From assembly GCF_051105105.1 (NCBI RefSeq), contig NZ_CP185339.1: a stretch of 64,000 bases of DNA, one strand, 5' to 3'. The notes under the pieces are model-generated. The model was not told the DNA's origin. It saw nothing but the letters and a program-made list of their open reading frames with translations, and made no database searches. This DNA is from Nannocystis pusilla. Lineage in GTDB: Bacteria > Myxococcota_A > Polyangia > Nannocystales > Nannocystaceae. Below are positions 1-64,000 of this stretch, piece after piece. Made by a program: the position numbers and the translations under genes. How positions within the stretch are numbered: position 1 is the stretch's first letter; the number at the start of each line of letters is the position of its first letter.

Positions 1-342
1 CTCTGCTCCGCCGTCGCCATCTCGCGCTCGGCGTCGGCCAGCCGCCGCTCGAGCTCGCTACGCCCCGGCACGCTGCCGACCACGAAGTTCGTCAGCGTCT
101 GCCCGCCGCCGAGCTTGAGGTCCTGCGACAGGTAGCCGACCCGCACCCCGCGCGCGAAGCGGATCGTGCCGCGATCGGTGCCCTGCTCATTAGCCAGCAT
201 GCGCAGCAGCGTCGACTTGCCGGACCCGTTGGGGCCGATGAGGCCGATCCGGTCTTCGCGCCCGATCCGCAGGTTCAGAGCCTCGACGATGGTCTTCTTG
301 CCGAAGCCCAGCGACACGTTCTCGAACACGACGATGCTCACG
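1..342 (-). CDS. ABC transporter ATP-binding protein, N-terminal part (gene continues past the window start)
   Basis: Reverse-complement translation from GTG at 342 reads VSIVVFENVSLGFGKKTIVEALNLRIGREDRIGLIGPNGSGKSTLLRMLANEQG..., with Walker A GPNGSGKST. It is absent from the ORF track because it runs off the window edge. Confidence 0.7.
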
Positions 343-409
343 GCCGCGGGTTATCGCCGAACTCCACGGGCGTGCACATGGCCGCTGTGCGCGTACACTC
401 ACGACCGCC

Positions 410-901
410 ATGACGACCCTCGATCCCGACACCCTCGAGCGGCTCAGGCGCCAGGTCCCGCTGCGGCTCGACCGGCGCGGTCAGTTCTTCTTCGAGGACG
501 ACCCCGTCACCCACCCCGGCGTGCGCGCGCTGTTCCTCCGCGGCCTCGATGTCACCCCCGCCGGCGAGCCCAGCCTGCGGGTCGGCGAGCAGTGGTGCTA
601 CCTCCAGGTCGAGGACTGCCTGCTACGCGCCCTCCGGGTCACCCGCGCCGGCGACGGCGCGCCCCAGCTCCACCTCGACGACGGCCGCGACCTCCCGCTC
701 GACCCCGACACCCTGTGGGAAGAGCCCGGTGAGGGCCTGCGCTGCAGCGTCCCCGCCGAGCATAGCGGCCGCCCTCTCAGCGTCCGCTTCACCAACACCG
801 CCCTCGCCGACCTCGCGCCCTGGCTCGACGACGGCGACCCCGTCGCGCTGCGCCTGGGCGACCGGCGCCTGCCGGTCCCGACGCGCCCGCCCGCGGCCTG
901 A
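410..901 (+). CDS. conserved hypothetical protein (possibly DUF1285-like)
   Basis: 163-aa ORF MTTLDPDTLERLRRQVPLRLDRRGQFFFEDDPVTHPGV... with protein-like composition and GC3 bias. Confidence 0.5.
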   Translation: MTTLDPDTLERLRRQVPLRLDRRGQFFFEDDPVTHPGVRALFLRGLDVTPAGEPSLRVGEQWCYLQVEDCLLRALRVTRAGDGAPQLHLDDGRDLPLDPDTLWEEPGEGLRCSVPAEHSGRPLSVRFTNTALADLAPWLDDGDPVALRLGDRRLPVPTRPPAA

Positions 902-904
902 CGC

Positions 905-1325
905 GAGCGCCGACCCGCGACACGCCCGCGTCCTGCGCGACCTCGCTACCTGTCCCATCAGACAGGCCCTCGACCTCGCCGCCTCGCGCCCGCGTCACGC
1001 GCCCCCGCGACCTGTCGCGTCAGACAGACTCTCGACCTCGCCGCCTCGCGCGCGCCCGCGACCTGTCCCGTCAGACAGGCTCCCGACCTCGCCGCCTCGC
1101 GTCCTGCGCGACCTCGCCAGCTGTCTTATCAGCCAGTCTCCGCTGCTTGTCGCCGCCGCCTCGCGTCCTGCGCGGCCCCGCGCTCTGTCTCGTCAGCGAG
1201 CTCTCGACCTCGCCGCCTCGCGCCCGCGCCCTGCGCGACCTGCCCCATCCACAGCGGGCATCTCAACAGGGCCGCGACGCCTGTCCGTTCGGACCTGTCC
1301 AATCGAGCCTGCCCCGAAGAGCCTG
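905..1325. repeat. about six degenerate tandem repeats of ~58-60 bp, each with a CCTGTC-N6-GACAGG palindrome
   Basis: The unit cgcgacctgtcccgtcagacaggctcccgacctcgccgcctcgcg recurs, with variants ctgtcccatcagacagg, ctgtcgcgtcagacaga and ctgtctcgtcagcgag. It sits between two convergent genes. Confidence 0.8.
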
Positions 1326-1326
1326 C

Positions 1327-1758
1327 TCAATCGGACATATTCGCGCCGCCGGGCGACTCCCCCGGCTCCTCGTTGATCTTCTTGCTCGCCTCTTCGTAGG
1401 CCTCGGCCTCCTCCTGCGCCTTCTTCTGCGACGCCAGGATGAAGTCGGGCTCGCCGAGGATCTTCTGCTTGGCCTTGAACTGGTAGGCGTAGAACATCTC
1501 GACGTTGTCGTAGATGGCGCCGCACATCTGGTCGCGCGCCTCGCCGACCAGCGGCTCCTTGGTCGCGGGGTCGACCAGGCGCGTGGCCAGCCACGCATCG
1601 ACGGCCGCGCAGTAGTCGGCGTCGCCGCCGGCGCACACCCCCTTGCTCAGGCGCTCGCACGGGCTGGCGCAGCCGCCGAGGCCGACCGCGAGCAGGAGCG
1701 ACATGGCCCCGAGGACAGGGCGCGACAACGAGCGAACGACAGAAGAAGCGAAGGACAT
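1327..1758 (-). CDS. hypothetical lipoprotein
   Basis: 143 aa. N-terminal signal plus lipobox (LLLAVGLGGCASP), then a charged C-terminal region. Confidence 0.6.
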   Translation of the reverse strand: MSFASSVVRSLSRPVLGAMSLLLAVGLGGCASPCERLSKGVCAGGDADYCAAVDAWLATRLVDPATKEPLVGEARDQMCGAIYDNVEMFYAYQFKAKQKILGEPDFILASQKKAQEEAEAYEEASKKINEEPGESPGGANMSD

Positions 1759-1837
1759 GGCGCGGATGCCGAGGACGCTAGTTTACCGATCCGGGCCGGT
1801 CAAGCGCAACGCTGGCGGGCCCGGGCGCGCGCGACGG

Positions 1838-2758
1838 TCAGTAGCGCGGCACCCCGGAGTCGACCTCGCGCGACCAAGCGTCGATCCCGCCGCGGAGGTT
1901 GTAGACCTCGCGGAAGCCCTGGCTGACGAAGAACTCGGCGGCCGCCTGCGAGCGCACCCCGTGGTGGCAGTGGAAAGCCAGCGGCGTCCCGCGATCGAGC
2001 TCCAGGATCTCCGCGCGCACCGCCTCGTCGACCAGGCGTGCCCCGGCGATCGCCGCGATGGCCTGCTCCTGCGGCGTGCGGACGTCGAACAGCCGCACCG
2101 CGCCCTGCGCGAGCTTGCCCTGCAGCTCGCGCGCGGTGATCGGGCGCACCTGCGCCGGCGCGTTGGGGTTCTCGATGGCGAACCCGGCCTCGCCGTCGCG
2201 CTCGACGAAGTCGAGGCGCAGACCCTCGGCCCTGGCGGCGCTCATGCAATCGAACAGCAGCGTGATGCCCTCGACGACGACCTCGAGGTCGCCGGGCTCG
2301 CGGCCCTCGACCGCCAGGTCGTGCTCGAAGCGCGGGCTGATGCGCACGCGGATGGCCTCGCCGGGGCCCGCCTCCGCCGTGACCTCGCGGAACACCCCGG
2401 CCGCGCGCGCGCTCACCTGCACCTGCGGCGGCTTCACCTCCGCCGCCCCGAGCAGGGTCGCCAGCTCGCCCGACGCGTGCATCTCGCGGACGATGTCGGC
2501 GCCGCCGACGAACTCGCCGCGCACGTAGAGCTGCGGGATCGTCGGCCACGCCGAGAACTCCTTGATGCCCTCGCGCAGCTCCGCGTCGGCCAGCACGTCG
2601 ACGCTGGTCCACTGCGGCACCAGCGAGTCCAGCACCTCGACCACGCCGGCCGAGAAGCCGCACGCCGGTCGGAACCGCGTGCCCTTCATGAACAGCACCA
2701 CCGAGTCGGCGGTGATGAGCCCCTGGATCCTGTCTCGCAGCGCCTCTGTCAGCGGCAT
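1838..2758 (-). CDS. monothiol glutaredoxin (Grx4 family, CGFS) fused to a rhodanese domain
   Basis: N-terminus VVLFMKGTRFRPACGFS...PQLYVRGEFVGG is the Grx CGFS motif. C-terminus LFDVRTPQE...FHCHHGVRS...NLRGGIDAW is a rhodanese domain with its active-site Cys. Confidence 0.8.
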   Translation of the reverse strand: MPLTEALRDRIQGLITADSVVLFMKGTRFRPACGFSAGVVEVLDSLVPQWTSVDVLADAELREGIKEFSAWPTIPQLYVRGEFVGGADIVREMHASGELATLLGAAEVKPPQVQVSARAAGVFREVTAEAGPGEAIRVRISPRFEHDLAVEGREPGDLEVVVEGITLLFDCMSAARAEGLRLDFVERDGEAGFAIENPNAPAQVRPITARELQGKLAQGAVRLFDVRTPQEQAIAAIAGARLVDEAVRAEILELDRGTPLAFHCHHGVRSQAAAEFFVSQGFREVYNLRGGIDAWSREVDSGVPRY

Positions 2759-2866
2759 CCCGGCAGTGTACTACCGCCCGCCGAACTCGCCTCTCGTCGG
2801 CGCGCGTGCGGCTTCTCAGGCGCCTCGTCCCCGGCCCGGGCTTGCACCTGCTATCGTGACGGACGC

Positions 2867-3385
2867 ATGTCGCGTCGTGCGTCGCTCCTCGCCCTGGTGG
2901 TCGCCCCCTGCATCAGCACCGCCTGCAACAGCGACGACCTGCTCGGCGGGCTCGACCAGCCCGACACCACCAGCACCAGCACGGGCACCACGACCACCAC
3001 CGGAGAGCCGCCGACCACCGGCGAGCTCACGACCACGACGACCACCACCGGCGGCGACACCACCACCGGCGGCAGCAGCACCACCCTCGCGCCGGAGCCG
3101 CCGCCGACCTGCGGCGAGCTGCTCGACTGCGTCCTCCCGTGCGCCCTCAGCCTCGACCTCGAGTGCGCCCAGATGTGCGCCGACGGGCTCTCGCCCGAAG
3201 AGGCCGGCAAGGCCTTCGAGCTGGCCCTCTGCGTCGGCATGTCCTGCTTCGAGAGCGAGGCTTGCACCGCCGACACCTTGATGGACCCGGTGTGCCTGGC
3301 GTGCATCGGCTTCCTCCTCATGGACGACAACCCCGCCGGCTGCGAGGCCGAGGCCGAGGCCTGCGCCGCGCCGCCCGGCGAATGA
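2867..3385 (+). CDS. secreted Cys-rich lipoprotein with a Thr-rich linker (myxobacterial Cys-rich repeat type)
   Basis: MSRRASLLALVVAPCISTACNS is a signal plus lipobox. A poly-Thr/Gly linker follows, then a CxxxC-rich C-terminal domain. The start was recomputed inside the long ORF 1643..3385. Confidence 0.65.
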   Translation: MSRRASLLALVVAPCISTACNSDDLLGGLDQPDTTSTSTGTTTTTGEPPTTGELTTTTTTTGGDTTTGGSSTTLAPEPPPTCGELLDCVLPCALSLDLECAQMCADGLSPEEAGKAFELALCVGMSCFESEACTADTLMDPVCLACIGFLLMDDNPAGCEAEAEACAAPPGE

Positions 3386-3495
3386 GAAATTCTTGCGTGG
3401 CCGCGCCGAAGCGGCGCCTCGCCGGCTCACGACGCCCGAACGCGCGAGTCCGGGCCCGCTTGTCGGCGGGCGTGCGCGCGGCGTATAGATGCCCG

Positions 3496-3891
3496 GTGTC
3501 GACCTCCGAGGCGATCACCAACGGCGTGCGCGTGCGCGTCGCGTCGCAGTACCTCCCCGAACACTCGCACGCCGGCCAGAGCGAGCGGCAGTGGTTCTTC
3601 GCCTATACCGTGAAGATCTCCAACGAGGGCATCGACACGGTGCAGCTCGTCAGTCGTCACTGGGTCATCACCGACGCCAACGGCCGCACCGAGGAGGTCC
3701 GCGGCGCCGGCGTCGTCGGGGCCCAGCCGGTCCTCGCGCCGGGCGAGTCGTTCGAGTACACCTCGGGCTGCCCGCTGAAGACCGCCTACGGCACCATGCG
3801 CGGCACCTACCAGATGGTCACCGACGACGGCCAGCAGTTCGACGCCGAGATCGCCCCGTTCGCCCTCAACATCCCCTACGCAGTGAACTGA
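3496..3891 (+). CDS. apaG: ApaG (DUF525) protein
   Basis: VSTSEAITNGVRVRVASQYLPEHS...FFAYTVKISNEGIDTVQLVSRHWVITDANGRTEEVRGAGVVGAQPVLAPGESFEYTSG matches the ApaG fold. The GTG start lies in-frame within ORF 3139..3891. Confidence 0.8.
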   Translation: MSTSEAITNGVRVRVASQYLPEHSHAGQSERQWFFAYTVKISNEGIDTVQLVSRHWVITDANGRTEEVRGAGVVGAQPVLAPGESFEYTSGCPLKTAYGTMRGTYQMVTDDGQQFDAEIAPFALNIPYAVN

Positions 3892-3892
3892 G

Positions 3893-4804
3893 ATGACACG
3901 CGCGTCGCTGCTCCTCACCTCGCTCGCCCTCTTCGCTTGCAGCACCGGCGACGACCCGGGCGACAGCAGCAGCGACAGCGGCGTCACCACGGCCACCGCG
4001 GGCACCGCTCCGTCGACCACCGACGACTCGACCACGACGACCGGCACCTCGACCGAGCCGACGCCGACCACCAGCGACGGCACCACCACCGGCGACCCGA
4101 CGTCGACCTCGACCTCGACCACCACCGGCAGCACCACCGACGAGACCTCCGGCACGACCGGCCCGATCTGCGACCCCGGTCAGGCTGGCTGCGTGTGCGA
4201 CGGTGACGCCTGCGCCGACGGCCTCGAGTGCGTCGACGGCATCTGCGTGCCCGCGCTGGCCTGCGACGGCGACCTCGGCGAGCCCGACGACACCGAGGCG
4301 AACGCCCAGGACCTCGGCGAGATCACCGACGACGACGATGTCACCGTCATGGCCGACGGCGTGCTCAGCGGCGCCGGCAACGTCGACTGGTACACCTACC
4401 ACGGCCTCGACACCTTCGGCCACGTCGCCGAGCCGACCGTCAAGGTCACCTCGTCCGCCAGCGTGCGCGTGTGTCAGTTCATCGAGTGCGACCAGGGCGG
4501 CGCCGTCGGCACCGAAATCACCTGCCCCGAGGGTACGCAGACCGCCCTGTCCGGCGCCCTGCGCCCCGGCTGCTGCGGCGGCGCGACCTTCACCGTGTCC
4601 GACTTCAACTGCTCCGGCAGCTCCGACGACATCCAGGTCTACGTCCGCATCGACAAGCCGACCCAGGACGAGTGCGTCGAGTACGGCCTCGTCTCGCACA
4701 ATTCGAGCTTCACCCGGACGGCGCCGCGTCTGGCCTCCCGGACAGCCTGTCCCGAAGGCCAGCCTACTGCGGCGCCCCGTCGGGCACCTGCGGCGACACG
4801 GTGA
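3893..4804 (+). CDS. secreted Cys-rich lipoprotein with a Thr/Ser-rich linker
   Basis: MTRASLLLTSLALFACSTGDD gives the lipobox. A long T/S-rich linker leads into a Cys-rich domain (CDPGQAGCVCDGDACADGLECVDGICVP...). Its 3' end overlaps the convergent gene. Confidence 0.65.
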   Translation: MTRASLLLTSLALFACSTGDDPGDSSSDSGVTTATAGTAPSTTDDSTTTTGTSTEPTPTTSDGTTTGDPTSTSTSTTTGSTTDETSGTTGPICDPGQAGCVCDGDACADGLECVDGICVPALACDGDLGEPDDTEANAQDLGEITDDDDVTVMADGVLSGAGNVDWYTYHGLDTFGHVAEPTVKVTSSASVRVCQFIECDQGGAVGTEITCPEGTQTALSGALRPGCCGGATFTVSDFNCSGSSDDIQVYVRIDKPTQDECVEYGLVSHNSSFTRTAPRLASRTACPEGQPTAAPRRAPAATR

Positions 4805-5318
4805 TCGGCCGCCCGCGCAGCACCGCGAAGAACGCGATCAGCAGCGCGACTGTCCCGTAGGACAGCCCGAGCACCACCCCCGCGTCGACGATCCCGCGCC
4901 ACGGCTGGTCCAGCCCGCGGACCAGGCTGACGAGCGCGGTCACGCCGATCACCAGGCCCCACGACAGGATGAGCCGCTTGCGGTTGGCGAAGAACAGCCC
5001 CATGCAGAACAGCGGCGCCAGCGCCACGTGCAGCGGCCGCGGGTAGCGGGCCAGGTAGAACGCCCGCGCCACCGCCCGCGGCACGAACGCCTTCTGAAAG
5101 CCCTTGTAGCCCTCGGCGTACAGGTTGAACAGCGACCACCCGACGTACAGCGCCCACTGCAGCGGCGTCATCCCGGTCGTCAGCGGCTCGATCGCCAGCG
5201 GCGTCAGGCGGGCGAGCGCGCTCGCCAGCAGCGCGACCACCCCGAGCATGCCCCACCCCGCGATCAGCACGGCGGCGGGCGTACGGGGCGGGAACAGGCG
5301 GACCATCGCGCTCGTCAT
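4764..5318 (-). CDS. hypothetical integral membrane protein
   Basis: 184 aa with several hydrophobic helices (LIAGWGMLGVVALLASALA, LVIGVTALVSLV, LLIAFFAVL). Confidence 0.55.
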   Translation of the reverse strand: MTSAMVRLFPPRTPAAVLIAGWGMLGVVALLASALARLTPLAIEPLTTGMTPLQWALYVGWSLFNLYAEGYKGFQKAFVPRAVARAFYLARYPRPLHVALAPLFCMGLFFANRKRLILSWGLVIGVTALVSLVRGLDQPWRGIVDAGVVLGLSYGTVALLIAFFAVLRGRPITVSPQVPDGAPQ

Positions 5319-5479
5319 GGGCGCGCGAATGTACCCCGACGCCGCCGCCCTGACGACCCGTGCGACCGGAGCGCGCGCCGCCGCAGCCGCGGTTTCCTCG
5401 CGCGCGCTTTCACACGAGCCGCTCCGGCCGCGGGGACGACCGGGACGACCTGCGAGGGCTCTAGGCGGGGCCCCGCAGC

Positions 5480-5720
5480 CTCACGCCCACGCACGATCGA
5501 CCTGTCCCTCGAGACAGCCGAATCCACCAGCCTCGACGCCTCCGAAATTCACCTGTCTCTCGGGACATGAGCGCGCGCGCGTCTCCGGCGCTTGCAGATT
5601 CATGGGTCGCACGAGATAGCCGTCGCGCCTGCCCCGAGTCCGCGAACTCACCTGTCTCTCGGGTCAGTCATCCGCGACTCCGCGCCTCCGAATCACCTGT
5701 CCTTCAAGACATCTCGCTCC
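5480..5720. repeat. cluster of REP-like elements (cacctgtc-N6-gacatg units)
   Basis: The unit ccgaa(a)t(t)cacctgtctctcgggacatg repeats three times, downstream of the GNAT gene's 3' end. Confidence 0.6.
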
Positions 5721-5756
5721 GCGGCCCCACGCCGCCGAGCCCGCGGACGCGGCGTC

Positions 5757-6236
5757 TCAACTCAGCCGCTTGCGCATCGCCACGCAGCGCTGCGGCGGCC
5801 GCGTGCCGCTGTCGCGGGTGTCGCGGCGCCAACCGAGCCGCTCGTAGAAACCGACCGCGTTGAGCGTGGCCGACAGGCGCAGCTCCGCGGTACCGAACGC
5901 CCGGGCGACTCGCTCGACGCGCTGCATCAGCCGCAGGCCGAGCCCGCCGCCGGTCGCCTCCGGGCTGACGTACATCGCTCGCACCTCGCGGGTCGCCAGG
6001 CGGACGGCCGCGAACGCCACGACTTGCCCGGCGCGCTCGGCCACGTAGACCGTCGACGAGCGCAGCATGCGGTCGTACAGCCCCGGGCTCGGCGCGAGCC
6101 ACTGCTCGATCGCCTGCGGCGAGTAGTGGTTGGCGCACAGCGCTCGCACCGAGGCAGCATGGACCGTGGCGATCGCGGCGAGGTCAGCAGGCCGCGCCAG
6201 CCGGATCGACGGCGCCCGCACCGCATGAGTGTACAC
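5757..6236 (-). CDS. GNAT family N-acetyltransferase
   Basis: IRLARPADLAAIATVHAAS...VVAFAAV...GGGLGLRLMQRVERVARAFG has the acetyl-CoA binding motif pattern. Confidence 0.8.
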   Translation of the reverse strand: MYTHAVRAPSIRLARPADLAAIATVHAASVRALCANHYSPQAIEQWLAPSPGLYDRMLRSSTVYVAERAGQVVAFAAVRLATREVRAMYVSPEATGGGLGLRLMQRVERVARAFGTAELRLSATLNAVGFYERLGWRRDTRDSGTRPPQRCVAMRKRLS

Positions 6237-6259
6237 TTGGATCAGGAGTAATTCGCACC

Positions 6260-6964
6260 ATGCATCACTACGGCATCCTGGCGCTCGGCGTCGCCGGCCT
6301 CCTCCTCGCCGCGTGCGACCCCGGGACGGCGAGCAAGGCCGAGCCCGCCCCTGCTCCGAGCAAAGTCGCCGCGCCCCCGCCGGCCGAGACCAAACCGGCT
6401 CCGCCGCCCGCGCCCGCGCCTGTCGGCCCGGGCCAGCTCGACGCCGACCTCGTGCGCGCAGCCGGCACGGCTCAGGGGGTCGAGAAGATCAAGGTCGAGC
6501 TCGAGAAGGACGGCTCGGTGCGCTACCTGTCCGTCTATCACCAGGACGCCGCTGCCGTGCCCGAGCCGGTGCGCAAGCAGCTCGACGCGACCTATCCCGG
6601 CGCCAAGGTGCTGCGCTACGAGACCGAATACGTGGTCCCGCACGGCCGCCTGCACGAGGTCGAGGTCGAGACCGCCGACAAGCAGCAGTGCGAGCTCAGC
6701 GCGAGGGCCGACGGCGGCGTCGTCTACACCGAATGCCACATTGACGCCAAGGCGCTTCCCGAGCCCGTGCGCGCCGCGTTCGACAAGGCCCACCCCGGCG
6801 CAGCGATCAAGGAGGTCGAGAAGAAGACCCTGACCGGCGCCGGCGACGAGTACGAGATCGAGTTCGAGGCCGGCGGTCGCCTGCACGAGCTCTACTTCAA
6901 GCCCGACGGCGCCGTGATCCGCCACGAGCTGGTGATCCCCGCCGTCATCGAGGTCCCGGCCTAG
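6260..6964 (+). CDS. lipoprotein with tandem PepSY-like repeats
   Basis: Signal plus lipobox LLLAACDP. Two repeated modules (KIKVELEKDGSVRYLSVYH... and IKEVEKKTLTGAGDEYEIEFEAGGRLHELYF) are typical of PepSY-type domains. Confidence 0.6.
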   Translation: MHHYGILALGVAGLLLAACDPGTASKAEPAPAPSKVAAPPPAETKPAPPPAPAPVGPGQLDADLVRAAGTAQGVEKIKVELEKDGSVRYLSVYHQDAAAVPEPVRKQLDATYPGAKVLRYETEYVVPHGRLHEVEVETADKQQCELSARADGGVVYTECHIDAKALPEPVRAAFDKAHPGAAIKEVEKKTLTGAGDEYEIEFEAGGRLHELYFKPDGAVIRHELVIPAVIEVPA

Positions 6965-7163
6965 CCTTTCGGACATGCCCCAATAGACAGCTCTCGCGCC
7001 CGGCCGATCGCGCGTCCCCCGCACCGAAGTGGGGAGCTGTCCTTTGGACCAGCTCGATCGAGATCTGCGTCCGCCCGGCCGCCCGCTACCGGCGACCCAA
7101 GCGAGCGCGCCGCCGCGGGGTCTCCCCCGGGGCGGCGCACTGGCTCAATTTTCGACGCAGGAC

Positions 7164-7688
7164 TCAGTCGTCGCCGTAGTCGTCGTCGCGCCGACGGCCG
7201 CCGCGACCGCCACGGCCGCCGCCGCCGCCACGACCACCGCCGCCGCCGCCGCCGCGACCACCGCCGCCGCCGCCGCCGCCGCCCCAGCCGCCGCCGCCGC
7301 CGCCGCCGCGACCACCGCCGCCGCCGCCGCCGCCCCAGTCACGGCCGCCGCCGCCGCCGCCGCCACCGCGGGGGCCGCCGCCACCGCCCTGGAAGCCGCC
7401 CGACGGGGCACGCTCGACGAAGGGCCGCGAGGGCCAATCGCTGCGGGCGCGCTCGACCGCGGCGTCGCAGCGGATGGTCCGCCCGTCGAGCACCGCGCCG
7501 TTCATCGCCTCGAGCGCGGCACGACCGGCCGCCTCATCGGCGAACGTCACGAACCCGAAACCACGGCTGCGCATGGTCTCCTTGTCCTTGACGACGATCG
7601 CCTCGTCGACCTTACCGAAGGGTTCAAAGGCCGCGCGCAGGCTCTCGTCGCCCGTCGCCCACGCCAGTCCACCGACGAAAATTTTCAC
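7164..7688 (-). CDS. RRM-domain RNA-binding protein with a Gly/Arg-rich tail
   Basis: [49 protein letters not shown] carries RNP2 and RNP1 (RGFGFVTF). A (G)n-R repeat tail follows. RBS aggagag and an AT-richer leader lie upstream. Confidence 0.85.
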
Positions 7689-8121
7689 TTCTGTCTCTCT
7701 CCTATTCTCTCTTCACTGCACGCCACGTCGGCCGTGGCTCGCGGCGCCCTGAGCGGGACCGCGTCGTTGCGTCGACACTCCACAAGCGACACGCCGGACG
7801 CACACGCGCGACGCGACCGGAGCGAGGCCGGCTGCGACCCGGCGGGCTCCGTGAGTGCCGATTGAGGTCATGACCAGGGGCAGGATCCGCCCTCGGCCCG
7901 GGCCCTGTCAACCTCCGCGAACCCCTCCGGCGGCGATTTCACCTCACGCGGCCGGGGCCTGAAATTCGCCTCACCCCCTGGAAGCCTGCGGCCCGGGCGG
8001 CCATGCCGCGCCGACCTCCTCCACCCGGCGGATCGCCTCACCGGCCGGCGCACGCCGAGGTGGGCGTGCCCTCCCCCACAATTGCCGCGCCGGCGGCCCA
8101 GGCGGAGGTAGAGTCCGCCCC

Positions 8122-10038
8122 GTGCCGATCGCAAGCCTGCGCCAGGTCGAAAAGAGCTACGGCGTCCGCCGCGTCCTCGCCGGCGTCAACCTCACCTTGA
8201 TGACCGGCGAGCGCGTCGGGCTGGTCGGCAACAACGGCTCGGGAAAAACCACTTTGGCCCGGATCCTCGCCGGCCTGGACGCCCCCGACGCCGGTGAAGT
8301 GGTCCTCCGCCGCGACGCCGCGATCGCGTATCTCGAGCAGGAGCCGCGTCTCCCACCCGGTCTCACCGCCCTCGAAGCCGTCCTCAGCGGCCTCGGCCAG
8401 TGGTCTGCCGCCCGCGCCCGCTACGACGCGGCCACCGCGAGCCTCGAGCGGGCCGCCGGGGCGGCGGTCGACGCCCTGGTGACCGAGCAGGCGGCGGCCG
8501 CCGCGGAGATCGAGCGCTGCGGAGGTTGGTCGCGGGCGGCGGAGGCCGAGTCGTACCTCGCGCGCCTCGGCGTCCGCGATCCCGCCGCGCCGACCGAGCG
8601 CCTCAGCGGCGGCGAGCGGCGCCGCGTCGCCCTCGCGGCCCTGCTGGCGCGCCGGCCCGACCTCGCGGTGCTCGACGAGCCGACCAACCATCTCGACGTC
8701 GCCGCGATCGAGTGGCTCGAGCGCCACCTCGCCGAGGACTACAGCGGCGCCGTCCTCCTCATCACCCACGATCGCTACATCCTCGACCGCGTGTGCACGC
8801 GGACCTTCGAGGTCGACCGCGGCGAGGTCTACGCCTACGACGGGGGCTTCGGCGCGTACCTCGAGGCCAAGGCCGAGCGCATGGCCCACGCCCAGCGCAC
8901 CGAGGCCAACCGCCAGAACTTCCTCCGCCGCGAGCTCGAGTGGTTGCGGCGCCAGCCCAAGGCGCGGACCACCAAGCAGACCGCGCGGGTCAACCGGGCC
9001 GAGGCCGAGCTGGCCAAGTCGGGCCCGCAGCGCGAGCGTCGGGTCGAGCTGTCCCTCGAGGCAGCTCGCAGCGGCAAGACGATCCTCGAGCTGCGCGGCG
9101 TCACCCTCGAGCTCGGCCGCGTGCTCGTCCGCGACTTCACCCTCGCCCTCAATCAGGGCGAGCGGATCGGCGTCGTCGGCCCCAACGGCAGCGGCAAGAC
9201 CACCTTGCTGCGCTCGATCGTCGGCCAGCTCCCCCCGACCTCCGGCGAGATTGTCCGCGGCAAGCACACCGCGATCGCCTACCTCGACCAGAACCGCTCC
9301 GGCCTCGACGACGATCGCAGCGTCTACGACAACATCGCCGAGCGGCGCCGCGGCCTCGAGCTCGGCGGCGGTCACCCGCTCGACATCGCCCGCTACCTCG
9401 AGCGCTTCCTCTTCGACCCCAGCGCCTACGCCCAGAAGGTCGGCTCGCTGTCGGGCGGCGAGCGGGCCCGCGTCGCCCTCGCAGTGCTGCTGTCGGGCGC
9501 CTCCAACCTCGTCCTCCTCGACGAGCCGACCAACGACCTCAACGTCGCCACCCTCGGCGCGGTCGAGGAGATGCTGCTCGACTTCGCCGGCGCCGCGATC
9601 ATCGTCACGCACGATCGCTGGTTCCTCGATCGCGTCGCCACCTCGATCCTCGCCTTCGAGGGCGACGGCAAGGTCGTGCGCCACCACGGCAACTACAGCG
9701 ACTACCTCGAGCGCCTGGCCGAGACCGAAGCGGCCGCCGAACCACAGCCCGTCGCCCGAGCCGCGCCCGCCGCCGCCAGGCCCGCCGCGCCCGCCGCCAA
9801 GCGCGGCCTCAACTACTCCGAGAAGCGCGAGCTCGAGGGGCTCCTCGGCAAGATCGAGGCCGCCGAGGGCGAGGTCCAGGAGCTCGAGGCCAAGCTCGGC
9901 GACCCCACGGTTTACAGCGCCGGCAAGGACCAGGTCGCGGAGCTGGTGCGCAAGCTCGACGCGGCCCGTCAGCGCGCCGCCGCCCTCGTCACGCGCTGGG
10001 AGGAGCTCGAGCAGCGGAGCGCGGACGCCGGGGCCTGA
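8122..10038 (+). CDS. ABC-F family ATPase (Uup/EttA-like), two ABC domains
   Basis: [37 protein letters not shown], and a second cassette [14 protein letters not shown]...[14 protein letters not shown]-terminal coiled-coil and a GTG start with RBS ggagg are present. Confidence 0.9.
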
Positions 10039-10119
10039 CGTCGCGGCGCGGCCGGCGTCCCGCGCGTCCGCGGGCTTTATCCGCTTGGGTGTCCGCGCAA
10101 CTGCTTCTATCCTGGCCTC

Positions 10120-11488
10120 GTGCCCCGCCTCGCTCTGGTCGCGCCGTTCGCCCTCGTCCTCGCCTCAGGCCCCCTCCTCGTCGGCACCGCGCAGGCCGGC
10201 CCGGTCCAGTTCGTCGAGCAGCGCAAGAACTTCATGGTGTTCGACGACGACGGCACCGTCGAGCACGCCAACTGGTTCTCGCGCACCGGCTTCTACGGCG
10301 GCTACTACCCGCTCGAAGAGGGCTTCCTCGCCGCGCACCCGGACGACGCCCAGTTCATCGTCGTCTACTCGACCTTCGATCTGGTCGACGGCGTCGGCGC
10401 CTTCTATCAGTCGCTCGCCAACAACGTCGCCGGCATCGGCTACTCGCACGCCGCCGACTTCGACCCGGTGATCCCGGCCGAGTTCTTCGACGACACCCCG
10501 AACAGCCAGTTCATCGGCATGCTGCACATGAACAACTGGCGGAAGTTCATCAAGACCGGCACCGAGGAGATCGACGACTGGTGGATCTCGCTGGTGTTCG
10601 GCCAGGAGCTGGGCCACGCGTGGCTGGCCTTCCCGCACGTCGCCGGCGGCGACAACACCCAGCTCCTCCTCGGGCGCTCGAAGGCCCACTGGAGCTTCTA
10701 CATGCACTCGGGCGGCTCGCCGGTCGAGGGCCACCGCTGGACCGACAACGGCGACGGCACCTTCACCGCGGACAAGCTCGACCAGTTCGAGTTCAGCGAC
10801 CTCGACCTGTATCTCATGGGCCTCATGGATCCCTCCGAGGTGAAGCCGTGGTTCGTCATCGAGGACCCGCACGACTGCATCGACTCCGCGCTGCCCAACC
10901 AGACCTGCCCCGAACCCAACTCTTTCCTCTTTAAAGCCGAGAGCTTCACCGTCAGCGGTACGCGGCGCAACGTCACCATCGAAGAGGTCATCCAGGCCGA
11001 GGGCGAGCGCGTCCCCGCCTACCCCGACGCGCCCAACGAGTTCGGCATCTCCTTCCTCCTCGTCAAGCGCCCCGACGAGGTCCTGTGCGAGGAGGAGTAC
11101 GCCGTCATCGACGAGATCATCGACCGCTCGATCAGCATGTGGGTCGGCCAGACCCGCGGCCGCGCCAGCATCATCAACCGCACCTTCAGCGCCGACCCGA
11201 TCCGCCCCGGCGTGTTCTGCGAGGCCGGCACCAGCACCGGCAGCGACGACACCGGCGCCGACCCGACCGGCGGCGACGACCCCGGCCCGACCGAACCGAC
11301 CACGGCCGCCACCCCAGAATCCGACCACCTCGAGCAGCAGCAGCGGCGGCCGCGACGAGGACAGCGACGGCGACACCGGCGGCAGCAACACCGACAGCGG
11401 CTGCGGCTGCCGCTCCCACGAGCCGGCCCCCGCCCTCGCCCTGCTGCTCGCCCTCGCCGCAGTACGTCGCCGCCGCGACCGCACCTGA
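10120..11488 (+). CDS. secreted protein with a C-terminal MYXO-CTERM sorting signal, frame-disrupted near 11310
   Basis: N-terminal signal peptide. In the +1 frame the 3' end reads ...[52 protein letters not shown], which is a MYXO-CTERM. The annotated frame decays into Arg/Pro-rich nonsense after ~11320. Confidence 0.6.
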
Positions 11489-11520
11489 CCCGGAGCGACA
11501 GCGGACGAAGGACGTGAAGA

Positions 11521-11562
11521 GGCGCCTGTTCGGCGGCCAACCCTGGCCGTCGAACAGGCGCC
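11521..11562 (+). terminator. stem-loop downstream of the MYXO-CTERM gene
   Basis: ggcgcctgttcg-(17 nt, itself palindromic cggccaaccctggccg)-cgaacaggcgcc forms a perfect 12-bp stem. No U-tract follows. Confidence 0.35.
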
Positions 11563-11816
11563 GAGCAACGTGTCCCGAAGGACATCCTCCACCGAGACCG
11601 ATCGTGTCGGCCCCCATCACGGCCGCAGCCGTGCATGGGATCGGCGGAACCACCGAGCCGGCGTCCCGCCGCGAGGTCCAGTCGGCAATACGTGACGGCC
11701 AGCGCTCCGATCTTCGCTGGCCCCCGTCGATTGACCCCGAGCCTCACATGACCCGAAGGCCATGTCCCAAACTTTTCACCCGCAGCGCCGCAGCGGCGCG
11801 TCACCTGACCTGAAGG

Positions 11817-12104
11817 TCAGATCGCCATCAGCACCGGCACCGGGTGCATGTGGAACGCGCCCGGCACCGGGCACGCCCCCACCCGCGCCGCGCGGCGGGC
11901 CGTGAAGTGCGTGATGGTGGCGCGCAGCTCGTCGCCGGTCGGCTTGAGCAGCGTCGCCACGTACTGGTAGCCGATATCCTCGAAGTCGTCCTCCGGCTCT
12001 GCGTGGCACAGATAGCCGCGGCGATCGAGCCAGAGCGTGCGATGGCCGTGGTACTGGGCGAGTTCATCGACGAGACGGGCGACCTGCGGTTCGAGCGACA
12101 CCAT
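11817..12104 (-). CDS. small hypothetical protein
   Basis: About 95 aa (MVSLEPQVARLVDELAQYHGHRTLWLDRRGYLCHAEPEDDFEDIGYQYVATLLKPTGDELRATITHFTARR...). Protein-like, but no recognisable domain. Confidence 0.35.
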   Translation of the reverse strand: MVSLEPQVARLVDELAQYHGHRTLWLDRRGYLCHAEPEDDFEDIGYQYVATLLKPTGDELRATITHFTARRAARVGACPVPGAFHMHPVPVLMAI

Positions 12105-12158
12105 GGGTGCAGCCTTTACACACCTCGATCGCCGCCGCAAAAAATCGGCGCTCCGCGA

Positions 12159-13307
12159 TCACAGACTGGCGATCGCGCGCGCCATGATGCGTGCCGCCTC
12201 GAGCATGTGCGGTCCCGGTCGACCCGAGTAGCGCTCGTCGAGCTTCACCACCCGGCCGGCGCGGGCCGCTCGCAGCGCCTCGAGACCCGGCCTGTGGATC
12301 AAGTTGTCCGGGTCGAGCTTGTCGACCGCCACCCCGCACCACGACACGAAGCAGATGTCCGGGTCGGCCGCGACCAGCTCGGCCGGCGTGATCTCGAGGC
12401 TCGCGCCGGGCCGGTCGGCGAACACGTTGACCCCCCCGGCCAGGTCGATGAGGTTGTTACTGAAGCACGCGGCCCCGGGGGTGAACATCGGCCGCGGCCA
12501 CCACTCGAGGTAGACCCTCGCCGGCCGCGGCGGCCGACGCTCGCGCAGCGCGGCCGCCTCGGCCTCCATCGTCGCCACCACTTCTTCGGCGCGGCCGGGC
12601 ACCGCGAGGTCCGCCCCGGCCAGCCGCACCTCGGCGATCACGTCGGCGATCGATCGCGGCGCCAGCACCCGCTGCGGCACGCCCCGCGCGCGCAGGCCGG
12701 TGACGATCCGCTCCATCCCGGGCACCGAGAGCGAGCTGAACACAAGGTCAGGCCGTAGCTCGGCCACGCGATCCAGATCCGGCCCGAGGTCGGGCCCGAG
12801 GCGCTCGCACCTGGCCGTCTCCGGCGGCGAGTCCGACGAGTCCTCGCACGCGATCACGCGGTCGAAGCAGCCCAGGCTGGCCACCAGCTCGGCGTTCGAC
12901 GGCGCCAGGGTGATGACCTTTCGGACAGCCTGCGAGGCGCTCGATCCGAGGTCGGACAACGTGAATCGTTCCGAGCAGATGGCCTGCCCGTCCTCGTCGA
13001 TCGCACGAAGCTCGCGAGCGCCGCGGGCGGCGAGCCAGGCGCGAGCCGCGTGCAGCAGGTCGGGGTCCTCTTCGACCGCGGTCCGGGGCAGCACTTGCCG
13101 ACCTAGCGAGAACACCGCGGCGAGTGCGGGACCTCCGCCGCGCGGCCGGAGCTCGAACGCCTGCACCGCCTCCTCGGCCGCGTGTGGCGGCGGCACCGAG
13201 GACGAGCGGACGGCCACGAAACGGCGGGTCTCCCACTGATGCTCGGGCTTTCGCACGGTCGGGAGACTGGCTGCTGGATCCAGAAACGGCAAGGGCCCCT
13301 GCCGCAA
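12159..13307 (-). CDS. periplasmic binding protein, BtuF/FhuD-like (cobalamin/siderophore ABC substrate-binding fold) with an N-terminal extension
   Basis: C-terminal ~270 aa (VITLAPSNAELVASLGCFDRVIACEDSSD...PDLVFSS...VYLEWWPRP...PDICFVSWCG) match class III SBPs. The N-terminal ~110 aa are unassigned and the start is uncertain. Confidence 0.6.
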   Translation of the reverse strand: MRQGPLPFLDPAASLPTVRKPEHQWETRRFVAVRSSSVPPPHAAEEAVQAFELRPRGGGPALAAVFSLGRQVLPRTAVEEDPDLLHAARAWLAARGARELRAIDEDGQAICSERFTLSDLGSSASQAVRKVITLAPSNAELVASLGCFDRVIACEDSSDSPPETARCERLGPDLGPDLDRVAELRPDLVFSSLSVPGMERIVTGLRARGVPQRVLAPRSIADVIAEVRLAGADLAVPGRAEEVVATMEAEAAALRERRPPRPARVYLEWWPRPMFTPGAACFSNNLIDLAGGVNVFADRPGASLEITPAELVAADPDICFVSWCGVAVDKLDPDNLIHRPGLEALRAARAGRVVKLDERYSGRPGPHMLEAARIMARAIASL

Positions 13308-13381
13308 CCGGCAAAGTTTCTGCCGATTTTGCGGCGCCCGATCCGACTTCGGTTAGAGTGCCGGCACACAGGAGGACCTCT

Positions 13382-14188
13382 ATGGAGATCTCGATCAAGG
13401 ACGCCGCCGATTTGCTGGGCAAGAGCGAGCGCACCGTGCGGCACATGGCCCAGACCGGGCGCCTGCCCGCCCGCCGCGTCGGCTCGCGCTGGCTCATCGA
13501 CCGCGACGACCTCATGTCCGGCAAGTACAGCGGCCAGGACGGCGACGACGCCGCGGCCGAGGCTGCCGAGACCGCCGAGGCCGAGGCGCCGGCGACTGAC
13601 GTCCAGGAGGACAGCTACGACGACGCCGAGGAGGCTTCGACCTCGGCCGAGCGCCCGCGCCTGCGGTTCGACCGCGCCCTGCCGCCGGGCACCCCCTCGG
13701 TGCGCGCGCTCGACAGCTTCCACATCGCGGCCGACCTGCTGGCCGAGCTCGGCGAGCTCCGCCGCGACCTCCGCGACGCCTCTCACCTCCGCGACGCCGA
13801 GCAGAACCTGCGCGGCTTCATCCAGGCGCTGGCCGACGGGATCCACGCCGACCTCGGCGACCAGCCCGAGCGGTTCCGGGCCGCCCGCACGCAGGTGTGC
13901 GCCGCTCTGACCGACCTCATCCACTTCAACGTCACCCACGACAAGCCCGACCTGACCCCGCTCGTCGACCGCATCGAGCACGAGCTGCTCAGCTCGTTGC
14001 AGGTCCTCATCGGCACCGCCGACGAGCGCTCGAGCTGGCGCTACCGCGTCCGCGGCCTGGCCGAGCGGACGGCCGCGCGCGTGTTCTCGCGCCTGCGCGG
14101 GATCGCCGGCGACGGCCGCGTCGGCGCCCGCCTGGCCGCCCTCGAGGAGCGCTTCTTCGGCGCCTCCGCGCCCGTCGCGGTCAACTGA
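13382..14188 (+). CDS. DNA-binding protein, N-terminal HTH_17 (excisionase/MerR-like) domain plus an acidic linker and a C-terminal domain of unknown function
   Basis: MEISIKDAADLLGKSERTVRHMAQTGRLPARRVGSRWLIDRDDL is the HTH_17 signature. A strong RBS aggagg sits 8 nt upstream. Confidence 0.7.
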   Translation: MEISIKDAADLLGKSERTVRHMAQTGRLPARRVGSRWLIDRDDLMSGKYSGQDGDDAAAEAAETAEAEAPATDVQEDSYDDAEEASTSAERPRLRFDRALPPGTPSVRALDSFHIAADLLAELGELRRDLRDASHLRDAEQNLRGFIQALADGIHADLGDQPERFRAARTQVCAALTDLIHFNVTHDKPDLTPLVDRIEHELLSSLQVLIGTADERSSWRYRVRGLAERTAARVFSRLRGIAGDGRVGARLAALEERFFGASAPVAVN

Positions 14189-14346
14189 ACGTCGTCCTGA
14201 ACGAGCGCGGTCGGGCAGGTCCTCCGGGACATGTCCGACCGCACATGTTTTTAAAGTCAGCCCCTTGCGGGCGGCGCGCGCGCGATACGACCTTTTGACT
14301 TGTTCGTCCGCTCGACCCGGATCAGAACTCCGGCGGAGGAACCATC

Positions 14347-14736
14347 ATGAGACTCCCGCCTCCGCGCCTCATCTTCTGGATCGTGGCGGTCTCGTGGATC
14401 GGCGGCTGTACCCCGGGCCCCGGGCCCACCGATCCGGACGGACCGATCATCCGCACCCCCGAGCCGAAGCCCGTCTCGCAGCTGCCGGCGCGACAGCTCG
14501 CCGCCCTCGGCAACGTCGCCCTGCTGTCTGCCCCGCAGTGTCACGCCTGCGGCGACAGCAGCTGTGCCCGCAACACCCCCGACGACGTCTGCCTGGTCCA
14601 GTGCAGCAGCTCGGGCGTGCGCCGCTGGGATCTCGGTCAGCTCGCCGACCAGGAGTGCGACCCCGCCGCTCACAACTTTTGCGAGGCCAACGGCCTCGGC
14701 CGCGTGCTCGACTTCTGCTGGGGCGGCTACTCCTGA
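14347..14736 (+). CDS. small secreted Cys-rich lipoprotein
   Basis: Signal plus lipobox WIGGCTP, and 10 Cys in 129 aa. Confidence 0.5.
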   Translation: MRLPPPRLIFWIVAVSWIGGCTPGPGPTDPDGPIIRTPEPKPVSQLPARQLAALGNVALLSAPQCHACGDSSCARNTPDDVCLVQCSSSGVRRWDLGQLADQECDPAAHNFCEANGLGRVLDFCWGGYS

Positions 14737-14769
14737 GCCCGAAGCTCGCGCCCGCTCGGCCCGACCTCT

Positions 14770-15110
14770 CATGGCCGGCGTAGCCGCCCGTCGGGCGACT
14801 CACTTGCGACCTGTTCGTGAGGACAGGTTTCTCGAGCGGGCCGGTCGCCGCCCGACTCGGACCCGATCTCGACGAGCTGGCCACACATGGCCTGCTCCTG
14901 AGGACAGGTTCTCGATCCGGCCGGTCGCTTGCGACCCGGACATGACCTCGACGAGCTGACCCAAGCGCCTGCTCTTGGGGACAGGTCCTCGCGCCGGCCA
15001 ATCACCGCCGACCCGGACCTGGCCCCGACGAGCTAACCTTATGGCCCGCTCCTGAGGACAGCTCCTCTCGGAGCAGCCGGCGACGCTGTCACCGGCCGCG
15101 ATCGGCATCA
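14770..15110. repeat. three to four tandem ~80-bp repeats containing CCTG-N9-CAGG palindromes
   Basis: The unit ctgaggacaggttctcgatccggccggtcgcttgcgacccggacatgacctcgacgagctgacccaagcgcctgctc repeats, with variants, between convergent 3' ends. Confidence 0.8.
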
Positions 15111-15145
15111 GCCCTCGCGGCTCCGCGTCGGGCGCGGCCGCAACC

Positions 15146-17192
15146 TCAGCTGATCTTCTCGCCCGGCAAGCTGCGCGCGTCGAGCTCGAGCACCGTGATC
15201 GCGTCGTCCTTCGCCCCCGACGCGAGGACCATGCCCTCGCTGACGCCGAACCGCATCTTGCGCGGCTTGAGGTTGGCGAACACCACCACGTGCTTGCCGA
15301 CCAACTGCTCGGGCGCGTACGAAGCCGCGATCCCGCTGAAGATGTTGCGCTGACCGAGCGGCCCGAGGTCGATCGTCAGCTGCAGCAGCTTGTCGGAGCC
15401 CTTCACCCGCGCGGCGGCCAGCACCTTGCCGACGCGGAGGTCGACCGCCGCGAACGCCTCGATGTTGGCCTCGGCCGCCAGCGGCTCGACCGTGTAGGCC
15501 GGCACTTCCGGGGCGGCCGGAGCCGGTTCGCCGATCGTCTCCTTGCTGGCCTCGACGATCGCCTCGATCTTCTTGGGGTCGATGCGCTCGGCCAGCGTCA
15601 CGTACGCCCCGACCTCCTGGCCCTCCGGCAGCGGCTCGACCGCGTTGACGAAGTCGAGCGGGGCCGGCAGGCGCAGGCCCTCCTCGATCGTCGCCGCCCA
15701 CTTCGGCAGCACCGGCTTCAAGATCGCCGCGATCACCTTGCTCGCCCACATGCCCGCGGTGCAGACCGCCCGCGCCCGCTCGGGGTCCTTGCCGACCACC
15801 TTCCACGGCTCCTGCGCCGTGATGTAAGCGTCGAATTCGCCGCCGATCTCGATCGCCAGGCGCAGCGCCTTGGCCGACTCGAAGTTGGCGTACAGCGCCG
15901 GCACCTGCGCCAGCGCCTCACGGGCCTTCGCCATCAGCGGCTCGGCGTCGGCGGGGATCGGGCCGAGCTTGCCCCCGAGCCGACCGACGAGGAACTTCTG
16001 ACAGCGGCTGGCGAGGTTGGCCGCCTTGTTGACCAGGTCGGTGTTCACGCGGCTGACGAAGTCGGCCAGGTCGAGGTCGATGTCGTCCTGCTCCGGCCCG
16101 AGCTTGGCCGCGAAGTAGTAGCGGAGGTAATCGGCCGGCAGGTGGTCGAGGTACGTGCGGGCGAGGATGAAGGTCCCGCGGGTCTTCGACATCTTCTCGC
16201 CGTTGACCGTCAGCCAGCCGTGCACGTTGATCCGCGTCGGCGTGGTGTAGCCGGCCGCGTGCAGCATCGCCGGCCAGAACAGCGCGTGGAAGTAGACGAT
16301 GTCCTTGCCGATGACGTGGACGATCTCGGTGTCCTGGCTCTGGTCGGCGCGCCAGTACGACGCGAACGAGGCGCGGCCCGGGTGCTCGTCGCACCACTTC
16401 TGGGTCGCGCCGATGTAGCCGACCGGCGCGTCGAACCACACGTAGAAGAACTTCTTGCCCTCGTAGCCGGGGATCGAGAAGCCGAAGTAAGGCGCGTCGC
16501 GGGAGATGTCCCAGTCGCGCAGGCCGTCGTCGACCCACCGCATCACGTAGTTGCGGACCGCCGACTGCAGCTTGGTCGAGTTCAGCCACTCGCGCAGGAA
16601 GCCCTCGAAGCGGCCGAGCGACACGAACAGGTGCTCCGAGTCGCGCAGCTCCGGCGTGGTCCCGCAGATCGCACAGTGCGGCTCCTTGAGCTCGCTCGGG
16701 TTGTACGTGTGGCCGCACTTCTCGCAGAACGTCGCCGTACTGGTCCGCCGAGGCGCAGTACGGGCAGGTTCCCTTGACGAAGCGGTCCGGCAGGAACATC
16801 TGGTCCTTGGGACAGTAGAGCTGCCGCGTGACCCGCTTCTCGATCTGCCCCGCCGCCTGCATCTTCTCGTAGATGAACTCGGCGTGCTTGCGGGTCTCGT
16901 CCGAGTGCGTGGTGTAGAAGATGTCGGACTCGATGCCGAAGTCGCTATAGACCTGCGCGTGCTCGGCGTGCATGCGCGCGACCAGGTCGGCCGGATCGAC
17001 GCCCTCACGCCGGGCGCGCAGCTCGATCGGCGTGCCGTGGGTGTCGACCGCCCACATGAAGATCACGTCCTCGCCGGCCAGCCGGCGCGCCCGCACGTGG
17101 ACGTCGGTCTGGATGTACTCGAGCAGGTGCCCGAGGTGGGGCGAACCGTTGGCGTACGGGAGGGCGGCGGTGACGAGGACGCGGCGCGGCAT
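15146..17192 (-). CDS. metG: methionine--tRNA ligase with a C-terminal tRNA-binding (EMAP/Trbp111-like) domain; frame disrupted near 16740
   Basis: N-terminal frame: PYANGSPHLGHLLEYIQTDVHVR... up to KGTCPYCASADQYGD. C-terminal frame: FCEKCGHTYNPSELKEPHCAICGTTPELRDSEHLFV...KMSKTRG...FAAVDLRVGKVLAAARV. The two ORFs 15918..17192 and 15146..17008 join at ...QYGD|FCEKCG with a 1-nt offset. Confidence 0.9.
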
Positions 17193-17260
17193 CGCGGGCG
17201 CCTATAGCACGCTTCGCCCGCTGCCGGCGAGGAAGGCCGCCCGAGCGGCCCGAAACGGCC

Positions 17261-17776
17261 TCAGGCGTCGACCGGCTCCGGCCCTCGCGCCTCGCGGGCG
17301 GCGGTGATCTGCGCCTCCAGGCCCTCGAGCTGCTCGAGCAGCCCCTTCGCGGTGGTGCAGCGGCGCTCCATCTGCGCCACGAGGTCGCCGACCTGGTTCG
17401 ACAGCACCTGGATCAGCTCGGGGAACAGATCGACGGCGGCGTGCCTGAGCACGCGCGGCGCCTGCAGCAGCGGGATCACGTTGCCCGGCGTCTCCGAGGC
17501 CAGCGCGATCTTCGACTCGAGGATCTTCACCGTCTTGATGACGAGGTGGTACTCGCCCTGGACGCGCAGGTAGCCGAGGAAGCACAGCTCGATGACTCGC
17601 TTGCCGTCGCGGCCGATCGACATCGACTCCTGCAGCGGCCGCGGGTGGACGTAGTCCATGCCGATCATCAGGCGGCCCAGGGCCTTGTCGATCGCCGAGA
17701 TCAGCGCGTTGAGCTGATCGGACCCCTCGTTGAGCCGCTGCGCGGCTTGCCCGAGCTGGTTTAGCCTCTCGTTCAT
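17261..17776 (-). CDS. hypothetical protein
   Basis: MNERLNQLGQAAQRLNEGSDQLNALISAIDKALGRLMIGMDYVHPRP... (~172 aa). The upstream part of ORF 17261..18037 is Arg/Gly-rich and was excluded. Confidence 0.5.
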   Translation of the reverse strand: MNERLNQLGQAAQRLNEGSDQLNALISAIDKALGRLMIGMDYVHPRPLQESMSIGRDGKRVIELCFLGYLRVQGEYHLVIKTVKILESKIALASETPGNVIPLLQAPRVLRHAAVDLFPELIQVLSNQVGDLVAQMERRCTTAKGLLEQLEGLEAQITAAREARGPEPVDA

Positions 17777-18041
17777 CACGGATCCTCGTGTCTGCCCGTC
17801 AGGGCGAAGTCGCCGGCTCCCGCCGGAGTGGCTCTCGCCACCACCGCGACGGTACCGCTGCGGCGGTCGCGGCGACAAGCCAGCGGCCGTGGCGGCGAAA
17901 AAGCGCGAGCCTGCGCCCGGTCCGGTTCCGCGCCGGTGAGCCTGCGCCGCCGCCGCGGAGCGCATGTGCGAGTGGTTCGCACGCGCTCGCCCGCCGGCCG
18001 CGCCCGTCGCTCGCTCGCCGCGCACGGCGAGCGTCACGCGA

Positions 18042-20645
18042 TCAGAAGTCGATGTTGTCTTCGACGCGCAGGTCGACCGTGTTCTGCCAGCGCGGCAGCG
18101 AACCGCTGTACATCAGGGCGTACGCGGCCTGCACCTCGAGCACGCGGCGGGTGTAGTTGGCCGTCTCACGGAACGGGATCTCGGCGATGAAGACGTTGAG
18201 CTCGAGCGGGGCCGAGCTCGAGCCCTTGGCCGCCAGCCAGCGGGCGACGTTGAAGGGGCCGCCGTTGTAGCTCGCGTAGGCCAGCGCGGCCTGGCCGTGG
18301 AACTTGTGCAGCAGCTCGGCGAAGTAATAGGCCGACAGGCGCACGTTGTGCTCCTCGTCGAACAGCGCGTCGACGTCGAACGACTCGCCCAGGCGCGCCG
18401 CCAGCTGCTGGCCGGTCCACGGCATGATCTGGATGGCCCCGCGCGCGCCCGACGACGACACCACGTGCCGGCGGAACCGCGACTCGGTGTACATCAAGGC
18501 CCACAGGTGCGTCGGGTCGAAGGCGCGGGCCGTGGCCTCGCGCTCGACCGCCTCGCGGAACGCCCGCGGATGCCAGCGCGCCTTGTACGAGCCGGCCGTG
18601 GCCGGCATCAGGCGGCTGCGGCGGTACGGCTCGTCGAGCGCCCACGTCAGCGCGAACAGCCCCTCGCGCAGCGTCTCGCCGGCCCCGCGCTCGCGCACCA
18701 GCTTGCGCGCGTCCTTCGGCAGGCCGAGGCGCGGCTGCTTCCACGTCGACTTCCAGCTCAGCCCCACGACCAGGTCCTCGTGGCGCGGGACCCAGCCGCC
18801 GCGATCGAGCCCGTAGAGGCCCTCGTAGGCGTCGACCGCGACCCGCAGCTCGCGGCGCGCCTCGTCGAGCAGGCCGGCGGCGTGGAGCGCCGCGCCGCGG
18901 GCCAGCGCGGGGAAGGCCCAGCCGAACTCGCCGGCCAGCGCCTCGAAGGTCGCGCGCGTGGCCCCGAAGTCGGGCGGCGGGTTCGTCTCCGCCGGCACCG
19001 GGGCGAGCGCCGGCAGCGGCCCGGGCTCGGCGCCGATGTCGAGCAGCCGCTGGCGCGCCTGCAGGCCGTAGTAGCCGAGCGGATCCTCGGCCACGAGCTG
19101 GCGCAGCAGGCGCTCGGCCTCGCCGCGATCGGGGGTCTGCTCCTCGCCCGCGTCGCCCGTCGTCTTCGCGCCGGTGCCGGCGGCCAGCAGCGCCCGGGCG
19201 CGGAAGTAGCGGGCGGCGCGGGCCTGGTCGGCCGGCAGGCGGCGCTCCGCGCTGGCGAACGCGGTCGCGGCGGCGTCGAAGTCGCCGAGGCGGAAGTCGA
19301 GCCAGGCGTCGAGCCACAGCCCCTCTCCGCGCTGGCGCTCCTTCGCCGGCGTGCGCCCGAGCAGCTCGCGCGCCTTCTCGTAGCGGCCGCCGCGGACCGC
19401 CTGGCGGATCGCCTCCCACAGCGCCGCGCGCCCCGCCCCGCCCTTGCGACCGGCCTGCTCGGTCCAGATCGCCAGCGCCTCGTCGTAGCGCCCGGCCTTG
19501 TCGAGGCAGCGCAGCAGGTCGCCGCGGAGGTCGGCCGAGGCTGACTTTTTGTACAGGACCGAAAGGTCATCCGCGCACGCGCCGTAGTCGTGGGCGCGCG
19601 AGGCGGTCGACGCCCGCGAGCGCAACGCGACCTCTCGGACATGTCCCGGAGTTTTGGAATCTTCGACCAGGTCCGTCAGGACCTGGCGCGACAGCGTCAT
19701 GTCGCGCGAGCGGCGGGCCGCGGCCGCGCGGTCGAGCTGCTCGGCCGCGCTGTAGCGGATCGGGCGCCCGAGCTCCGCCAGCGCCGCCTCGGCGCCGACG
19801 GCCGCCTCCGTGCCGGCGCGCCAGATCGCCACGGTCCGCAGCGCCTTGACCGCGTCGGCGGTCTTGCCCTCGCGCGCGATCGCCTGCGCCCGCAGCAGCT
19901 CGAGGCCGGCGGCGTCGGGGTGCTCGGGGTAGTCGCGCAGCACCTCGGTCAGCGCCTTGACTGCCCGGCGCGCCGCCGCCGGGCCCTCGATCGCCGCCAT
20001 GGTCCGCGCCCGCGCGACTCGCATCGGCGCCGCGTTGCGCACCGGCTCGTGGTCGATCGCCCGCTCCCACGCCGCCACCGCCTGCTTGCGCAGCGCGTCG
20101 GCCTCGGCGCCCGGGGCCGACGCCGCCGCCTCGACCAGCGCCTGGGCGTACTCGTGAAGCACCACCTCGTGCGGCCACGACTTGGCCGGCCGACGCTCCG
20201 CCGCCAGCTCGGCCAGCGCCTGGACCGCTTCGGCCGGGCGCCCGAGCTCGCGGGCGGCGCGGGCCTTCGTCAGGCGCTGCACGGAGGCTTGCAGCGAACC
20301 GGCGGGCGCGGGCTCGTGAGCCAGGCGCGCGAGCGCGGCCTCGGGTTCGCCGCGCGCCAGCAAGGCCGCCGCGGAGACCTCCGCAGGCGCCTGGGGCGGC
20401 AGGGCGGCTGCCGGTGGGGCCTGGGTCCCTGCGGTCGGCGGTCGGGCGCTGAGGGGGATCTGATTGACACCCCGATGCACGCGCTCGGCTTCGGGAGTGA
20501 GCGCCGCGGGGCGACAGGCGAGCAGCAGCGCCGTGGTCGCCATGCACAGCGTCAGGGCAGACATCCGCTTCGGGTGGCTCGCCGGCGCCATGGTCCCCCT
20601 CAAACTAGCACGTCCCCCGGGACGCGCCGAGAAACCGGTCCCCAC
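18042..20645 (-). CDS. soluble lytic murein transglycosylase (Slt family) with a superhelical TPR-like N-terminal domain
   Basis: C-terminal catalytic region YTESRFRRHVVSSSGARGAIQIMPWTG...ASYNGGPFNVARW. The true start is probably downstream (MSALTLCMATTALLLAC signal). Confidence 0.85.
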   Translation of the reverse strand: MGTGFSARPGGRASLRGTMAPASHPKRMSALTLCMATTALLLACRPAALTPEAERVHRGVNQIPLSARPPTAGTQAPPAAALPPQAPAEVSAAALLARGEPEAALARLAHEPAPAGSLQASVQRLTKARAARELGRPAEAVQALAELAAERRPAKSWPHEVVLHEYAQALVEAAASAPGAEADALRKQAVAAWERAIDHEPVRNAAPMRVARARTMAAIEGPAAARRAVKALTEVLRDYPEHPDAAGLELLRAQAIAREGKTADAVKALRTVAIWRAGTEAAVGAEAALAELGRPIRYSAAEQLDRAAAARRSRDMTLSRQVLTDLVEDSKTPGHVREVALRSRASTASRAHDYGACADDLSVLYKKSASADLRGDLLRCLDKAGRYDEALAIWTEQAGRKGGAGRAALWEAIRQAVRGGRYEKARELLGRTPAKERQRGEGLWLDAWLDFRLGDFDAAATAFASAERRLPADQARAARYFRARALLAAGTGAKTTGDAGEEQTPDRGEAERLLRQLVAEDPLGYYGLQARQRLLDIGAEPGPLPALAPVPAETNPPPDFGATRATFEALAGEFGWAFPALARGAALHAAGLLDEARRELRVAVDAYEGLYGLDRGGWVPRHEDLVVGLSWKSTWKQPRLGLPKDARKLVRERGAGETLREGLFALTWALDEPYRRSRLMPATAGSYKARWHPRAFREAVEREATARAFDPTHLWALMYTESRFRRHVVSSSGARGAIQIMPWTGQQLAARLGESFDVDALFDEEHNVRLSAYYFAELLHKFHGQAALAYASYNGGPFNVARWLAAKGSSSAPLELNVFIAEIPFRETANYTRRVLEVQAAYALMYSGSLPRWQNTVDLRVEDNIDF

Positions 20646-20769
20646 CCTGGCCCGCGAAGCGCCTGTCCCCAGAGACCGGTCCGGCCTCGGAGAGGCGCGA
20701 GGACGAAGCGTACAGCCGCAGCCGCAGCGGCCTCCCCGTTCGCGCCGGAGCGCCGCGATCGATCGCCTG

Positions 20770-21260
20770 GAGTCCTGAAGATGACGAGGGCGTCACCCGC
20801 GGCTCCCCGTTCGCGCCGGCGTCCCGCGGCCGATCGGTTTCGCGGCACGGAGCCGATCCCGGCCTCGTTTCGCGCCACCGCGAAACGACGGGCGAGCACC
20901 TCTGCGAAACGAGGCCGATCCCCAGGTCGCGGCGGTCTCCCCGTTCGCGCCGCCGGATACGCCCTGGCGATGCGAGGTCGATCCCGCGGTCGCGGCGGCC
21001 TCCCCGTCCGCGCTGTGTACACAAGGCCAGGCGCTCCCGCGAAACGAGGACGCCCCTCGGTCGCGGCGGCCTCCCCGTTCGCGCTGTGGACACGACTTCG
21101 AGCGCTCCCGCGAAACGAGGACGCCCCCTGCGGTCGCGGCCTCCGTTCGCGCCGCCGAGAGTACGACCGAGCGCTCCCGCGAGACGGTCGCGGCGGCGAC
21201 CCGTTCGCGCTCCGTAGATGCAGTCGCGCGAGCGGCGGCCTCTTCGCGCCGGCGTGAATC
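20770..21260. repeat. array of ~6-7 degenerate ~70-bp tandem repeats with internal inverted repeats
   Basis: Unit gcgaaacgaggacgcccc..gtcgcggcggcctccccgttcgcgc..gagcgctccc. The segments gcgaaacgagg and ccccgttcgcgc are near reverse complements. The ORFs called here are out-of-frame artefacts. Confidence 0.7.
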
Positions 21261-21593
21261 GCTCGCGCGACGGCCGGCGCGCGAACGTCGGCGCGATCGT
21301 GGCCCGCGTCGGGCCGAGCACCAGCGCCCCGCTCTGGCCGCGGGCCTGGGGCCATGCGGCACGCGGCGCGCGAACAAGTGACAGTAGAAGCGCGCGACAT
21401 GACCCTACAGACATGTCCGAAGGGCTCCCACGAAATCGCATCAGGTCGGCCCGCCCGCGATTCACCGTAGTGGACGTGGTTGCGGTCGAATTCGCGGCGT
21501 CGACGTGGGCTCGGGCGAAAATGTGGGCCGTCCGCGTGCGGACTAAAAATGCACCGAGCGATCATGTTGCGACCGCTGTGCTCGCTTTTTCGG

Positions 21594-21628
21594 TTTGACA
21601 AGCACCATCGGCACGGACAAGAATGGAA
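21594..21628 (+). promoter_or_regulatory. candidate sigma70-type promoter (TTGACA-N17-AAGAAT)
   Basis: ggtTTGACAagcaccatcggcacggacAAGAATgg sits at the 5' edge of a lower-GC block. Confidence 0.35.
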
Positions 21629-21629
21629 G

Positions 21630-21826
21630 CGTCGGTCGGTCCTCCTCTCTGCACCCCGGTGCACGGCTGCCGGCCGCGATTCAAGCCCGAGCATCTCGGT
21701 CTTGATAAGCCGGCAGTCTTCGGTCCTTCGCGGCTGAAGGGTGTACCGTGGTGAGAGGAGGCCCGATTGAATTCGAGGTGTGTTGTTGAGGCGTGAGCGG
21801 GCACGGATGAGGACCGTGCCCGCTTT
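21630..21826 (+). ncRNA. candidate structured small RNA (~195 nt), family unknown
   Basis: A GC-poorer island in a 71% GC genome. A 9-bp long-range pairing (cctcctctc near the 5' end, gagaggagg near the 3' end) closes several local hairpins. An intrinsic terminator follows immediately. There is no plausible ORF and no downstream + strand gene. Confidence 0.4.
21788..21826 (+). terminator. Rho-independent terminator
   Basis: gagcgggcacggatgaggaccgtgcccgc followed by ttttttc. Confidence 0.7.
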
Positions 21827-21951
21827 TTTCATGCACGCGGTGGTTGTGCCTACATCGTGACCCGCGGTCCTGACCGGCTGTCACGTGGAGACTGCACCCT
21901 GCCCCGATCGCGGCGACCTGCACGGGCACAGGCCGCCGCGGGCGGGCCCGC

Positions 21952-24132
21952 TCACGGGGCCTTGAGCGTCACCGTGTAGTCGCCCGCGCCGCTGGCCGAC
22001 ACGACCTGCCAGGTGTAGTAGCCCGCGGTGCCCTGATAGGTGATGGACTCGTTGTTGGTCGGGCCCTCCGACTTGGCGACCTTGGCCCAGGCGGAGCCGT
22101 TCCACTTGTAGAGGTAGAGATCGAAGTCGGCCCCGGCCGGGCCGGCGAGACAGCCGGTGTGCGCCCCGCTCTTGCTCGTGGAGTAGTACGAGCCGCCGGG
22201 CTGGAACTGATCCTCGCCGCTGGCGCTGAGGTTGCCCTTGAAGGGCGTGCCCGAACAGGTCTCCCCGTCGCCGCCGCCGTCGCCGTCGGGGCCGCCCGGC
22301 ACGCCCACCGCGGTCCACGCGGCGTGGACCGCCGCGGTCGCCTCGGCGCCGTAAAGCTCGGTGGCCGCCTGAGCCGTCGCGTCGCGAGCGTCCTGGAAGG
22401 TCGCGTTGGAGTTGAGGTAGTTCGTCAGCGCGCGGTAGAAGATCTGCGCCGCCTTGTCGATGCCGAGCGCCGGCACCACCGTGGTCGTCTTGTTGCGCGG
22501 GTGCTTGCCCCCCTGCGACAGCAGATAGAACGCCAGGTTGGCGATGCCCGAATTGATGTGGACGCCGCCGTTGTCCTGCTGGCCGGTGTAGCGCTCCGGG
22601 TAGTAATCGTAGGACTGCCCGTCCTGGGTCGGATTGGCCATGTAGCGCATCGCGTCATTGGCCTTACCCGGGGTCCAGCAGGTCTCGGCGAGCAGCCAGG
22701 TCTTGGTCGACACGCCGTTCTGGTAGGCGTCGACGGCCGCCGCCATGATGTCCGACATCGCCTCGTTGAGCGCGCCCGACTGGTTCTGGTAGACGAGGCT
22801 GGCCTCGTACTGCGTGACCGCGTGGGTCAGCTCGTGGGCGACCACGTCGAGGTCCTGGGCGAACGGGCTGGCGTAGTAGCCGTCGCCGTCGCCGTAGACC
22901 ATCTGCTGGCCGTTCCAGAACGCGTTGACGTAGTTCTTCGAGTAATGGACGGTCGAGTGGATGGTCGCGCCGGCGGCGTCGAAGCTGTCGCGGCCGAACT
23001 TGCTCAGGTAGAAGTCGTGCGTCACGCCCGAGAGGTCGTGGGCGGCCTGGGCCACCTTGTCGTCGGTCGCGCCGCCCTCGCTGACGGCCAGCTTGCCCGG
23101 CAGCTTGGTGCCGTTGTTGGCGTCGTAGACCTTGCGGTTCTTGACGTGGTGGATCTGCGGGTGGCGGGCCACCATCTCGCCGCTCAGCGCGTCCGCGAAC
23201 ACGATGTCGCGCTGCGGCCCCTCCTCGTCCTCGTACTCGACCACCGCCTGCCAGGCCAGCCGCGGGCCGGACTCGGTCACCACGTAGACGAGCTCGGGCG
23301 CGTCGACGCTGGCCCACTCGGCGGCGAGGCGGTCCGCCACCGCCTCGATCGCCTCGTCGGGATCGAGCGTCGGCGCCAGCGGCAGCGCCTCGGCCGGGAC
23401 GACGCGGCCGGTGACCGCCTGGACCTGCCCGCTGGCCGCGTCGGCGTGGACCGTCAGCTCGCCGCCGACCACCGGCAGGTCGTGGAGGTACTGCCGGAAG
23501 CGCACGTGGACCTTGCCGAGCGAGTCGGTGTGGTGGCGGACCGCCTCGAGGTCGGTCTCGTCGCCGAGGCGGAACACCGGCGCCATGTCGGCCAGCCAGC
23601 CGCGGGCGCTCTCCCGCACGTTGCCGCCGCCGGTCAGCGTCCCGAGGTCGCCGGCGATGAAGCGCGGCACGCCGGCCTCGTCGGCCTGCACCCGGTCGAC
23701 CCGCGGCAGGCGGCCGAGCGCCTGGCTCTGCGACCACACGAACGTCGCCGTCCCGCCCGCCGAGGTCGCGGCCTTGACCATCTCGCCGTCGAGCTCGAAC
23801 GCGAAGTCGGCGGCCGCTCCGGCGGTCTGCACGCCCCAGCGCGCGCCGTGGCGGACCAGCAGGTCTTGCACGAGCGCGGGCCGCTCGTCGCCGCTGCGCA
23901 CGGATACGCGGGTGAAGTCGATCGGCCCGTCGGTCAACGCGAAGCGCACTGCCCCTTCGGACAGGTCGAGCTCGAGGACCTCGCCTGGGCCGAGCGCCGC
24001 CACGTCGTCGGCGGTGACGATGCGAGACTCGGTTTCGACGGCGATTCCCCCCTCGTGGCAGGCGGACAGCAGACAGGCGGAGACGGCAGAGACGATGACG
24101 CGACGAGCGGACATGAGACCCCCTTGGGCCAT
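21952..24132 (-). CDS. secreted M4 (thermolysin-family) zinc metalloprotease with a propeptide and a C-terminal PPC domain
   Basis: VVAHELTHAVTQYEASLVYQNQSGALNEAMSDIMAA (HExxH plus E) and GGVHINSGIANLAFY. A signal peptide and FTP/PepSY propeptide are present. The C-terminal pre-peptidase domain reads DFDLYLYKWNGSAW. Confidence 0.9.
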   Translation of the reverse strand: MAQGGLMSARRVIVSAVSACLLSACHEGGIAVETESRIVTADDVAALGPGEVLELDLSEGAVRFALTDGPIDFTRVSVRSGDERPALVQDLLVRHGARWGVQTAGAAADFAFELDGEMVKAATSAGGTATFVWSQSQALGRLPRVDRVQADEAGVPRFIAGDLGTLTGGGNVRESARGWLADMAPVFRLGDETDLEAVRHHTDSLGKVHVRFRQYLHDLPVVGGELTVHADAASGQVQAVTGRVVPAEALPLAPTLDPDEAIEAVADRLAAEWASVDAPELVYVVTESGPRLAWQAVVEYEDEEGPQRDIVFADALSGEMVARHPQIHHVKNRKVYDANNGTKLPGKLAVSEGGATDDKVAQAAHDLSGVTHDFYLSKFGRDSFDAAGATIHSTVHYSKNYVNAFWNGQQMVYGDGDGYYASPFAQDLDVVAHELTHAVTQYEASLVYQNQSGALNEAMSDIMAAAVDAYQNGVSTKTWLLAETCWTPGKANDAMRYMANPTQDGQSYDYYPERYTGQQDNGGVHINSGIANLAFYLLSQGGKHPRNKTTTVVPALGIDKAAQIFYRALTNYLNSNATFQDARDATAQAATELYGAEATAAVHAAWTAVGVPGGPDGDGGGDGETCSGTPFKGNLSASGEDQFQPGGSYYSTSKSGAHTGCLAGPAGADFDLYLYKWNGSAWAKVAKSEGPTNNESITYQGTAGYYTWQVVSASGAGDYTVTLKAP

Positions 24133-24542
24133 CGGACAGGATCTAAAGACCCTGGCCGAACGGCCATGGTGAAAAGGACATTGCCGGAGAGGCAGCCTCA
24201 GGTCAGCTCACCTGAGACCGCACCACCATAATCGTCGCGTGCTGCGCAGCGCAACCATTCGCGCGCCCCCGGATCACGACTTTGTCCGGAGAGACGACGA
24301 GCACGGAACGGCCTCACGGACGCATCCCACGCGGATGGGGACGAAAGCCCAATTACAAATTTTCCGCGGTCTGGGCAGGTTTTGGAGCTAACTACGACGT
24401 TTACCCGATCGGCGTTCGTGGCGCCGACAAGAAAATTGTAGATCAAATTACATATTCTTACTCTATTGATTAGAGCGCACCTCACCGCAATGCATGATCA
24501 ACAAACCATGCTCACAGGTCTGAGCGCAGAGGAGATCTCCTC

Positions 24543-25925
24543 TTACCCGCCGGCGGCGGTGTTATCGCCAACGTCTCCAGCATTCGGCGCGCGCCGCGAC
24601 CACAACCAGTAGACAGGCACACCGGACAGCACGATGGCGCAGTCGACGACGAATTCCCGCGGCTGCGACAGCGCGTAGTTGCCGAGCAGGAACACGGAGG
24701 CGGCCAGGAACAGCAGCGGCACCCAGGGGTAGCCGAACGTCCGGTACGGCCGCGGCAGGTTGGGGCGCGTGCGCCGCAGGACGAACACTGCGGCCACGCT
24801 GAGCGCGTAGAACGGCCAGATCCCGATCACGAACTGCCCCGCCAGCTCGGCGAAGCTGCGCACCGAGACGAACACGATCCCCAGGGCGGCGCCGAGGACG
24901 ATGCTGGCCGAGGGTGTGCCGTGACGCGGGTGGACCTGGGCCAGCCGGCGGAAGAACAGCCGGTCCTCCGCCATCGCGTAGAACACCCGCGGCCCGGTCA
25001 TCATCGACCCGTTGAGGGTGCCGAAGGTGCTGATCATGACGGCCGCGGCCACCAGCGTGGTGCCGAGCGAGCCGATCAGTGCGGCGGCGACGTCGGCGGC
25101 GACCAGCGGGGCCCCGGCCATCTGCTCCAGCGGGATGACCCGCAGGTACACGAGGTTGGCCGCCAGGTAGAGCGCGACGACCGCAGCGGTCCCGAGGATG
25201 AACACCCGCGGGAGCGTGCGCTGCGGATCGCGGACCTCGCCGCTCACGAAGCCGACGTCGCACCAGCCGTCGTAGGCCCAGAGGATGGCGACCATCGCCA
25301 GGACGAACGCCCCGTCGGCCGCCGGCGCCGCGGCCGCGGGCACCGGCGCCGTCGCCTCCGGGGCCAGCAGGAGGCCGAGCGCGACCAGCCCGAGCAGCGC
25401 CGCGACCTTCAGCGCCGTGCTGACGTTCTGCACGATCGCCCCGAACTCGACGCCGCGGCGGTTGACCGCGGCGACCGTGGCGATCATCGCCACCGCCACC
25501 ACCTGAGCGCGCGTCAGCGGTCCGAGCGCCGGCGGCGTCCCGTCGACCCCGAAGGTGCGCAGCAGGTACTCGGCCGAGGTCACCGCGATCGCGCCGTACG
25601 CAGCCGGGCGCAGGATGAGCAGCTCGGCCCAGCCGAACAGGAAGGCCGGCAGTTTGCCGAACGCCTCGCGCAGATAGACGTAGATGCCGCCGCTGCGGGG
25701 ATAAAGGATGGCCAGCTCGGCGACGGTCAATGCGCCGGCCAGGGCGACCACGCCACCGGCCACCCACGCGAGGACGAACAGGGTCAGGTCGTCGATGTGG
25801 CCGGCGATCTCCGCCGGGGTCCGGAAGATGCCGCTGCCGATCGTCGACCCGACCAGCACCGCGACGGTGCTGGCGAGGCCGAGCTTGCGAGGCAACCGCT
25901 CGCCCCAGGGGTCAGGGGCCTGCAT
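24543..25925 (-). CDS. APC-family amino acid permease
   Basis: About 12 TM helices, with LVGSTIGSGIFRTPAEIAG. The start was taken at MQAPDPWGE. The upstream 51 codons of the ORF are Arg-rich and unlikely to be coding. Confidence 0.85.
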   Translation of the reverse strand: MQAPDPWGERLPRKLGLASTVAVLVGSTIGSGIFRTPAEIAGHIDDLTLFVLAWVAGGVVALAGALTVAELAILYPRSGGIYVYLREAFGKLPAFLFGWAELLILRPAAYGAIAVTSAEYLLRTFGVDGTPPALGPLTRAQVVAVAMIATVAAVNRRGVEFGAIVQNVSTALKVAALLGLVALGLLLAPEATAPVPAAAAPAADGAFVLAMVAILWAYDGWCDVGFVSGEVRDPQRTLPRVFILGTAAVVALYLAANLVYLRVIPLEQMAGAPLVAADVAAALIGSLGTTLVAAAVMISTFGTLNGSMMTGPRVFYAMAEDRLFFRRLAQVHPRHGTPSASIVLGAALGIVFVSVRSFAELAGQFVIGIWPFYALSVAAVFVLRRTRPNLPRPYRTFGYPWVPLLFLAASVFLLGNYALSQPREFVVDCAIVLSGVPVYWLWSRRAPNAGDVGDNTAAGG

Positions 25926-26239
25926 GGGCGACTGATAGCGCAGTTCGCCGCGGCGCAGAAGTTCCTCGCGGGGCCTCTGCGGGGGCGTGCAGGCGCGTTC
26001 GCGGGTTAGCTGGCATGGGGCACGTCGCGGGGCATGGCGACGGCGAGCTCGCGGGAGGCGGTCTTCGACGCTCGCCATCGTTCGGCGAGGCGTCGGCGTT
26101 GGCGGCCTCTCCGAGGGTCGCGCGCGTTCGCGCGGGCGTGAAAGTGTCTATCCGGACATGTCTCGGCACTCGTGATAGCTGCGCCGCCCTCTCGCGCCTG
26201 ACCCGCCGGCTTTGAGAGTGCGTCTATTGAATAAGAGAG

Positions 26240-26271
26240 CACCTGTTCGCCCCGGTTCGACGAACAGGTGT
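26240..26271 (-). terminator. terminator-like hairpin downstream of the FHA gene
   Basis: cacctgttcg...cgaacaggtg forms a 10-bp stem. On the minus strand it is followed by ctctcttattc. Confidence 0.35.
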
Positions 26272-26385
26272 CTCGGCTTCAATCGTGTGCGTCGGCCACA
26301 CCGCCGCGAGAAAGCGCCGAAGGCCCGGCGCGTGCCGGGCCTCCTGGCCTTCGAGTCAGGCTGTCCTTCGGGACAGCCTCGCCGA

Positions 26386-28491
26386 TCAACCCGGCTCGAG
26401 GACGAACGGGTACGAGACGATGACCGAGCCGCCGCCTTCGGGCTTGGGGAAGGTCCAGCGCTTGACCGCCTGGGCGATGCAGGAGCCGACCGCCGGGTCC
26501 TTCATCGTGCTCTCCTGGACCACCGCGGTGGGCACCTTGCCGGTGCCGCCGATGGTGAACTGGACGGCGACGCGGCCCTTGGCGTTGGGGTCGCGGGCGA
26601 GGGCCTGGTTGTAGCAGTAGCGGACCTCGTTGATGTGCGCGCGGACGATGCGGCGGATGATGTCCTTGTCGAGCGCGCCCTGGACCTCGGCCTTGGCCTG
26701 ACGGACCGTCGGGACGCGGGTGCCGCGGCCGCCGAAGCCGGCGCCGGCGCCACGGCCGTAGCCGGAGCCCGTGCCGCCGCCGCCGCCCTTGCCGATGAGG
26801 CCCGTGTTGCCGAGGCCGATCGTGCCCTCGCCGGTGCCACCGCCGCCGCGGCCGGTGCCGACCAGGCCGAGGCCGCCGACGCCGTACGCCTCGCCGATCT
26901 CCGTGCCGGTGAGGCCGCCCCACACGTCCGCGTCGTCGTTGCCGACCGCGAACGCCCCGCCGTACGGCGAGGCGAGGAAGTGGCCGCTCTCGGCGCTCAT
27001 CACCCCGAGGATGCCGGCCTGGCGCGCGGCCATGTCGGGGTCGAAGTTACGGGCCATCTGCGGGATGGCGTCCTTCGGGCCCTTCATGGCGTAGAGGCCC
27101 GACTTGCTCTTCGAGGTGGGCTTGCCCATCTTGCCCTCCTCGCCCTTGTGGCGCTGACCGGTGCCGCCGGCCTCGTCGTCGGAGTTCTCCATGTCCTCCG
27201 GCGGCGGCTCCTCCTCCTCCGGCGGCTTGTCGGGCTGGTTGAGGTAACCGACGAAGCGGTTCTCTTCCATCATCTCGTCGAGGCTGAGGTTGCCGGCCTC
27301 GTTGGGGATCAGGTGCGTGAGCACCAGCAGGCTGCCGATGACCACGAACGACGCACCGTTGTAGATCCAGAACGGCTTGTCGGTCTCGCTGCCGCCCTTG
27401 ATCACCGCGCCCGGCGCGACCGAGTTCACGTAGAAGGTGACGTCCTGGTACTTGACCCGCGCCGTCGCTCCGGGCGGCAGCGGGAAGCTGAACGACGAGC
27501 CCTGCGAGCCCGCGCGGCCGGTCGCGACCAGCTGCTGCAGCGTGATCGTCTGGCCGTCGAAGGTGACCTCGCCGCTCATGTTCTGCGTGAAGTTGAGCGC
27601 GAACTCGTGGTCGCTGCCGCGGACCAGCGGAAAGCCGTTGGGCTCGGGCAGGCCGGCGGGCGGCACGTGGAACGACGCGCCGTGGCCCTCGCCGATCGTG
27701 AAGTTCTTGTTGACGTAGTCGCCGGTGCGGATGAGGCCCATGCTGAACGGCACGAGGCCCGCGATCGCCAGCAGCATGCCGATCGCCGCCAGACCGTTTC
27801 CGGGCGGGGTCGGGCGCGGCGTGCCCTGCTCGATCGACTCCTGGACCTTCTTGCCGTAGCCGGCCCAGTCCTGGTTCACGTCGCTGAAGAACACCCCCAC
27901 GCCCGCGACCAGCATCACGCCGCCGATGGCGAGGTAGAGCGGCGCCTGCGACTTGCGGTTCTTCAGCTGGCCGACGTGCTGCACGTCGAGCACCGTCGAG
28001 CCGTACATCGCCACGACCTCGGCCACCCGCGAGCCGCTCTGAACCTCGACCTCGCTGAGGTCGATCTGGATCGGCGCCCGCGTCGCCATCGGCGCCGCAG
28101 CGATCGGCGCCGCCGCGACCGCGGCCGCCGCCACGGCCACCGGCGCGGCCACCTGCGCCGGCGCCGGCGCAGCCGCGACCTGCTGCTTGGCGAAGCCGAC
28201 CTCGAGCCGGTACGGCCCGAAGTTCAGGGCGTCGCCGTCGTGCAGCACCGCGTTCTTGTCGATCCGCTGGCCGTTCAGCACGGTGCCCGCCGCGCTCCCG
28301 AGATCGATCACCCGCACCTCTTCGCCGGACACCTCGATCACGGCGTGCATGCGGGCCACGGCCTCGTCATCCAGACAGATGTGGCTACTCTTCAGTTTTC
28401 CGATCTTGATAACGTCTTGCGTCAGCGTCTGTGTATCGACGAGCTGATCGCCGTAAAACACTTTGATGGCGAGCGTCTTGGTCGTTGTCAT
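26386..28491 (-). CDS. FHA-domain membrane protein with a Gly-rich region and an AgmX/PglI-type (TonB-C-like) C-terminal domain
   Basis: N-terminal FHA (KIGKLKSSHICLDDEAVARMHAVIEV...GTVLNGQRI). A TM segment (LYLAIGGVMLVAGVGVFF), a G-rich low-complexity region, and the C-terminus IIRRIVRAHINEVRYCYNQAL...VAVQFTIGGTGKV...SVIVSYPFVL. Confidence 0.8.
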   Translation of the reverse strand: MTTTKTLAIKVFYGDQLVDTQTLTQDVIKIGKLKSSHICLDDEAVARMHAVIEVSGEEVRVIDLGSAAGTVLNGQRIDKNAVLHDGDALNFGPYRLEVGFAKQQVAAAPAPAQVAAPVAVAAAAVAAAPIAAAPMATRAPIQIDLSEVEVQSGSRVAEVVAMYGSTVLDVQHVGQLKNRKSQAPLYLAIGGVMLVAGVGVFFSDVNQDWAGYGKKVQESIEQGTPRPTPPGNGLAAIGMLLAIAGLVPFSMGLIRTGDYVNKNFTIGEGHGASFHVPPAGLPEPNGFPLVRGSDHEFALNFTQNMSGEVTFDGQTITLQQLVATGRAGSQGSSFSFPLPPGATARVKYQDVTFYVNSVAPGAVIKGGSETDKPFWIYNGASFVVIGSLLVLTHLIPNEAGNLSLDEMMEENRFVGYLNQPDKPPEEEEPPPEDMENSDDEAGGTGQRHKGEEGKMGKPTSKSKSGLYAMKGPKDAIPQMARNFDPDMAARQAGILGVMSAESGHFLASPYGGAFAVGNDDADVWGGLTGTEIGEAYGVGGLGLVGTGRGGGGTGEGTIGLGNTGLIGKGGGGGTGSGYGRGAGAGFGGRGTRVPTVRQAKAEVQGALDKDIIRRIVRAHINEVRYCYNQALARDPNAKGRVAVQFTIGGTGKVPTAVVQESTMKDPAVGSCIAQAVKRWTFPKPEGGGSVIVSYPFVLEPG

Positions 28492-28758
28492 CGTCCTTGC
28501 CCCGGTCGTGTGGCGCCTCGGACACGGCACTTTGGGGCTTGTTCCCGAGGCCCGCGAGCTTTTTTCGCGCCCGCGCGGGCCGTCTGCGCCGGCGCACGTC
28601 CGCGCGCGGACTCGGGCCCCGGGCGCGCCCCTGCGTCCGGCCACGCGTCCGCGGCTCGCGGCCGGCCGCGACGGCTTCGTGTTACCGTGACCCGAGGCGC
28701 CGTCCGTGCCCAGATCCGGGCGAGGCGCCTGCTGCCCCTCTCACGGCCTCGCCCCGGC

Positions 28759-29265
28759 ATGACCTCCGACCTCGCGCCTCCCTCACCTCCCGGCCCGAGC
28801 CCGATCCTCACCCTCCGGATCAGCGTCCGCGGCCTATATGACAGCTGGACGCACTGCCAGCGGCTGGCCGATTACATCGCGCGCTTCGTCGCCTCCGATC
28901 GTTTCGATCCCGAGCAGCTGACCACGCGCCTCTCGACCTATCTCAACGAGGTGCTCGAGTACGTATTCCGCGCCAGGCCGAGCGAGGGCGAGATCGTGGT
29001 CGAGGTCGGGCGCACCGACGAGCACGTGATCGCCGAGCTGACGATACCGACCGACGAGGCGCTCGCGCAGCGGCTGCGTGACGACCTCGGGCGGGTCGCG
29101 CCGGCGGACGCGCGGGCCCGCTACGAGGCCGAGTTCGAGTCGATGATCCTGCGCCCGCCGGCCGAGGTCGGGCTGCTCGAATTGGTCGCGCTCCACGGCG
29201 TCGAGCTCGCGCTGCGCGAGGGCGACGGTGCCGGCGTCATCGTCCTTACTGTCCCGCACGAGTGA
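28759..29265 (+). CDS. slr1658-superfamily regulator (GHKL/anti-sigma-kinase-like partner-switching component), copy 1
   Basis: YLNEVLEYVFRA is an N-box-like motif, and EGEIVVEVG follows. It is a paralogue of the 32858..33421 product. Confidence 0.6.
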   Translation: MTSDLAPPSPPGPSPILTLRISVRGLYDSWTHCQRLADYIARFVASDRFDPEQLTTRLSTYLNEVLEYVFRARPSEGEIVVEVGRTDEHVIAELTIPTDEALAQRLRDDLGRVAPADARARYEAEFESMILRPPAEVGLLELVALHGVELALREGDGAGVIVLTVPHE

Positions 29266-29277
29266 GCCGAGCTGGGT

Positions 29278-30450
29278 ATGGAGAACGAGCAACCGTTTTC
29301 GATCCGCTTCAGCGAGAACGACCAGGAGGTCGCGCTCGAGGGGACGCTGCGGCCCGCCGGCCCCGAGGCGTTCGCGCCGGTGCGGGCGCGCCTCGACCAC
29401 GCCGCCGACGCCGTGCGCGGCGTCCTCTACCTCAACTTCAAGCGCCTGCGTTACCTCAACCACACCGGCTTCCTCGAGCTCGCGCGCTTCATCGCCGCCT
29501 GCGCCGAGCGCCACCCGAGCCTCAAGCTCAAGCTCGTCGTCTCGAGCGTCGTCCCGTGGGCGCCGCTGCGGTTCGGCTTCCTCGGCGCGCAGTTCGGCAA
29601 CACCATCGTCGAGCAGTACGACAAGGCGTTTTACCCCGGCCAGGGCGTCATCGAGAACGACCAGCTCGTGCCGGTCCTGCGCACCCAGACCAACATCGTG
29701 TGGTCGCACGAGCGCGAGCTGCTGCGCCGCCACGGCCTCGGCAAGCGCATGCGGATCGCCGACATCTGCTGCGGGATCGGCGACTTCGCGGTGCTCGTCT
29801 ACAAGGAGTTCGAGCCCGCGTACATCGTCGGCGTCGACCACTCGCGGCCGTTCCTGCAGTACGCGCAGCAGATGGCCCGCGAGTTCGGCATCACCGACAT
29901 CGAGTATCAGTTCGGCGACGCGACCCACCTGTTCTTGCCGTCGAACAGCTTCGACTTCGTCACCTCGCGCCTGGCGCTGCAGATCTTCAACGACCCCTCG
30001 AGCATCCTCCGTGAGCTGGTGCGGATCTGCAAACCCGGCGGTCGGGTCTACCTGACGAATGAGATGACGGCGCACAACTACGGCTACCCGCGCCACGAGT
30101 CGGTCGCGTGGACCTACCAGCAGGCCGTGAAGATCGCCCAGAGCCTCGGCATGGACATGAACTTCGGGCCCAAGATGTTCTCGCAGCTCACCGACATGGG
30201 CCTCGAGGACGTGCGCATGGAGCAGATCCCGATCACCAACAACAACACCGCGATCGACGACTTCGCGCGGGTGATCGAGAGCTGGGAGGAGTACGTCACC
30301 GGCGAGCTGTCGACCGCCACGCAGCAGCCGCCGGAGGTGGTCGAGCGCCTGCGCATGGGCTTCCGCGATCACGTCTACGCGATCCGCAGCCGCCGCGGCT
30401 TCGCCACCTGGCCGATCTACGTCGCCTCCGGCCGCAAACCGGGGCGCTGA
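29278..30450 (+). CDS. STAS-like (slr1659-type antagonist) domain fused to a class I SAM-dependent methyltransferase
   Basis: The N-terminal ~120 aa align with the standalone 33418..33792 protein (EGTLRP...LNFKRLRYLNHTGF...LKLVVSSVVPWA). The C-terminus has the MTase motif I (IADICCGIGDFAV) and post-I motifs (GGRVYLTNE). Confidence 0.75.
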   Translation: MENEQPFSIRFSENDQEVALEGTLRPAGPEAFAPVRARLDHAADAVRGVLYLNFKRLRYLNHTGFLELARFIAACAERHPSLKLKLVVSSVVPWAPLRFGFLGAQFGNTIVEQYDKAFYPGQGVIENDQLVPVLRTQTNIVWSHERELLRRHGLGKRMRIADICCGIGDFAVLVYKEFEPAYIVGVDHSRPFLQYAQQMAREFGITDIEYQFGDATHLFLPSNSFDFVTSRLALQIFNDPSSILRELVRICKPGGRVYLTNEMTAHNYGYPRHESVAWTYQQAVKIAQSLGMDMNFGPKMFSQLTDMGLEDVRMEQIPITNNNTAIDDFARVIESWEEYVTGELSTATQQPPEVVERLRMGFRDHVYAIRSRRGFATWPIYVASGRKPGR

Positions 30451-30471
30451 CGGCCCTCGCCGCTCGACCGC

Positions 30472-32834
30472 ATGGCCACCACGGGCTCAAGGTTCCGCAC
30501 CAAGTTCGTCCTCGTCGCCGGGGTCGGGCTGGTGATCGGGCTGACGCTCGCGGCGCTGGCCTCGCTGCAGGGCATCCGCGTCCTCGGCGGCGACGCGTCG
30601 GAGGAGATCCGCAAGGGCCTCGAGCGGGCCAGCCGCGAGTACCTCACCAACCACATCGAGGACACCGCGCAGCGCGTCGAATTCTTGCGCGGGCGGGCGC
30701 GGGCCGAGGCTCGGCGTGCTCGCGGCCGTCACCCAGACGCTCATCGACGAGCAGGCCGACCTCGCGCCGCTGACCGCCGCCGCCGCCGCCGCCGGGCCGC
30801 TGCGCGACGCCCTCGTCTACGACCCGCGCGGCGACTGGTCGCAGACGGAGGCCGGCGAGCCGTCGGCGGTGGCCGTGTGGGGCTACCTGCACGCGCCGGC
30901 CGATCCGAATCGACCTGGCCTTCGGGACATCAAGCCCGAGGTCCGCGCCGCGGTCGATCAGACCGCCCTGCTCGACCTGCTGCTGCCCGCGCTGCTGCAG
31001 TACGGGGCCGAGAAGCAGGCCATGTACTTCATCGGCCCCGAGGGCGCCGAGTACCTGCGGATCGCCCCCTACGCCGACGCGGCCGGCCACGCCGACCAGC
31101 TCTATCCCGGCCACAACAAGAGCCCGTTCTGGAGCTTCTACTTCCCCGGCATCGTCGACGGCTGGCGGCGCTGGCTCGCCGATCCCGCGCGCATGCGCGA
31201 CCCGGCGGCGCAGGTCACGGGCACCGCGCCGTACACCGACGCAGGCGGCAGCGGGGCCATCATGACCATGTTCCAGCCGCTGTGGGACGCCTCGCGCGCG
31301 CGCTTCGCCGGGGCCGTCGGCGTCGACGTCACGCTCGGTCAGCTGATCCGCTACGTCCAGGATCTCGAGCTCGCCGGCTCGGGCTTCGCCTTCCTCGCCC
31401 AGGAGAACGGCAACGTGTTCGCCGTCAACGCCGACGGCCAGGAGATCCTCGGCCTGCAGCAGGCCAGCGGCTCCGCGGGCGCCGGCGTCGACATCTTCCA
31501 GCAGTTCCTGCACCAGTCGCGCGACCCGGCGATCCGGGCGCTCGCGCTGCCCGGCGGCGACGTCGTCGACTACCGCGACCCGGTCGCGATCGGCGGCGAG
31601 GACTACGTCGTCGTGCTCAAGCGGCTCGATCCGTTCAACGTCTGGTCGGGTTCGGCCGACATCGTGCCGGAGCGCTGGACCCTCGGCTTCGTCGTGCCTG
31701 CCGCCGAGATCTACGCCTCGCTGCACAAGGCGCAGGACACCATCGCCGCCAGCAGCCGCGGGATCCTCAGCAGCCAGGTCGTCATCACCCTCGTCGCGCT
31801 CGCGGTGGTGATGTTCGGGATCCTCCTGGTCTCGCGGCGCATGACCGGCGCGCTGGTCGACCTCGCCGCGGGCGCCGGCAAGATCGCGCAGAAGGACTAC
31901 GACGTGCGGGTCAACGTCCGCAGCGACGACGAGTTCGGCGCGCTCGGCCGCGCCTTCGACCAGATGGCCGCCGAGATCCGCGCGTATACGCACGACCTCG
32001 AGCGCCTGGTCGAGCAACGCACCGCCGAGCTGCAGCGGGCCTCCCGCGAGATCATGGCGCTCAACGAGCGGCTCAAGCAGGAGAACCTGCGCCTCGGCGC
32101 CGAGCTCGACGTCGCCCGCCGGCTGCAGCTCATGGTGCTGCCGCCGGAGCGCGAGCTGGCCGAGATCGAGGGCCTGGAACGTCGCCGGCTACATGCGCCC
32201 CGCGGACGAGGTCGGTGGCGACTACTACGACGTCCTGCGCGCCGGCGACGGCGTCAAGATCGGCATCGGCAACGTCACCGGCCACGGCCTCGAGAGCGGC
32301 GTGCTGATGCTGATGATCCAGACGGCCGTGCGCACCCTGCAGGCCGCCGAGGAGCGCGACGCGGAGCGCTTCCTCAACATCGTCAACAAGGTCCTCTACC
32401 AGAACATCCAGCGCGTCGGCCTCGACCGCACCGCGACGCTGGTGCTCCTCGACTACGCGCAGGGCGTGCTCCGCCTCACCGGGCAGCACGAGGAGGCGGT
32501 GGTGGTCCGGCGGGGCGGCTCGATCGAGCGCATCGACACGGTCGACCTCGGCATGCCTGTGGGGCTCGAGGTCGACATCGCCGCGTTCATCGCCCGCACC
32601 GAGCTGCGCCTGTCGCCGGGCGATGTCGTCGTCCTGTACACTGACGGCATAACCGAGGCGGAGGACATCCACGGCGAGCAGTACGGCATCGACCGCCTGT
32701 GCGAGGTCGTGCGCCGGGTCCACGAGCGGCCGGCGGCGGAGATCAAGCTGGCGATCATCGACAACGTCATGCGCTTCATCGGCGCGCAGAAGGTCTTCGA
32801 CGACATCACGACGGTGGTGATCAAGCGGCGCTGA
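30472..32834 (+). CDS. membrane sensor Ser/Thr phosphatase: TM-Cache(periplasmic)-TM-HAMP-coiled coil-PP2C/SpoIIE (RsbU-like); two frame disruptions
   Basis: TM1 FVLVAGVGLVIGLTLAALA, TM2 VVITLVALAVVMFGILLV, then HAMP, then the SpoIIE domain MRPADEVGGDYYDV...GNVTGHGLESG...LYTDGITE. Three track ORFs (30472, 30716, 32193) concatenate, with 1-nt offsets near 30690 and 32185. Confidence 0.8.
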
Positions 32835-32857
32835 GGCGCCCGAGGCGGACGGAGAGT

Positions 32858-33421
32858 ATGGACGGCATCATCGGCGAGTACAAAGAGCCCACCGACGCTG
32901 GACCGCGCGTCATGCTGACGTTTTACCCCGGGGCGTTCCCGGTCAAGTGGAACCAGTGCAGCGTGGCGGCCGACTTCTTCGCCGAGTACTTCGTCGACGT
33001 CGGCGAGGGCGGGCTCACCGAGGAGGCCGAGCGGCGCGACTTCGTCGGCAGCGTCGGCTACGTGCTCAACGAGCTGATCGAGAATGCGGTCAAGTTCTGC
33101 GCCGGCGGCACCGTCGTCATCGACGCGGGCGTCGAGGCGGGCGAGTTCGTGGTCGTCGTCAGCAACCAGGTCTGCGGCGACGCGGTCGACGGCCTGCGGC
33201 TCAAGTTCGCCGAACTGCTCGACGGCGATCCCGCCGAGCTCCTGATGCAGCGGGTCGAGGACAACGCCGCCAACCCCGACCTCACGACCTCGGGCCTGGG
33301 CTTTCTCACCATGCTGTCGGACTACAAGGCCCGGCTCGGCTGGCGCTTCGACCCCGCCCCTGGCAATCCTGACAACGCGCTCCTCAAGACCGCCGCCCGG
33401 CTACAGGTGAAATCGTCATGA
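32858..33421 (+). CDS. slr1658-superfamily regulator (GHKL-like), copy 2
   Basis: VGYVLNELIENAVKFCAGGTVVIDAG is an HATPase N-box-like motif. The start was taken inside ORF 32699..33421. Confidence 0.65.
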   Translation: MDGIIGEYKEPTDAGPRVMLTFYPGAFPVKWNQCSVAADFFAEYFVDVGEGGLTEEAERRDFVGSVGYVLNELIENAVKFCAGGTVVIDAGVEAGEFVVVVSNQVCGDAVDGLRLKFAELLDGDPAELLMQRVEDNAANPDLTTSGLGFLTMLSDYKARLGWRFDPAPGNPDNALLKTAARLQVKSS

Positions 33422-33792
33422 CGGACACAACTACGCGACCCTCCGGGTCGGACACCGACATCAAAGGCCCCGGCTATCGCGTGTGGTTCGACGCGCCCGC
33501 GAGCACGGTCCACTTCGAGGGCGTGCTCCGCCTCAGCACCAGCGAGTACAAGCCGATCGAGGACCTGCTCGACCGCGTCCTGCTGGAAAGCCCCGCGCTC
33601 GCCCTGCGCATGACCGAGCTGCAGTTCCTCAACAGCTCGGGCATCAACATGCTCTACAAGTTCGCCATCGCCGCGCGCAAGAAGGGCGAGACCGAGATCA
33701 AGGTCCACGGCTCGTCGACCATCCCGTGGCAGGGCAAGTCGCTGCCCAACCTCAAGAAGTTCCTGCCGACGATCGTCATCGCGCTCGACTGA
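33418..33792 (+). CDS. slr1659-superfamily regulator (STAS/anti-sigma-antagonist-like)
   Basis: 124 aa, translationally coupled to the previous gene through an ATGA overlap. It aligns with the N-terminus of the 29278 product. Confidence 0.65.
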   Translation: MTDTTTRPSGSDTDIKGPGYRVWFDAPASTVHFEGVLRLSTSEYKPIEDLLDRVLLESPALALRMTELQFLNSSGINMLYKFAIAARKKGETEIKVHGSSTIPWQGKSLPNLKKFLPTIVIALD

Positions 33793-33805
33793 GCCGGCCG
33801 CCCGC

Positions 33806-35032
33806 ATGCTCACGGATGACCCGCGCTGGCGGCGAGCCCTCGCCGACCCCGACGCCGCGGCCGAGCTCCTGGCCGACCCGGCCGCGCGCGCCGAGTTCAT
33901 GGCCGCCGTCGCCGCGCTGCAGGCCGAGCACGACGACCTGGTGCTGCTGCACGACTCGACGCTCGAGCACGCCAACGAGATCGAGGAGCAGCTGGCCGTC
34001 AAGATCGAGCAGGTCGAGGCGCTGGTGGTCGAGCTCGAGCTGCGCAACACCTTCATCCGCCAGGTGTTCGGCCGCCACGTCACCGACGAGGTCGTCAACA
34101 CCTTGCTCGCCTCGCCGGAGGGCCGCCAGCTCGGCGGCGAGCGGCGCACCCTGACGATCCTGATCTCCGACCTGCGCGGCTTCTCCACCCTCTGCGAGGG
34201 CCTGGGCCCCGAGCAGGTGGTGGCGATCCTCAACATCTACCTCGGCGCCATGGCCGACGTGATCGGCGAGTACCGCGGCTCGATCAACGAGTTCATCGGC
34301 GACGCCATCCTCGCGGTGTTCGGCGCCCCGGTGCCGCAGGAGGACCACCCCGAGCGCGCCGTCGCCTGCGCGATCGCCATGCAGCGGGCGATGGGCCGCG
34401 TCAACGCCGAGCTGGCCGAGCACGGCCTGCCCGCGCTCGAGATGGGCATCGGCGTCCACACCGGCGAGGTCGTGGTCGGCAACATCGGCTCGAACCGCCG
34501 CGCCAAGTACGGCGTGGTCGGCCGCCACGTCAACCTGACGTCGCGCATCGAGAGCTACACCGTCGGCGGCCAGGTGTTGATCTCCGAGTCGGCCGCGCGG
34601 GCCCTCGGCGACCGCCTCCGCACCCGCGGCTGCTTCGAGGTCCGGCCCAAGGGCGTGCGCGAGCCGATCCGGATCCACAACGTCACCGGCGTCGACGGCC
34701 CGTTCGCCATCCACATGATCGAAGAGGCCGCCGCGTGGCGGGTCCTGGCCGAGCCGCAGCCGCTCGTGTTCACCGCGCTCGAGGGCAAGGACACCGGCGG
34801 CCAGGAGTTCCCGGCGCTGCTCGTTGCCCACGACGAGCGCCACAACGCCGAGCTGCAGGTCGGCGCCCCGCTGCCGCTGCGCGCCGACCTCAAGCTCGTG
34901 CTCGCCGCCCTGCCCGGCGTCGACGCCTACGCCAAGGTCGTCGCCGCCGGCCCGGGCCGCGCGACGGTCCGCTTCACCGCCCTGCCGCGCGCGCTGCAAG
35001 AGCTGCTCGACTCCCTGCCCGCGCGCGAGTGA
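33806..35032 (+). CDS. class III adenylate/guanylate cyclase (CHD domain) with an N-terminal coiled-coil and a C-terminal regulatory region
   Basis: LTILISDLRGFSTLCEGLGPEQVVAILNIYLGAMADVIGEYRGSINEFIGDAILAVFGAP...GIGVHTGEVVVGNIGSNRRAKYGVVGRHVNLTSRIES. Confidence 0.85.
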   Translation: MLTDDPRWRRALADPDAAAELLADPAARAEFMAAVAALQAEHDDLVLLHDSTLEHANEIEEQLAVKIEQVEALVVELELRNTFIRQVFGRHVTDEVVNTLLASPEGRQLGGERRTLTILISDLRGFSTLCEGLGPEQVVAILNIYLGAMADVIGEYRGSINEFIGDAILAVFGAPVPQEDHPERAVACAIAMQRAMGRVNAELAEHGLPALEMGIGVHTGEVVVGNIGSNRRAKYGVVGRHVNLTSRIESYTVGGQVLISESAARALGDRLRTRGCFEVRPKGVREPIRIHNVTGVDGPFAIHMIEEAAAWRVLAEPQPLVFTALEGKDTGGQEFPALLVAHDERHNAELQVGAPLPLRADLKLVLAALPGVDAYAKVVAAGPGRATVRFTALPRALQELLDSLPARE

Positions 35033-35124
35033 GGCGCCAGGACAGGCTCGCGGAGGGCGTGGGGAGGCGCCCGGCCGAGCCGGTGCCGCGTGGGAGGTCG
35101 GGCGCGCCGAAGTGACCGGGCCGT

Positions 35125-35195
35125 CCGGGCATGTCCCGATCGACATGTCCTCTCTGACATGCCGATTGGAGCATGTCCCATGGGACATGACCGTG
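35125..35195. repeat. REP-like cluster between convergent genes
   Basis: gggcatgtcccgatcgacatgtcctctctgacatgccgattggagcatgtcccatgggacatgacc. Confidence 0.7.
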
Positions 35196-35215
35196 CAGCC
35201 AGCCCGCATCAAGTG

Positions 35216-36728
35216 TCAGTCGCGGCGGGCCAGCAGCGTCGCGTGCATGTCGCTGCCGTCGATGCTCTCGTCGAGCGGCTCGTCGATGTCGATGATCACG
35301 CTCTCGCCGCCCGAGCTCGTCGGCGGCGGGATCGGCGGGACGGAGCGCGGCGCGACCGAACCCGGCTGGGCCTCGACGGGGGCCGTCCGCGACCCGCGGC
35401 CCTCGACGCCGGCGAAGCGGGCCGCGAGGGTGCGCACGAACGCGCCCATCCACGGCTTCATCGAACGTCAGCTCCTCCTCGATCAGGTCGCTGGTGATCT
35501 TGGTGAGCGTGGCGTCCTCGACCACCAGCACGCTGGCGGTCCGGCGCGAGGCGGCGAAGATCAACGTCTCGCCGAACACGTCGCCCGGCCCGAGCCAGCG
35601 CAGCGACACGTGGTGCCCGGCCTCGAGCTTGTAGACCTCGAGCCGGCCGGCCAGCACGATGTAGGCCGCGTCGCCGATCTCACCCTCGCGGATCACGTGG
35701 TCGCCGGCGGCGAAGCGGACCGTCTGGAAGCTGCCGCTGCCGCGCAGCAGGCGGACGATGTCGGCCTGCAGCGCCGCCACGCTCGGATAGCGATCGTCGG
35801 GGTCGCGGCGCAGCGCCCGCGTCACGATGCGCACCAGCTCGCGCGGGAACGGCACCGCGACGTGGCTATCGGGCGACGCGAACTTCGCCTCGCGCGCGAG
35901 GATCAGCGCGTCCATCGCCGTGCGCGCCTGGTACGGCGGCTTCCCGACCATCATCTCGTAGAGCAGCGCGCCCATCGAGAACACGTCGGCGCGCTCGTCG
36001 AGCGGATGGCTGTTGGCCTGCTCCGGCGACATGTACGACGGCGTGCCGAACACCAGCCCGTCGGTCTCCGACGGCGGCAGCGGCGGCAGGGCGTCGCGGA
36101 CCCAATGCGCCTCGTCTTCGCTGGACCGGAGCGGCAGGATCTGGGCCCCGCCCCAGTCCATCAAATAGACCTGGCCGTAGGCGCCGACCATCACGTTGGC
36201 CGACTTGATGTCGCAGTGGATCACCCCGCGGCTGTGGGCGAACGACAGCGCGTCGCACACCTTGACGAAGATCTCGAGGCGGTGGAACAGCCGCTCGTGG
36301 TCGGTCGCCGGCTCGCCGCCGATCAGCGCCTTCAGGCTCTGGCCCTCGACCAGCTTCATCGTGAAGTAGAGCTGGCCCTGCTCGTCGCGCCCGAGCTCGT
36401 GGATCGGCACGATGTTGGGGTGGTCGAGCTGACCGGTCACCTGGGCCTCGCGCAAGAACCCGTGCACGAGCATCAGGTGGTCGTAGGTCTTGGCGTGCAT
36501 GACCTTGGCGGCCATCCGCCGCTGCAGCACCTCGTCGAACGCGAGCCGCACCGAGCCCATCCCGCCGCGCGCCAGCTCGTCGCCGAACGACAGCCGCGGC
36601 ACTTGGTCCGGCAGCGCCGCGCGGATGAGGGCCTCGAGCCGCTCCTCATAGGAGAGCGGGGAGTCGCGGTCGAACAGCCGCTCGAGCGCGGCGCTGGGGG
36701 ACGAGCCTCCGGGGCGGCGACCTGGCAT
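35216..36728 (-). CDS. Ser/Thr protein kinase fused to a cyclic-nucleotide-binding (CAP-family effector) domain; C-terminal frame switch near 35460
   Basis: Kinase motifs VIHCDIKSANVMV, DWGGA, GTPSYMSPEQ. The cNMP domain reads FAAGDHVIREGEIGDAAYIVLAGRLEVYK...GPGDVFGE. The Arg/Pro-rich tail of ORF 34974..36878 is implausible, while the small ORF 35216..35461 supplies a protein-like C-terminus. Confidence 0.8.
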
Positions 36729-36780
36729 GCGGGGCCACGATACAATGCCGCCTCGGCGGTGGTACACCGGGGCGGCCGGC

Positions 36781-37935
36781 ATGGACCTGCGCACCGCCCT
36801 CGTCACGCTCCGCTTGCGCCACCCGTTCGGCCTGTCGCGCGGCACCGTGAGCGAACTGCCGAGCTTGCTCGTGCGCATCGACCCGGGCGACCCGGACGGT
36901 GCCGCAGCGGATGGCCCCGATCGCCGCGGCCTCGGCGAGGCCGCGCCCGTGCGCTACCTCGGTCAGTCGGCGATCGCCGCCGCGCCTCTGGCCACCGCGA
37001 TCGCGGCCGAGCTGTCCCCCGAGATCCTCGTCGACCCGCGCGCGATCGCGGCCGCCGGTCCGCGCATGCGCGAGCTCGCCCCCGACCACTCCGCGGCCCG
37101 CTGCGCCGTCGACACCGCCCTGTGGGACGCGGCCGCGCGCGCCCGCGGCCGCCCGCTGGCCGAGCTGCTGGCCGACCCGGACGTGCTCGATCGGGCAGGT
37201 CTCGATCGCCATGTCCTTTCGGCCACCTCGGGGGCCACGGTCACCTCTTACACGATCGCGCTCGACGAGCTCCCGGCGATGGCGGCCCGCGCGGCCGCGG
37301 CCGCGCACCTCCCGGTGCTCAAGATCAAGCTCGGCAAAAATCGCGATTTCGACCGCGCGGCCGTGCGTGCGATCGCCGCCGCCGCCCCGAACGCCCGCCT
37401 GCGGGTCGACGCCAACGGCGGCTGGACCCCGGACGACGTGCGCGCTCTGCTCCCGCTGCTGGTCGACCTCGGGGTCGAGCAGCTCGAGCAGCCGCTGCCT
37501 GCGGGTCGGCCCGACCTTCTCGCGGCGCTCGCGCGCGACTGTCCCCTGCCGATCTACGCCGACGAGGACGTACAGGGGCCGGACGACGTGGCGGCGCTGC
37601 GGGGTCGGGTCGCGGGGATCAACGTCAAGCTGATGAAGTGCGGCGGGATCTCGCCGGCCCTGGCGACGATCGCCGCGGCCCGGGACAGCGGCCTGCGGGT
37701 GCTCGTCGGCTGCATGATCGAGACCCGCGTCGGGCTCGCCGCGGGCGCCGCCCTGGCCCGCCTCGCCGACGAGGCCGACCTCGACGCCCACATGCTCACG
37801 CGGGCCGACCCGATGCCGCCGGGGAGCCAAGAGCGGCTCGCGCCCGACCTCCCGCGGCTTTGCGGCCCCGGCCTCGGCGTCCCGCCGGGGGCGTTGCCCG
37901 CGGACGGCGACCCGGGGCCCGGGCGCGTGGCATAA
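36781..37935 (+). CDS. enolase-superfamily enzyme, mandelate racemase/muconate lactonizing family (dipeptide epimerase/OSBS-like)
   Basis: KIKLG, VDANGGW, LEQP, ADE and KLMKCGG are the catalytic K-x-K, D, E, D, K positions. Confidence 0.8.
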   Translation: MDLRTALVTLRLRHPFGLSRGTVSELPSLLVRIDPGDPDGAAADGPDRRGLGEAAPVRYLGQSAIAAAPLATAIAAELSPEILVDPRAIAAAGPRMRELAPDHSAARCAVDTALWDAAARARGRPLAELLADPDVLDRAGLDRHVLSATSGATVTSYTIALDELPAMAARAAAAAHLPVLKIKLGKNRDFDRAAVRAIAAAAPNARLRVDANGGWTPDDVRALLPLLVDLGVEQLEQPLPAGRPDLLAALARDCPLPIYADEDVQGPDDVAALRGRVAGINVKLMKCGGISPALATIAAARDSGLRVLVGCMIETRVGLAAGAALARLADEADLDAHMLTRADPMPPGSQERLAPDLPRLCGPGLGVPPGALPADGDPGPGRVA

Positions 37936-37948
37936 TCCACGCTCCGCC

Positions 37949-40900
37949 TTGAAGCCCGACGAGCCCCAGGCCCGCGCCTCGCTGCCGGTGACGCCACCTG
38001 TCCCTGAGGACATCCTTCCGCGTCCGCTCGGGCGCTACGAGCTGGTGCGTCGGGTCGGCTCCGGCAGCATGGGCGTCGTCTATGCCGCGCTCGATCGCGA
38101 CAGCGGCCGCACCATCGCGCTCAAGACCCTGCACCAGCTCGACCCGGGCGCGCTGTTCCGCCTCAAGAACGAGTTCCGCAGCGCCGCCGGCCTGTCGCAC
38201 CCGAACCTCGTCAGCCTCCACCAGCTCGTCTCGCACGACGACGAGTGGTTCATCACCATGGAGTTCGTCGACGGCGTCAGCTTCGTCGACCATGTCCGTC
38301 AGGGCATGTCCGAAAAGCCAGGCGCCGCGCCGCCGCCCGAGCGCCTGCGCCCCGCCCTGCTGCAGCTGGCCGCCGGCGTCAGCGCCCTGCACGCCGCCGG
38401 CAAGCTGCACCGCGACCTCAAGTCGTCGAACGTGCTGGTCACCGCCGACGGCCGCGTCGTCATCCTCGACTTCGGCCTCGCCGCCGACAACGTCGCCGAG
38501 GGCGGCGAGGACGGGCTGCTCGGCACGCCGGCGACGATGGCGCCGGAGCAGGCCGCCGGCAACCCGGCCTCGCCCGCGAGCGACTGGTACGCGATCGGCG
38601 TCATGCTCTACGAGGCGCTCACCGGCCGTCTGCCGTTCACCGGCCCGCCGCTCGCCATCCTCCACGCCAAGCAGCACGAGGACCCGGCCCCGCCGCAGGC
38701 GCTCGTGCCCAACGTCGATCCCGAGCTGGCGACCCTGTGCGTGGGCCTGCTGCAGCGCGACCCGGCCGCGCGGCTCGGCGGCGCCGACATCCGCGAGGCC
38801 CTCGGCGAGGCCCCGCTCGGCCCGACCGAGTCCGGCGCGCGCTTCGTCGGCCGCGACGACCTGCTGTCGGCGATGCGCGACGCCTTCCAGCTCGCGCTCG
38901 CCGGCTCGCCGGTGTGCGTGTACGTCCGCGGCCGCTCCGGCATCGGCAAGACCGCGCTCATCGATCGCTTCATCGCCGAGCTGCGCCGCAACGACCGCGC
39001 CTTCGTCCTCCAGGGCCGCTGCTACGAGCGCGAGAGCGTGCCGTACAAGGCCTTCGACAGCGTCCTCGACGCGCTCGCGCAGCACCTCCGCCACCTCCCG
39101 CAGGAGGAGGCCGCGGCCCTGCTGCCGCGCGAGATCCACGAGCTCACGCGGCTGTTCCCCGTCCTCGCGCGCGCCCCCGTGGTCGCCGATCTGCCGCAGC
39201 GCAACTTCGTCGCCCCCGACCCGCAAGAGGCGCGGCGTCGGGCCTTCCGCGGGCTCAAGGAGCTGCTGGCGCGGATCGCCGATCGCCGCCCGCTGGTGCT
39301 GCGGATCGCCGACCTGCAGTGGGGCGACGAGGACAGCGCGCGCCTGCTCGCCGAGCTGCTGTCGCCGCCCGATCCGCCGGCGATGCTCTTCATCGGTTCG
39401 TACCGCATCGACGAGGACGACGCGCCGATGCTCCGCGAGCTGCGGCGGCTCGGCGCGCGGCCCGAGCTCAAGGCGCTGGTGCGCGACCTGCTGGTCGAGC
39501 CGCTCTCGCCCGATCAGGCCGAGGAGCTCGCGCTCGCCCGGCTCGGCCGCGACAGCGACAGCGCCCGCGCCGAGGCGCGCCGGATCGCCGCCGAGTCGGG
39601 CGGCAACCCGCTGTTCGTCGAGGAGCTCGCGCGCCACATCGCCGGTCACCGCGGCGCCGCGCCGGCCGAGGTCTCGCTCGACGCGGTCGTGCGCACCCGC
39701 CTCGCCAACCTGCGCGCCGCGGGTCGCAGCCTGCTCGAGATCGTCGCCGTCGCCGGGCGACCGATCCCGCCGAGCCTCGCGTTCACGGCCTCGGGCGTCA
39801 CCGATCGCTCGGTCCTCGGCGAGCTGCAGGCGCAGCACCTGCTGCGCACGCTGGCCTCGCGCAGCGGCGACACCGTCGAGTGCTACCACGACCGGATCCG
39901 CGACACCGTGCTGGCGCAGCTCGGCGGCGACCGCCTGGCGCAGCTGCACCGCACCCTCGCCGACGCCCTCGCGCAGTCGGCCGACGACCCCGAGCTGCTG
40001 GCGCACCACCTCCACGCCGCCGGCGCCTTGAAGGAGGCGCACGCCGCCGCCGTCGCCGCCGCCGAGCGGGCCGCCGCCGCGCTCGCGTTCTACCGCGCCG
40101 CTCAACTGTACGGCCGCGCCCTCGCGTGGGCGCCCGACCTGCCGGACGACGAGCGCCGCGCCCTCCTGCGCCGCCGCGCCGACGCCCTCGCGCTGGCGGG
40201 TCGCAGCGCCGAGGCGGCCCCGGTCTACGCCAGCGCCGCCGAGGGCGCCTCGGCCGCCGAATCACTCGAGCTGCGCCGCCGCGCCGGCGAGCAGTTCCTC
40301 GTCAGCGGCAACATCGACCAGGGCGTGCGGATGCTGCGCCCCGCGCTCGTCGAGGTCGACCTCGGCTACCCGGCCACCCCCGGCCGCGCCAACATGTCGA
40401 TCATCACCCGCTCGACGCAGCTCAGCCTGCGCGGGCTCGGCTTCGCCGCGGTGCGCGAGGAGCAGGTCCCGCCGGCCGACCTGCTGCGCCTCGACGTGTG
40501 CCTGTCGGCGGCCGTCGGCCTCGCCTTCGTCGATCCGATCCGGGGCTACAGCTTCTACCAGCGCGGCCTCCTCCTGGCCCTTCAGACAGGTGAGCCGCAG
40601 CGGATCGCCCGGGCGCTCGCCGGCGTCGGCGCCATGATCATGAGCCGCGGCACCGCCAACGCCGTCGGCCGCGGCACCACCCTGCTCAAGGAGGCGCGCC
40701 GCCTCGCCGAACAGATCTCGGAGCCGCGCCTCATCGGCCTGTGCGAGATCGTCGACGCCATCGCCGCCGTCTCGCTCGGCCGCTGGCGCCGCGCGCTCGA
40801 GCACTGCGAGCAGGGCGCCCAGATCCTGCTCGACCGCTGCGTCGGCGTCGGCTGGGAGCTCGACCTCGCCCGCATGAGCACGATGCGCGGCCTGTTCATG

Positions 40901-41635
40901 CTCGGCGAGCTGGCCGAGCTCGGCCACCGCGCCCACGCCTGGCTGCGCGAGTCGGAGGACGCCGGCGATCTGTGCGGCGAGGTCTGGTCGGCGCTCTACA
41001 GCGCCTACGCGCTGCTCGGCGCCGACGACATCACCAGCGCCCGCGACCGCGTGCGCGGGGCGATGCGCCGCTGGTCGAAGGACGGCTTCCACTTCCAGCA
41101 CATGCTCGCGCTGATCCTCGAGACCTCGTGCGACCTGTACCAAGGGCAAGGTGGCTCGGCCTGGCAGCGCCTGGCCGAGAACTGGGTCGCCGTCGAGAAC
41201 TCGTACATCCTCGGCTGGCAGGGCCAGCGGATCCTCTTCCTCCACGCGCGGGGCCTCGCCGCCATCGCGGCCGCGCGCGAGCAGCCGCACAACGCCGGCG
41301 TCCTGCTCGCCGCCGCCGAACGCGACGCCGCCCAGCTCGAGGAGGACCGCGCGCTGCGCCACGACTCCGTCGCCATGGCCGCGCTGATCCGGGCCGGCAT
41401 CGCCGCGCAGAACGGCGACATCCAGCAGGCGCTCGTCCGCCTCGAGGCCGCCGCCGCCAGCTTCGACACCGCCGACATGCCGGTCCACGCCGCCTGCGCC
41501 CGTCGTCGCCGCGGCGAGCTGTTGGGCCCCAGCGGCGCCACCTTGATCGCCCAGGCCGATCAGTACCTCGCCTCGCGGGCGATCCTCCGCCCTGCGCAGT
41601 GGAGCGCGATGTACAACGGCAGCGCGCCCACCTGA
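37949..41635 (+). CDS. Ser/Thr protein kinase fused to an AAA+/STAND ATPase and C-terminal TPR-like repeats
   Basis: Kinase GRYELVRRVGSGSMGVVYAA...HRDLKSSNVLV...DFGLA. Then a Walker A (GRSGIGKTAL) and a long helical repeat region. Confidence 0.85.
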   Translation: MKPDEPQARASLPVTPPVPEDILPRPLGRYELVRRVGSGSMGVVYAALDRDSGRTIALKTLHQLDPGALFRLKNEFRSAAGLSHPNLVSLHQLVSHDDEWFITMEFVDGVSFVDHVRQGMSEKPGAAPPPERLRPALLQLAAGVSALHAAGKLHRDLKSSNVLVTADGRVVILDFGLAADNVAEGGEDGLLGTPATMAPEQAAGNPASPASDWYAIGVMLYEALTGRLPFTGPPLAILHAKQHEDPAPPQALVPNVDPELATLCVGLLQRDPAARLGGADIREALGEAPLGPTESGARFVGRDDLLSAMRDAFQLALAGSPVCVYVRGRSGIGKTALIDRFIAELRRNDRAFVLQGRCYERESVPYKAFDSVLDALAQHLRHLPQEEAAALLPREIHELTRLFPVLARAPVVADLPQRNFVAPDPQEARRRAFRGLKELLARIADRRPLVLRIADLQWGDEDSARLLAELLSPPDPPAMLFIGSYRIDEDDAPMLRELRRLGARPELKALVRDLLVEPLSPDQAEELALARLGRDSDSARAEARRIAAESGGNPLFVEELARHIAGHRGAAPAEVSLDAVVRTRLANLRAAGRSLLEIVAVAGRPIPPSLAFTASGVTDRSVLGELQAQHLLRTLASRSGDTVECYHDRIRDTVLAQLGGDRLAQLHRTLADALAQSADDPELLAHHLHAAGALKEAHAAAVAAAERAAAALAFYRAAQLYGRALAWAPDLPDDERRALLRRRADALALAGRSAEAAPVYASAAEGASAAESLELRRRAGEQFLVSGNIDQGVRMLRPALVEVDLGYPATPGRANMSIITRSTQLSLRGLGFAAVREEQVPPADLLRLDVCLSAAVGLAFVDPIRGYSFYQRGLLLALQTGEPQRIARALAGVGAMIMSRGTANAVGRGTTLLKEARRLAEQISEPRLIGLCEIVDAIAAVSLGRWRRALEHCEQGAQILLDRCVGVGWELDLARMSTMRGLFMLGELAELGHRAHAWLRESEDAGDLCGEVWSALYSAYALLGADDITSARDRVRGAMRRWSKDGFHFQHMLALILETSCDLYQGQGGSAWQRLAENWVAVENSYILGWQGQRILFLHARGLAAIAAAREQPHNAGVLLAAAERDAAQLEEDRALRHDSVAMAALIRAGIAAQNGDIQQALVRLEAAAASFDTADMPVHAACARRRRGELLGPSGATLIAQADQYLASRAILRPAQWSAMYNGSAPT

Positions 41636-41923
41636 CGCGCGGCTGCAGCGACTGCGCGACTCCCTGCCCGCGCCGCCTCTGCGTGTCCGCGAGCTCGCGT
41701 CACCGCGGCGCTCGCTGACGATCGACCCCGCAGCTCGGCTCGCTCGCACCGGCCCGTCCGCCGGCCGCCACCAACCGGCGTGAGCTCCGCATACCGACCG
41801 GCGTGAGCCCCGCGCCGCCGCGCCTGGGCCCGTGCGAGGGCCTGGCCAACGCGTGTGACCTCGCGCCCGCGGCGCCCGCCTTGCCGCGCGCGACAGTGCG
41901 CCACTATCCTGCGCGCGCTCGCC

Positions 41924-43120
41924 ATGGATCTCACGCTCGGCACTCCTCTGTCTCCCTCGTCCACACGGCTGCTCCTGCTCGGCTCGGGCGAACTCGGCCG
42001 CGAGGTTGCGATCGAAGCCATGCGCCTCGGCGTCGAGGTCATCGCGTGCGATCGCTACGCCAAAGCCCCGGCGATGCAGGTCGCGCACCGCAGCCACGTG
42101 TTCGACATGCAGGACCGCGAGGCAGTGCGGGCCGTCGTCGCCCGCGAGAAGCCCCACTACATCGTCCCCGAGATCGAGGCCATCGCCACCGACGCGCTGG
42201 TCGAGCTCGAGAGCGAGGGCTGGGCCGTCATCCCGACCGCGCGCGCCGCCCGGCTCACCATGGACCGCGAGGGCATCCGCCGCCTCGCCGCCGAGCAGCT
42301 CGGCCTGCCGACCAGCCCGTACGCCTTCGCCGACACGCGCGAGGAGGTCGAGGCCGCGGTCCAGCGCCTCGGCCTGCCGTGCGTGATAAAGCCCGTCATG
42401 TCGAGCTCGGGCAAGGGTCAGAGCACCGTGCGCACCGCCGCCAACGTCGCCGCCGCCTGGGAGTACGCGCTGTCGGGCGCCCGCGGTCGCTCGGCCCGCG
42501 TCATCGTCGAGGGCTTCGTCCCGTTCGACTACGAGATCACGCTGCTCACGATCCGCACGCGCCACGAGGGCACCCTGTTCTGCCCGCCGATCGGTCACCG
42601 CCAGGAGCGCGGCGACTACATGGAGTCGTGGCAGCCGCACGCGATGGCGCCGCAGGCCCTCGCCCGTGCGCAGGAGATCGCCGCCGCCGTCACCGAGTCG
42701 CTCGGCGGCGCCGGCCTGTTCGGCGTCGAGCTGTTCATCGTCGGCGACAACGTCATCTTCAGCGAGGTCAGCCCGCGCCCGCACGACACCGGCATGGTCA
42801 CCATGATCACGCAGGACCAGAGCGAGTTCGAGCTGCACGTGCGCGCGATCCTCGGCCTCCCGATCGGCGAGGTCATCCTCCGCGCGCCCGGGGCCTCCGC
42901 CGTGGTCCTGGCCGATCGTCCAGGCACCAACCCGCGCTTTACCGGCGTCGGCAAGGCGCTCGCCGACCCGCGCACCAAGATCCGCCTGTTCAGCAAGCCC
43001 GACACCCGCAAGTACCGGCGCATGGGCGTCGTCCTGGCCTACGGCGACAACGTCGCCGAGTGCCGCGCCCGCGCCGAGGCGGCCGCCGCCGAGATCCGCG
43101 TGGTCGTCGACGCCGGCTGA
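41924..43120 (+). CDS. purT: formate-dependent phosphoribosylglycinamide formyltransferase (GAR transformylase 2)
   Basis: Near-collinear match to PurT: [18 protein letters not shown]...[14 protein letters not shown]...[15 protein letters not shown]...[11 protein letters not shown]. Confidence 0.9.
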
Positions 43121-43134
43121 GCATTGCGACTTCG

Positions 43135-43195
43135 AGACATGTCGCCTGCGACATGTCCATTACGCCAGGCCTTGATGGACATGGTCTAAAGGTCA
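43135..43195. repeat. REP-like cluster
   Basis: gagacatgtcgcctgcgacatgtccattacgccaggccttgatggacatggtc. Confidence 0.65.
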
Positions 43196-43327
43196 TCTTG
43201 TCAGAGATCCCAGCGCGCGCCCGCAAGGCCCTCCTCCACCGACGCGGGAGGGCCAGGATGCACGGCGCGAGAGCCTTCGCCTGGCGCCGGTGAGCGCTCG
43301 ACCAGCGACGTGCGCCCGCGGCCGGGC

Positions 43328-43570
43328 TCACCCGTCGAACAGCTCGAGCAGCGTGCGCAGCCCCGGCGACCCAAGCGCCTGCGGCTTCTCGGCCAGCGCG
43401 CGGCGGATCTCGAGGTGCGCCGCCGGCAGGATCGACTGCAGCGGCTCGAGCGCCTTCGCGTCGCCGCTCTGGGCCGCCGCCACCGTCGCCCGCACCTGCT
43501 CGCGCCCGGGCCCTGCGAGCCGCTGGCCAACGTCCCACGCGGTCACGACAGCACCTGCTCCGAGGGACAT
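43328..43570 (-). CDS. small hypothetical protein (uncertain)
   Basis: About 80 aa from MSLGAGAVVTAWDVGQRLAGP... More protein-like than the opposite-strand Arg-rich ORF. The start ATG is embedded in a GACATGTCC element. Confidence 0.3.
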   Translation of the reverse strand: MSLGAGAVVTAWDVGQRLAGPGREQVRATVAAAQSGDAKALEPLQSILPAAHLEIRRALAEKPQALGSPGLRTLLELFDG

Positions 43571-43658
43571 GTCCCCGAGTTCATCGTGGCGCAGCTTCGC
43601 GGGCGGCCCGGCGCGGGCATACCGACGGTGGAGCAGGCCCATGCCCGCGAGGATAGCC

Positions 43659-44981
43659 TCACACCGCCGCGCGTGCGCGGGCGTGGGCGATCGCGCGGAA
43701 GCTCGGATCGTCGCGGCGGAACGCCAGCGTGGCCAGGAGCGCCAGCGCCCACAGCACCGCGATGTGGAGGAACATCGTCTCGCCGCCGTAGTGCTTGAAC
43801 AGGAAGCCCGACACCAGCGGCCCCGCGAGCGTGCCGAGCCCGTATGAGCCGTTCAGCAGCGCATTGCTGCGGCTGAAGTCGCGCGGATCGACGATGAGGC
43901 TCTGCAGCGCCAGGCTCATCGGCCAGATCGGCGCCAGCGAGGCGCCCGCGAACAGCACCGCGACCGCGACCAGCCAGAGCGTCGGCAGGTAGACCAGCGA
44001 CGCCGTCAACACCACCCCGAGCCCGACCAGCGAGCGCACCGTCTTGAGGTGGCCGTAGCGATCGCCGAGGCGACCGACGAACACCACGCTGGCGGCCATG
44101 CCGATCGAGAAGAACGCCACCAAGAAGACGGTATCTTCCTCCTTGACCCCACGAGAGTTGATCAAGAACAGAGGCAGGAACAGCACCATCGACGCCTGGA
44201 AGTAGCCGTAACAGAACGTCGGGATGCAGGCCGTCTTGATCCGCCAGTACAGCTTCAGGATCGGCGGATGGCGTTCGCTGGCGGCCTCGGGTTTCGGGGC
44301 CTCGTCCGCGTGCTCGTGCCCGTGACCGCTCCCGGCGATCGGCTGGATGTCGCGGTCCAGGAACACGTAGGCGATCAGCGCCGCCAGCGAGGCGAACAGC
44401 CCCGCCGCCACGAACACCATCGGCATCGGATAGATCAGCATCACGATCCAGCCGATCACCGCACCGATGGCGTAGCCGGTCGACATCGAGATCGTGTAGA
44501 GGCTGGTGATGAGCCCGCGATGCGCGGTCGTCGTGCGCATCAGCAGCACCGTCTCGAGGCTCACCCACACGCCGACCGAAAAAGCGCCGTCGAACCCGCG
44601 CGCCGCGCCCAGCCCGAGCAGCGTGGCGAGGAACGGGAAGATCGCGGTGGCCGTCGCGTATCCGAGGAGCCCGAGCGACAGGACCATCCGCGGCGCGAAG
44701 CGCTGGATGGCCTTGCCCATCGGCACCGAGAACAGGGCGATACCCGCGGCGAAGAACATCGCCAACACCCCGATCGTGGGCGTGTCGATGCCGCGGACCT
44801 TGTTCAAGTAGACTGCGACGACCGCCGTCACCATCCCGTAGGCCGTTCCGGTCATCGCGCACACCACGTACGCCGCGCGGATGTTCGAGTCGCGCAGCTC
44901 GGTGTGCCAGAGCTGTTGCAGCTCGTTGCGGACCTTGGACCACTGCCCTGCGGGCGTGGGGGGCGAGACCGTCGTCGTCAT
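43659..44981 (-). CDS. MFS transporter
   Basis: 12 predicted TM helices, with the GRLGDRYG motif between TM8 and TM9. Confidence 0.85.
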   Translation of the reverse strand: MTTTVSPPTPAGQWSKVRNELQQLWHTELRDSNIRAAYVVCAMTGTAYGMVTAVVAVYLNKVRGIDTPTIGVLAMFFAAGIALFSVPMGKAIQRFAPRMVLSLGLLGYATATAIFPFLATLLGLGAARGFDGAFSVGVWVSLETVLLMRTTTAHRGLITSLYTISMSTGYAIGAVIGWIVMLIYPMPMVFVAAGLFASLAALIAYVFLDRDIQPIAGSGHGHEHADEAPKPEAASERHPPILKLYWRIKTACIPTFCYGYFQASMVLFLPLFLINSRGVKEEDTVFLVAFFSIGMAASVVFVGRLGDRYGHLKTVRSLVGLGVVLTASLVYLPTLWLVAVAVLFAGASLAPIWPMSLALQSLIVDPRDFSRSNALLNGSYGLGTLAGPLVSGFLFKHYGGETMFLHIAVLWALALLATLAFRRDDPSFRAIAHARARAAV

Positions 44982-45069
44982 CGTGGGGGGACGCGATGAT
45001 CGGGCCCGGGCCGGCGAAAAACCAGTCCCCCGAGGCGTGCGCTCGCGTGATTTTCGCGCGGCTTCGCGC

Positions 45070-45750
45070 TCACTCCTTGTCGCGGACCGTCTCGCGCTTG
45101 CAGTTCTTGGTCACGTCGAGCGGGAGCATCGCCGGATCTGTGACGCGCACCGCGGCGAACGTCGAGCCCTTGAGGGTGGACATGAGGGGGCTCATCAAGT
45201 CGCCCTCGATCTCGCCGCAGTAGAATTCCTCGTCGAGGATGGTACCGATCAGCTTCAGCGTCGCCACGATCTCGCCGCCGGTCACCGGGTTGGCCATGCC
45301 GGTCACCATGACCACGCCGGCGTCGATCTCCAGCGTGCCGTCGACGATCGGGATGTCCTCGTAGCAAAGCGGGTCGCCGATCGGCTCGCGGGGCACGTTG
45401 ACCTTGCCCTGCATGAGGCTGAGCGGCTGCAGGCAGGCGGTGAGGAGCGTGTTGCCCATCTCGTCGGTGGTCAGCGTATTGGTGGCGATGAACTGCAGCG
45501 GCAGGTCGGGCGCGATGTTCGTCGAAACTGCCAGCAGGAAGTCGCCGCTGATGTCGGCCTCCGCGGGCATCACGTCCGGGGGCGGGGGCGGCATGAAGTC
45601 GCGGTCGTCCTTGGTGTTGTCGAGGAATTCGTTGAACTTGGCCTCGGAGTCGGGGCACCCCGCCAAGAGCGGCACCAGCAGCGACAGACCGAGCACCGAG
45701 CCGGGGACCCGAGGGCCGAACACGCGGCGGACAGAAAACGATCGGGACAT
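45070..45750 (-). CDS. hypothetical lipoprotein
   Basis: MSRSFSVRRVFGPRVPGSVLGLSLLVPLLAGC gives the lipobox. 226 aa, no known domain. Confidence 0.55.
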   Translation of the reverse strand: MSRSFSVRRVFGPRVPGSVLGLSLLVPLLAGCPDSEAKFNEFLDNTKDDRDFMPPPPPDVMPAEADISGDFLLAVSTNIAPDLPLQFIATNTLTTDEMGNTLLTACLQPLSLMQGKVNVPREPIGDPLCYEDIPIVDGTLEIDAGVVMVTGMANPVTGGEIVATLKLIGTILDEEFYCGEIEGDLMSPLMSTLKGSTFAAVRVTDPAMLPLDVTKNCKRETVRDKE

Positions 45751-45843
45751 CCTGCGCAGCACTCTGCCGTGCATTTTGTCCGCCGTAAAGCAGTGACCTC
45801 GGTGTAAAGTGGCGCCGGTTTGTCGCCGTACGAGGTCACCTTC

Positions 45844-47316
45844 ATGTCGCTCGCTCGTCATGCGTCTCGCTCGCGCACCCTCTTCGCCTGTGGCCTGTTG
45901 ACCGCCGCGCTCGTCGGCGCGAACGAGGCCCGGGCCTCCGGCCTCAGCACCGCGCGATTCGGCGGCGAGCACGGCCACGTGACCACCGACAACCCCACCG
46001 CGATCTACTACAACCCCGCGGGTATCGCGCTGAAGCCGGGCACGCGGATCTTCGTCGACGGCAGCTTCGCGGCTCGCTGGGTCAGCTACGACCGACCGGA
46101 GTCGGCGATCAGCAGCGCGACCGGCACGCCCGAGGGGGCCACCGACGCCAACGCCGGCGTCGCCAAGCTGTCCAACTTCATCGCCGGCCCGTTCGCCGGC
46201 GCCAGCTCGGACTTCGGCACCAAGTTCTTCTCGGCCGGCGCCGCGGTCTACTTCCCGTTCGGCGGCCAGTCGACGTGGAAGCCCAACGAGAAGTACCGCG
46301 GCAGCCAGGACTACCCGGGCGCCGTCGACGGCGTGCAGCGCTGGCACACCATCGACGGCAAGTTGCGCTCGATGTACATCACCGGCGCGGTCGCCTTCAA
46401 CATCGCCAAGATCGGCCTGTCGATCGGTCTGTCCGGCAGCGCCATCCGCAGCGAGATCGACACCATCCGGGCCCGTAACGCCGACGGCACCGACGACCTC
46501 GTGCTGACCGACGGCACCCTCAAGGAGGGCCGCAGCTGGCTCAAGGCCTCGGGCTGGCAGGGCAGCTTCGGCATCGGCGCGATCTGGAACTGGCGCGACA
46601 AGCTGTGGATCGGCGCCTCGTACACCAGCCGGCCCAACATCACCGGCAACATGACGCTCAAGGGCGACCTGAGCAACGCCCTCGGCACCGCCCCCGTGTC
46701 ACCCGCCACCCCCATCGAGCTGACGCAGCGCCTGCCCGACATCGTCCGCTTCGGCTTCCGCGTCCGTCCGGTCCCCAAGCTCGAGCTGCGCCTGTTCGGC
46801 GACTTCACCAACTGGAAGGTGATGGACAAGCAGTGCGTCCTCGACGCCGGCGTCGCCGAGCGCCAGTGCGACTTCGCCAACGCCGACACCGCCCTCACCA
46901 ACCCCGAGGCGTTCGGCGGCGACACTGCCGACGACAACGTCAAGGGCGTCACCCAGCACATCCCGCGCTTCTGGAAGCCGGCCGGCGGCGTCCGCGTCGG
47001 CGCCAGCTACTGGGTGATCGAGGCCGTCGAGCTGTACGCCGGCGTCGGCTTCGACTCGAGCGCCGTCCCGGTCCAGACCATCGAGCCCGCCCTGCTCGAC
47101 TCCAACAAGATGACCTTCTCCCTCGGCGGCCGGTTCCGCCTGCACCAGCGCCTCCACCTCGGCTTGACCTTCACCGACATCGCCTACTTCAAGGTCGACA
47201 CCAAGGGCCGGAACGTCCTCAACAAGTTCCAGGCGCCGACGAAGGCCGCCAGCGCCGACGGCATCTACAAGCAGAACATCTTCCTGACGAACCTGTACCT
47301 CGACGTGAACTTCTGA
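45844..47316 (+). CDS. outer-membrane beta-barrel protein, FadL/TodX (long-chain hydrocarbon transporter) family
   Basis: Signal peptide LLTAALVGANEARA. Alternating amphipathic strands throughout. C-terminal ...NLYLDVNF ends in the OMP aromatic-terminal signature. The NPAG motif is near the N-terminus. Confidence 0.75.
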   Translation: MSLARHASRSRTLFACGLLTAALVGANEARASGLSTARFGGEHGHVTTDNPTAIYYNPAGIALKPGTRIFVDGSFAARWVSYDRPESAISSATGTPEGATDANAGVAKLSNFIAGPFAGASSDFGTKFFSAGAAVYFPFGGQSTWKPNEKYRGSQDYPGAVDGVQRWHTIDGKLRSMYITGAVAFNIAKIGLSIGLSGSAIRSEIDTIRARNADGTDDLVLTDGTLKEGRSWLKASGWQGSFGIGAIWNWRDKLWIGASYTSRPNITGNMTLKGDLSNALGTAPVSPATPIELTQRLPDIVRFGFRVRPVPKLELRLFGDFTNWKVMDKQCVLDAGVAERQCDFANADTALTNPEAFGGDTADDNVKGVTQHIPRFWKPAGGVRVGASYWVIEAVELYAGVGFDSSAVPVQTIEPALLDSNKMTFSLGGRFRLHQRLHLGLTFTDIAYFKVDTKGRNVLNKFQAPTKAASADGIYKQNIFLTNLYLDVNF

Positions 47317-47324
47317 TCTGACGC

Positions 47325-47420
47325 AGGGGACATGTCCCCGGAGCCAGCATGGACTCGGCTGGCCCTGAGGACATGCTCATCGGGCCAGGCAGAGGTCGCC
47401 TGGCTCGCAGGACATGTCAG
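47325..47420. repeat. REP-like cluster between convergent genes
   Basis: gggacatgtcccc...gaggacatgctcatcg...caggacatgtcagc. Confidence 0.65.
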
Positions 47421-47450
47421 CGCGGTCGAGGCGCGGCCGTCCCCGACGCC

Positions 47451-48422
47451 TCAGTGCTGGGCCCGCGCCTCGCCCCCGCTGCGGAACAGCTTGCGGTAGG
47501 TCATCGGCGACGTGCCCATCACCTGCGCGAAGCGGTTGCGCAGCGTCGACGCGGCCGCGAAGCCGACGTCGCCGGCGATCTCCTCGAGCGACAGCGTGGT
47601 CGACTCGAGCAGTTGCTGGGCGCGGGCGATCCGGGCGGTGAGGACCCACTTCAGCGGGGTCGTCCCGGTCTGCTCGCGGAACCGCCGGCTCAGCGTCCGC
47701 GTGCTCATCCGGGCCCGGCGGGCCAGCGTCGGCAGCGTCAGGTCGTCGCGCAGATGGCGGTTCATCCACTCGAGCAGCGGCGCCAGGCTGCTGGTCGAGG
47801 TCGGGGGCTCGTGGACGATGTACTGCGCCTGCCCGCCGCTGCGCTCGAGCGGGACGACGGCGAGCCGCGAGGCGTGAGCGGCCGCCGCGGCGCCGTGATC
47901 GCGGCGCAGCATGTGCAGGCACAGGTCCATCCCGGCGGCCCCGCCCGCCGAGGTCAAGATCCGCCCGTTGTCGACGAACAGCACGTTCGGATCGACGATG
48001 AGCGTCGGGTAGCGCCGGGCGAGCAGGCCGGCGGCGACCCAGTGCGTCGTCACCCGCAGGCCGTCGAGCAGGCCGGCCTCCGCCAGCACGAACGCGCCGC
48101 TGCAGATCGATGCGACCCGCGCCCGTCGCCGCGCCGCGGTTCGCAGCGCCTCGAGCACCGCCGGCGAGAACGGCCGCGTCAGGTCCATCACGCCGGGCAC
48201 GATCACGGTATGCGCCCGCGCCAGATCGGCCAGCCCCCAGCGCAGCGCCAGCTGAAACGCCCCGGCGTCGACGCTCCGGGTCTCGCCGCACACGCGCACC
48301 TCGTACGGCCGCGCGCCCCCGGGCACCTCGGCGCGCCCGAACACCTCGCACGGCATCGTCAGGTCGAACGCGACCACCCCCGACAAGGCCAGCACCGCGA
48401 CCACGTGCGGACGCAAGGTCAT
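47451..48422 (-). CDS. AraC-family transcriptional regulator with an N-terminal DJ-1/PfpI (GlxA-like) domain
   Basis: HTVIVPG...ASICSGAFVLAEAGLLDG is the DJ-1 nucleophile-elbow region. The C-terminal HTH reads LARRARMSTRTLSRRFREQTGTTPLKWV. Confidence 0.85.
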   Translation of the reverse strand: MTLRPHVVAVLALSGVVAFDLTMPCEVFGRAEVPGGARPYEVRVCGETRSVDAGAFQLALRWGLADLARAHTVIVPGVMDLTRPFSPAVLEALRTAARRRARVASICSGAFVLAEAGLLDGLRVTTHWVAAGLLARRYPTLIVDPNVLFVDNGRILTSAGGAAGMDLCLHMLRRDHGAAAAAHASRLAVVPLERSGGQAQYIVHEPPTSTSSLAPLLEWMNRHLRDDLTLPTLARRARMSTRTLSRRFREQTGTTPLKWVLTARIARAQQLLESTTLSLEEIAGDVGFAAASTLRNRFAQVMGTSPMTYRKLFRSGGEARAQH

Positions 48423-48824
48423 GCTCCCAGGCTCGCACTCTCGGCCGCGGCTCGGCAAGCGGCGAAAACGCCAAGAAGTGCTCACTTCTCGCCACCCGCG
48501 TCCGGCGAGGCACCGGCCGGCACATGTCCTCAAGGACATCTGATCCCATCGGAGAAATATAGTCGGGCGCCGGCTCAGCGAGCCCGTAGACCTCGCTCGC
48601 GCACGTCCGCACCCCGCGAACCGTCCCTGTATCACTCGCTACAGCACCCGCCCCCGAGCCCTCGGCGAGGATCGCCAGGCGCGAGACGAAGGTCACCGAC
48701 GGCGCGCCGCGAACGACCGCTGCGTCGTACGACGGTCCTGCCAGCGGACCGAGCCGGCGCCGACCCTCGCGCGCCCGCGCCCGGCGCCCTCGCGTTTCGC
48801 CGCTCGCGGGCTTAGCCTTGGCGC

Positions 48825-49940
48825 ATGACCCCACTCGACGAACTCGCGGCGCTGCTGCGTCCGGCAGGCGGCGGGCTCTTCCTCGTCTCGACCGGGCGCG
48901 CGGAGCAGCTGGCGATGCAGCGCCGGATCTACGGCGCCGACGACGAGGCCGGCGTCGACGCGGCGTTTCGCCGCAACCTCGCCGCGATCGCCGACGCGCG
49001 CGTCGTCATCCTCGGCTGCCCCTCCGACGTCGGCGCCGGATTCCTGCGCGGCGCCAACGTCGGGCCGCAAGCGATCCGCACCGGCCTACTCGCCAGCGAC
49101 GCCGACTGGCCGGCGCGGGCCGCCGCCGCCGGCGTGCTCGACATCGGCGACGTGTTCGTCATCCCGCAGCTGCTCCACGACGACATGCTGAGCGCCGGCC
49201 AGCTCGCCGCCAGCCGGCGCGCGCTCTACGGCCACCTGCCCGAAGAGACAGCCGCGACCTTGCCGGTCTCGCCGCTGTCGATCGCCGAGCGCGCGCTCGA
49301 CCTCGTCTACCAGCTCAACCCCGGCATCGTCCCGGTCGTCCTCGGCGGCGACCACTCCAACGCCTGGCCCGTGGCCGCCAACCTGGCGAAGCACCGCCGC
49401 GATCGCTGGGCGATCGTCCAGCCCGACGCCCACACCGACCTCCTCGCCGAGCGGCTCGGCATCAAGATCTGCTTCGCCACCTGGTCCTACCACGCCAACG
49501 AGCTGCTCGGCCGCGACGGCCGGCTCGTGCAGGTCGGCGTGCGCGCGTCGCGACATGACCGCGGCCACTGGGAACAGGGCCTCGGCGTGCGCCAGTTTTG
49601 GGCCGAGGAGGTCAAGGCCGACCCCGCCGGCACGATCGCCGCCATCGTCGCTCACCTCAAGAGCCTCGGCGTCACCTCGGTCTACTTCTCCAACGACATC
49701 GACGGGACCGACTCGCACTGGGCCGACGCCGCCGGCACGCCCGAGCCGGACGGCCTCGAGCCCGACTTCGTGGTCGAGCTGATCCGCGCTCTCGGCCGCG
49801 AGGTCGGCCTGTGCGCCGCCGACGTCGTCGAGGTCGCCCCGCCGCTCGCCCGCGACGGCGGCAAGCAGACGGTCGCGCTCGCGGTCCGCTACCTGCGTGA
49901 GAGTCTGGCCGCCATCGCCGGCCCCAGCCTCGCGCCCTGA
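48825..49940 (+). CDS. arginase/agmatinase/formiminoglutamase-family ureohydrolase
   Basis: Mn-binding motifs GGDHS, DAHTD and SNDIDGTD. Confidence 0.85.
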   Translation: MTPLDELAALLRPAGGGLFLVSTGRAEQLAMQRRIYGADDEAGVDAAFRRNLAAIADARVVILGCPSDVGAGFLRGANVGPQAIRTGLLASDADWPARAAAAGVLDIGDVFVIPQLLHDDMLSAGQLAASRRALYGHLPEETAATLPVSPLSIAERALDLVYQLNPGIVPVVLGGDHSNAWPVAANLAKHRRDRWAIVQPDAHTDLLAERLGIKICFATWSYHANELLGRDGRLVQVGVRASRHDRGHWEQGLGVRQFWAEEVKADPAGTIAAIVAHLKSLGVTSVYFSNDIDGTDSHWADAAGTPEPDGLEPDFVVELIRALGREVGLCAADVVEVAPPLARDGGKQTVALAVRYLRESLAAIAGPSLAP

Positions 49941-49944
49941 GCTC

Positions 49945-50027
49945 CCGGCTGTCCGCGAGGACAGCCGCACCTGTTCGCTCGGACAGCCTGCGCCGCGCTA
50001 CGCCGCGCCTGCCCTTTCGGACAGCCT
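49945..50027. repeat. REP-like cluster (GGCTGTCC-N4-GGACAGCC)
   Basis: ggctgtccgcgaggacagcc...ctcggacagcc...cctttcggacagcc. Confidence 0.7.
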
Positions 50028-50815
50028 CAGCCCGCGCGGCCCTGCTGCAGCTCGGCGATCCGCTTCTTCGCCACGTTGTTGCTGAAGTCCGAGCAGCAGT
50101 CCATGCGGATGTAGGTCGACCACTCGTCGATCGCCTTCTGCGTCTCGCCCTTGGCCTCGTAGACCTGGGCCGCGCCGGCGTGGGCCGTCTTGTCGCCCTG
50201 GTACTTGATCATCGCCTTGGCGTACGTCGTGAGCGCCTCGTCGAGCTTGCCCTGCTCGCGGAGCACGTCGCCGAGCTCGCTGTACACGAACTTGACCGCC
50301 TCGTCGTTCTTGATGACCTCGCGGAACACCGCCTCGGCCTGCTCGAACTGCTTCGCGCGGCGCAGCGCCTGGCCCTGGTGGAGCCCGTAGTTGCCGTTGT
50401 CGGGATCGAGCTGCGCCGCCTTGCCCCACGACGCGGCTGCGTCGGCGTCCTTGTCGCTCTTCTCGAGCGCCGCGGCGCGGGTCGCGTGGTAGTCGGCCAC
50501 GTCGCCCTTGGCGGCGATCGCCTTGTCGATCAGCTCGATCGCCTTGGCCGGGTCCTTGTCGCCGTACAGCCGCACCTTCGCCAGCAGCGCCTGCGCCTCC
50601 GGGTTGCTCGGCTCGACCTCGAGCACCCGCTTCAGCATGTTCTCGGCCTCCTGCCACTTCTCGTCGTTGACGCGCGCGGCCGCGTTGGCGAGGTCCTTCT
50701 TCATCTGGGCCGCCTGCTCGGCCGGATCGACCGCGGGCGTGGAGTTGCACGCCGGCGCGAGGGCCGAGGCGGCAGTCAGGACGACGGTCAGGGCGCAGGC
50801 GGCGAAACGGGGCAC
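50027..50815 (-). CDS. TPR-repeat lipoprotein
   Basis: GTG start with RBS ggagg. VPRFAACALTVVLTAASALAPACNS gives the lipobox, followed by ~6 TPR-like helical repeats. Only the last 262 codons of ORF 50027..53413 are coding. Confidence 0.7.
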   Translation of the reverse strand: MPRFAACALTVVLTAASALAPACNSTPAVDPAEQAAQMKKDLANAAARVNDEKWQEAENMLKRVLEVEPSNPEAQALLAKVRLYGDKDPAKAIELIDKAIAAKGDVADYHATRAAALEKSDKDADAAASWGKAAQLDPDNGNYGLHQGQALRRAKQFEQAEAVFREVIKNDEAVKFVYSELGDVLREQGKLDEALTTYAKAMIKYQGDKTAHAGAAQVYEAKGETQKAIDEWSTYIRMDCCSDFSNNVAKKRIAELQQGRAG

Positions 50816-51010
50816 AGAGAGACCTCCAGCGACTTCGGTATCACGCGGCGGCCCGCCGGCACAAGGGCGGCCGCTCGCCTGCCGACCCGGGCCCGGTGCG
50901 GCGGCGCGGAGCCGGGCCGCGCGCGCTTCGATCGCTCGCTCGCTCGCGGACCCCTCGCGCCGGTGGCCGTTTTGGCGCGCGGATGATACGCTGGCCGCCT
51001 TCCGAGGCCG

Positions 51011-52276
51011 ATGTCCGGACGCGACTCCCACTCCGAAGACCCGCGCGGGCCCCGGCCGCTGCACCCGCACGTCGGGCTCGCCGAGCCGCCCGACGACCCC
51101 GGCCTCGAGCTGCGCGCCGACCTCGCCGATCCCGGCCTCTCGGGGCTCTTGCGCCGCGGGGTCAAGGCCGCCATCGCGCGCTGGGCGGTGCTGCGGCGGC
51201 CCGCCGCCGAGTGGCCGCGCCCGCAAGACGAAGCCCGCCACGCCTGGGACGGCCGGCCGCACTTCGCCGAGGACTTCGTGTTCGTCGGCGTGCAGCCCGA
51301 GCTCGCCGTGCTCGCGCGCCTCGAGTGGTTGCCGGGCCGCGACGCGCACCGCGTCTGGCTCACCCTCTTCACGCCCACCGCGATCTACTGCCTCCCCGGC
51401 GGCCAGGCCCTGCTGCGCGGCGACGGCGAGCGCGGCTGGTCGGTCGGCGGCCTCAGCTTCGATTGCGTGGAGCCGCTGCGCACCTGGACCCTGCGCTACC
51501 GCGGCGCCTTGCATGTCCACGACCCCCGCGGCCGGCCGCTGCGCCCCGCCGGCGACGCCCCCGCCGAGTCGATCGAGGCCCGCCTCGACCTCACCTTCCT
51601 CGCCGGCCTCTTGCCGTTCGTCCCCGGCACCGACGACGACCCCGACCTGCTCGCGCGCCAGCTCGGCGCCGCCGCCTGGGACACCCGCCTGCTCCGCGCC
51701 GTGCGCCGCCACCCGCTCCGCGGCTACGTCCAGGCCGGCGATCTTCACGGCACGATCACCCTCGGCCGCGACCTGCGGGCCTTCGGCGGCGCCGCCCTGC
51801 GCGTCCACAATTGGGGCGTGCGCGACTGGGGCGCCAGCGACGCCGCCATGCAGTGCTTCGCCACTCTCGGCCCGTTGCGGACGTATGTGCACACCGCCCG
51901 CTTCCCGTGGGTGAGCCTGTCCGGCGGCTTCGTCCAGCGGCCTGGTGGCGTCGTCCCGATCCGCGACCTCGGAGTCACGCAAGAGCGCCGCCCCGGCCGC
52001 GCGCCCGCTCGCACCGGCCTGGCCGTCGAGGCCCCCGGCGGCCCGCTCGCCCTCGAGGCCGAGACCGTCGCCGAGCTCCCGCTCGACATGGACGGCCGCG
52101 GTCACCTCGACATCGCCCTCGTGCGCGTCCACGCCGGCGGCGAACGCCCGCCGCCCGCCCGCGCCGAGGGCCCCCGCCTCGTCGGCCCCGCGCGCCCGCA
52201 CGAGGAGCCGCACGGCTGGGGCCTCTGCTTCACCCAGCGCCGCCTGCTCCCGCGCCCCACGCCGCGCACCGGCTGA
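51011..52276 (+). CDS. hypothetical protein
   Basis: 421-aa ORF with consistent GC3 bias and no recognisable domain. Confidence 0.45.
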   Translation: MSGRDSHSEDPRGPRPLHPHVGLAEPPDDPGLELRADLADPGLSGLLRRGVKAAIARWAVLRRPAAEWPRPQDEARHAWDGRPHFAEDFVFVGVQPELAVLARLEWLPGRDAHRVWLTLFTPTAIYCLPGGQALLRGDGERGWSVGGLSFDCVEPLRTWTLRYRGALHVHDPRGRPLRPAGDAPAESIEARLDLTFLAGLLPFVPGTDDDPDLLARQLGAAAWDTRLLRAVRRHPLRGYVQAGDLHGTITLGRDLRAFGGAALRVHNWGVRDWGASDAAMQCFATLGPLRTYVHTARFPWVSLSGGFVQRPGGVVPIRDLGVTQERRPGRAPARTGLAVEAPGGPLALEAETVAELPLDMDGRGHLDIALVRVHAGGERPPPARAEGPRLVGPARPHEEPHGWGLCFTQRRLLPRPTPRTG

Positions 52277-52287
52277 CCTGCCCGCCG

Positions 52288-52372
52288 GGGCATGTCCGCG
52301 GGCACATGTCTGGGCAGACATGTCTCCACGAGCATGCTTCTGTGGGCATGTCCAGAAGTACATGTCCTCTCC
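52288..52372. repeat. REP-like cluster (five RCATGTCY units)
   Basis: gggcatgtccgcgggcacatgtctgggcagacatgtctccacgagcatgcttctgtgggcatgtccagaagtacatgtcctc. Confidence 0.7.
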
Positions 52373-52485
52373 GCCAGCCTCCCGGGCGCGACCTGCTCCG
52401 CCCGCGGGCGACACGGCCGCCTTCCGGGCCGCGTCGGCGCCTCGCGCCCGCCACGGCACCGCGCCCGCAGGGCTCGTCGCCCCGA

Positions 52486-53010
52486 TCAGCCGGCCTGCTC
52501 GTCGAGCTCGTCGGCGAACGCGTCGGCCGTCTCGGCGTCGGCCGGCGCCTCCATGTCGGGCGCGTCGGTGCGGACGAAGTCCAGCGTACCGAGCCCGCCG
52601 TAGCGGATCTCGCCGGTCAGCGCGGAGCTCTCGCGGTTGATCAGCACATAGCCGCCGCCGCGACCGCCGCGGCCGTCCTGCCAGTGGAACGTCACCAGGT
52701 TGCTCGGCAGCATCGCCCCGCCCTCGGGCGGCGTGGCCCGGATCTGGCGCAGGTTGCAGACGAAGCGGATGAGCCCGTCCTCGCTGGTGAAGCGGCCGTA
52801 GTAGCGATCGCTCGCCAGCCGCTGGATCGTCAGCGTGCCGAAGATGCCCGCGCTCTCGCCGACCCACTCGCCGGTGAAGTCGCTGGCCCCCTCCGGATAG
52901 ACCTCGCCGGCGGGCGGCGTCACGTCGACCACGTCCTGGGCCAGCGCGCCGTCCGGCCTGCAGCCGCCGGCGAGCGCGAGCAGGAGCGCGGCGCGAAGGA
53001 GGCGAGCCAT
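52486..53010 (-). CDS. hypothetical lipoprotein
   Basis: MARLLRAALLLALAGGC gives the lipobox. 174 aa. Confidence 0.55.
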   Translation of the reverse strand: MARLLRAALLLALAGGCRPDGALAQDVVDVTPPAGEVYPEGASDFTGEWVGESAGIFGTLTIQRLASDRYYGRFTSEDGLIRFVCNLRQIRATPPEGGAMLPSNLVTFHWQDGRGGRGGGYVLINRESSALTGEIRYGGLGTLDFVRTDAPDMEAPADAETADAFADELDEQAG

Positions 53011-53156
53011 ACGAGGGATGGTGGATACCTCTCGGCCCGATCCGACGCGGTTCGCTGCGTCGGCGGCGGTGGCAAAAGTCACACGTTCTGGCCGCGCAGG
53101 GGCGCCGGAAACGCACGAGCGTCGCGCCGGCGACCTGACTACAATCCCGCCCGGCG

Positions 53157-53885
53157 ATGGGCGCACGATTCACCACGATGTCCGCGCGGGCCTTCGGCCT
53201 CGTCGTCGGCATCACCGTCGCCGGCGCCTCGCTGCCCGTCCACGCACAGGGCCCGAGCGCCCCTGCCACGGCGCCTGCGCCTGCGCCCGAGTCCAAGCCC
53301 GCGCCTGCGCAGGACGCGGGCAAGCAAGATCCCCCTGCCCCCGCGCCCGACGCCCAGCCGGTCACTGCCCCGCCCCCGGCCGCGCAGGCCGATCTGGTGG
53401 CCCCGCCGAACAACGTGTCTCAAAGCGCAGGTCTCGGCAGCGCCGTCGCCACCACCGACCCCGAGGCCAAGCGGGCCAAGGCCGAGCTCGAGGGCACGGC
53501 TCTGCGCGACAAGCCGGCCGACGGCGTGCCCGAGCGGCTGCCGCCGCTGCAGCGAGCCGGCTGGTGGTGCGTGTTCGGCGGCTTCGCCCTCGCCTCGACC
53601 GGCGGCGTGTTCGCCGGCCTGGCCGAGACCGAGGAGGACAAGGCCGCGCGGCTCATCGCCCAGATCGATCCCGAGACCGGCGCCTCCCTGCAGTACGCCG
53701 ACGTCAAGGGCGAGTACGACGACATCCTCGCCCGCGGCCGCCGCGACGCGGTGCTCGCCCGCAGCTTCCTCGCCGCCGGCGGCGTCGTGCTCGCCGCCGC
53801 CATCGGCCTGTTCATCGCCGACCGCGTCAAGCGCCGGCCCACCCGCGTGCAGGCCGGCCTCGGCGGGCTCCAGGTGCGCTTCTAA
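53157..53885 (+). CDS. hypothetical secreted/membrane protein with Pro/Ala-rich linker
   Basis: A signal peptide, then a P/A-rich region, then C-terminal hydrophobic segments (WWCVFGGFALASTGGVFAGL and VVLAAAIGLFIA). Confidence 0.5.
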   Translation: MGARFTTMSARAFGLVVGITVAGASLPVHAQGPSAPATAPAPAPESKPAPAQDAGKQDPPAPAPDAQPVTAPPPAAQADLVAPPNNVSQSAGLGSAVATTDPEAKRAKAELEGTALRDKPADGVPERLPPLQRAGWWCVFGGFALASTGGVFAGLAETEEDKAARLIAQIDPETGASLQYADVKGEYDDILARGRRDAVLARSFLAAGGVVLAAAIGLFIADRVKRRPTRVQAGLGGLQVRF

Positions 53886-53907
53886 GATGGCCGAAGGAAC
53901 AGGACCC

Positions 53908-54297
53908 ATGCGCCATGTCGCAAACGCCATGTTGTGCGGCCTGCTGTTCGGGTCCGCCGCGCTGTCGGCCTGCTTCAACGCGCCCGGCGATCCGGTGCAG
54001 TTCGCCTGCGAGCCGGACGACGCGGCCGAGTGTCCGGCCGGCTACGAGTGCCGGATCGACGGCTGCTGCCACCGCGAGGACACGCCCGACGACGACTCCG
54101 TGGGCGCGTGCAAGCTCGGCGCCACCGGCGCGAACCCTGGCGATCCACCGCCCCCGCCGCCGCAGACGACCACCGAGACCGGCACCGACAGCGACGGCAC
54201 CGCCAGCGCGACCGACGCGACCGACGCCACGGGCGCGACCACCACGACCGGCGCAACTTCCACCGGCGGCGACGACACCGGCGACACCACCTCCTGA
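53908..54297 (+). CDS. small Cys-rich lipoprotein with a Thr/Asp-rich tail
   Basis: MRHVANAMLCGLLFGSAALSAC gives the lipobox. RBS aagga. A Cys-rich core (CEPDDAAECPAGYECRIDGCC). Confidence 0.55.
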   Translation: MRHVANAMLCGLLFGSAALSACFNAPGDPVQFACEPDDAAECPAGYECRIDGCCHREDTPDDDSVGACKLGATGANPGDPPPPPPQTTTETGTDSDGTASATDATDATGATTTTGATSTGGDDTGDTTS

Positions 54298-54543
54298 AGC
54301 CACGGGCGGCGCCTCCGCCCCATCGCCCGCGCGGGGCCTGCCTCACGGCGCCTCGCCCTCACGGCGCACGCACCTGCCTCCCGGCCCCCTGGGCCATGAA
54401 CTTTGCTTCACGGCCCACAGGGCCACTTGCACCCGGGCGCCTCTGGCCCGATCTCATGGAGCCCCCGCGCGGGGCTCTTGCTACGCGGCCCCACCGGGCC
54501 GAAAACCGCGGGCTCGCGGGCCCGCAGCGACACGGGGACGATC

Positions 54544-55272
54544 GTGGGACTCAAGGACCTCTTCAGCAGCGCGGGTCGCAGCAAGAGCAAGCTCGACAAG
54601 CACATCAAGACCGTCCAGAACCAGTACGCGCAGTCGGCCGACCGCTACTACGCGATGGAGCAGCTGCTGGAGATGGCCGAGATCCCGGCGATCGTCGGCC
54701 TGATGAAGCGGTTCACGATGAACGCCAGCAAGTCCATCGAGGACGAGGAGGAGAAGGGCTGGCTGTACAAGCGCCTGCTCGGCCTCCCGCTCGACACCGT
54801 GCTGCCGGCGGCCAAGGAGTTCTGCCTCCAGAGCGACAACATCGCCTGGGTCTTGCGCGTGGTCGAGGAGCTGGCGAGCAAGCAGCAGGAGTGGGACATC
54901 CTGGACGCGCTGCTGGCCCACCACCCGCCGGGCTACGAGCGCGACCCGAGCGCCAAGGTGCAGCTGCTCACGCACCTGCAGGAGATCGACGACGCGCGCG
55001 TGCCCGACATCCTCGCCGGCTACCTCGAAGATCCGGACGAGGGCGTGCGCTTCTTCGCGGTCGAGGCGCTGCTCGACATCGGCGAGCCGCGCTCGCTCGG
55101 CCCGCTGGTCGCCCGCCTCGGCAACCCGGCCGAGGACTCGCTGCGCCTGCGCACCCGGATCCTCACCGGCCTCGCGCGCCTCGGCTGGGACGTCAGCGCC
55201 CACCGCGACGTCATCAACAAGGCCATCGGCAACGACCACACCTTCGACGGCACCCACATCAAGGAGCGCTGA
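54544..55272 (+). CDS. HEAT/PBS-lyase-like repeat protein (start uncertain)
   Basis: C-terminal repeats [47 protein letters not shown]. The GTG at 54544 was chosen because the upstream part of the ORF is Gly/Pro/Arg-rich. Confidence 0.55.
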
Positions 55273-55279
55273 TAAAGCC

Positions 55280-58530
<3,251 letters not shown>

Positions 58531-58534
<4 letters not shown>

Positions 58535-59019
58535 CCGAGCAGAAGATCCCGATGACCCCCGCCGGGTACGCCAAGCTGCGCGCTGAGCTCAAGCAGATCA
58601 AGGAAGTCGATCGGCCCGAGAACGTCCGCGACATCGAGACTGCGCTCGGCCACGGCGACCTGCGCGAGAACGCCGAGTACCACGCCGCCAAGGAGCGCCA
58701 GGCCCAGCTCGACGGCCGCATGCGCTACCTCGAGTCGCGGATCGGCATGGCCCAGGTCATCGACCCCGAGACCGTCAAGGAAGACAAGGTCACCTTCGGC
58801 GCCACGGTGACGATGCTCGACCTCGAGAACGATCAGAAGGTCGTCTACCAGATCGTCGGCGAGGACGAGTCCGACGCCACCCACGGCAAGATCTCGCTCG
58901 GCGCCCCGATCGCCCGGGCGATGCTCGGCAAGCGCGTCGGCGACGAGGTCCTGGTCAAGCTGCCCAAGGGCGACCGCGAGTACGAGGTCGTCCGCATCGA
59001 GTACAAGGCCATCTCGTGA
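58531..59019 (+). CDS. greA: transcription elongation factor GreA
   Basis: [71 protein letters not shown]. It overlaps the carB stop. Confidence 0.95.
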
Positions 59020-59636
59020 CGCCGCCCCGTCCGCGCCAGACCTTCGCCTCCGGCGTCGCCCTGGCCATGCTGTTCGCGCTGGCGGGCTGCCGGCCCAAGG
59101 CCGGCGACCCGTGCCGCTGCGCGAGCGACTGCGGCGCCGGCCTCGAGTGTTACGCCGAGGGCGAGAAGGTCCTGTCGGGCGACGCCTGCTTCAAGCCGGG
59201 CGTCATCGGCCAGTGCGTCGTCTCCGAGAGCGTCGACACCGACTCCGCCGGCCCCGGCCTGCCCGACATGCCGATCCGCGACGACCTCCCGTCCAAGCGC
59301 GACATCGCCGGCCCGGGCAGCAACAGCCTCAGCGAGAGTGCCAGCGGCCCGACCGACGGCTCGGCCACCGCCTCGTCGATGACCGGCACGACCACCGACG
59401 GCACCGCCACCGACGGCACCGCCACCGACAGCACGGCGACCGACGGCACCGCCACCGACACCACGACCACCTCGTCGACCACCGACACGACCACCTCGTC
59501 GACCACCGACACGACCACGACCTCGAGCACCACCGACTCGTCCACCACGAGCACCTCGACCGACTCGACGACGACGACCACGGGCTCGACCACTGACTCG
59601 ACCAGCTCGACCAGCACCGGGAGCTCGTCGGGATGA
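59016..59636 (+). CDS. Cys-rich lipoprotein with a long Thr/Ser-rich tail
   Basis: GTG start overlapping the greA stop. LFALAGC gives the lipobox. A Cys-rich module (CRCASDCGAGLECYAEGEKVLSGDAC) is followed by a (TTD/TST)n tail. Confidence 0.6.
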   Translation: MTPPRPRQTFASGVALAMLFALAGCRPKAGDPCRCASDCGAGLECYAEGEKVLSGDACFKPGVIGQCVVSESVDTDSAGPGLPDMPIRDDLPSKRDIAGPGSNSLSESASGPTDGSATASSMTGTTTDGTATDGTATDSTATDGTATDTTTTSSTTDTTTSSTTDTTTTSSTTDSSTTSTSTDSTTTTTGSTTDSTSSTSTGSSSG

Positions 59637-60118
59637 CGGAGGCCGAGGCCCACTGGCTGTGGCGCCTCGACGCGGACGCCTGGATGCGGTCCGCCCTGGC
59701 CGAGCTCGAGGCCGGCGCCGACCACGTCGCCGTCCGCCGCACCGCCCTCACCCACGCCCGCCGCGCCGCCGGGATGGCCCTCAACGCCGTCCTGGTCGCC
59801 TGGGCGCGCGCCCAAGGCACCTCGGACGCCCTCGCCGCCGCCGAGTCACGCTGGGGCCGCAGCTACGTCGACCACCTGCGCCTGCTCGGCGACAGCGGCC
59901 CCGAGAACCAGGTCCCGCTCGAAGCCCGCGCCGCCGAGGCTGCCCGCGCGCTCATGGCCATCCCCGTCGCCATCACCGCCGGTTCCGCCGGCGCCGAGGT
60001 TCTCGTCCAGCTCCACCGCGGCCCCAACCAGGCAGCGCAGCAGGGCCTCGACCACGCCCGGGCCATCGTCCACGCCTGCGCGACCGCCATCGCCGACCTG
60101 CGAACCGCCGCTCTGTAG
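59633..60118 (+). CDS. HEPN-domain protein
   Basis: WLWRLDADAWMRSALAELEAGADHVAVRRTALTHARRAAGMALNAVLV matches the HEPN (PF05168-type) helical pattern with an R-x4-H motif. ATGA overlap with the upstream gene. Confidence 0.5.
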   Translation: MTEAEAHWLWRLDADAWMRSALAELEAGADHVAVRRTALTHARRAAGMALNAVLVAWARAQGTSDALAAAESRWGRSYVDHLRLLGDSGPENQVPLEARAAEAARALMAIPVAITAGSAGAEVLVQLHRGPNQAAQQGLDHARAIVHACATAIADLRTAAL

Positions 60119-60235
60119 CGACCGCTCGCAAGCCGGAGCCGTGGCCCTCACGCCATCGCTCGGAGCGCTCGTCCCCCGCCGCGCGAGCGCTTGCCCGCGT
60201 CCTCGCCGACGCTCGCTCGAGCGCACGGCGTCCTC

Positions 60236-60540
60236 ATCCACGCTCGCTGGACCGCGCGAGCGCCCGAGCGCCTCGTCGTTCTTGCTCACTCCGCGACCAC
60301 GCGCGCATCGCCCTCGTCGCCACTCGCCCGAGCGCCCGAGCGCCTCGTCGTTCTTGCTCGCTCTGCGAGCACGCGCGCATCGCCCTCGTCGCCACTCGCG
60401 CGAGCGCCCGAACGCCTCGTCGTTCTTGCTCACTCCGCGACCACGCGCGCATCGCCCTCGTCGCCACTCGCCCGAGCGCCCGAGCGCCTCGTCGTTCTTG
60501 CTCACGCCGCGACCACGCGCGCATCGCCCTCGTCGCCGTT
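60236..60540. repeat. four near-identical 72-bp tandem repeats
   Basis: Unit gagcgcccgagcgcctcgtcgttcttgctcactccgcgaccacgcgcgcatcgccctcgtcgccactcgcc. Copies start at ~60266, 60338, 60410 and 60482. Confidence 0.85.
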
Positions 60541-60965
60541 CATCGAGCTCCTGCTCGCGGCTCGCCCGCTCGAGCGCTCGTCCTCCGCGCGAACCAGCGG
60601 ACCGCATCACCCGACTTGCAGACCTCATGTACGGCCCGTCACGCCGCGCCCGAAGCCGATCCCCGCGCCACCCCCGATCCATGGCGAGCGCCACAACAGG
60701 TCCCGCACGTCGCGCTCGCATCGGACACAAGTCCGGAGCGCTCATGCGCCGCGCTCGCCTCGGACACAAGTCCGGCGAGCCCATGCGCTGCGATCGCGAT
60801 CCATCTCGCGGACAACAGTCCGTCGCGCACCCCCCGGGTCCTTGCAGCTGCGTCATCCGGACATCAGTCCGCGAACCGACCGCGACATCGGTCCGCGATC
60901 GGACCCCACGCCCTCGCGCCGGCACGCATCGGGCCGCGGACGCAGGCACCTGCTACTGTGAGCGC

Positions 60966-61817
60966 ATGTTCGACGCGCAGCTCCGCGGCCCCGGCGTCAC
61001 CGCCGCCCGGCTCGTCTCTGTCCTCGCGTTCCTGTCCTTCGGGGCATGTCAGCGTGTCCCCTACGACGACGACGACAGCGCCGGCAACCAGGGCGACGAC
61101 GAGAGCGACACGGACACCGAAGGCGGGGGCGACACGCAGCCGACCACGGGAGCGCCCGAGCCGCCGCCGGACCTCAACCCGGTCTACGACTGTGAACCGT
61201 CCGGAACTCCCGCATGTCCCGAAGGACAGAAGTGCACCGCGGTCAGCGAGGGCGGCCTGCAGAACCACTTCAAGTGCGTGCCCGACGACAGCGCGATCCT
61301 GCCGCTCGAGCCGTGCGTGCCTGCGCCCGAGAGCGGACAGGACGGGTGCGGCGCCGGCACCGTGTGCCTCTCGCCGATCCAGGACGATCCGACCTCCGGC
61401 CTGTGTTTCCCGCTGTGCCGCAACAACGTCGACTGCGACCCCGGCCTGTGCGTCACCAGTCCCTTCAGCGGCACGACCTACTGCGCGGACAGCTGTGATC
61501 CTCTCGTGGCCGTCTGTCCGCCCAACCTCGGCTGTCGCCAGGGCACCGATCGATTCGTCTGCGAGATGCTGCTCAACGTCGACATGGGCACCGAGGGCGC
61601 CAATTGCTCGGAGTTCAACGGCCGCGGCTGCGCCCCCACGTACGTGTGCATGCCGGGGGCGCTGGTGCCGAATTGCGGCTCTTCCAGCTGCTGCACCTCG
61701 ACCTGCGCCACGAACGAGGGCGACGCGCAGTGCGCGTCGCCCTCCCTCTGTGAACCGCTGTTTCCGAGCCCCGCGCCCGGGTTCGAGAGCATCGGGGCCT
61801 GCTTCGTGCCGGCTTAG
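60966..61817 (+). CDS. Cys-rich repeat lipoprotein (myxobacterial Cys-rich repeat type)
   Basis: Signal plus lipobox LAFLSFGAC, an acidic linker, then ~30 Cys in repeated C-x-n-C-x-n-C modules (CPEGQKCTAV..., CGAGTVCLSP..., CRNNVDCDPGLC...). Confidence 0.7.
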   Translation: MFDAQLRGPGVTAARLVSVLAFLSFGACQRVPYDDDDSAGNQGDDESDTDTEGGGDTQPTTGAPEPPPDLNPVYDCEPSGTPACPEGQKCTAVSEGGLQNHFKCVPDDSAILPLEPCVPAPESGQDGCGAGTVCLSPIQDDPTSGLCFPLCRNNVDCDPGLCVTSPFSGTTYCADSCDPLVAVCPPNLGCRQGTDRFVCEMLLNVDMGTEGANCSEFNGRGCAPTYVCMPGALVPNCGSSSCCTSTCATNEGDAQCASPSLCEPLFPSPAPGFESIGACFVPA

Positions 61818-61822
61818 CCCGT

Positions 61823-62434
61823 TCAGGGCTTGAGACAGGCGATCATCGAGACGATGAACTCGTCGACGAAGCTCTGCTCGTCCTTGCGCGGGAACGCCGG
61901 ATGCGCCTCGCTGATGCGCCCCGACAGCAGCATCGTGCAGAGCCCGTGGAGCGACATCCAGATACGGAACGAGGCGAGCGACAGGTCAACGTCGCCGCGC
62001 CAGCAGCCGCGCGCCGCGCCCTCCTCGAGCCAGCCCTGGAACGTCTTGAGCGGGCGCAGCAGCAGGTCCACCTCCTCGGTGTTGTGCTGCGACCAATCGA
62101 TCTGCTCGTTACCCATCATCACCGAGTACAGCCACTTGTGCGACTTGGCGAATTGCACATAGTTGCGCCCGGCGTTGACCAGGCGCTCGGCCGGGTCCTC
62201 GGTCGATGCTGCGGGCTCCAATACCTCGCTCTGCAGCAGTTCGGCCCCGTAGATCCGGATCTCGCGGAGGATCTTCGATTTACTCTCGAAGTGCTGATAG
62301 AGCGCCGTGGCGCTGACTCCGAGGCGGGCCGCAATGCCGCGCATCGTCAGCCCTTCTTCACCCCGCTCGCTCCCGATCTCGAGGCTGGTTTGGATGATTC
62401 CCTGTCGTAGGCCTGCTCGCTGAACACGTGACAT
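61823..62434 (-). CDS. TetR/AcrR-family transcriptional regulator
   Basis: N-terminal HTH LTMRGIAARLGVSATALYQHFESKSKIL. Confidence 0.9.
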   Translation of the reverse strand: MSRVQRAGLRQGIIQTSLEIGSERGEEGLTMRGIAARLGVSATALYQHFESKSKILREIRIYGAELLQSEVLEPAASTEDPAERLVNAGRNYVQFAKSHKWLYSVMMGNEQIDWSQHNTEEVDLLLRPLKTFQGWLEEGAARGCWRGDVDLSLASFRIWMSLHGLCTMLLSGRISEAHPAFPRKDEQSFVDEFIVSMIACLKP

Positions 62435-62469
62435 TCCTCATGACTAGCAGGTTTTTTTGCCTGACGGAA

Positions 62470-62520
62470 CCTTGGATTTCGCTGGGGGCGCAACTTGGAA
62501 CAAGGTTCGTAACCCCCAAA
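62470..62520. promoter_or_regulatory. inverted repeat in the TetR / cysQ-like divergent region (candidate operator)
   Basis: cgGAACCTTGg-N27-cCAAGGTTCg, in a lower-GC intergenic block. Confidence 0.3.
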
Positions 62521-62706
62521 AATGACGTTCAGCGAGAAAAATGCCAGCCTCGGGCTGTGGCTGATTTCCGCTGTTTTGTCGCCAGGTTATTCAACATTAC
62601 ACCACATATCAGGCGAACCCCGATGACCCGGTCCCGGCCGCGTCCTCAGTGAGATCTCGCCACCCCCTTCAGAGAGCGCCCGAGGGCGCCGGAAAGAGTT
62701 CCCCGC

Positions 62707-63573
62707 GTGGCCACTTTCGACCCCGAGCTCCGACTCGTCCTCTCGCTCGCCCGCGAGGCCGGCGCCATCGCCCTGGCCTATCAGACAGGTGGTGCCAACG
62801 TCATGCAGGCCCAGGACAAGCCTGACGACGCTGGCCCGGTCACTCGTGCGGACACCGAGATCAACGCGCGCCTGGTCGCTGCGCTGCGCGCGGCCTTCCC
62901 CGGCGACGCGGTCGTCGCCGAGGAGTCCGCCGACGACGCCGCCGCAGCCGCCAACGTCTCGCGCTGCTGGTACGTCGACCCGATCGACGGCACCGCCGAG
63001 TACGCCCGCGGCGAGAGCTGCTGGGCGATCCAGATCGGCCTCTGCATCGGCGGCGAACCCGTCCTCGGCGTCGTCTACGAGGCCGGCGCGGCCCGCCTCT
63101 CGTGGGGCGTCTGCACGTCCGATCGGCGCGAGGCGTTCGTCGTCGACGACAGCGGCGCGGCCACCCCGCTGCATGCCAGCGGTCGCTCGCTCGCCGAGCT
63201 GCGCCTCGTCAGCAGCCTGAGTCACGCCTCCCCGAAGACCCTCGAGGTCATGCAGGTCCTCGGCATCCCGCCCGAGCGCAACCTCCGGCTCGGCTCCGTC
63301 GGCGTGAAGGTGGGCACCATCGCCCGCGGCGAGGCCGACCTATATGTCCACCCGCGCAGCGGCACCAAGCTGTGGGACACCTGCGCGCCGTGGGCCCTGT
63401 TGCGCGCGGTCGGCGGCGTCATCACCGACCTGTGGGGCCATCCACTGATCTACGACCCGCGCCGGCTCGGCCACGACAATGGTTTGGTCGCCTCGCACGG
63501 CGCGCACCACGACGACATCCTCGCGGCCATCCGTCCGCTCGTCGACGCCTGGTACCGCTCGCCGCACGCATGA
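62707..63573 (+). CDS. inositol monophosphatase / 3'(2'),5'-bisphosphate nucleotidase (CysQ-like) family protein
   Basis: AEESADD...WYVDPIDGTAEYARG...WDTCAPWALL are the IMPase motifs. Confidence 0.85.
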   Translation: MATFDPELRLVLSLAREAGAIALAYQTGGANVMQAQDKPDDAGPVTRADTEINARLVAALRAAFPGDAVVAEESADDAAAAANVSRCWYVDPIDGTAEYARGESCWAIQIGLCIGGEPVLGVVYEAGAARLSWGVCTSDRREAFVVDDSGAATPLHASGRSLAELRLVSSLSHASPKTLEVMQVLGIPPERNLRLGSVGVKVGTIARGEADLYVHPRSGTKLWDTCAPWALLRAVGGVITDLWGHPLIYDPRRLGHDNGLVASHGAHHDDILAAIRPLVDAWYRSPHA

Positions 63574-63577
63574 CCTT

Positions 63578-63645
63578 GCGGACAGGTGTCCTGGCACAGG
63601 TTCTATCGGACATGTGTCCTCGAACCTGTCCGTGCGGACATGCCC
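63578..63645. repeat. REP-like cluster between convergent genes
   Basis: cggacaggtgtcctggcacaggttctatcggacatgtgtcctcgaacctgtccgtgcggacatgccc. Confidence 0.7.
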
Positions 63646-63658
63646 GCAAGCGCCGACC

Positions 63659-64000
63659 TCAGCGCGACTTCGCGATGATGACGATCGCCGCGATCACCGC
63701 GGCCACCAGCAGGACCGTCAGCACGATCTTGGCCACGCTCCACGGCCGCTCGCCCGCGACCTCGCCGGTGCGAGCGTTGACGATGAAGCGGAACACCTTC
63801 TCTTTGTAGCGGAAGCTCGAGATCCACAGCGGCAGGAGCACGTGCTTGCACCGCACCTCCGCGTGGCGGACCTGCATCGACAGGATCTGCTGCACGTCGC
63901 CGCCGATGTCGCTGCGGATGGCCGAGCGGATCTCCGGCTGCATGCGCTCGTCGGCGATCTGGAACCCGTCCTCGAGCCCGATCCGGTAGCGCTCGGCGAT
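63659..64000 (-). CDS. hypothetical membrane protein, C-terminal part (gene starts beyond the window end)
   Basis: The ORF reads ...MQPEIRSAIRSDIGGDVQQILSMQVRHAEVRCKHVLLPLWISSFRYKEK...IVLTVLLVAAVIAAIVIIAKSR*, with a C-terminal TM helix. Confidence 0.5.
   Translation of the reverse strand: MAERYRIGLEDGFQIADERMQPEIRSAIRSDIGGDVQQILSMQVRHAEVRCKHVLLPLWISSFRYKEKVFRFIVNARTGEVAGERPWSVAKIVLTVLLVAAVIAAIVIIAKSR

What the first reader, a model, noticed from the sequence alone, without database searches (positions are those of the whole stretch)
21594..21826. Lower-GC structured small-RNA candidate with its own promoter and intrinsic terminator
A ~230-bp block at roughly 55% GC lies in a 71% GC background. 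It contains a TTGACA-N17-AAGAAT promoter-like element. Downstream is a sequence with no credible ORF, in which a 9-nt 5' segment (ccuccucuc) is perfectly complementary to a 3' segment (gagaggagg). That pairing encloses several local hairpins (gcaccccggugc, cugccggc...gccggcag, ccuucgcggcugaagg). The block ends in a canonical GC-rich hairpin plus a U6 tract at 21788-21826. No + strand gene lies downstream, so a leader or riboswitch role is unlikely. It matches none of the housekeeping RNAs I can recognise by eye: it lacks the tmRNA tag ORF, the RNase P GGAAAGUCCGG motif and the SRP domain IV.
Basis: seen in the sequence. Interest (0 to 1): 0.6.

Follow-up and report, generated by a model that had tools for sequence, protein, structure and literature searches.

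The report
New small RNA gene of Nannocystis
This is very probably a real, previously undescribed ~200-nt regulatory RNA gene with its own promoter and terminator, kept at one chromosomal spot throughout the Nannocystis group of myxobacteria.

Summary
A sigma-70-type promoter (TTGACA-N18-AAGAAT, 21595-21624) is followed by ~199 nt with no coding signal. This RNA (about 21631-21829, + strand) folds much better than shuffles (z = -7) and ends in a 12-bp GC hairpin plus U6.

GC is 0.62, not 0.55. The spacer is 18, not 17. Two of the three "local hairpins" were mis-drawn.

No Rfam 15 family matches. Orthologues sit at the same locus, convergent with an M4 (thermolysin-like) peptidase gene, in every Nannocystis genome and related metagenome contig I could fetch: about 20 distinct sequences in six lineages.

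The promoter hexamers and a 3' module are conserved: GUUGUUGAGGCG, a 3-5 nt linker, a hairpin with a GAGGA loop, then a U tract. Compensatory changes occur in the terminator stem (L106) and in sister-lineage 5' hairpins.

Two more distant relatives keep the promoter and hairpin stem but lack the 12-mer and the GAGGA loop.

Best reading: a stand-alone trans-acting sRNA whose 3' module is the functional part. I cannot decide between base pairing, protein titration through Shine-Dalgarno-like GAGG motifs, and 3'-end overlap with the peptidase mRNA. No expression data were available. This is a new family of a known kind, of moderate interest.

The parts
21580..21594 (+). T-rich block conserved upstream of the promoter (GCTCGCTTTTT-CGGT), resembling an UP element
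   Evidence: Invariant in all 8 type-A sequences (alignments A1 and A4). Sister lineages have an A/T-rich equivalent, CAATTT(T)GG.
21595..21600 (+). -35 hexamer TTGACA
   Evidence: Found by the promoter scan. Invariant in every orthologue, 175-233 nt upstream of the hairpin.
21619..21624 (+). -10 hexamer AAGAAT (18-nt spacer)
   Evidence: CAAGAAT is invariant in all type-A lineages, and the spacer length is constant while its sequence varies.
21631..21829 (+). Predicted sRNA transcript, ~199 nt. The 5' end is inferred from the -10 position (+/-3 nt). The 3' end is the U tract.
   Evidence: MFE z = -6.97. No coding signal. No Rfam hit. Orthologues at the syntenic site.
21632..21649 (+). P1 5' strand (UCGGUCGG-U-CCUCCUCUC), which pairs with 21753-21770. 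Specific to core Nannocystis.
   Evidence: 16 pairs, 98% of cells paired in 8 core sequences. Absent in L007, L009, L101 and types B-E.
21653..21752 (+). Variable 5' domain interior. P2 is 21653-21664/21741-21752. P3 is 21666-21674/21709-21717, with apical hairpin 21681-21705. P4 hairpin is 21718-21739.
   Evidence: P2 has 2 pairs with compensatory change. P4 shows G-U to G-C changes and is deleted as a unit (22 nt) in L005 and L006.
21753..21781 (+). Purine-rich segment with Shine-Dalgarno-like motifs (GAGAGGAGG ... CGAGGU). It is the P1 3' strand in this lineage. GAGGAGG(U/C)CCG is invariant in all type-A lineages.
   Evidence: GAGG is enriched in the last ~80 nt (5 copies, mononucleotide-shuffle P<0.001).
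21782..21793 (+). Invariant 12-mer GUUGUUGAGGCG, the candidate seed or recognition element
   Evidence: Identical in all Nannocystis-clade orthologues. This includes those found without requiring it: protein-anchored loci L001-L010 and L106, and the hairpin-only genome scan. Predicted about 55-60% unpaired here.
21795..21829 (+). Intrinsic terminator. Stem is 21795-21806/21814-21825, loop AUGAGGA is 21807-21813, U6 is 21824-21829.
   Evidence: The stem is kept in 18 of 18 sequences with one compensatory C-G to G-C change in L106. GAGGA is kept in the loop in all six lineages. The hairpin is duplicated in type B.

Best explanation
This is a stand-alone small-RNA gene of Nannocystis. A strong sigma-70-type promoter (TTGACA-N18-AAGAAT) drives a ~200-nt non-coding transcript that stops at its own hairpin-plus-U6 terminator, facing the 3' end of an M4 (thermolysin-like) peptidase gene.

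The RNA has two parts. The first is a stable 5' domain that evolves quickly and is specific to each lineage; here it is a Y-shaped fold closed by CCUCCUCUC:GAGAGGAGG. The second is a 3' module kept throughout the clade: GUUGUUGAGGCG, a 3-5 nt linker, a hairpin presenting GAGGA in its loop, then a U tract.

I infer that the 3' module is the working part and that the RNA acts in trans as a riboregulator. The most likely mechanism is pairing of the G/U- and purine-rich 12-mer, and possibly the GAGGA loop, with C/U-rich sites in target RNAs. The 5' domain would mainly provide stability or lineage-specific tuning. In core Nannocystis it masks the upstream GAGGAGG motif.

Shown by comparison: the gene, its promoter, its terminator, its orthology and its conservation pattern. 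Inferred: transcription, the exact 5' end, action in trans and the pairing mechanism.

My confidence that it is a genuine sRNA gene is about 0.85. My confidence that base pairing through the 3' module is the mechanism is about 0.4-0.45.
For: Promoter:
- It is the only sigma-70-like site in 2.5 kb.
- In type A the -35, the -10 and the spacer length are invariant while 8 or more spacer positions vary.
- Other lineages keep TTGACA and a GCATA(A/C)-type -10.

Terminator:
- It is a canonical intrinsic terminator.
- It is unique in the 64-kb window and occurs once per locus.
- L106 carries a compensatory C-G to G-C change.
- The first hairpin of type B (L017) carries a G-C to A-U change.

Non-coding:
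- No frame shows a GC3 signal and no ORF has a Pfam hit.
- A 22-nt deletion and a 2-nt indel within the RNA in close relatives rule out a conserved reading frame.

Structure:
- z = -6.97 for the window RNA and -4.68 for type E.
- 98.5% of cells are paired across 8 core sequences, against 34-46% when partners are slid.
- The type-B 5' hairpin has compensatory changes.

Orthology:
- The RNA always lies next to the M4 peptidase orthologue (57-95% identity), with fadBA or SLT on the other side.

Selection:
- Between the window and L007 or L009 (SLT 72% and 67% identical), only the promoter and the 3' ~80 nt align.
- The ~50-nt core is identical in lineages whose M4 protein is 57% identical.

Stand-alone:
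- In types A, A2, B, D and E the next gene is convergent.
Against: - No transcript evidence of any kind was available.
- Covariation is thin because the most informative parts barely vary: 2 of 69 pairs in the core set and 1 of 10 in the terminator.
- Part of the apparent invariance comes from how sequences were found. The genome scan required the hairpin with GAGGA, and the metagenome scan required the 12-mer plus half the stem. Only the protein-anchored loci (L001-L010, L104-L106) are unbiased.
- The 12-mer is predicted mostly paired in types A2 and B (unpaired probability 0.11-0.17). That fits a simple open seed poorly.
- A G/U-rich seed matches very many CGCCUCGRCRRC-like sites in this high-GC DNA, so no specific target emerged.
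- Near-invariance of a terminator stem is more than a terminator or a seed needs. It hints at sequence-specific recognition by a protein.
- Two more distant relatives (L104, L105) keep the promoter and stem but lack the 12-mer and the GAGGA loop. The module is therefore a clade-level innovation on an older terminator.
Confidence: 0.5

Rival explanations
1. Protein-titrating or Shine-Dalgarno-mimic RNA. The 3' module displays several SD-like GAGG/GGA motifs, always including one in the terminator loop. These would sequester a factor that binds GGA or SD sequences, such as a CsrA-like protein or the 30S anti-SD, in the manner of CsrB or RsmY/Z.
For: - There are 4-5 GAGG and 3-4 GGA motifs in the last ~80 nt in types A, A2, B, D and E (shuffle P 0.000-0.018).
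- The GAGGA loop is the one element predicted accessible in every lineage (0.73-1.0 unpaired).
- The GAGGA hairpin is duplicated in type B.
- The type-A loop region CACGGAUGA resembles the CsrA/RsmE hairpin consensus (from memory of published SELEX and hcnA work).
- Near-invariance of the stem suggests protein recognition.
Against: - Type C has only 2 GAGG motifs.
- Only 1-2 motifs sit in hairpin loops, and the other conserved motifs are AGGU and AGGC, which lack the GGA core.
- In core Nannocystis the GAGGAGG motif is buried in an 18-bp helix.
- No Rfam Csr/Rsm model matches.
- I could not establish whether Nannocystis encodes CsrA, and the literature searches were uninformative.
Confidence: 0.18
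2. Cis-antisense or shared-terminator partner of the convergent M4 peptidase gene. The hairpin would be an old bidirectional terminator. The sRNA and the peptidase mRNA would overlap at their 3' ends, so that sRNA transcription or duplex formation controls peptidase mRNA 3'-end formation or stability.
For: - The convergent sRNA-M4 arrangement is kept in types A, A2, B, D and E and in the outgroups, with gaps of only ~85-175 nt.
- No separate minus-strand terminator is detected between the M4 stop codon and the hairpin.
- In outgroups L104 and L105 the same stem has the better U-rich tail in the M4 direction (UUGUUUGCGCCUUUUGU) and a poor one in the sRNA direction.
Against: - Type C (L020, L094, L097) has lost the M4 neighbour but keeps the promoter, the 12-mer, the GAGGA loop and the U tract unchanged.
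- In Nannocystis the M4-direction tail (UCACGCCUCAACAAC) is not U-rich.
- A terminator role does not explain an invariant loop, an invariant 12-mer or a strong dedicated promoter.
Confidence: 0.12
3. No functional RNA. The conserved pieces would be DNA-level elements, such as a protein-binding palindrome or the peptidase terminator plus a fortuitous promoter-like site. The strong fold would simply reflect GC-rich intergenic DNA.
For: - There is no expression evidence.
- The stem is a DNA palindrome that is almost invariant.
- The intergenic DNA of this clade carries other conserved DNA motifs, such as the CATGTCC arrays.
Against: - The fold is far better than dinucleotide-preserving shuffles.
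- Compensatory and G-U-tolerant changes fit RNA pairing on the + strand.
- A perfect -35, a fixed spacer, a -10 and a U6-7 tract co-occur on the same strand in about 20 sequences.
- The hairpin is a single copy in each locus.
Confidence: 0.07
4. A 5' leader or attenuator (riboswitch-like) controlling a downstream gene by termination.
For: In type C a co-oriented ORF of unknown function starts about 100 nt after the terminator.
Against: - In the window and in types A, A2, B, D and E the next gene is on the opposite strand.
- The 5' domain, which would be the sensor, is not conserved between lineages.
- No Rfam cis-regulatory family matches.
Confidence: 0.02

Closest known systems
Enterobacterial sRNAs with a 3'-located seed (ArcZ, RprA, SdsR type)
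   Same: - It has its own promoter and intrinsic terminator.
- The conserved part is the 3' ~50-80 nt, a single-stranded stretch directly upstream of the terminator.
- The 5' portion is variable and structured.
   Different: - There is no sequence or covariance-model similarity.
- The host phylum is reported to lack Hfq, at least in M. xanthus (bioRxiv 10.1101/2025.09.11.675593).
- The conserved stretch is G/U- and purine-rich with SD-like motifs, and the terminator loop itself is conserved.
- Processing to a short 3' form is unknown.
CsrB / RsmX-Y-Z family of CsrA-sequestering RNAs
   Same: - It is a stand-alone sRNA with repeated GGA/GAGG motifs, including one in the terminator loop.
- Motif density in the 3' module (3-4 GGA per ~80 nt) is comparable.
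- One lineage duplicates the motif-bearing hairpin.
   Different: - No Rfam Csr/Rsm model matches.
- Only 1-2 motifs lie in loops, and several motifs lack the GGA core.
- The rest of the RNA (~120 nt) carries none.
- A CsrA partner in Nannocystis has not been demonstrated.
- These families are known essentially from Gammaproteobacteria (my own knowledge).
Pxr sRNA of Myxococcus xanthus
   Same: It is an intergenic, multi-stem-loop sRNA of a myxobacterium, with conserved and hypervariable stem-loops. Pxr's third stem-loop is variable (my own knowledge; PMC10217877 for Pxr biology).
   Different: - There is no detectable sequence or structure similarity: nothing at E<=10 in Rfam.
- The genomic context differs. 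Pxr lies downstream of nla19, whereas this RNA lies between fadBA or SLT and an M4 peptidase.
- It belongs to a different myxobacterial class (Nannocystaceae, Polyangia).

Membership tests
Any Rfam 15 family (6S, tmRNA, RNase P, SRP, Csr/Rsm, ArcZ, retron msr, riboswitches and others) | Match to the family covariance model at or above its gathering score | tested here: not met
   There were 0 hits in the whole window and 0 hits in 8 orthologous loci of the other lineages. At E<=10 over 21300-22000 only 5 chance-level hits appeared, the best being a 21-bit miRNA model on the opposite strand.
Trans-encoded bacterial sRNA (generic kind) | Own promoter and Rho-independent terminator in an intergenic region, no ORF, and conservation of the gene in relatives | tested here: met
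   Promoter and terminator. No coding signal. About 20 orthologues with the promoter and 3' end conserved.
Trans-encoded bacterial sRNA (generic kind) | A discrete transcript is made and it regulates targets in trans | not testable with these tools
   No transcriptome data were available. Local target scans were uninformative.
3'-seed sRNAs (ArcZ/RprA/SdsR-like architecture) | Conserved single-stranded seed immediately 5' of the terminator, with a variable 5' portion | tested here: met
   The invariant 12-mer lies 3-5 nt before the hairpin and the 5' domains are unrelated between lineages. Predicted accessibility of the 12-mer varies from 0.11 to 0.61.
3'-seed sRNAs (ArcZ/RprA/SdsR-like architecture) | Hfq dependence and RNase E processing to a short 3' species | not testable with these tools
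   M. xanthus is reported to lack Hfq. The status in Nannocystis was not determined.
CsrB/Rsm-type protein sponge | Many GGA motifs, mostly in hairpin loops or single strands | tested here: inconclusive
   There are 3-4 GGA and 4-5 GAGG motifs in the last ~80 nt in five of the six lineages and 2 in type C. Only the terminator loop or loops present GGA in a loop.
CsrB/Rsm-type protein sponge | The host encodes CsrA/RsmA | not testable with these tools
Retron msr-msd RNA | Reverse-transcriptase ORF directly downstream on the same strand, with terminal a1/a2 inverted repeats conserved | tested here: not met
   The downstream gene is a convergent M4 peptidase, with SLT or fadBA upstream. The terminal inverted repeat exists only in core Nannocystis.
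Riboswitch / transcription-attenuating leader | Co-oriented regulated ORF downstream, with a conserved sensor domain | tested here: not met
   There is no + strand gene downstream in the window or in types A2, B, D and E. The 5' domain is not conserved between lineages.

The most novel reading that the evidence does not exclude
The RNA could be a Shine-Dalgarno-mimic decoy. Its conserved tail presents 4-5 GAGG motifs, always including GAGGA in the terminator loop and twice in one lineage. These would titrate a factor that binds GGA or SD sequences, such as a CsrA-like protein or the anti-SD end of 16S rRNA. In core Nannocystis the 5' CCUCCUCUC strand would act as a built-in mask for one site. 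This would be a Csr/Rsm-like sponge system invented independently in a myxobacterial lineage, in a phylum where Hfq is reportedly absent.
Probability: 0.12. Interest if true: 0.7.

Novelty: new member of a known kind. Interest (0 to 1): 0.4.

Why it matters
Riboregulation in myxobacteria is almost unexplored. Pxr is essentially the only characterised sRNA, and M. xanthus is reported to lack Hfq.

This locus offers a well-delimited sRNA family confined to one clade. It has a clear promoter and terminator, and a conservation pattern (12-mer plus GAGGA loop) that points to the nucleotides to mutate.

It is linked to genes for nutrient acquisition: a secreted M4 protease, an amino-acid permease and fatty-acid beta-oxidation. 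This suggests a testable role in predation or starvation physiology.

It could be added to Rfam as a new family. It also shows an sRNA module apparently built onto an older bidirectional terminator. Beyond that it is an ordinary kind of object.

Tried and rejected
- **Known RNA families.** Rfam at gathering score found nothing, and a permissive search of the region found only chance-level hits. The sister-lineage loci also gave nothing.
- **Paralogues or repeat element.** blastn of the region against the window, and the covariance model R1 against the window and 25 loci, found exactly one copy per locus. The hairpin is unique in 64 kb. There are no matches in viral contigs or plasmids.
- **Genome-scan false positives.** About 70 of the 81 genome-scan hits were chance hairpins in other GC-rich phyla, with no 12-mer, promoter or U tract. 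I discarded them.
- **CRISPR array or leader.** I considered this because of the upstream repeats. I rejected it because the ~71-nt units are similar throughout and there are no unique spacers.
- **Small protein.** The ORFs at 21480-21737, 21623-21754 and 20600-21832(-) have no coding signature and no Pfam hit. Indels of 22 nt and 2 nt in close relatives break them.
- **Retron.** There is no reverse transcriptase nearby.
- **Target search.** I used duplex energies against all 43 gene starts in the window, scanned 13 loci for complements of the 12-mer allowing G-U pairs, and tested the M4 5' UTRs in 7 lineages. There were many weak hits and no site at a conserved position.
- **CsrA or Hfq in Nannocystis.** Literature searches did not answer this. 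A protein search would have been swamped by unrelated CsrA clusters, so I did not run one.
- **Second M4 paralogue.** The second M4 peptidase gene of N. punicea (L103) has no such RNA beside it.

Full report
**1. What is in the sequence**

The window comes from a Nannocystis genome. The adjacent lytic transglycosylase (SLT) protein is 98% identical to that of Nannocystis sp. ILAH1.

Between the SLT/TPR gene (minus strand, start near 20588-20645) and an M4 thermolysin-like peptidase gene (minus strand, 21952-24132) lie about 1.3 kb with no coding signature. No frame shows the GC3 excess that real genes here have (0.87-0.97), and none of the ORFs has a Pfam hit.

Inside this spacer the consensus scan finds one sigma-70-type promoter, TTGACA(21595)-N18-AAGAAT(21624). 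It also finds one + strand intrinsic terminator, with a stem at 21795-21825 (12 pairs) and T6 at 21824-21829.

The ~200 nt between them fold to -112.4 kcal/mol, against -80.8 +/- 4.5 for dinucleotide shuffles (z = -6.97). The fold has these parts:
- An 18-position closing helix, 21632-21649 with 21753-21770.
- A second helix, 21653-21664 with 21741-21752.
- Two arms. One is 21666-21717, with apical hairpin 21681-21705. The other is the hairpin 21718-21739.
- A ~25-nt largely open stretch.
- The terminator.

GC is 0.62, not 0.55. The spacer is 18 nt. 'gcaccccggugc' is one strand of a helix, not a hairpin. The U tract ends at 21829.

**2. Not a known RNA**

Rfam 15 gives no hit at gathering score in the window or in eight loci of related lineages. 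A permissive scan of 21300-22000 gives only chance-level matches.

There is no second copy in the window. Nothing similar occurs in viral contigs or plasmids. Literature searches found no description of Nannocystis sRNAs.

**3. Relatives**

I collected related sequences in three ways.

- **Protein-anchored loci (unbiased).** Loci L001-L010 were fetched through the SLT protein. Loci L103-L106 were fetched through the M4 peptidase protein.
- **Genome scan for the hairpin with a GAGGA loop.** Of 81 hits, only those from Nannocystis isolates or MAGs also had the upstream 12-mer, a TTGACA promoter and a U tract. The others were chance hairpins in other GC-rich phyla.
- **Metagenome scan for the 12-mer plus half the stem.** This gave eight true hits and three chance hits.

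Together these give about 20 distinct sequences. I sorted them into six lineages by their 5' domain:
- A: core Nannocystis, including exedens, pusilla, punicea, bainbridge and radixulma
- A2: L007, L009, L101
- B: L010, L017, L023, L043, L099
- C: L020, L094, L097
- D: L092
- E: L106

They are orthologues, not paralogues. In A, A2, B, D and E the RNA gene is convergent with the orthologous M4 peptidase gene (57-95% protein identity). On its other side lies either the fadB-fadA operon (B, C, D, E) or SLT (A, A2).

In L010, SLT sits just beyond fadBA. Core Nannocystis has therefore replaced fadBA by about 1 kb of non-coding repeats. Type C has lost the M4 neighbour.

The covariance model of the 3' module finds exactly one copy per locus. 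The second M4 paralogue of N. punicea has none beside it.

**4. Conservation pattern**

Conserved elements:
- The -35 TTGACA is kept in every sequence.
- Within type A, CAAGAAT and the 18-nt spacing are invariant although the spacer sequence changes at many positions. A T-rich block just upstream is also invariant.
- Other lineages have GCATA(A/C)-type -10 regions at equivalent spacing.
- At the 3' end, every lineage has GUUGUUGAGGCG, a 3-5 nt variable linker, GCGGGCACGG-loop-CCGUGCCCGC and U5-7. The loop is always (A/U)1-3-GAGGA-(A).
- Type B carries the hairpin twice.

Variable elements:
- The 5' 100-200 nt cannot be aligned between lineages.
- Between the window and L007 or L009 (SLT 72% and 67% identical), only the promoter and the last ~80 nt give blast matches.
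A2 keeps GAGGAGGUCCG but has no CCUCCUC partner.

Caveat on ascertainment: sequences found by the two pattern scans are conserved in the pattern positions by construction. The protein-anchored loci are not, and they show the same picture.

L106 was missed by both patterns and is informative. It keeps the 12-mer and the GAGGA loop, and its stem carries a compensatory C-G to G-C change.

**5. Evidence for RNA structure**

- In the eight core sequences, 98.5% of cells are paired, against 34-46% when partners are slid by 1-3 columns. Variation is low: 2 of 69 pairs have double changes and about a dozen have G-C/G-U changes. One arm, the 22-nt hairpin 21718-21739, is deleted cleanly in two species.
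- Type B shows compensatory changes in its 5' hairpin (U-A to C-G, G-C to A-U) and in its first GAGGA hairpin (G-C to A-U).
- Type E folds with z = -4.7.

The RNA is thus structured in every lineage, but the structure of the 5' domain is not shared between lineages.

**6. Outgroups**

Two more distant genomes were examined: L104 (a Nannocystaceae MAG, M4 51% identical) and L105 (a 'Myxococcales' MAG, 53%). They have the same gene order, permease-M4-gap-fadA-fadB.

In the ~460-nt gap they have a TTGACA-N17-AA(C/G)TAT promoter on the sRNA strand and the same stem, AGCGGGCACGGCC...GGCCGUGCCCGCU. They lack the 12-mer and the GAGGA loop. The U tract is poor in the sRNA direction, and the tail is more U-rich in the M4 direction.

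The hairpin therefore looks like an old, probably bidirectional, terminator between convergent units. The Nannocystis clade appears to have built the conserved 12-mer, the GAGGA loop and a proper U tract onto it.

**7. How it most likely works**

Shown by comparison: a gene-like unit with promoter, structured non-coding body and terminator is under purifying selection at a fixed locus, and selection is concentrated on the promoter and the 3' module.

Inferred: it is transcribed from about 21631, it acts in trans, and the 3' module is the effector.

I favour base pairing through the 12-mer and its conserved 5' flank, roughly (G)AGGUUC(C)AAUC in lineages A2 and B (with partial versions in C and E), possibly helped by the GAGGA loop. 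Most stand-alone bacterial sRNAs work this way, and the layout resembles ArcZ, RprA and SdsR.

Points against a simple seed:
- The 12-mer is predicted to be paired in A2 and B. In type B it pairs with an upstream CAACA(G/A)C.
- The G/U-rich sequence matches too many sites to reveal targets.
- The stem is conserved more than a terminator needs.

Rival 1 is titration of a factor that binds SD or GGA sequences. GAGG occurs 4-5 times in the last ~80 nt in five of six lineages (P 0.000-0.018). The loop GAGGA is the only element predicted accessible everywhere. The hairpin is duplicated in type B. However, type C has only two motifs, and I could not establish whether Nannocystis has CsrA.

Rival 2 is 3'-end overlap or a shared terminator with the M4 peptidase mRNA. 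The conserved convergent linkage and the outgroup tails support it. Type C weakens it, because that lineage keeps the module without M4.

A leader role, a retron and a small protein are rejected (see the membership table).

**8. Comparison with known systems and novelty**

In architecture this is closest to the 3'-seed sRNAs. In motif content it is closest to the Csr/Rsm sponges. It is a member of neither by sequence or covariance model.

Pxr, the one well-studied myxobacterial sRNA, shows no similarity and has a different genomic context.

I classify it as a new family of a known kind: a trans-encoded sRNA restricted to the Nannocystis clade.

**9. Verdict**

- Real sRNA gene: about 0.85.
- Mechanism by base pairing through the 3' module: about 0.4-0.45.
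- Sponge: about 0.18.
- M4-linked antisense or terminator role: about 0.12.
- Interest: 0.4. This is a clean, well-bounded new sRNA family in a poorly studied phylum with an unusual conservation pattern, but not a new kind of object.

Noticed in passing
window 35130-35195, 52291-52367, 21396-21418 and about 35 other sites: The heptamer CATGTCC is strongly over-represented: 41 copies against 5.75 +/- 2.4 in shuffles. It forms arrays of 2-6 copies with a 14-bp period, mostly in intergenic DNA or at gene ends. Pairs of the form CATG-N8-14-CATGTCC occur 10 times against 0.09 expected. This looks like a binding-site array for a DNA-binding protein or a small intergenic repeat family of Nannocystis.
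   Followed up: partly
window 21376-21425: A second conserved block, AAGTGACAGT-N10-GACATG-N8-GACATGTCC-GAAGG, lies about 200 nt upstream of the sRNA promoter. Its core (AAGTGACAGT and CATGTCC) is invariant and the rest near-invariant in all type-A lineages. It is also present in L106 and, in modified form, in L104 and L105. It contains one of the CATGTCC pairs. It could be an operator for the sRNA or for the divergent SLT gene.
   Followed up: partly
window 20650-21300: About 1 kb of non-coding DNA is made of degenerate ~71-nt repeats. The motifs are GGTCGCGGCGGCCTCCCCGTTCGCGC and GCGCTCCCGCGAAACGAGGACGCC. The repeats are confined to this spacer and to the closest strains. In sister lineages the fadB-fadA operon occupies the same position.
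   Followed up: partly
window ~24133-24290, minus strand (5' UTR of the M4 peptidase gene): The ~150-nt leader of the M4 peptidase gene is conserved across lineages A and A2 and is rich in hairpins, for example GGUCUCAGGUGAGCUGACCUGAGGCUGCC and CAUGGNCGUUCGGCCAGGG. No Rfam family matches it. The true start codon is probably the AUG 18 nt downstream of 24132, preceded by AAGG(A/G)GG.
   Followed up: no
L010 ~815-800, L094, L097, L099, L043 (about 20 nt upstream of the sRNA -35): Lineages B and C carry a conserved TGGCAC-N5-CCGC, which has the GG-N10-GC spacing of sigma-54 promoters. It lies just upstream of the TTGACA, so these lineages may have dual promoters. It is absent from the window's type A.
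   Followed up: no
L023 and L043 (two contigs of one Nannocystis MAG, EsbW_18-Q3-R4-48_MAXAC.145): The same MAG holds two different type-B versions of the sRNA, so it may contain true paralogues or a mixture of strains. L023 also has a fragmented M4 gene and an A.A mismatch in its first hairpin, which suggests assembly errors.
   Followed up: no
L104 6270-6520 and L105 6265-6520 (minus strand): The outgroup intergenic RNA candidate contains three repeats of GCC(G)ACA(R)A(A)GGCGC. The last one lies where the Nannocystis clade has GUUGUUGAGGCGC. The AGGCGC core may therefore be the oldest part of the motif.
   Followed up: no

Follow-up and report, generated by a model that had tools for sequence, protein, structure and literature searches.

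The locus examined here lies in a 64,000-nucleotide stretch of Nannocystis pusilla DNA (the window) and raises the question of whether its genes form one pathway that leads from a membrane sensor to a cyclic nucleotide and a protein kinase. Six tightly spaced genes were co-oriented on the plus strand (genes 1 to 6) and a seventh, encoding a Ser/Thr kinase, converged on them. This arrangement was as originally predicted, with an ATGA overlap between genes 4 and 5 and gaps of 12–23 nt between the other members of the array, and domain searches upheld the domain assignments proposed for genes 1 to 7. A divergent gene encoding an FHA-domain protein was located upstream of gene 1. On balance, we favour the explanation that genes 1 to 5 are the Nannocystis form of a conserved Bgr-type partner-switching cassette with a cyclase (gene 6) as its output and a kinase (gene 7), and that the broken reading frames of the given sequence are assembly errors and not biology.

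The five-gene cassette and its predicted partner-switch core

Gene 4 (32858–33421, plus strand, 187 aa) encoded a BgrW/SiaB-like GHKL serine kinase and gene 5 (33418–33792, plus strand, 124 aa) a BgrV/SiaC-like STAS phosphoprotein. Membership of the slr1658 and slr1659 superfamilies was assigned by the curated NCBIfam cutoffs (100 bits each); gene 4 scored 141 bits against NF047703 (slr1658_superfam) and gene 5 scored 126 bits against NF047705 (slr1659_superfam). A protein identical to gene 4 was named 'slr1658 superfamily regulator' by PGAP, which also gave the slr1659 superfamily name to gene 5. The superfamily assignments proposed for both gene pairs therefore held above cutoff for genes 4 and 5, while genes 1 and 2 scored below it and are remote homologues. 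The predicted structure of gene 4 matched SiaB and RsbW (Bergerat fold) and that of gene 5 matched SiaC and anti-sigma antagonists (STAS fold), which backs the GHKL-like and STAS-like folds expected of them; SiaB and SiaC of one crystal complex, 6KKO, ranked first or close to first among the structures that they matched.

Alignment of the gene 4 family showed the N-box (E72/E75-N76) and the G2 box (S145-G-L-G148) to be invariant. In 81 of 84 sequences the G1-box Asp was replaced by Asn (Asn103); Asn also occupies G1 in the S. meliloti homologue, which secondary sources report to control BgrV phosphorylation. In gene 5, Ser73 (codon 33634–33636, plus strand), the predicted phosphorylation site, was invariant (84/84 sequences), was located at the start of helix 2 and aligned with Ser58 of SpoIIAA and Thr68 of SiaC. 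The standalone STAS-like antagonist thus has the conserved phosphorylatable residue on which the original prediction depended, and this residue together with the domain assignments makes the PP2C–kinase–STAS partner-switch logic well founded.

Gene 3 (30472–32834, plus strand) encoded a BgrU/SiaA-like sensor phosphatase. Once repaired, its product was 786 aa long and was laid out as TM, dCache, TM, HAMP, coiled coil and PP2C, with matches to dCache_1 (weak), HAMP and SpoIIE (128–130 bits in Pfam) and two TM segments. The PP2C metal-binding residues D583, D586, D724, D776 and D777 were invariant, as were the PP2C motifs over 80 gene 3 orthologues.

The cassette was collinear with a cluster on pSymB of S. 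meliloti 1021 (458865–465606), in which all five counterparts occurred in the order S-T-U-W-V; the identities for genes 1 to 5 were 30, 47.5, 45, 36 and 46% respectively. We take this cluster to be bgrRSTUWV on the basis of its gene order and of the component list given in secondary sources. Both loci encode a small GHKL-like protein, a STAS-like methyltransferase fusion, a 786-aa dCache-HAMP-PP2C protein, a 187-aa GHKL kinase and a small STAS protein. The BgrSTUWV system is attributed to Baena et al. 2019 in PMC8457831, PMC7647112 and PMC13438883, according to which BgrU and BgrW act on BgrV in a partner switch directed at the diguanylate cyclase BgrR; the five-component name BgrSTUWV appears in PMC8457831. 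In these secondary accounts BgrV is a repressor of its cyclase, its phosphorylation by BgrW is reported in S. meliloti, and the system is of the kind envisaged here, in that a phosphatase/kinase couple acts on a STAS protein controlling an adjacent nucleotide cyclase. The two loci differ in the target. In S. meliloti this is a GGDEF-EAL protein encoded by the first gene of the operon, whereas the Nannocystis locus has no GGDEF gene, with no bgrR-like gene at the operon head in the window, and instead has a class III cyclase after gene 5 and a converging cNMP-binding kinase.

Comparison with SiaABCD of Pseudomonas aeruginosa revealed the same order of PP2C sensor, kinase, STAS-like phosphoprotein and cyclase, and the same phosphorylation-site motif, LN-(S/T)-S, where helix 2 begins. 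However, SiaC belongs to the DUF1987 family and gene 5 had no DUF1987 match, SiaA has no Cache domain, and the Sia system has no pseudokinase/methyltransferase pair. In the Sia system the output enzyme is of GGDEF type and SiaC activates it when unphosphorylated, whereas the gene 6 cyclase is of class III. Gene 3 scored 67 and 40 bits against SiaA_equivalog (cutoff 700), and the SiaB_fam score was 21.9 bits (cutoff 85). The RsbU-RsbV-RsbW and SpoIIE-SpoIIAA-SpoIIAB switches share the folds, the position of the phosphoserine and the PP2C input with the cassette, but no sigma factor was found in or near the cassette, whose target would be an enzyme and not a transcription factor.

A survey of a collection with one genome per species, in which loci were found through relatives of gene 2, revealed approximately 450 loci with such a relative. 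The cassette of genes 1 to 5 was present in 72 of the 81 loci examined, being collinear in 54 and having genes 4 and 5 fused in 18. What had been taken for an expanded and undescribed two-pair version with an added methyltransferase is the standard five-gene cassette, as the collinear S. meliloti cluster also shows.

The cyclase and kinase beside the cassette

Gene 6 (33806–35032, plus strand, 408 aa) encoded a soluble, Cya2-like class III nucleotidyl cyclase in which a helical stalk at the N-terminus precedes the catalytic domain and a further domain of approximately 100 aa forms the C-terminus. It matched Guanylate_cyc (E 3e-26) and the structure of Synechocystis Cya2 (PDB 2W01, E 9e-69). 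The metal-binding residues Asp122 and Asp166 and the transition-state residues Asn243 and Arg247 were all present, as in Cya2, and the specificity pair Glu162/Gly236 was the Glu/Gly pair of Cya2, which would place gene 6 with the guanylyl-type enzymes of class III. It differs from Cya2 in being soluble with a short helical N-terminus, in its extra C-terminal domain and in having Ser246 in place of the Tyr that boosts the guanylyl cyclase activity of Cya2, which leaves room for ATP as the substrate or for dual specificity. The predicted product is probably cGMP.

Gene 7 (35216–36728, minus strand, 503 aa once repaired, start at 36728) encoded a kinase and a C-terminal cNMP-binding domain in one chain. 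The repaired product matched Pkinase (E 6e-38, 131 bits) and cNMP_binding (E 4.5e-17, 62 bits), its phosphate-binding cassette 'FGE...RRTAS' was intact, and the best PDB matches of its cNMP domain were the cNMP domains of PKG. Its orthologue in N. pusilla GCA_020073745.1 was 504 aa long. The kinase ORF that extends to 34974 was out of frame past the cNMP domain; as the true end is at 35216, gene 7 does not overlap the cyclase gene.

By analogy with the characterised systems, the membrane sensor encoded by gene 3, with its periplasmic dCache, HAMP and PP2C domains, would dephosphorylate gene 5 at Ser73 and the gene 4 kinase would re-phosphorylate it, the phosphorylation state of gene 5 selecting its binding partner. 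The gene neighbourhood suggests that the gene 6 cyclase, with its helical N-terminal stalk as a candidate docking site, would replace BgrR of S. meliloti as the controlled enzyme, and that the cyclic nucleotide, predicted to be cGMP, would be read by the cNMP domain of gene 7 and gate the kinase. Among nucleotide cyclases, the GGDEF enzymes SiaD, HsbD and BgrR are established targets of partner switches. We know of no case in which such a switch acts on a class III cyclase, and a search of the full-text literature for one found none.

Cassette neighbours are enriched in nucleotide cyclases. Upstream, a GGDEF-EAL gene was found at 9 of 49 loci and a class III cyclase at 4 of 49; downstream, a class III cyclase was found at 3 of 51. 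Cassettes of this type lie beside GGDEF-EAL genes in rhizobia, in other lineages beside class III cyclases whose residues are of adenylyl type, and in Nannocystis beside a Cya2-like, probable guanylyl cyclase, which suggests a portable controller of second-messenger synthesis. Among the loci examined, the cyclase and kinase of the present locus occurred beside the cassette in Nannocystis and its close relatives only and are a lineage-specific addition outside the conserved unit; the link originally drawn from the switch to both enzymes is plausible.

An alternative is that the cassette and the cyclase and kinase are mere neighbours, the true output being the gene 2 methyltransferase or an unlinked target and the cyclase taking its control from N- and C-terminal domains of its own. 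Over the 51 loci, very different genes followed gene 5, and the methyltransferase is the sole conserved enzymatic output apart from the kinase and phosphatase. Most cassettes had no adjacent cyclase and must therefore act through an intrinsic output, for which the methyltransferase is a possibility. Against mere proximity, the cyclase directly followed gene 5 in all Nannocystis relatives, in a siaABCD-like order, and the adjacency of gene 5, cyclase and kinase was retained at three loci (L012–L014) where gene 3 had been lost from its position. In two other Myxococcota (L025 and L026) an orthologue of the cyclase that shares its N-terminal stalk (55–57% identity) was linked at a different position, upstream of gene 1. 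Additionally, gene 5 and the cyclase are separated by 13 nt with no predicted terminator, and the characterised S. meliloti homologue is reported to govern an adjacent nucleotide cyclase. We therefore regard this alternative as a serious one that is nevertheless unlikely to be correct, and prefer the cassette with a cyclase output.

A full Nannocystis cGMP cascade, running from a Bgr-type switch through the Cya2-like cyclase to a PKG-analogue kinase and including a BgrS/BgrT methylation branch, is a more tentative proposal that we consider possible and somewhat doubtful. If true, an extracytoplasmic signal would be converted to cGMP, which would activate a Ser/Thr kinase that resembles PKG in carrying its cGMP dependence on a single chain. 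cGMP signalling is rare in bacteria, and a guanylyl cyclase encoded beside a Ser/Thr kinase that binds cNMP would lend itself directly to testing.

Reading-frame breaks and GACGTC sites

The originally predicted Cache-HAMP-PP2C protein was correct in its domains but was not encoded by any one ORF. In the given sequence gene 3 occupied three frames on the plus strand (30472–30707, then to 32177, then to 32834), with frame jumps at approximately 30708 and 32178. The GC3 signal changed frame at both sites, the domain matches were divided among the different frames, and a domain search with the literal ORF (30472–32307) returned zero matches.

Three +1 insertions were identified, at 30708 and 32178 in gene 3 and at 35464 in gene 7. 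All three were unique to the window among eight Nannocystis sequences, being absent from the seven related genomes, and two of the three were located in GACGTC sites. The first was outside this motif (GAGCTC read as GAGGCTC), and it is its absence from the relatives that points to an artefact. Additionally, residue 600 of gene 3, in the PP2C motif GDVTGHG, was Asp in 79 of 80 family members and Asn in the window sequence alone (codon AAC, 32271–32273, plus strand). This site was GACGTC in all close relatives and AACGTC in the window, and the substitution is probably an artefact in which the former was misread as the latter.

The three insertions and the changed catalytic residue, which fall within 5 kb of the given sequence and are all missing from seven relatives, could also be real changes, in which case the sensor phosphatase and kinase would be pseudogenes of a decaying island. 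However, the changes were motif-specific: 7 of the 13–14 GACGTC sites of the closest relatives were replaced in the window by AACGTC or GAACGTC, with the same strand affected each time, and AACGTC occurred 44 times across the window compared to 7 for its reverse complement GACGTT. A change confined to one strand of a palindromic site is not expected of a biological process. Elsewhere in the window the same insertion broke metG, an essential gene, and removal of one A restored a full-length MetRS. Decay of the island is accordingly improbable. Given that the insertions are absent from relatives, that two lie at GACGTC and that metG is broken alike, we read them as assembly artefacts, and the breaks in genes 3 and 7 are almost certainly sequencing or assembly errors. 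An assembly with systematic errors at GACGTC yields false pseudogenes and, as here, a false active-site mutation.

The first gene pair

Gene 1 (28759–29265, plus strand, 168 aa) encoded a BgrS-like protein, a degenerate GHKL protein of slr1658 type. It scored 36 bits (E 4e-9) against NF047703, which is under the cutoff of 100, and was a remote homologue of the gene 4 family by hhalign (98.2%, E 6e-14). The motif 'LNELLE' was kept in its family, and the Mg-binding Asn of the N-box and the G2 box were absent. Gene 1 is probably a pseudokinase or binding subunit.

Gene 2 (29278–30450, plus strand, 390 aa) encoded a BgrT-like protein with an N-terminal slr1659/STAS-like domain (approximately residues 1–110) followed by a class I SAM methyltransferase, which matched Methyltransf_11/25/31 (E 1e-18 to 1e-19) and had the SAM motif 'DICCGIGD', invariant in the family. 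The N-terminal domain scored 43 bits against NF047705, also below the cutoff of 100, and was a remote homologue of the gene 5 family (98.1%, E 9e-14). The position of the phosphorylation site was N, H or F in 86 of 87 sequences, and not serine. The divergence of the gene 1/gene 2 pair from the second pair was ancient and conserved across phyla.

The original model of two equal kinase/antagonist pairs, duplicated and both driven by the PP2C phosphatase as parallel switches that jointly control the cyclase and methyltransferase, is scarcely credible, since the homology of the two pairs that speaks for it is offset by the loss of ATP/Mg-binding residues from gene 1, by the lack of a Ser/Thr at the gene 2 site and by the age and conservation of the divergence. 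We propose instead that gene 1 may bind the STAS-like domain of gene 2 in a second, phosphorylation-independent pair, which is universally conserved and probably serves the Bgr-type cassette as an additional output or as a branch for adaptation. If so, BgrS and BgrT would constitute a methylation-based branch common to some 450 species. Cassettes in hundreds of species thus combine a conserved paralogue of the kinase that is probably catalytically dead with a methyltransferase whose attached STAS domain is non-phosphorylatable. In the HenR/All4160 system of Anabaena (bioRxiv 10.64898/2026.04.08.717354) a STAS domain is likewise carried on an enzyme, in that case a biosynthetic one under a PP2C/kinase switch; the STAS domain of All4160 is phosphorylated, whereas that of gene 2 has no phosphorylation site.

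Gene layout and frame breaks in the cluster

The window had a G+C content of approximately 71%, and third-position G+C placed the coding signal of the cluster between 28759 and 35032 on the + strand and between approximately 35200 and 36728 on the − strand. Six genes were found on the + strand. These encoded a degenerate slr1658-type protein (gene 1, 28759–29265), a STAS-like/methyltransferase protein (gene 2, 29278–30450), a Cache-HAMP-PP2C phosphatase (gene 3, 30472–32834, spread over three frames in the given sequence), an slr1658 GHKL kinase (gene 4, 32858–33421), an slr1659 STAS protein (gene 5, 33418–33792, with an ATGA overlap with gene 4) and a class III cyclase (gene 6, 33806–35032). 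Gene 7, encoding a Ser/Thr kinase with a cNMP domain, converged on gene 6 from the − strand (36728 down to 35216). No terminator-like sites were predicted on the + strand within the cluster. An exact protein look-up found genes 4, 5 and 6 to be identical to XWX07085.1, XWX07086.1 and XWX07087.1, which PGAP names 'slr1658 superfamily regulator', 'slr1659 superfamily regulator' and 'adenylate/guanylate cyclase domain-containing protein' respectively. The ORF boundaries agreed with the spacings of the original prediction, which was borne out in part; genes 3 and 7 were both broken in the given sequence.

The frame of gene 3, followed by third-position G+C, jumped twice, near 30708 and 32178, such that dCache and HAMP were encoded in the second frame and SpoIIE in the third. 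The literal ORF between 30472 and 32307 gave zero domain matches and was rejected as the phosphatase gene. Past its cNMP domain the gene 7 ORF encoded arginine-rich nonsense, with a plausible C-terminus in another frame. An alignment with seven Nannocystis genomes showed that each break was a single-base insertion present only in the window: GAGCTC to GAGGCTC at 30708 and GACGTC to GAACGTC at 32178 in gene 3, and GACGTC to GAACGTC at 35464 in gene 7. With the insertions removed, gene 3 encoded a 786-aa protein (TM–dCache–TM–HAMP–coiled coil–PP2C) and gene 7 a 503-aa kinase ending 183 nt short of the cyclase; the orthologues in N. pusilla GCA_020073745.1 were intact, at 786 aa and 504 aa. The metal-binding Asp of the 'GDVTGHG' motif was Asn in gene 3 of the window, the only such case among 80 family members, and this codon again lay at a GACGTC site.

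Seven of the 13–14 GACGTC sites of the two closest genomes were altered in the window, five to AACGTC and two to GAACGTC, always on the same strand. AACGTC occurred 44 times window-wide compared to seven times for its reverse complement GACGTT, and the density of GACGTC was half that of the relatives. Altered sites included those at 16727, 24570, 32177, 32271, 32763, 34679, 35463, 35563 and 38489. The GAACGTC at 16727 coincided with a frame jump that split the methionyl-tRNA synthetase gene (15146–17200, − strand); deletion of one A at this position gave a full-length synthetase with HIGH and KMSKT motifs. As the changes were strand-biased at a palindrome and broke an essential gene, the best explanation is a systematic error in the base calling or polishing of long reads, perhaps where the motif is methylated; such an error creates both false frameshifts and false amino acid changes. 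Genes 3 and 7 were therefore treated as intact in the organism, an arrangement that we infer from these sequence comparisons. A general conversion of GACGTC to GAACGTC was only partly right, as three GAACGTC sites were shared with relatives and the more frequent change was replacement of the initial G by A. The first insertion in gene 3 (30708) was not at a GACGTC motif; a genome-wide GAGCTC error motif was rejected as its cause, as only 2–4 of 15–17 such sites were altered, which is near background.

The degenerate first pair and its counterpart in S. meliloti

Searches of family profiles against PDB sequences returned marginal N-box matches only for the gene 4 family (E about 0.2) and marginal antagonist matches for the gene 5 family (E 0.02–0.3), so that a fold comparison was needed for these two proteins. 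Gene 1 (36 bits) and the N-terminal domain of gene 2 (43 bits) both scored under the family cutoffs. Profile alignment with hhalign (98.2%, E 6e-14 and 98.1%, E 9e-14 respectively) indicated from sequence that they are clear remote homologues of the slr1658 and slr1659 families. Gene 1 retained 'LNELLE' and lacked the Mg-binding Asn and the G2 box, and the gene 2 domain had N, H or F at the serine position in 86 of 87 sequences; by these residues the pair is degenerate in a conserved way. The interpretation in the original prediction, of duplicated slr1658/slr1659 pairs around a PP2C sensor feeding the cyclase and kinase, was partly supported, and the first pair is now described more sharply. 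The methyltransferase of gene 2 had intact SAM motifs and 47–55% identity across phyla, and its nearest solved relatives, which have no diagnostic value, were small-molecule or peptide methyltransferases. Most simply, the products of genes 1 and 2 would form a phosphorylation-independent complex, possibly in competition with the product of gene 4 or 5.

A collinear cluster was present on S. meliloti pSymB, encoding in order a GGDEF/EAL protein, a 172-aa protein, a 392-aa methyltransferase, a 786-aa SpoIIE phosphatase, a 187-aa 'ATP-binding protein' and a 112-aa protein; the last five shared 30, 47.5, 45, 36 and 46% identity with Nannocystis genes 1–5 respectively. Baena et al. (2019) reportedly described bgrRSTUWV as a hexacistronic operon with SMb20447 as its first gene. 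Gene order and component types suggest that the pSymB cluster is bgrSTUWV, and the two-pair cassette with a methyltransferase would therefore be a described system. According to three papers, the diguanylate cyclase BgrR is modulated by the 'BgrSTUWV PSS' (partner-switching system), in which the STAS protein BgrV is the substrate of the phosphatase/kinase couple BgrU/BgrW and acts as a repressor of BgrR (PMC8457831, PMC7647112, PMC13438883). No explanation of the role of BgrS and BgrT was found in the literature, and literature searches found no functional study of slr1658/slr1659, DUF6272 or STAS/methyltransferase/Cache/HAMP combinations.

Distribution of the cassette

The gene 2 family was widespread in public protein data, and approximately 450 loci encoding a relative were detected when one genome per species was scanned. 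Among the 81 non-duplicate loci examined, 54 had all five cassette genes in collinear order, a further 18 from Sorangium and Polyangium had a cassette in which genes 4 and 5 were fused, and four had no full-length gene 3 at the usual position; the remaining five were on truncated contigs or had a gene 1 under the BLAST threshold. The hosts were Myxococcota, many rhizobia and other Alphaproteobacteria, some Gammaproteobacteria and Chthoniobacter. Given this wide distribution and the existence of a counterpart that has been studied, the claim that a two-pair version with a methyltransferase was new is largely withdrawn. The novelty lies in the output, where a diguanylate cyclase is replaced by a probable guanylyl cyclase together with a cNMP-binding kinase.

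The fused form (loci L002, L028, L031–L040, L043, L051, L054, L060, L067, L075 and L077, from Sorangium, Polyangium and Byssovorax) encoded one 305-aa kinase-STAS protein followed by a stand-alone SpoIIE phosphatase; in So ce56 a HATPase_c_2/DUF6272 gene, a small gene and a PAS-GAF-STAS protein lay beyond the latter. A minimal form in the cyanobacterium Leptolyngbya sp. PCC 7375 (L087, 4344–7591) had three genes, encoding a 120-aa protein, a dCache-HAMP-SpoIIE protein and a DUF6272/slr1658 protein, without the pseudokinase/methyltransferase pair or an adjoining class III cyclase.

Cyclase, kinase and proposed mechanism

The gene following gene 5 was variable, and a conserved downstream output gene was rejected as no family was dominant across 51 loci. 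Upstream neighbours, surveyed at 49 loci, included extra SpoIIE phosphatases (12 loci), GGDEF-EAL proteins (nine), class III cyclases (four) and Ser/Thr kinases (three). A cyclase and convergent kinase after gene 5 were found in the Nannocystis clade only, including three genomes without gene 3 at its usual place. Two other Myxococcota encoded an orthologous cyclase upstream of gene 1, with an N-terminal stalk that was 55–57% identical.

Gene 6 matched the guanylyl cyclase Cya2 (PDB 2W01) with an E value of 9e-69. Like Cya2 it had a Glu/Gly specificity pair and all catalytic residues; unlike Cya2 it had Ser in place of the Tyr that enhances guanylyl cyclase activity. Cassette-linked cyclases elsewhere had Lys/Thr, Lys/Asp or Asp/Gly pairs. 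Those of adenylyl type (Lys/Thr at L004/L041, L023, L024 and L029; Lys/Asp at L042) were encoded divergently, upstream of the cassette, in MAGs of one alphaproteobacterium, several Myxococcota and one member of the Chthoniobacteraceae, and their N-termini were weakly similar to the gene 6 stalk (E 1e-5 to 2e-4). The kinase domain of gene 7 was complete, and its cNMP domain contained 'FGE...RRTAS'; the best matches among solved structures were PKG cNMP domains, with scores inflated by multi-domain targets. Sites selective for cGMP typically have the Thr of 'RTA', and its presence here is no more than suggestive.

In the proposed mechanism, a signal would act on the dCache-HAMP-PP2C sensor (gene 3), a step based on sequence and fold. 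By analogy with the homologous Bgr and Sia (P. aeruginosa SiaABCD) systems, gene 5 would be dephosphorylated at Ser73 and then re-phosphorylated by gene 4. Gene 5 may in turn control the cyclase, as their neighbourhood suggests; the sign of such control differs between the known systems, as BgrV represses its cyclase whereas SiaC activates. The specificity residues point to cGMP as the probable product, and the proximity of gene 7 suggests that the nucleotide could gate this kinase.

Divergent from gene 1 was a gene for an FHA-domain protein (26386–28644, − strand), syntenic in all Nannocystis relatives; as FHA domains bind phospho-threonine, this protein could be a further member of the Ser/Thr signalling neighbourhood. 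On the other side, a mandelate racemase/enolase-superfamily gene (36727–37935, + strand) was followed after 13 nt by a gene encoding a Ser/Thr kinase with an AAA_16 ATPase domain (37949–41635, + strand). These two were called as one 1621-aa fusion in N. pusilla GCA_020073745.1 (L001, 17374 onward), with several indels between this genome and the window at the junction.

What the first reader, a model, noticed from the sequence alone, without database searches (positions are those of the whole stretch)
29278..30450. Anti-sigma-antagonist-like (STAS/slr1659-type) domain fused to a SAM-dependent methyltransferase
The N-terminal ~120 aa align with the standalone slr1659-type protein at 33418-33792. 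The remaining ~270 aa are a complete class I methyltransferase (motif I IADICCGIGDF). Putting a partner-switching receiver directly on a methyltransferase implies methylation activity controlled by phosphorylation or partner binding. For STAS modules this is an unusual effector.
Basis: partly seen in the sequence, partly recalled or inferred. Interest (0 to 1): 0.5.

Follow-up and report, generated by a model that had tools for sequence, protein, structure and literature searches.

The report
STAS-like domain fused to methyltransferase
This gene really does encode a switch-protein-like (STAS) domain fused to a working methyltransferase, but both the STAS domain and the kinase-like protein encoded next to it have lost their phosphorylation parts, so the enzyme is probably controlled by protein binding inside a conserved, unstudied five-gene signalling cassette.

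Summary

The fusion is not a local oddity. Relatives occur in 487 species genomes (Myxococcota, Alpha-/Gammaproteobacteria, Verrucomicrobiota), almost always in the same gene order:
- a degenerate slr1658-like protein
- the STAS-methyltransferase
- a dCache-HAMP-PP2C phosphatase
- a canonical slr1658
- a canonical slr1659

The interpretation needs correcting. The canonical pair keeps the kinase-type N-box Asn (83/83) and the NSSG phospho-acceptor motif (81/83). The pair around the methyltransferase has lost both: Asn in 0/85, and Ser/Thr at the acceptor position in 1/87 loci. Phosphorylation control of the fusion is therefore unlikely.

I infer that the adjacent pseudo-kinase controls or tethers the enzyme by binding its STAS domain, and that this couples it to the canonical phospho-switch. 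The methylation substrate is unknown. The "UbiE/quinone methyltransferase" annotations are unsupported.

Verdict: a new variant of partner-switching systems, uncharacterised in the searchable literature, of moderate interest.

The parts
28759..29265 (+). Degenerate slr1658-like protein ('pseudo-kinase', 168 aa), encoded immediately upstream of the fusion
   Evidence: NF047703 slr1658_superfam at E 4.1e-9, 36 bits, below the cutoff of 100. hhalign against canonical slr1658 gives 98.3%, E 1.6e-14. The N-box reads LNEVLEYVF, with Tyr where the canonical protein has Asn. The Asn is absent in 85/85 orthologues and the SGLG motif is lost. Its stop lies 12 nt before the fusion's ATG. The gap is <=20 nt or an overlap in 72/85 loci.
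29278..30450 (+). The finding: a 390-aa STAS-like/class I SAM methyltransferase fusion protein (stop codon included)
   Evidence: Intact ORF. More than 120 full-length homologue clusters of 385-425 aa. The full-length AF2 model has pLDDT 90.5 and pTM 0.79.
29293..29616 (+). N-terminal STAS-like (slr1659-type) domain, residues ~6-113. The would-be phospho-acceptor position is His62 (motif LNHTG)
29617..29730 (+). Highly conserved linker/lid, EQYDxAFYPGQGVIE...LRTQTxIxWxHER. It contains invariant Y114, D115, Y119, Q122, L134, Q137, W142 and E145
   Evidence: Alignment A1 of 35 homologues. pLDDT is lower here (62-71) in the AF2 model.
29731..30447 (+). Class I SAM-dependent methyltransferase core plus a family-specific C-terminal region. 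Motif I is IADICCGIGDF. Invariant residues include D187/H188, G213/D214/A215, D226, P253/G255, W336, G374 and W378
   Evidence: Pfam Methyltransf_11/25/31 above cutoffs. Foldseek against PDB: 3mgg E 7.6e-21, LahSb 6uak 3.9e-19, then PMTs, RebM and TmtA/GtmA.
30472..32834 (+). dCache-HAMP-PP2C (SpoIIE-type) sensor phosphatase, SiaA-like. In this window it is split over three reading frames by two 1-nt insertions (~30708 and ~32178)
   Evidence: Pfam HAMP, dCache_1 and SpoIIE. Weak SiaA hit. It is a single ORF of ~783-795 aa in the relatives examined, apart from L007. The insertions were mapped against three Nannocystis genomes.
32858..33421 (+). Canonical slr1658 superfamily protein (GHKL-like; a putative Ser kinase/anti-factor)
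   Evidence: NF047703 at 142.2 bits, above the cutoff of 100. Weak SiaB-family kinase and HATPase_c hits. The N-box LNELIENAVKF and the SGLG motif are invariant in 83/83.
33418..33792 (+). Canonical standalone slr1659 superfamily STAS-like protein with the NSSG acceptor motif
   Evidence: NF047705 at 125.9 bits. Weak Pfam STAS and TIGR00377 hits. NSSG is present in 81/83 orthologues. There is a 4-nt ATGA overlap with the slr1658 stop.
33806..35032 (+). Class III adenylate/guanylate cyclase, probably an output of the canonical switch
   Evidence: Pfam Guanylate_cyc at E 3.1e-26. The N-terminal helix motif LL..(S/T)(L/I)EH....E..L is shared with cassette-linked cyclases and small PP2Cs elsewhere. 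A cyclase lies within the flanks of 17/80 surveyed loci.

Best explanation
The gene encodes a catalytically competent class I SAM methyltransferase. Its N-terminus is a STAS-fold domain descended from the slr1659 family that has lost the phospho-acceptor serine.

It is the second gene of a conserved operon-like cassette:
- a degenerate slr1658-like pseudo-kinase
- the STAS-methyltransferase
- a dCache-HAMP-PP2C sensor phosphatase
- a canonical slr1658 (kinase-like)
- a canonical slr1659 (phosphorylatable STAS)
- often a class III cyclase or another signalling enzyme nearby

Shown: the fold, the homologies, the intact SAM-binding motifs, the near-universal gene order, and the complementary degeneration (active kinase motifs paired with an NSSG acceptor in one pair; no N-box Asn paired with no acceptor in the other).

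Inferred: the pseudo-kinase binds the STAS domain of the methyltransferase without phosphorylating it, and so gates or localises the enzyme. The two pairs are paralogous. The phosphorylation state of free slr1659, set by the ligand-sensing PP2C and the slr1658 kinase, could therefore redistribute partners by competing for the same interfaces. The methyltransferase would then act as an output arm of the switch without ever being phosphorylated itself.

The methyl acceptor is unknown. It could be a small molecule or a component of the cassette.
For: Fusion and fold.

Active-site conservation: motif I, D187, D214, D226 and PGG are invariant in 35 homologues down to 47% identity.

Distribution: the fusion is conserved full-length in more than 120 protein clusters and 487 species genomes across at least three phyla.

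Synteny in the 80 best loci:
- pseudo-kinase upstream in 78/79
- PP2C directly downstream in 76/79
- canonical slr1658 plus slr1659 downstream in 78/78, where the contig allows

Kinase motifs: N-box Asn and Lys and SGLG are present in 83/83 canonical slr1658 proteins, against Asn in 0/85 of the methyltransferase-adjacent paralogues. The Asn is already lost in deep-branching low-GC versions.

Acceptor site: NSSG in 81/83 standalone slr1659 proteins, against Ser/Thr in 1/87 fusion loci and 3/116 fusion proteins. Position 62 is the first residue of helix alpha2, which is where SiaC Thr68 lies (PMC8457831). From my own knowledge, SpoIIAA Ser58 occupies the same place.

Coupled expression: the pseudo-kinase stop to fusion start distance is overlapping or <=20 nt in 72/85 loci.

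Physical interaction of the canonical pair: slr1658 and slr1659 are fused into one 305-aa protein in Sorangium, a Rosetta-stone argument.

Retained surface: the residues shared by the fusion's STAS domain and slr1659 (G-x-L-R in beta2, the Asn before alpha2, the P-W after beta4) are kept while only the acceptor is lost.
Against: - No binding, activity or complex prediction was possible. Structure jobs were capped and no multimer tool exists, so the pseudo-kinase/STAS interaction and its effect on catalysis are inferred from gene adjacency and paralogy only.
- The assignment of slr1658 as a GHKL kinase rests on weak hits: HATPase_c E 0.003, SiaB family 22.7 bits against a cutoff of 85, and PDB histidine-kinase N-box matches at E 0.15-0.7. 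It also rests on motif logic.
- In this window's protein, Thr63 sits next to the canonical position (LNHTG). In two deep-branching members Ser/Thr occupies the canonical position. Lineage-specific phosphorylation is therefore not excluded.
- Three Nannocystis MAG loci lack the PP2C inside the cassette.
- The structural neighbours of the methyltransferase are small-molecule or peptide methyltransferases. These give no link to a signalling substrate.
Confidence: 0.55

Rival explanations
1. Targeting rather than gating. The STAS domain, with the pseudo-kinase as adaptor, docks the methyltransferase onto the signalling complex so that it methylates a cassette component, for example the HAMP/signalling helix of the dCache-HAMP-PP2C, or the cyclase. 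This would provide feedback or adaptation, in the way the methyltransferase RsbM methylates the sensor kinase RsbK in the Bacillus cereus sigma-B partner-switching pathway.
For: - The only genes invariably linked to the fusion are signalling proteins. No biosynthetic or metabolic neighbours are conserved.
- The fusion gene lies immediately upstream of the sensor phosphatase in 76/79 loci.
- There is a precedent for a methyltransferase acting on the sensor of a partner-switching pathway (PMC4574943, seen).
- One of the closest structures, LahSb, methylates a peptide carboxylate.
Against: - The enzyme is not CheR-type. Its best structural and sequence neighbours are mostly small-molecule methyltransferases: UbiE-like, PMT, RebM, TmtA/GtmA.
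- No methyl-acceptor motif was identified in the neighbours.
- This reading is compatible with, rather than exclusive of, the best explanation.
Confidence: 0.25
2. Phospho-regulated enzyme. A GHKL-type kinase phosphorylates the STAS domain and the PP2C dephosphorylates it, and this switches methyltransferase activity.
For: - The cassette contains an apparently active kinase-like slr1658 and a PP2C.
- This window's protein has Thr63 directly after the canonical position. HTG/NTG/NTA-type motifs, with Thr at +1, occur in about 20% of homologues.
- Two deep-branching members carry Ser/Thr at the canonical position.
Against: - The canonical acceptor position is N/H/F/Y in 113/116 proteins and 86/87 loci. 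The +1 position is mostly V/A/L/I.
- The standalone slr1659 in the same cassette keeps NSSG in 81/83, so selection for an acceptor is visible where it matters.
- The cognate upstream paralogue lacks the ATP-binding Asn in 85/85, including in the deep-branching members that carry Ser/Thr.
Confidence: 0.1
3. The STAS-like domain is a ligand-binding or oligomerisation module unrelated to partner switching. Some STAS domains bind nucleotides, lipids or ACP, and some simply dimerise the enzyme.
Against: - The closest sequence relatives are the slr1659 partner-switch proteins, not the transporter STAS domains.
- The strict pairing with an slr1658 paralogue in 78/79 loci, often with overlapping stop and start codons, is hard to explain without a protein partner.
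Confidence: 0.07
4. Annotation or assembly artefact: two separate genes wrongly joined, or a UbiE/MenG quinone methyltransferase with a meaningless N-terminal extension.
For: - Public names include 'quinone methyltransferase' and 'UbiE'.
- This window does contain indel errors or frameshifts in neighbouring genes.
Against: - The same single ORF of 385-425 aa is present in 87/87 loci and more than 120 clusters from independent assemblies.
- The window's ORF shows no indel relative to four Nannocystis genomes (L006, L007, L008, L022).
- The linker is among the most conserved segments.
- UbiE/MenG models score 63-70 bits against cutoffs of 158-420.
Confidence: 0.01

Closest known systems
SiaABCD of Pseudomonas aeruginosa (PP2C SiaA, kinase SiaB, STAS-like SiaC, diguanylate cyclase SiaD)
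   Same: - The logic and parts list of the surrounding cassette match: a HAMP-PP2C sensor phosphatase, a small GHKL-like kinase, a small STAS-fold phosphoprotein with an N-T/S-S acceptor at the start of helix alpha2, and a nucleotide cyclase output.
- Weak direct hits to the SiaA and SiaB models.
- Unphosphorylated SiaC binds and activates the enzyme SiaD, and phosphorylation of T68 blocks this (PMC8457831).
   Different: - The scores are far below family cutoffs (SiaB 22.7 against 85; SiaA 66 against 700).
- The cyclase here is class III, not GGDEF.
- Sia has no methyltransferase, no second degenerate kinase/STAS pair, and no STAS domain covalently fused to an enzyme.
SpoIIAA/SpoIIAB/SpoIIE and RsbV/RsbW/RsbU partner-switching modules
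   Same: - GHKL-type N-box and glycine motif in the canonical slr1658.
- PP2C phosphatase.
- Acceptor Ser at the N-cap of alpha2 in the standalone slr1659.
   Different: - No sigma factor is involved.
- The fusion's STAS domain lacks the acceptor Ser, and its partner lacks the ATP-binding Asn.
- Pfam STAS and TIGR00377 do not reach their thresholds, even for the standalone protein.
slr1658/slr1659 superfamilies (NCBIfam NF047703/NF047705; Synechocystis Slr1657-1660 module)
   Same: - The window's 32858-33421 and 33418-33792 are bona fide members (142 and 126 bits).
- The fusion's N-domain and the upstream 168-aa protein are their divergent paralogues.
- In Synechocystis, disruption of slr1658 impairs recovery from iron starvation (Zer et al. 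2018, as cited in PMC7555055).
   Different: - The fusion's N-domain (42.9 bits) and the pseudo-kinase (36 bits) fall below the 100-bit cutoffs and lack the families' signature motifs.
- No biochemical mechanism is published for either family in the searchable library.
RsbK-RsbM-RsbY-RsbV-RsbW of Bacillus cereus
   Same: A methyltransferase is an integral, co-encoded regulator of a PP2C/STAS/kinase partner-switching pathway. RsbM methylates the sensor RsbK (PMC4574943).
   Different: From my own knowledge, RsbM is a CheR-type enzyme, stands alone and has no STAS domain. Here the enzyme is UbiE/Methyltransf_11-like and carries the STAS domain itself. Its substrate is unknown.
Non-phosphorylated STAS partners and STAS fusions (MlaB-MlaF, SLC26/SulP STAS, RsbR, YtvA LOV-STAS)
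   Different: Those fusions put a sensor or a transporter on the STAS domain. Here a catalytic output enzyme is fused C-terminally. The closest sequence relatives are partner-switch proteins, not transporter STAS domains.
Small-molecule/peptide class I methyltransferases (M. mazei 3mgg, LahSb 6uak, phosphoethanolamine MTs, RebM, TmtA/GtmA, UbiE/COQ5)
   Same: Rossmann-type SAM-MT fold and motifs. Foldseek E 1e-15 to 8e-21, TM up to 0.80 on the target. Pfam Ubie_methyltran E 1.9e-16.
   Different: - Only 14-23% identity.
- UbiE/MenG equivalog cutoffs are not reached.
- A family-specific invariant N-terminal lid (YD..FYPGQ) and C-terminal region.
- None of these enzymes carries a STAS domain.

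Membership tests
STAS / anti-sigma-factor antagonist (SpoIIAA-like) fold | Four- or five-stranded beta-sheet with alpha helices in the order beta-beta-alpha-beta-alpha-beta-alpha(-beta) | tested here: met
   [not shown]
STAS / anti-sigma-factor antagonist (SpoIIAA-like) fold | Sequence-model membership (Pfam PF01740 STAS / PF13466 STAS_2, or TIGR00377, at the curated cutoff) | tested here: not met
   No Pfam or TIGR00377 hit for residues 1-125 of the fusion at E<=0.1. Only 2 of 120 homologues carry a precomputed STAS_2 hit.
STAS / anti-sigma-factor antagonist (SpoIIAA-like) fold | Phosphorylatable Ser/Thr at the N-terminus of helix alpha2 (for the phospho-regulated antagonist subclass) | tested here: not met
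   His62 in this protein. The position is N/H/F/Y in 113/116 homologues and 86/87 loci.
slr1659 superfamily regulator (NCBIfam NF047705) | HMM score at or above the curated cutoff (100 bits) | tested here: not met
   42.9 bits, E 5.1e-11, residues 5-94. The standalone neighbour scores 125.9 bits.
slr1659 superfamily regulator (NCBIfam NF047705) | Homology over the whole domain | tested here: met
   hhalign gives 97.3% probability, E 2.7e-11, 107 aligned columns. A profile search of 1.84 billion representatives returns the fusion subfamily first, then ~112-118-aa slr1659-like proteins.
slr1659 superfamily regulator (NCBIfam NF047705) | Invariant L-N-S-S-G motif and encoding next to an slr1658-type gene | tested here: inconclusive
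   The motif is not kept: LN[N/H/F]x[G/A]. Adjacency is kept, but to a degenerate slr1658 paralogue.
Class I SAM-dependent methyltransferase | Pfam methyltransferase model above the gathering score | tested here: met
   Methyltransf_11 69.6 bits (cutoff 21.2), Methyltransf_25 65.3 (27), Methyltransf_31 65.2 (27).
Class I SAM-dependent methyltransferase | Glycine-rich motif I, an acidic residue at the end of beta2, and an acidic residue after beta3 | tested here: met
   A161, C165, G166 and G168 are invariant; D162 and I163 are nearly invariant (>=90%). D187, D214 and D226 are invariant in 35 homologues.
Class I SAM-dependent methyltransferase | Rossmann-like seven-stranded fold | tested here: met
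   AF2 pLDDT 90.5. Foldseek E 7.6e-21 to 3mgg, plus hundreds of class I methyltransferases.
Class I SAM-dependent methyltransferase | SAM binding and methyl transfer | not testable with these tools
   Needs a biochemical assay.
UbiE/MenG quinone C-methyltransferase (the public annotation of several homologues) | Equivalog/subfamily HMM at the curated cutoff | tested here: not met
   TIGR01934 66.4 bits against 158.35. NF001244 70.5 against 216. TIGR02752 63.7 against 419.85.
SiaABCD-type signalling module | SiaB-family kinase, SiaA phosphatase and SiaC (DUF1987) at family cutoffs, with a GGDEF output | tested here: not met
   [not shown]
Partner-switching system (generic: PP2C + GHKL Ser kinase/anti-factor + STAS phosphoprotein) | All three component types are co-encoded, with intact catalytic and acceptor motifs | tested here: met
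   In the canonical arm of the cassette: SpoIIE domain E 4e-38; slr1658 N-box and SGLG in 83/83; slr1659 NSSG in 81/83. In this window the PP2C reading frame is interrupted twice, probably by sequencing errors.
Partner-switching system (generic: PP2C + GHKL Ser kinase/anti-factor + STAS phosphoprotein) | Mutually exclusive binding of partners, controlled by phosphorylation | not testable with these tools
   Requires binding and phosphorylation assays.

The most novel reading that the evidence does not exclude
The cassette is a previously unrecognised two-tier partner switch. An ancient pseudo-kinase/pseudo-substrate pair (the degenerate slr1658-like protein and the acceptor-less STAS domain) holds a methyltransferase that is wired covalently to the decoy antagonist. 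The canonical PP2C/slr1658/slr1659 phospho-switch releases or recruits that enzyme by competing for partners. The enzyme then methylates a component of its own pathway (adaptation or feedback), or makes a methylated small-molecule signal. That would add SAM-dependent methylation as a direct output class of STAS partner switching in Myxococcota, rhizobia, Gammaproteobacteria and Verrucomicrobiota.
Probability: 0.3. Interest if true: 0.75.

Novelty: new variant of a known kind. Interest (0 to 1): 0.55.

Why it matters
Partner-switching modules (PP2C, GHKL kinase, STAS) are best known for controlling sigma factors. More recently they have been found to control a diguanylate cyclase (SiaABCD). Here a STAS domain is fused to a methyltransferase and paired with a dedicated pseudo-kinase, inside a cassette kept almost unchanged across several phyla. 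The organisms include plant-associated rhizobia and secondary-metabolite-rich myxobacteria.

If the model is right, three things follow:
- It shows how a phospho-switch can drive an enzyme that is never phosphorylated, through degenerate paralogues.
- It gives a first functional handle on the uncharacterised slr1658/slr1659 superfamilies, one of which has an iron-stress phenotype in Synechocystis.
- It corrects misleading 'UbiE/quinone methyltransferase' annotations.

It is directly testable with a few purified proteins.

Tried and rejected
- **Direct BLASTP.** The N-terminus against the standalone slr1659 gave no alignment. Pseudo-kinase against slr1658 gave only E 0.001. Profile methods were needed.
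- **Pfam on the N-domain.** Nothing.
- **PDB sequence search with the slr1658 profile.** Only marginal histidine-kinase N-box matches, E 0.12-1.1, so GHKL membership stays motif-based.
- **Full-length fold search.** Dominated by generic class I methyltransferases; it did not reveal a substrate class.
- **Literature.** Searches for slr1658/slr1659, DUF6272 and STAS+methyltransferase found no mechanistic work and no description of the fusion.
- **Gene-fusion or assembly artefact.** Considered and rejected.
- **PP2C as a true pseudogene.** Considered, which would make the system dead in this strain. I judged this less likely than indel errors. A third window-specific 1-nt insertion hits a neighbouring gene, and two of the three are at GACGTC sites. 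It is not settled.
- **Covariation test.** I asked whether deep-branching fusions with Ser/Thr at the acceptor site keep an active upstream kinase. They do not; Tyr replaces the Asn. That covariation argument for phosphorylation fails.
- **Not possible.** No multimer prediction or PAE/coordinate access was available, so the STAS/pseudo-kinase and STAS/methyltransferase interfaces could not be examined.
Full report
**Setting**

The window is about 72% G+C. The closest loci I fetched are Nannocystis genomes: 97.7-97.9% DNA identity to N. pusilla Na p29 and Nannocystis sp. RBIL2 over the region.

Around the finding, six genes lie head to tail on the + strand with tiny or overlapping intergenic gaps:
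- 28759-29265, a 168-aa small protein
- 29278-30450, the finding
- 30472-32834, a dCache-HAMP-PP2C
- 32858-33421, slr1658-type
- 33418-33792, slr1659-type
- 33806-35032, a class III cyclase

Yes. The ORF is intact: 390 aa, ATG at 29278, TGA at 30448-30450. It has the same length as the annotated N. pusilla orthologue (96% identity).

Residues ~128-270 match several Pfam class I methyltransferase models well above their cutoffs (Methyltransf_11 E 3.8e-19). In 35 homologues down to 47% identity, A161, C165, G166 and G168 of motif I, D187, D214, D226 and the PGG turn are invariant. The enzyme therefore looks catalytically competent.

Residues 5-94 match NCBIfam NF047705 'slr1659 superfamily regulator' at E 5.1e-11. 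That is 42.9 bits, below the curated 100-bit cutoff.

BLASTP finds no alignment. A profile-profile comparison gives 97.3% probability, E 2.7e-11, over 107 columns at 22% identity.

**Is the fusion real and conserved?**

A word-indexed search returned more than 120 clusters of full-length homologues: 385-425 aa, 96-100% query coverage for all but one truncated entry, 47-96% identity. They come from Nannocystaceae, Sorangium/Polyangium, Alphaproteobacteria (for example Inquilinus) and Chthoniobacter.

A scan of one genome per species found relatives in 487 of 185,579 species. The 80 best loci add Mesorhizobium, Sinorhizobium/Ensifer, Rhizobium, Roseibium/Labrenzia, Devosia and Parvibaculum, and Gammaproteobacteria (Rhodanobacteraceae, Competibacteraceae).

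A profile of the N-domain alone, searched against 1.84 billion representatives, found only 177 clusters. The top ones are fusion proteins or contig-truncated fragments of them; the fragments still carry the EQYD..FYPGQ linker. These are followed by standalone slr1659-type proteins of ~112-118 aa. The acceptor-less subtype of the domain thus seems to exist only on this methyltransferase. The artefact explanation is excluded.

**The cassette**

I built HMMs from my alignments and scanned all six-frame ORFs of 88 loci. In the 80 species-level loci:
- A divergent slr1658-like gene lies immediately upstream of the fusion in 78 of the 79 loci where the contig allows.
- A dCache-HAMP-PP2C gene lies immediately downstream in 76/79. 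It is missing inside the cassette only in three Nannocystis MAGs.
- A canonical slr1658 followed by a canonical slr1659 lies downstream in 78/78.
- A class III cyclase lies within the flanks in 17/80.

Elsewhere the variable neighbour is a small PP2C or a GGDEF-EAL protein. The upstream gene's stop overlaps the fusion's start, or lies within 20 nt of it, in 72/85 loci. In Sorangium, slr1658 and slr1659 are fused into one 305-aa protein, which argues that these two families interact physically.

**The key result: complementary degeneration**

The cassette contains two paralogous pairs. The upstream protein is homologous to slr1658 at hhalign 98.3%, E 1.6e-14.

| Feature | Canonical pair (slr1658 + slr1659) | Methyltransferase pair (pseudo-kinase + fusion N-domain) |
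|---|---|---|
| GHKL-type N-box (LNELxENAxKF) Asn | 83/83 | 0/85 (T/V/L/A/Y/I/M/F/W instead) |
| N-box Lys | 83/83 | mostly Arg (64/85) |
| SGLG glycine motif | 83/83 | first Gly gone |
| Acceptor motif at the N-cap of alpha2 | L-N-S-S-G in 81/83 | Ser/Thr in 1/87 loci and 3/116 proteins; N, H, F or Y otherwise |

This window's protein reads LNHTG, with His62 as the first residue of helix alpha2. That position corresponds to the N-T68-S patch at the start of alpha2 in SiaC, where phosphorylation controls partner binding (PMC8457831). From my own knowledge, SpoIIAA Ser58 occupies the same place.

Deep-branching low-GC fusions happen to carry Ser/Thr at the site. Even they have an upstream partner with Tyr in place of the Asn. 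The pseudo-kinase state is therefore ancient.

Other surface positions shared by the fusion's STAS domain and slr1659 are retained: G-x-L-R in beta2, the Asn before alpha2, and P-W after beta4.

**How it most likely works**

Shown: a competent-looking SAM methyltransferase carries an acceptor-less STAS domain. It is co-encoded, probably co-translated, with a kinase-dead paralogue of the protein that partners the canonical STAS. Both sit in one operon-like unit with a ligand-sensing PP2C, an apparently active small kinase and a phosphorylatable STAS protein.

Inferred: the pseudo-kinase binds the fusion's STAS domain and thereby gates or positions the methyltransferase. The two pairs are paralogous. 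The phosphorylation state of free slr1659 (PP2C versus slr1658) can therefore shift partners by competition. Methylation would then become an output of the switch without the enzyme being phosphorylated.

A closely related alternative is that the STAS/pseudo-kinase pair merely tethers the enzyme to the complex so that it methylates a pathway component. B. cereus RsbM does this to the sensor RsbK (PMC4574943).

The substrate is unknown. Structural neighbours are small-molecule and peptide methyltransferases: 3mgg, LahSb, PMTs, RebM, TmtA/GtmA. No metabolic genes are conserved nearby. UbiE/MenG models are far below their cutoffs, so the 'quinone methyltransferase/UbiE' names are unsupported.

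**Comparison with what is known**

The canonical arm works like SiaABCD and the SpoIIA/Rsb modules. It fails their family cutoffs (SiaB 22.7 against 85 bits; SiaA 66 against 700; TIGR00377 14.9 against 53), and it has a class III cyclase rather than a GGDEF output.

The slr1658 and slr1659 superfamilies are named in NCBIfam. In the searchable literature they have only a genetic phenotype: the Synechocystis slr1658 mutant has an iron-starvation-recovery defect (cited in PMC7555055). They are also listed as unknowns in a predicted network (PMC4614683).

No paper mentions DUF6272 or these superfamilies by name, and none describes a STAS-methyltransferase fusion. That library is incomplete, so absence there is not proof.

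**Verdict**

The distinctive features are an unusual, conserved pseudo-kinase/pseudo-substrate arm and a methyltransferase output.

Interest is about 0.55. It is clearly real, widespread and unstudied, and testable with a handful of proteins. The mechanism and the substrate remain inferred.

**Caveat for this window**

The PP2C gene is broken by two 1-nt insertions (at ~30708 and ~32178), and the downstream cNMP-binding Ser/Thr kinase gene by one (at 35464), relative to three close Nannocystis genomes. Two of the three are at GACGTC sites. I take these as probable sequencing or assembly errors, but a genuinely inactivated phosphatase in this strain cannot be excluded. The methyltransferase ORF itself is unaffected.

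Noticed in passing
window 30708, 32178 (in the PP2C gene 30472-32834) and 35464 (in the gene at 34974-36878, minus strand): There are three window-specific 1-nt insertions relative to Nannocystis genomes L007, L008 and L022: GAGCTC->GAGGCTC, GGACGTC->GGAACGTC and CGACGTC->CGAACGTC. They frameshift the dCache-HAMP-PP2C gene twice and the C-terminus of the cNMP-binding Ser/Thr kinase gene once. In the same 17 kb the window has 9 GACGTC and 5 GAACGTC, against 14 and 3 in L008. This looks like systematic indel error, perhaps at a methylated palindrome, rather than real pseudogenes. L007 (Na p29) has its own 1-nt deletion in the PP2C gene (equivalent to window 31303).
   Followed up: partly
window 33806-34180 (cyclase N-terminus); L003:4967-5356(-), L005:4899-5288(-), L074:6900-7301(-), L048, L063, L046, L052, L001:10663-11050: The class III cyclases and the small (~300-360 aa) PP2C proteins that flank the cassette in different phyla share an N-terminal helix motif just before their catalytic domains. 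The consensus is LLYxxxIEHGEAVEDQL; L38, E54, H55, E60 and L63 (window cyclase numbering) are invariant (alignment A5). By analogy with SiaC binding the SiaD stalk helices, this could be the docking site for unphosphorylated slr1659.
   Followed up: partly
L001:9697-10614 (Sorangium cellulosum So ce56) and equivalent positions in the other Sorangium/Polyangium loci (L028, L031-L040, L053, L056, L069 and others): In Sorangium So ce56 the canonical slr1658 and slr1659 are fused into one 305-aa protein (151 and 141 bits to the two NCBIfam models). In Sorangium/Polyangium a second, much more divergent triad follows downstream: a small PP2C, a kinase-like protein and a STAS-like protein, with HMM scores of 18-100.
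   Followed up: partly
Proteins P0145, P0154, P0161, P0155, P0257, P0221: There are other architectures of the slr1659-type domain. Tandem doubles of ~230-250 aa each carry LNSSG. One 1259-aa protein has 11 matched stretches. A 372-aa protein has an LNSSG STAS domain fused to an unrelated helical C-terminal domain. P0221 is a further slr1658-slr1659 fusion.
   Followed up: no
window 34974-36878 (-) and 26386-28644 (-): A Ser/Thr protein kinase with a cNMP-binding domain lies directly after the cyclase gene on the opposite strand, which could form a cyclic-nucleotide relay. Upstream, an FHA-domain protein (699 aa as annotated in the orthologue; 752-aa ORF in the window) is encoded divergently from the cassette. 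Domain assignments are from the annotated orthologous locus L006.
   Followed up: no
L012, L013, L014 (Nannocystis MAGs): These three loci keep the pseudo-kinase, the fusion, slr1658, slr1659 and the cyclase, but lack the dCache-HAMP-PP2C between the fusion and slr1658. A PP2C-like hit lies further upstream on the opposite strand instead.
   Followed up: no
window 29617-29730 (residues 114-151 of the fusion): The segment between the STAS and methyltransferase cores is among the most conserved parts of the protein: Y114, D115, Y119, Q122, L134, Q137, W142 and E145 are invariant. Yet it has the lowest model confidence (pLDDT 62-71). It may be a lid or partner-binding element that becomes ordered only in a complex.
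   Followed up: no

Follow-up and report, generated by a model that had tools for sequence, protein, structure and literature searches.

Between two convergent genes of Nannocystis pusilla lies a cluster of GGACA and TGTCC pentamers, one of many in the 64,000 nucleotides of DNA analysed here (the window). What is the repeated unit, how are its copies placed relative to genes, and what kind of element is it? A first-pass annotation had described such clusters as REP/BIME-like inverted repeats at 15 listed loci, and the pentamers are present at 15 of the 15. The inverted-repeat family is real, but its dominant form is TGTCC-N4-GGACA, not the GGACA-N0-8-TGTCC that had been proposed. We conclude that this palindrome family is distributed like REP/BIME elements, is built differently, and is apparently undescribed in the literature.

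The repeated unit and its phased arrays

The true repeat is 14 bp long: the palindrome TGTCC-N4-GGACA, symmetric about a centre that varies. Nine exact copies occur in the window, compared to four of GGACATGTCC, two with N2 and one with N3. With up to one mismatch there are 37 units, against 1.1±1.1 expected under a Markov-1 model, and with up to two mismatches there are 91, against 25.3±5.1 in dinucleotide shuffles. The pentamer GGACA itself occurs 154 times on both strands (105.8±10.6 in shuffles), and none of 100 shuffles reached the observed count of pentamers or of units with ≤2 mismatches.

No abundant 12-16-mers underlying the unit family were found. Its consensus is [C/G][A/C]-TGTCC-YNNR-GGACA-[T/G][G/C], in which the 5+5 arm positions are conserved together with weak ±2 flanks and the centre is free. 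Information in the arms is position-specific, being strong at T1, G2 and C4 and weaker at T3 and C5. Centre positions 6 and 9 favour Y and R despite being unable to pair, and the flank profile is symmetric, with C/G and then A/C on either side of the unit. The ccgaagg/ccttcgg sequences previously taken for flanks are actually the N4 centre (cgaa/ttcg) plus arms. UNCG-type centres closed by C-G (TTCG, TCCG, TGCG and their complements) are several-fold enriched, at ~29 of 202, and isolated units have complementary flanks that extend them to 6-9-bp GC-rich stems (e.g., ggcTGTCCttcgGGACAgcc).

The two arms of a unit vary together and stay complementary. With the other eight arm positions fixed, T5/A10 double variants were found 10 times compared to ~3 expected, and C3/G12 double variants 7 times compared to ~1.3. 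Among double mismatches at paired positions, 23 of 37 were Watson-Crick (~12 expected). Across all in-phase degenerate neighbours, a set in which non-units dilute the signal, the Watson-Crick excess was absent.

Units often abut head to tail, producing GGACA|TGTCC junctions, and the spacings between pentamers on the same strand peak at 14, 28, 42 and 56 bp. In-phase neighbours of good units are themselves partial units in 144 of 499 cases, compared to 15 of 1007 out-of-phase controls. The focal locus consists of small palindromes repeated directly and in phase and is not a single inverted repeat. The clusters of the window are listed below by coordinates; none has a strand assigned.

923..1337: composite tandem repeat of ~51-60 bp between convergent genes, one extended-arm unit (gaccTGTCCcgtcAGACAgg) per copy, with two abutting units next, at 1282-1309
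4731..4864: three units, at 4731, 4748 and 4851, where convergent ORFs with overlapping called ends meet; the last unit, TGTCCcgtaGGACA, is exact
5503..5711: four dispersed caccTGTCYnnnnRGACA units in a 438-bp co-directional spacer
6962..7051: degenerate units in a convergent spacer, an abutting pair at 6962-6989 directly following the stop at 6964 and one at 7038
11571..11819: convergent spacer with exact TGTCCcgaaGGACA at 11571 and the symmetric variants TGACCcgaaGGCCA (11749) and TGACCtgaaGGTCA (11806)
14218..14245: pair of units that meet in a GGACATGTCC junction, 30 nt past the stop of gene 13382-14188(+)
14810..15061: 77-bp tandem repeat, 3.2 copies, in a convergent spacer, each copy with one unit whose left arm is degenerate (TGYTCnnnnGGACAgg)
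26145..26375: two isolated units, one of them ggcTGTCCttcgGGACAgcc with an 8-bp stem, 11 nt past the stop of an FHA gene (-)
35118..35201: five in-phase or near-phase units including exact TGTCCcatgGGACA, in DNA without coding periodicity between a cyclase gene, 33806-35032(+), and the end of a kinase gene (-)
37999..38012: exact unit TGTCCctgaGGACA, with gene 36781-37935(+) on one side and the kinase domain of the following gene on the other
43140..43167: pair of abutting degenerate units, 20 nt past the PurT stop
43556..43583: pair of degenerate units that meet in a GGACATGTCC junction, close to the 3' end of an MFS gene (-)
47319..47414: units 3' of a FadL-type gene in a convergent spacer, with a GGACATGTCC junction at 47328 and more units at 47360-47387 and 47401-47414
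48525..48538: exact unit TGTCCtcaaGGACA, the sole ≤1-mismatch unit in a divergent (promoter-side) spacer
49950..50023: three units, TGTCCgcgaGGACA, TGTTCgctcGGACA and TGCCCtttcGGACA, each with gc..gcc flanks, filling the 86-bp spacer between an arginase-family gene (+) and a TPR gene (-)
52279..52376: the focal array between convergent genes, seven in-phase 14-bp slots, in order TGCCCgccgGGGCA, TGTCCgcggGCACA, TGTCTgggcAGACA, TGTCTccacGAGCA, TGCTTctgtGGGCA, TGTCCagaaGTACA and TGTCCtctcCGCCA, beginning 3 nt past the stop of gene 51011-52276(+)
63571..63640: unit cluster in a convergent spacer, its first unit, TGACCttgcGGACA, overlapping the TGA of gene 62707-63573(+), followed by GGACAggTGTCC, GGACAtgTGTCC and exact TGTCCgtgcGGACA

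The unit at 37999..38012 precedes the Pfam kinase match and is therefore probably non-coding. Three of the loci originally listed (905-1325, 5480-5720 and 14770-15110) do contain units, but these are carried in longer tandem repeats of ~51-77 bp, one unit per copy.

Of 48 pairs of adjacent perfect units, 6 have the same N4, compared to 0.64 by permutation. Such same-N4 pairs show 14-bp tandem duplication, and arrays grow at least partly in this way. Complementary centres are found in only 1 of 48 adjacent pairs, the chance level, which shows that arrays are not tuned to form long hairpins and rules out a REPIN-like design.

Placement, turnover and taxonomic range

Units with ≤1 mismatch occur at 5.44 per kb in convergent spacers, 1.05 in co-directional spacers, 0.41 in divergent spacers and 0.29 in coding DNA (binomial p=4e-10 for the placement bias). 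The difference between convergent and divergent spacers, which are of similar composition, is 13-fold. Eleven of the 12 convergent junctions in the window hold units, as counted after two overlaps between gene calls were corrected by hand, compared to a ≤1-mismatch unit in 1 of 12 divergent spacers. Within co-directional spacers, units lie closer to the upstream stop (55 versus 24, p=6e-4). Units often begin 0-20 nt past a stop codon. The placement at 3' ends and between convergent genes that the first-pass annotation had claimed is thus confirmed. REPs, too, have been surveyed as lying 3' of genes in convergent and unidirectional settings (PMC3733652).

Close relatives have gained and lost arrays and rearranged them. 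In orthologous spacers the number and order of units differ, and the edges of indels coincide with units. The ortholog of the focal array in the relative L066 has seven slots in the same phase, with 53 of 70 arm positions identical and 10 of 28 N4 positions identical (p=4e-4). Divergence is faster in the N4 centre than elsewhere in non-coding DNA: the relatives differ at 1.63 positions per N4, compared to 0.92 for control 4-mers, and loops with ≥3 differences make up 13 of 46, compared to 195 of 2163 controls (p=2e-4). Stronger purifying selection on the arms was ruled out, with a value of 0.73 for arms compared to 0.77 for average non-coding DNA, the units having been picked in one species only.

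Variable-centre arrays are essentially confined to Nannocystis, and the density of units drops with phylogenetic distance. Pairs of perfect units that abut were sought in 185,579 species genomes, which gave 65 loci, 48 of them in Nannocystis and 14 in Mesorhizobium, with 3 strays; the Mesorhizobium loci carry a different, fixed palindrome. Unit density is 0.58 per kb in the window, 0.47 in L066, 0.14 in L068 and 0.05 in L070. The double unit had no matches in viral contigs.

We found no counterpart in Rfam or in the literature. Scans of the window for tRNAs and Rfam families gave nothing at the gathering threshold (Rfam 15), and an E-value scan of the focal locus against Rfam gave only a chance match to mir-4891, which scored 20.6 bits where the threshold is 100. 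Literature searches on the motif, on Nannocystis repeats and on REP/RAYT in myxobacteria returned no description of the unit, which agrees with the earlier statement that it cannot be assigned to a described family. The sequence GGACATGTCC appears in the literature only as a p53 half-site, a coincidence. Compared by pattern only, a CsrA-type GGA-loop, a restriction or methylation site, DUS, a parS-like site and the MrpC box (GTGTC-N8-GACAC) were rejected on spacing, placement or over-representation.

Origin and maintenance of the units

The reading we prefer, and give about an even chance of being correct, is a genus-specific family of miniature palindromic repeats, REP/BIME-like in kind, DNA-level and marking 3' boundaries. 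Because the two strands behave equivalently, the element would be maintained at the DNA level, either by a copying or homogenising process or by a factor that reads arm sequence and stem-loop shape together, as RAYT reads REPs. It would persist where insertions spare promoters. Units and arrays transcribed from either side would form stem-loops on both RNAs and would therefore probably act as bidirectional transcript-end hairpins. In a genome that lacks hairpin-plus-U terminators, such hairpins would stop 3' exonucleases as well as read-through. Against the REP/BIME-like reading, copies at different loci, local duplication aside, have only their arms in common, and the Y6/R9 preference and position-specific information fit protein read-out at least equally well. 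We know of no dispersal mechanism for a 14-bp unit. Genes for RAYTs, which are Y1 HUH transposases, typically sit between REPs. Within the 611 kb of sequence searched, tblastn with E. coli RayT gave no match and no transposase partner turned up, a result that carries no information about whole genomes.

The main rival, which the first-pass annotation had already raised as a site array for a factor marking 3' ends and which we consider possible but rather unlikely, is that the arrays are cooperative double-stranded DNA sites for a Nannocystis-specific dimeric protein. One dimer would occupy each 14-bp unit through 5-bp half-sites separated by a 4-bp spacer, and abutting units would give a filament. 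At almost all convergent junctions this complex would end transcription as a roadblock, work as an insulator or offer topoisomerase a landing pad. The 5-N4-5 layout is the classic geometry of helix-turn-helix dimer operators, such as the FNR site TTGAT-N4-ATCAA. Conservation of arm sequence beyond pairing over thousands of copies and several species favours this reading, as do the Y/R preference at the unpairable positions 6 and 9, the strict 14-bp phasing, the equivalence of strands without an RNA wobble bias, the non-complementary adjacent centres and the occupancy of 11 of 12 convergent junctions. E. coli REP/BIMEs, which bind gyrase and IHF, are a protein-bound precedent. REP-binding proteins have also been noted elsewhere (PMC2817692). 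However, symmetric compensatory arm variants are over-represented 3-5 times, which independent half-site read-out does not predict; the arms are no better conserved than other non-coding DNA and the arrays turn over rapidly; duplicates with an identical N4 give a mechanical cause for the phasing; and the protein itself is hypothetical. A bolder version, in which such platforms would act as bidirectional roadblock, insulator or supercoil sites by analogy with the eukaryotic Reb1/TTF-I roadblock terminators and would replace hairpin-plus-U terminators in the high-GC Nannocystis lineage, strikes us as unlikely.

Action purely at the RNA level seems quite improbable. The units would then be ordinary 3'-end hairpins (factor-independent "I-shaped" terminators or exonuclease blocks) that evolved in place at the end of each gene and owe their common stem sequence solely to an RNA-binding factor or to the stability it gives. 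Their position 3' of stop codons suits this explanation, and the proposed folding of the clusters gave a result in its favour: convergent spacers fold better than shuffles on both strands, with a mean z of -2.8, compared to -0.13 for divergent spacers. The enriched C-G-closed UNCG-type centres (~29 of 202), the 6-9-bp GC-rich stems of isolated units and the absence of U-tract terminators point the same way. Hairpins followed by a T-run show no enrichment: a consensus scan of 20 kb gave 6 (4.9±3.2 expected), not one of them at an array; the units themselves, as 5-bp stems without a T-run, do not resemble intrinsic (Rho-independent) terminators. Yet in co-directional spacers changes that preserve G·U pairing in the sense strand are not preferred (sense-wobble 7, antisense-wobble 13, other 15) and loops show no orientation bias (TTCG 3, CGAA 3). 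A 5-bp stem is weak, hairpin function does not need a single genome-wide stem sequence, and 14-bp phasing without linkers is unexpected of independent RNA hairpins. The roles in termination and mRNA stabilisation that had been suggested for the clusters thus gain no specific support, given the G·U counts (7 versus 13) and the absence of a U-tract.

Very improbable in our judgement is an origin as scars or minimal end-pairs of a DDE transposon with TGTCC...GGACA termini, in which the centre is filler derived from repair or from the target and clusters reflect repeated insertion and excision. The arms start with TG and finish with CA, and IS3, IS21, Mu and Tn7-type ends are TG...CA; the N4 is hypervariable, at times wholly replaced between close relatives, and indel boundaries fall at units. 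In 0.6 Mb, however, there is neither a full-length element with TGTCC/GGACA ends nor a repeat of ≥1 kb common to non-orthologous loci, and the exact 5+4+5 length, the strict phasing and the symmetric covariation of the arms are left unexplained. To our knowledge, bacterial DDE excision scars of such a kind are not established. Finally, a chance or compositional artefact, in which AT-containing words are driven into the non-coding part of this 72% G+C genome, can be practically dismissed. AT-containing k-mers are generally enriched in its spacers and some GGACAT matches are mere ATG-TCC start codons, e.g., at 24111, but the 30-fold enrichment over Markov-1 and the counts matched by 0 of 100 shuffles refute this explanation, as do two features that are not compositional, the 14-bp phasing and the 13-fold higher density in convergent than in divergent spacers.

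The genomes of Nannocystis, at 11-13 Mb among the largest in bacteria, are mined for natural products. In this DNA, which is without canonical terminators, a single 14-bp symmetric word marks almost every convergent boundary. If the units are terminators, insulators or topoisomerase sites, they could supply a simple sequence-based way to annotate operon ends and to design expression constructs in these organisms, as well as a tractable case of the origin of a genome-wide punctuation signal. If instead they prove wholly selfish, no REP-like repeat known to us is smaller; they would then be a test case for the spread of very short palindromes without an obvious transposase, and their fast N4 centres and 14-bp slippage could provide strain-typing markers.

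Comparison with known systems

REP/BIME elements of E. coli, Pseudomonas and Stenotrophomonas resemble the Nannocystis units in being palindromic, extragenic, and single or clustered, and in forming lineage-specific families with rapid turnover between relatives. The units have the high copy number and overwhelmingly extragenic distribution of REPs (37 versus 1.1; 0.29 per kb in coding DNA), and their location 3' of ORFs, both convergent and unidirectional, is that by which REPs are recognised (PMC3733652). Their construction is different. A REP is an imperfect palindrome of 20-40 bp with an asymmetric GTAG/CGTC head and a family-wide consensus, whereas the Nannocystis unit is 14 bp long with 5-bp arms, perfectly symmetric and without such a tag, and has a free 4-nt centre and no abundant 16-mer. 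REP stems show a G·T excess, a sign of RNA function, and the Nannocystis unit is without such a bias. Of the proposal that the units are a lineage-specific REP class, lineage specificity therefore stands (48 of 65 loci in Nannocystis) and membership of the REPs, as structurally defined, does not. BIMEs alternate REPs with linker motifs, in contrast to the zero-linker, head-to-tail Nannocystis arrays in strict 14-bp phase, for which an alternating orientation is undefinable because the unit is symmetric.

REPINs, which are REP doublets that form a long hairpin and are the proposed RAYT-mobilised unit, likewise consist of neighbouring paired palindromic modules. In Nannocystis, however, adjacent centres are not complementary and no long hairpin is designed, while the Mesorhizobium palindrome from the same scan does show REPIN-like complementary centres. 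MITEs span 50-500 bp with terminal inverted repeats and target-site duplications, compared to 14 bp and no longer shared body here; the identical N4 across junctions (6 of 48), considered in the same comparison, is explained equally well by 14-bp tandem duplication.

The DUS of Neisseria and the USS of Haemophilus are also short specific words that form inverted pairs right after genes, at terminators, and thereby combine sequence specificity with hairpin formation. They differ from the Nannocystis unit in being dispersed uptake words of a single orientation; the Nannocystis arm is only 5 nt, and the word is rare in coding DNA and has no tie to DNA uptake. Cyanobacterial HIP1 (GCGATCGC) is similarly a very short, lineage-specific and massively over-represented palindrome, but it is uninterrupted and common within genes, whereas the Nannocystis unit is interrupted, extragenic and 3'-biased. 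The symmetric 14-bp 5-N4-5 layout recalls MetJ met-boxes and FNR/CRP sites, and the abutting repeats suggest cooperative dimer binding. The geometry of a CRP/FNR-type operator fits the unit, although its location is not that of a promoter (0.41 per kb in divergent spacers versus 5.44 in convergent ones). MetJ, FNR and CRP sites lie in promoters at few loci, in contrast to the Nannocystis units, which lie at 3' ends and, by extrapolation, at thousands of loci.

The 14-bp unit and its anatomy

The GGACA and TGTCC pentamers reported in the first-pass annotation are present at every locus that it named, and GGACA occurs 154 times over both strands of the window, compared to 105.8±10.6 in shuffles. 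That annotation described inverted repeats with 0-8 nt between the pentamers; the repeats are there, and the real unit is more specific. In nine cases in the window TGTCC and GGACA lie at a start-to-start distance of 9 nt, that is, TGTCC-N4-GGACA, and other spacings are rare (four GGACATGTCC, two with N2 and one with N3). Pentamers on the same strand are spaced by 14, 28, 42 and 56 bp, and 144/499 of the 14-mers located ±14 bp from a good unit qualify as partial units (2-4 mismatches), compared to 15/1007 out-of-phase controls. This spacing and 14-bp phasing define the element as a 14-bp palindrome, with units commonly joined head to tail. The junctions GGACA|TGTCC created by abutting units explain why ACATGTCC is the most spacer-enriched 8-mer (13 in spacers vs 4 in coding DNA). 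The array studied here contains seven in-phase slots.

Focal array
52279-52376: TGCCCgccgGGGCA, TGTCCgcggGCACA, TGTCTgggcAGACA, TGTCTccacGAGCA, TGCTTctgtGGGCA, TGTCCagaaGTACA, TGTCCtctcCGCCA

Matches to TGTCCNNNNGGACA in the window number 91 at ≤2 mismatches, compared to 25.3±5.1 in shuffles, and 37 at ≤1 mismatch, compared to 1.1±1.1 expected under a Markov-1 model. The window has a G+C content of 72%, and it is unlikely that the units are a pure composition effect.

Pooling 202 non-coding units, we found that T1, G2, C4 and their partner positions are almost invariant, while T3/A12 and C5/G10 are the most variable arm positions. Centre position 6 is C or T in 71% of these units and position 9 is G or A in 71%, despite the inability of these two positions to pair in a 4-nt loop. 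More than 40 different centres are present, the most frequent being CGAG/CTCG, TGAA/TTCA, CCGA/TCGG, CGAA/TTCG and CGCA/TGCG; the ccgaagg/ccttcgg flanks previously proposed are simply the common centre cgaa/ttcg together with arm sequence. The two bases flanking each arm are mostly CA, CC or GC and their complements, and isolated units tend toward longer palindromes, such as ggcTGTCCttcgGGACAgcc and gagcTGTCCgatcGGACAgctc. We found no abundant 12-16-mer of this family, so a REPIN-style search for the most frequent 16-mer would miss it.

Taxonomic range and turnover

A scan for two abutting perfect units (20 specified bases) in one genome from each of 185,579 species, for which approximately one match is expected by chance, returned 65 loci: 48 in Nannocystis, 14 in Mesorhizobium and 3 singletons. 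The Nannocystis loci came from N. bainbridge (16), N. punicea (6), N. pusilla (6), sp. RBIL2 (3), N. exedens (2), N. radixulma (1) and four metagenome-assembled genomes (the remaining 14). The lineage specificity suggested earlier is thus borne out, and the repeat is essentially confined to Nannocystis. A scan of viral contigs found no double unit. Unit density per kb drops with distance from the window, from 0.58 in the window itself to 0.47, 0.14 and 0.05 in the loci L066, L068 and L070, where the flanking protein is 89%, 71% and 61% identical, respectively.

We rejected the Mesorhizobium loci as members of the family. In Nannocystis the centres differ from copy to copy, whereas the Mesorhizobium loci carry one fixed 40-44-bp perfect palindrome with constant, complementary centres, a REP-like element that contains the same double core by happenstance. 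A 70-bp stretch of L042 contains it twice, and strain ES1-1 carries it at two loci.

Double cores outside Nannocystis
Mesorhizobium palindrome ccccctcTGTCCtgccGGACATGTCCggcaGGACAgaggggg: L003, L006, L008, L012, L017, L036, L039, L042, L051, L052, L056, L058, L063, L065
L010 (Desulfobulbaceae MAG), 105-138: isolated double core, perfect 34-bp palindrome
L055 (Acidobacteria MAG), 5130-5172: isolated double core, three units, the third offset by 1 nt

Both persistence and turnover are seen in orthologous spacers. In L066 the focal array is matched by an orthologous array of seven slots with identical phasing, in which 53/70 arm positions are identical compared to 10/28 centre positions (p=4e-4). 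Downstream of the arginase gene, the window has three units and L066 has four, ordered differently; downstream of fadL, the units present in the window are almost entirely missing from L066 and L068. Where genomes align at 89-96% identity, large indels terminate at units, and in some cases a centre has been exchanged completely between identical flanks. Across six genome pairs, 1.63 of 4 centre positions differ in shared units, compared to 0.92 in other gap-free non-coding 4-mers, and centres with ≥3 differences make up 13/46, compared to 195/2163 control 4-mers (p=2e-4). The alignment of non-orthologous units may contribute to this signal. When units are selected in a single species, their arms are about as conserved as other non-coding DNA (0.73 vs 0.77), and what stands out clearly is rapid change at the centre, not exceptional conservation of the arms. 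Among adjacent perfect units, 6/48 have identical centres, compared to a permutation mean of 0.64 (P<2e-4), a signature of tandem duplication of one 14-bp unit.

Position relative to genes

Genes were called with a codon-usage model trained on the window itself and were partly verified by Pfam and by gene calls on orthologous contigs. Pfam identified a FadL-type outer-membrane protein, Ser/Thr kinases with AAA_16 and cNMP domains, an FHA protein, CarB, MetG and an M4 peptidase; scans of the whole window found no tRNA genes or Rfam families. Several further features were observed.

Other features of the window
60240-60545: 72-bp tandem repeat, ~4.3 near-identical copies (...cgagcgcctcgtcgttcttgctcac...cacgcgcgcatcgccctcgtcgcc...), unrelated to the 14-bp unit, within an 847-bp spacer upstream of a lipoprotein gene (60966-61817)
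60715-60890: five small hairpins of opposite arm order (cGGACAcaaGTCCg, cGGACAacaGTCCg, cGGACAtcaGTCCg and similar), 39-49 bp apart, 5' of gene 60966; could represent a distinct repeat or a variant within the 14-bp family
20983-21186: 71-bp tandem repeat, 2.2-2.9 copies, including cgcgaaacgaggacgcc, in a long stretch (20364-21951) with no called gene
7197-7388: (GCC)n run, ~64 copies, in a weakly supported ORF call (7164-7688, minus strand)

The focal array lies between convergent genes and starts 3 nt past the TGA of gene 51011-52276(+); the hypothetical gene adjoining it has homologs in Nannocystis and Nannocystaceae genomes and metagenomes. Given these homologs and the near-restriction of the repeat to Nannocystis, we take the window to be part of a Nannocystis-type myxobacterial chromosome. 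The extragenic, 3'-proximal and convergent-junction placement initially noted was confirmed by the density of ≤1-mismatch units in the window, which is 5.44 per kb in convergent spacers, 1.05 in co-directional spacers, 0.41 in divergent spacers and 0.29 in called coding sequence (binomial p=4e-10). Scan-fetched Nannocystis loci, with ascertained sites left out, have the same order (3.68, 1.85, 0.61 and 0.23 per kb). In co-directional spacers, 55/79 units are closer to the upstream stop (medians 75 and 146 nt; p=6e-4), and the start of an array can coincide with the stop codon; examples are TGACCttgcGGACA at 63571 and, in the L066 counterpart of the focal array, TGACC.

After two gene-call corrections, units are found at 11/12 convergent junctions in the window and in 1/12 divergent spacers. 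These corrections reassigned two clusters inside called ORFs to non-coding 3' DNA. One, at 4731-4864, is located at the overlap of two convergent ORF calls. The other, the array at 35118-35201, falls outside coding sequence because the third-position G+C signal of ORF 34974-36728(-), a Ser/Thr kinase with a cNMP-binding domain, is lost near 35490. That signal is picked up again in a different frame (ORF 35216-35467), pointing to a frameshift, pseudogene or sequencing error near the 3' end of the kinase ORF. The family is not strictly extragenic, since a few units lie in genuine coding sequence: at 38293-38320 in a kinase domain, and at 61033-61046 and 61215-61228 in the lipobox region and body of a lipoprotein gene. 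These include two abutting units and one exact copy.

Structure, function and relation to REP elements

Symmetric double variants, tested with the other eight arm positions fixed at consensus, exceed expectation from single-side variants: TGTCT...AGACA occurs 10 times (~3 expected) and TGCCC...GGGCA 7 times (~1.3 expected). This excess was not seen in coding DNA. Among 37 two-mismatch non-coding units with both mismatches at paired positions, 23 retain Watson-Crick pairing, compared to ~12 expected. The arms thus co-vary, staying complementary. This evidence is not RNA-specific. Co-directional spacers, whose direction of transcription is known, show no preference for single substitutions preserving G·U pairing in the sense strand (7 vs 13 antisense), and there is no loop orientation bias. 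Centres of adjacent perfect units are reverse-complementary in 1/48 cases, the chance rate, indicating that arrays are not tuned to fold as one long perfect hairpin. Even so, convergent spacers out-fold dinucleotide shuffles on both strands (mean z -2.8 vs -0.13 for divergent spacers), and the focal array folds at -50.7 kcal/mol (z -2.1). Hairpin-plus-T-run terminators are not enriched (6 vs 4.9 expected in 20 kb), and none occur at arrays.

A DNA-level palindrome would be expected to combine a fixed sequence in its arms, symmetric covariation between them and equivalence of the two strands, as these units do; it would be copied, or read by a factor recognising both sequence and stem-loop shape. 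From the placement, the folding and the lack of canonical terminators we infer a role at transcript ends, where the units may act as bidirectional hairpins limiting read-through and 3' decay; the lack of a G·U bias makes this functional step less secure. The main alternative is that a dimeric DNA-binding protein occupies the arrays cooperatively, serving as a roadblock, insulator or topoisomerase pad. Such a protein would account for the constancy of the arm sequence, the Y6/R9 preference and 5-N4-5 geometry of the unit, and the presence of units at nearly every convergent junction, but leaves the compensatory arm variants and the rapid turnover unexplained. It is unlikely that the units are transposon-end scars.

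We found no paper describing the 14-bp repeat or any Nannocystis repeat family, and the only literature matches to GGACATGTCC, p53 half-sites, are a coincidence. Surveys describe REP/BIME elements as high-copy, extragenic, 3'-proximal, concentrated at convergent junctions, clustered, lineage-specific and subject to rapid turnover (PMC3733652), and the 14-bp family has this same distribution. The REP/BIME reading of the first-pass annotation therefore stands for distribution but not for structure, as the unit is 14 bp, fully symmetric and untagged, without a long consensus. Given these structural differences and the absence of a RAYT gene from the 611 kb of sequence examined, we file the family as REP/BIME-like in kind, rather than as a demonstrated REP.
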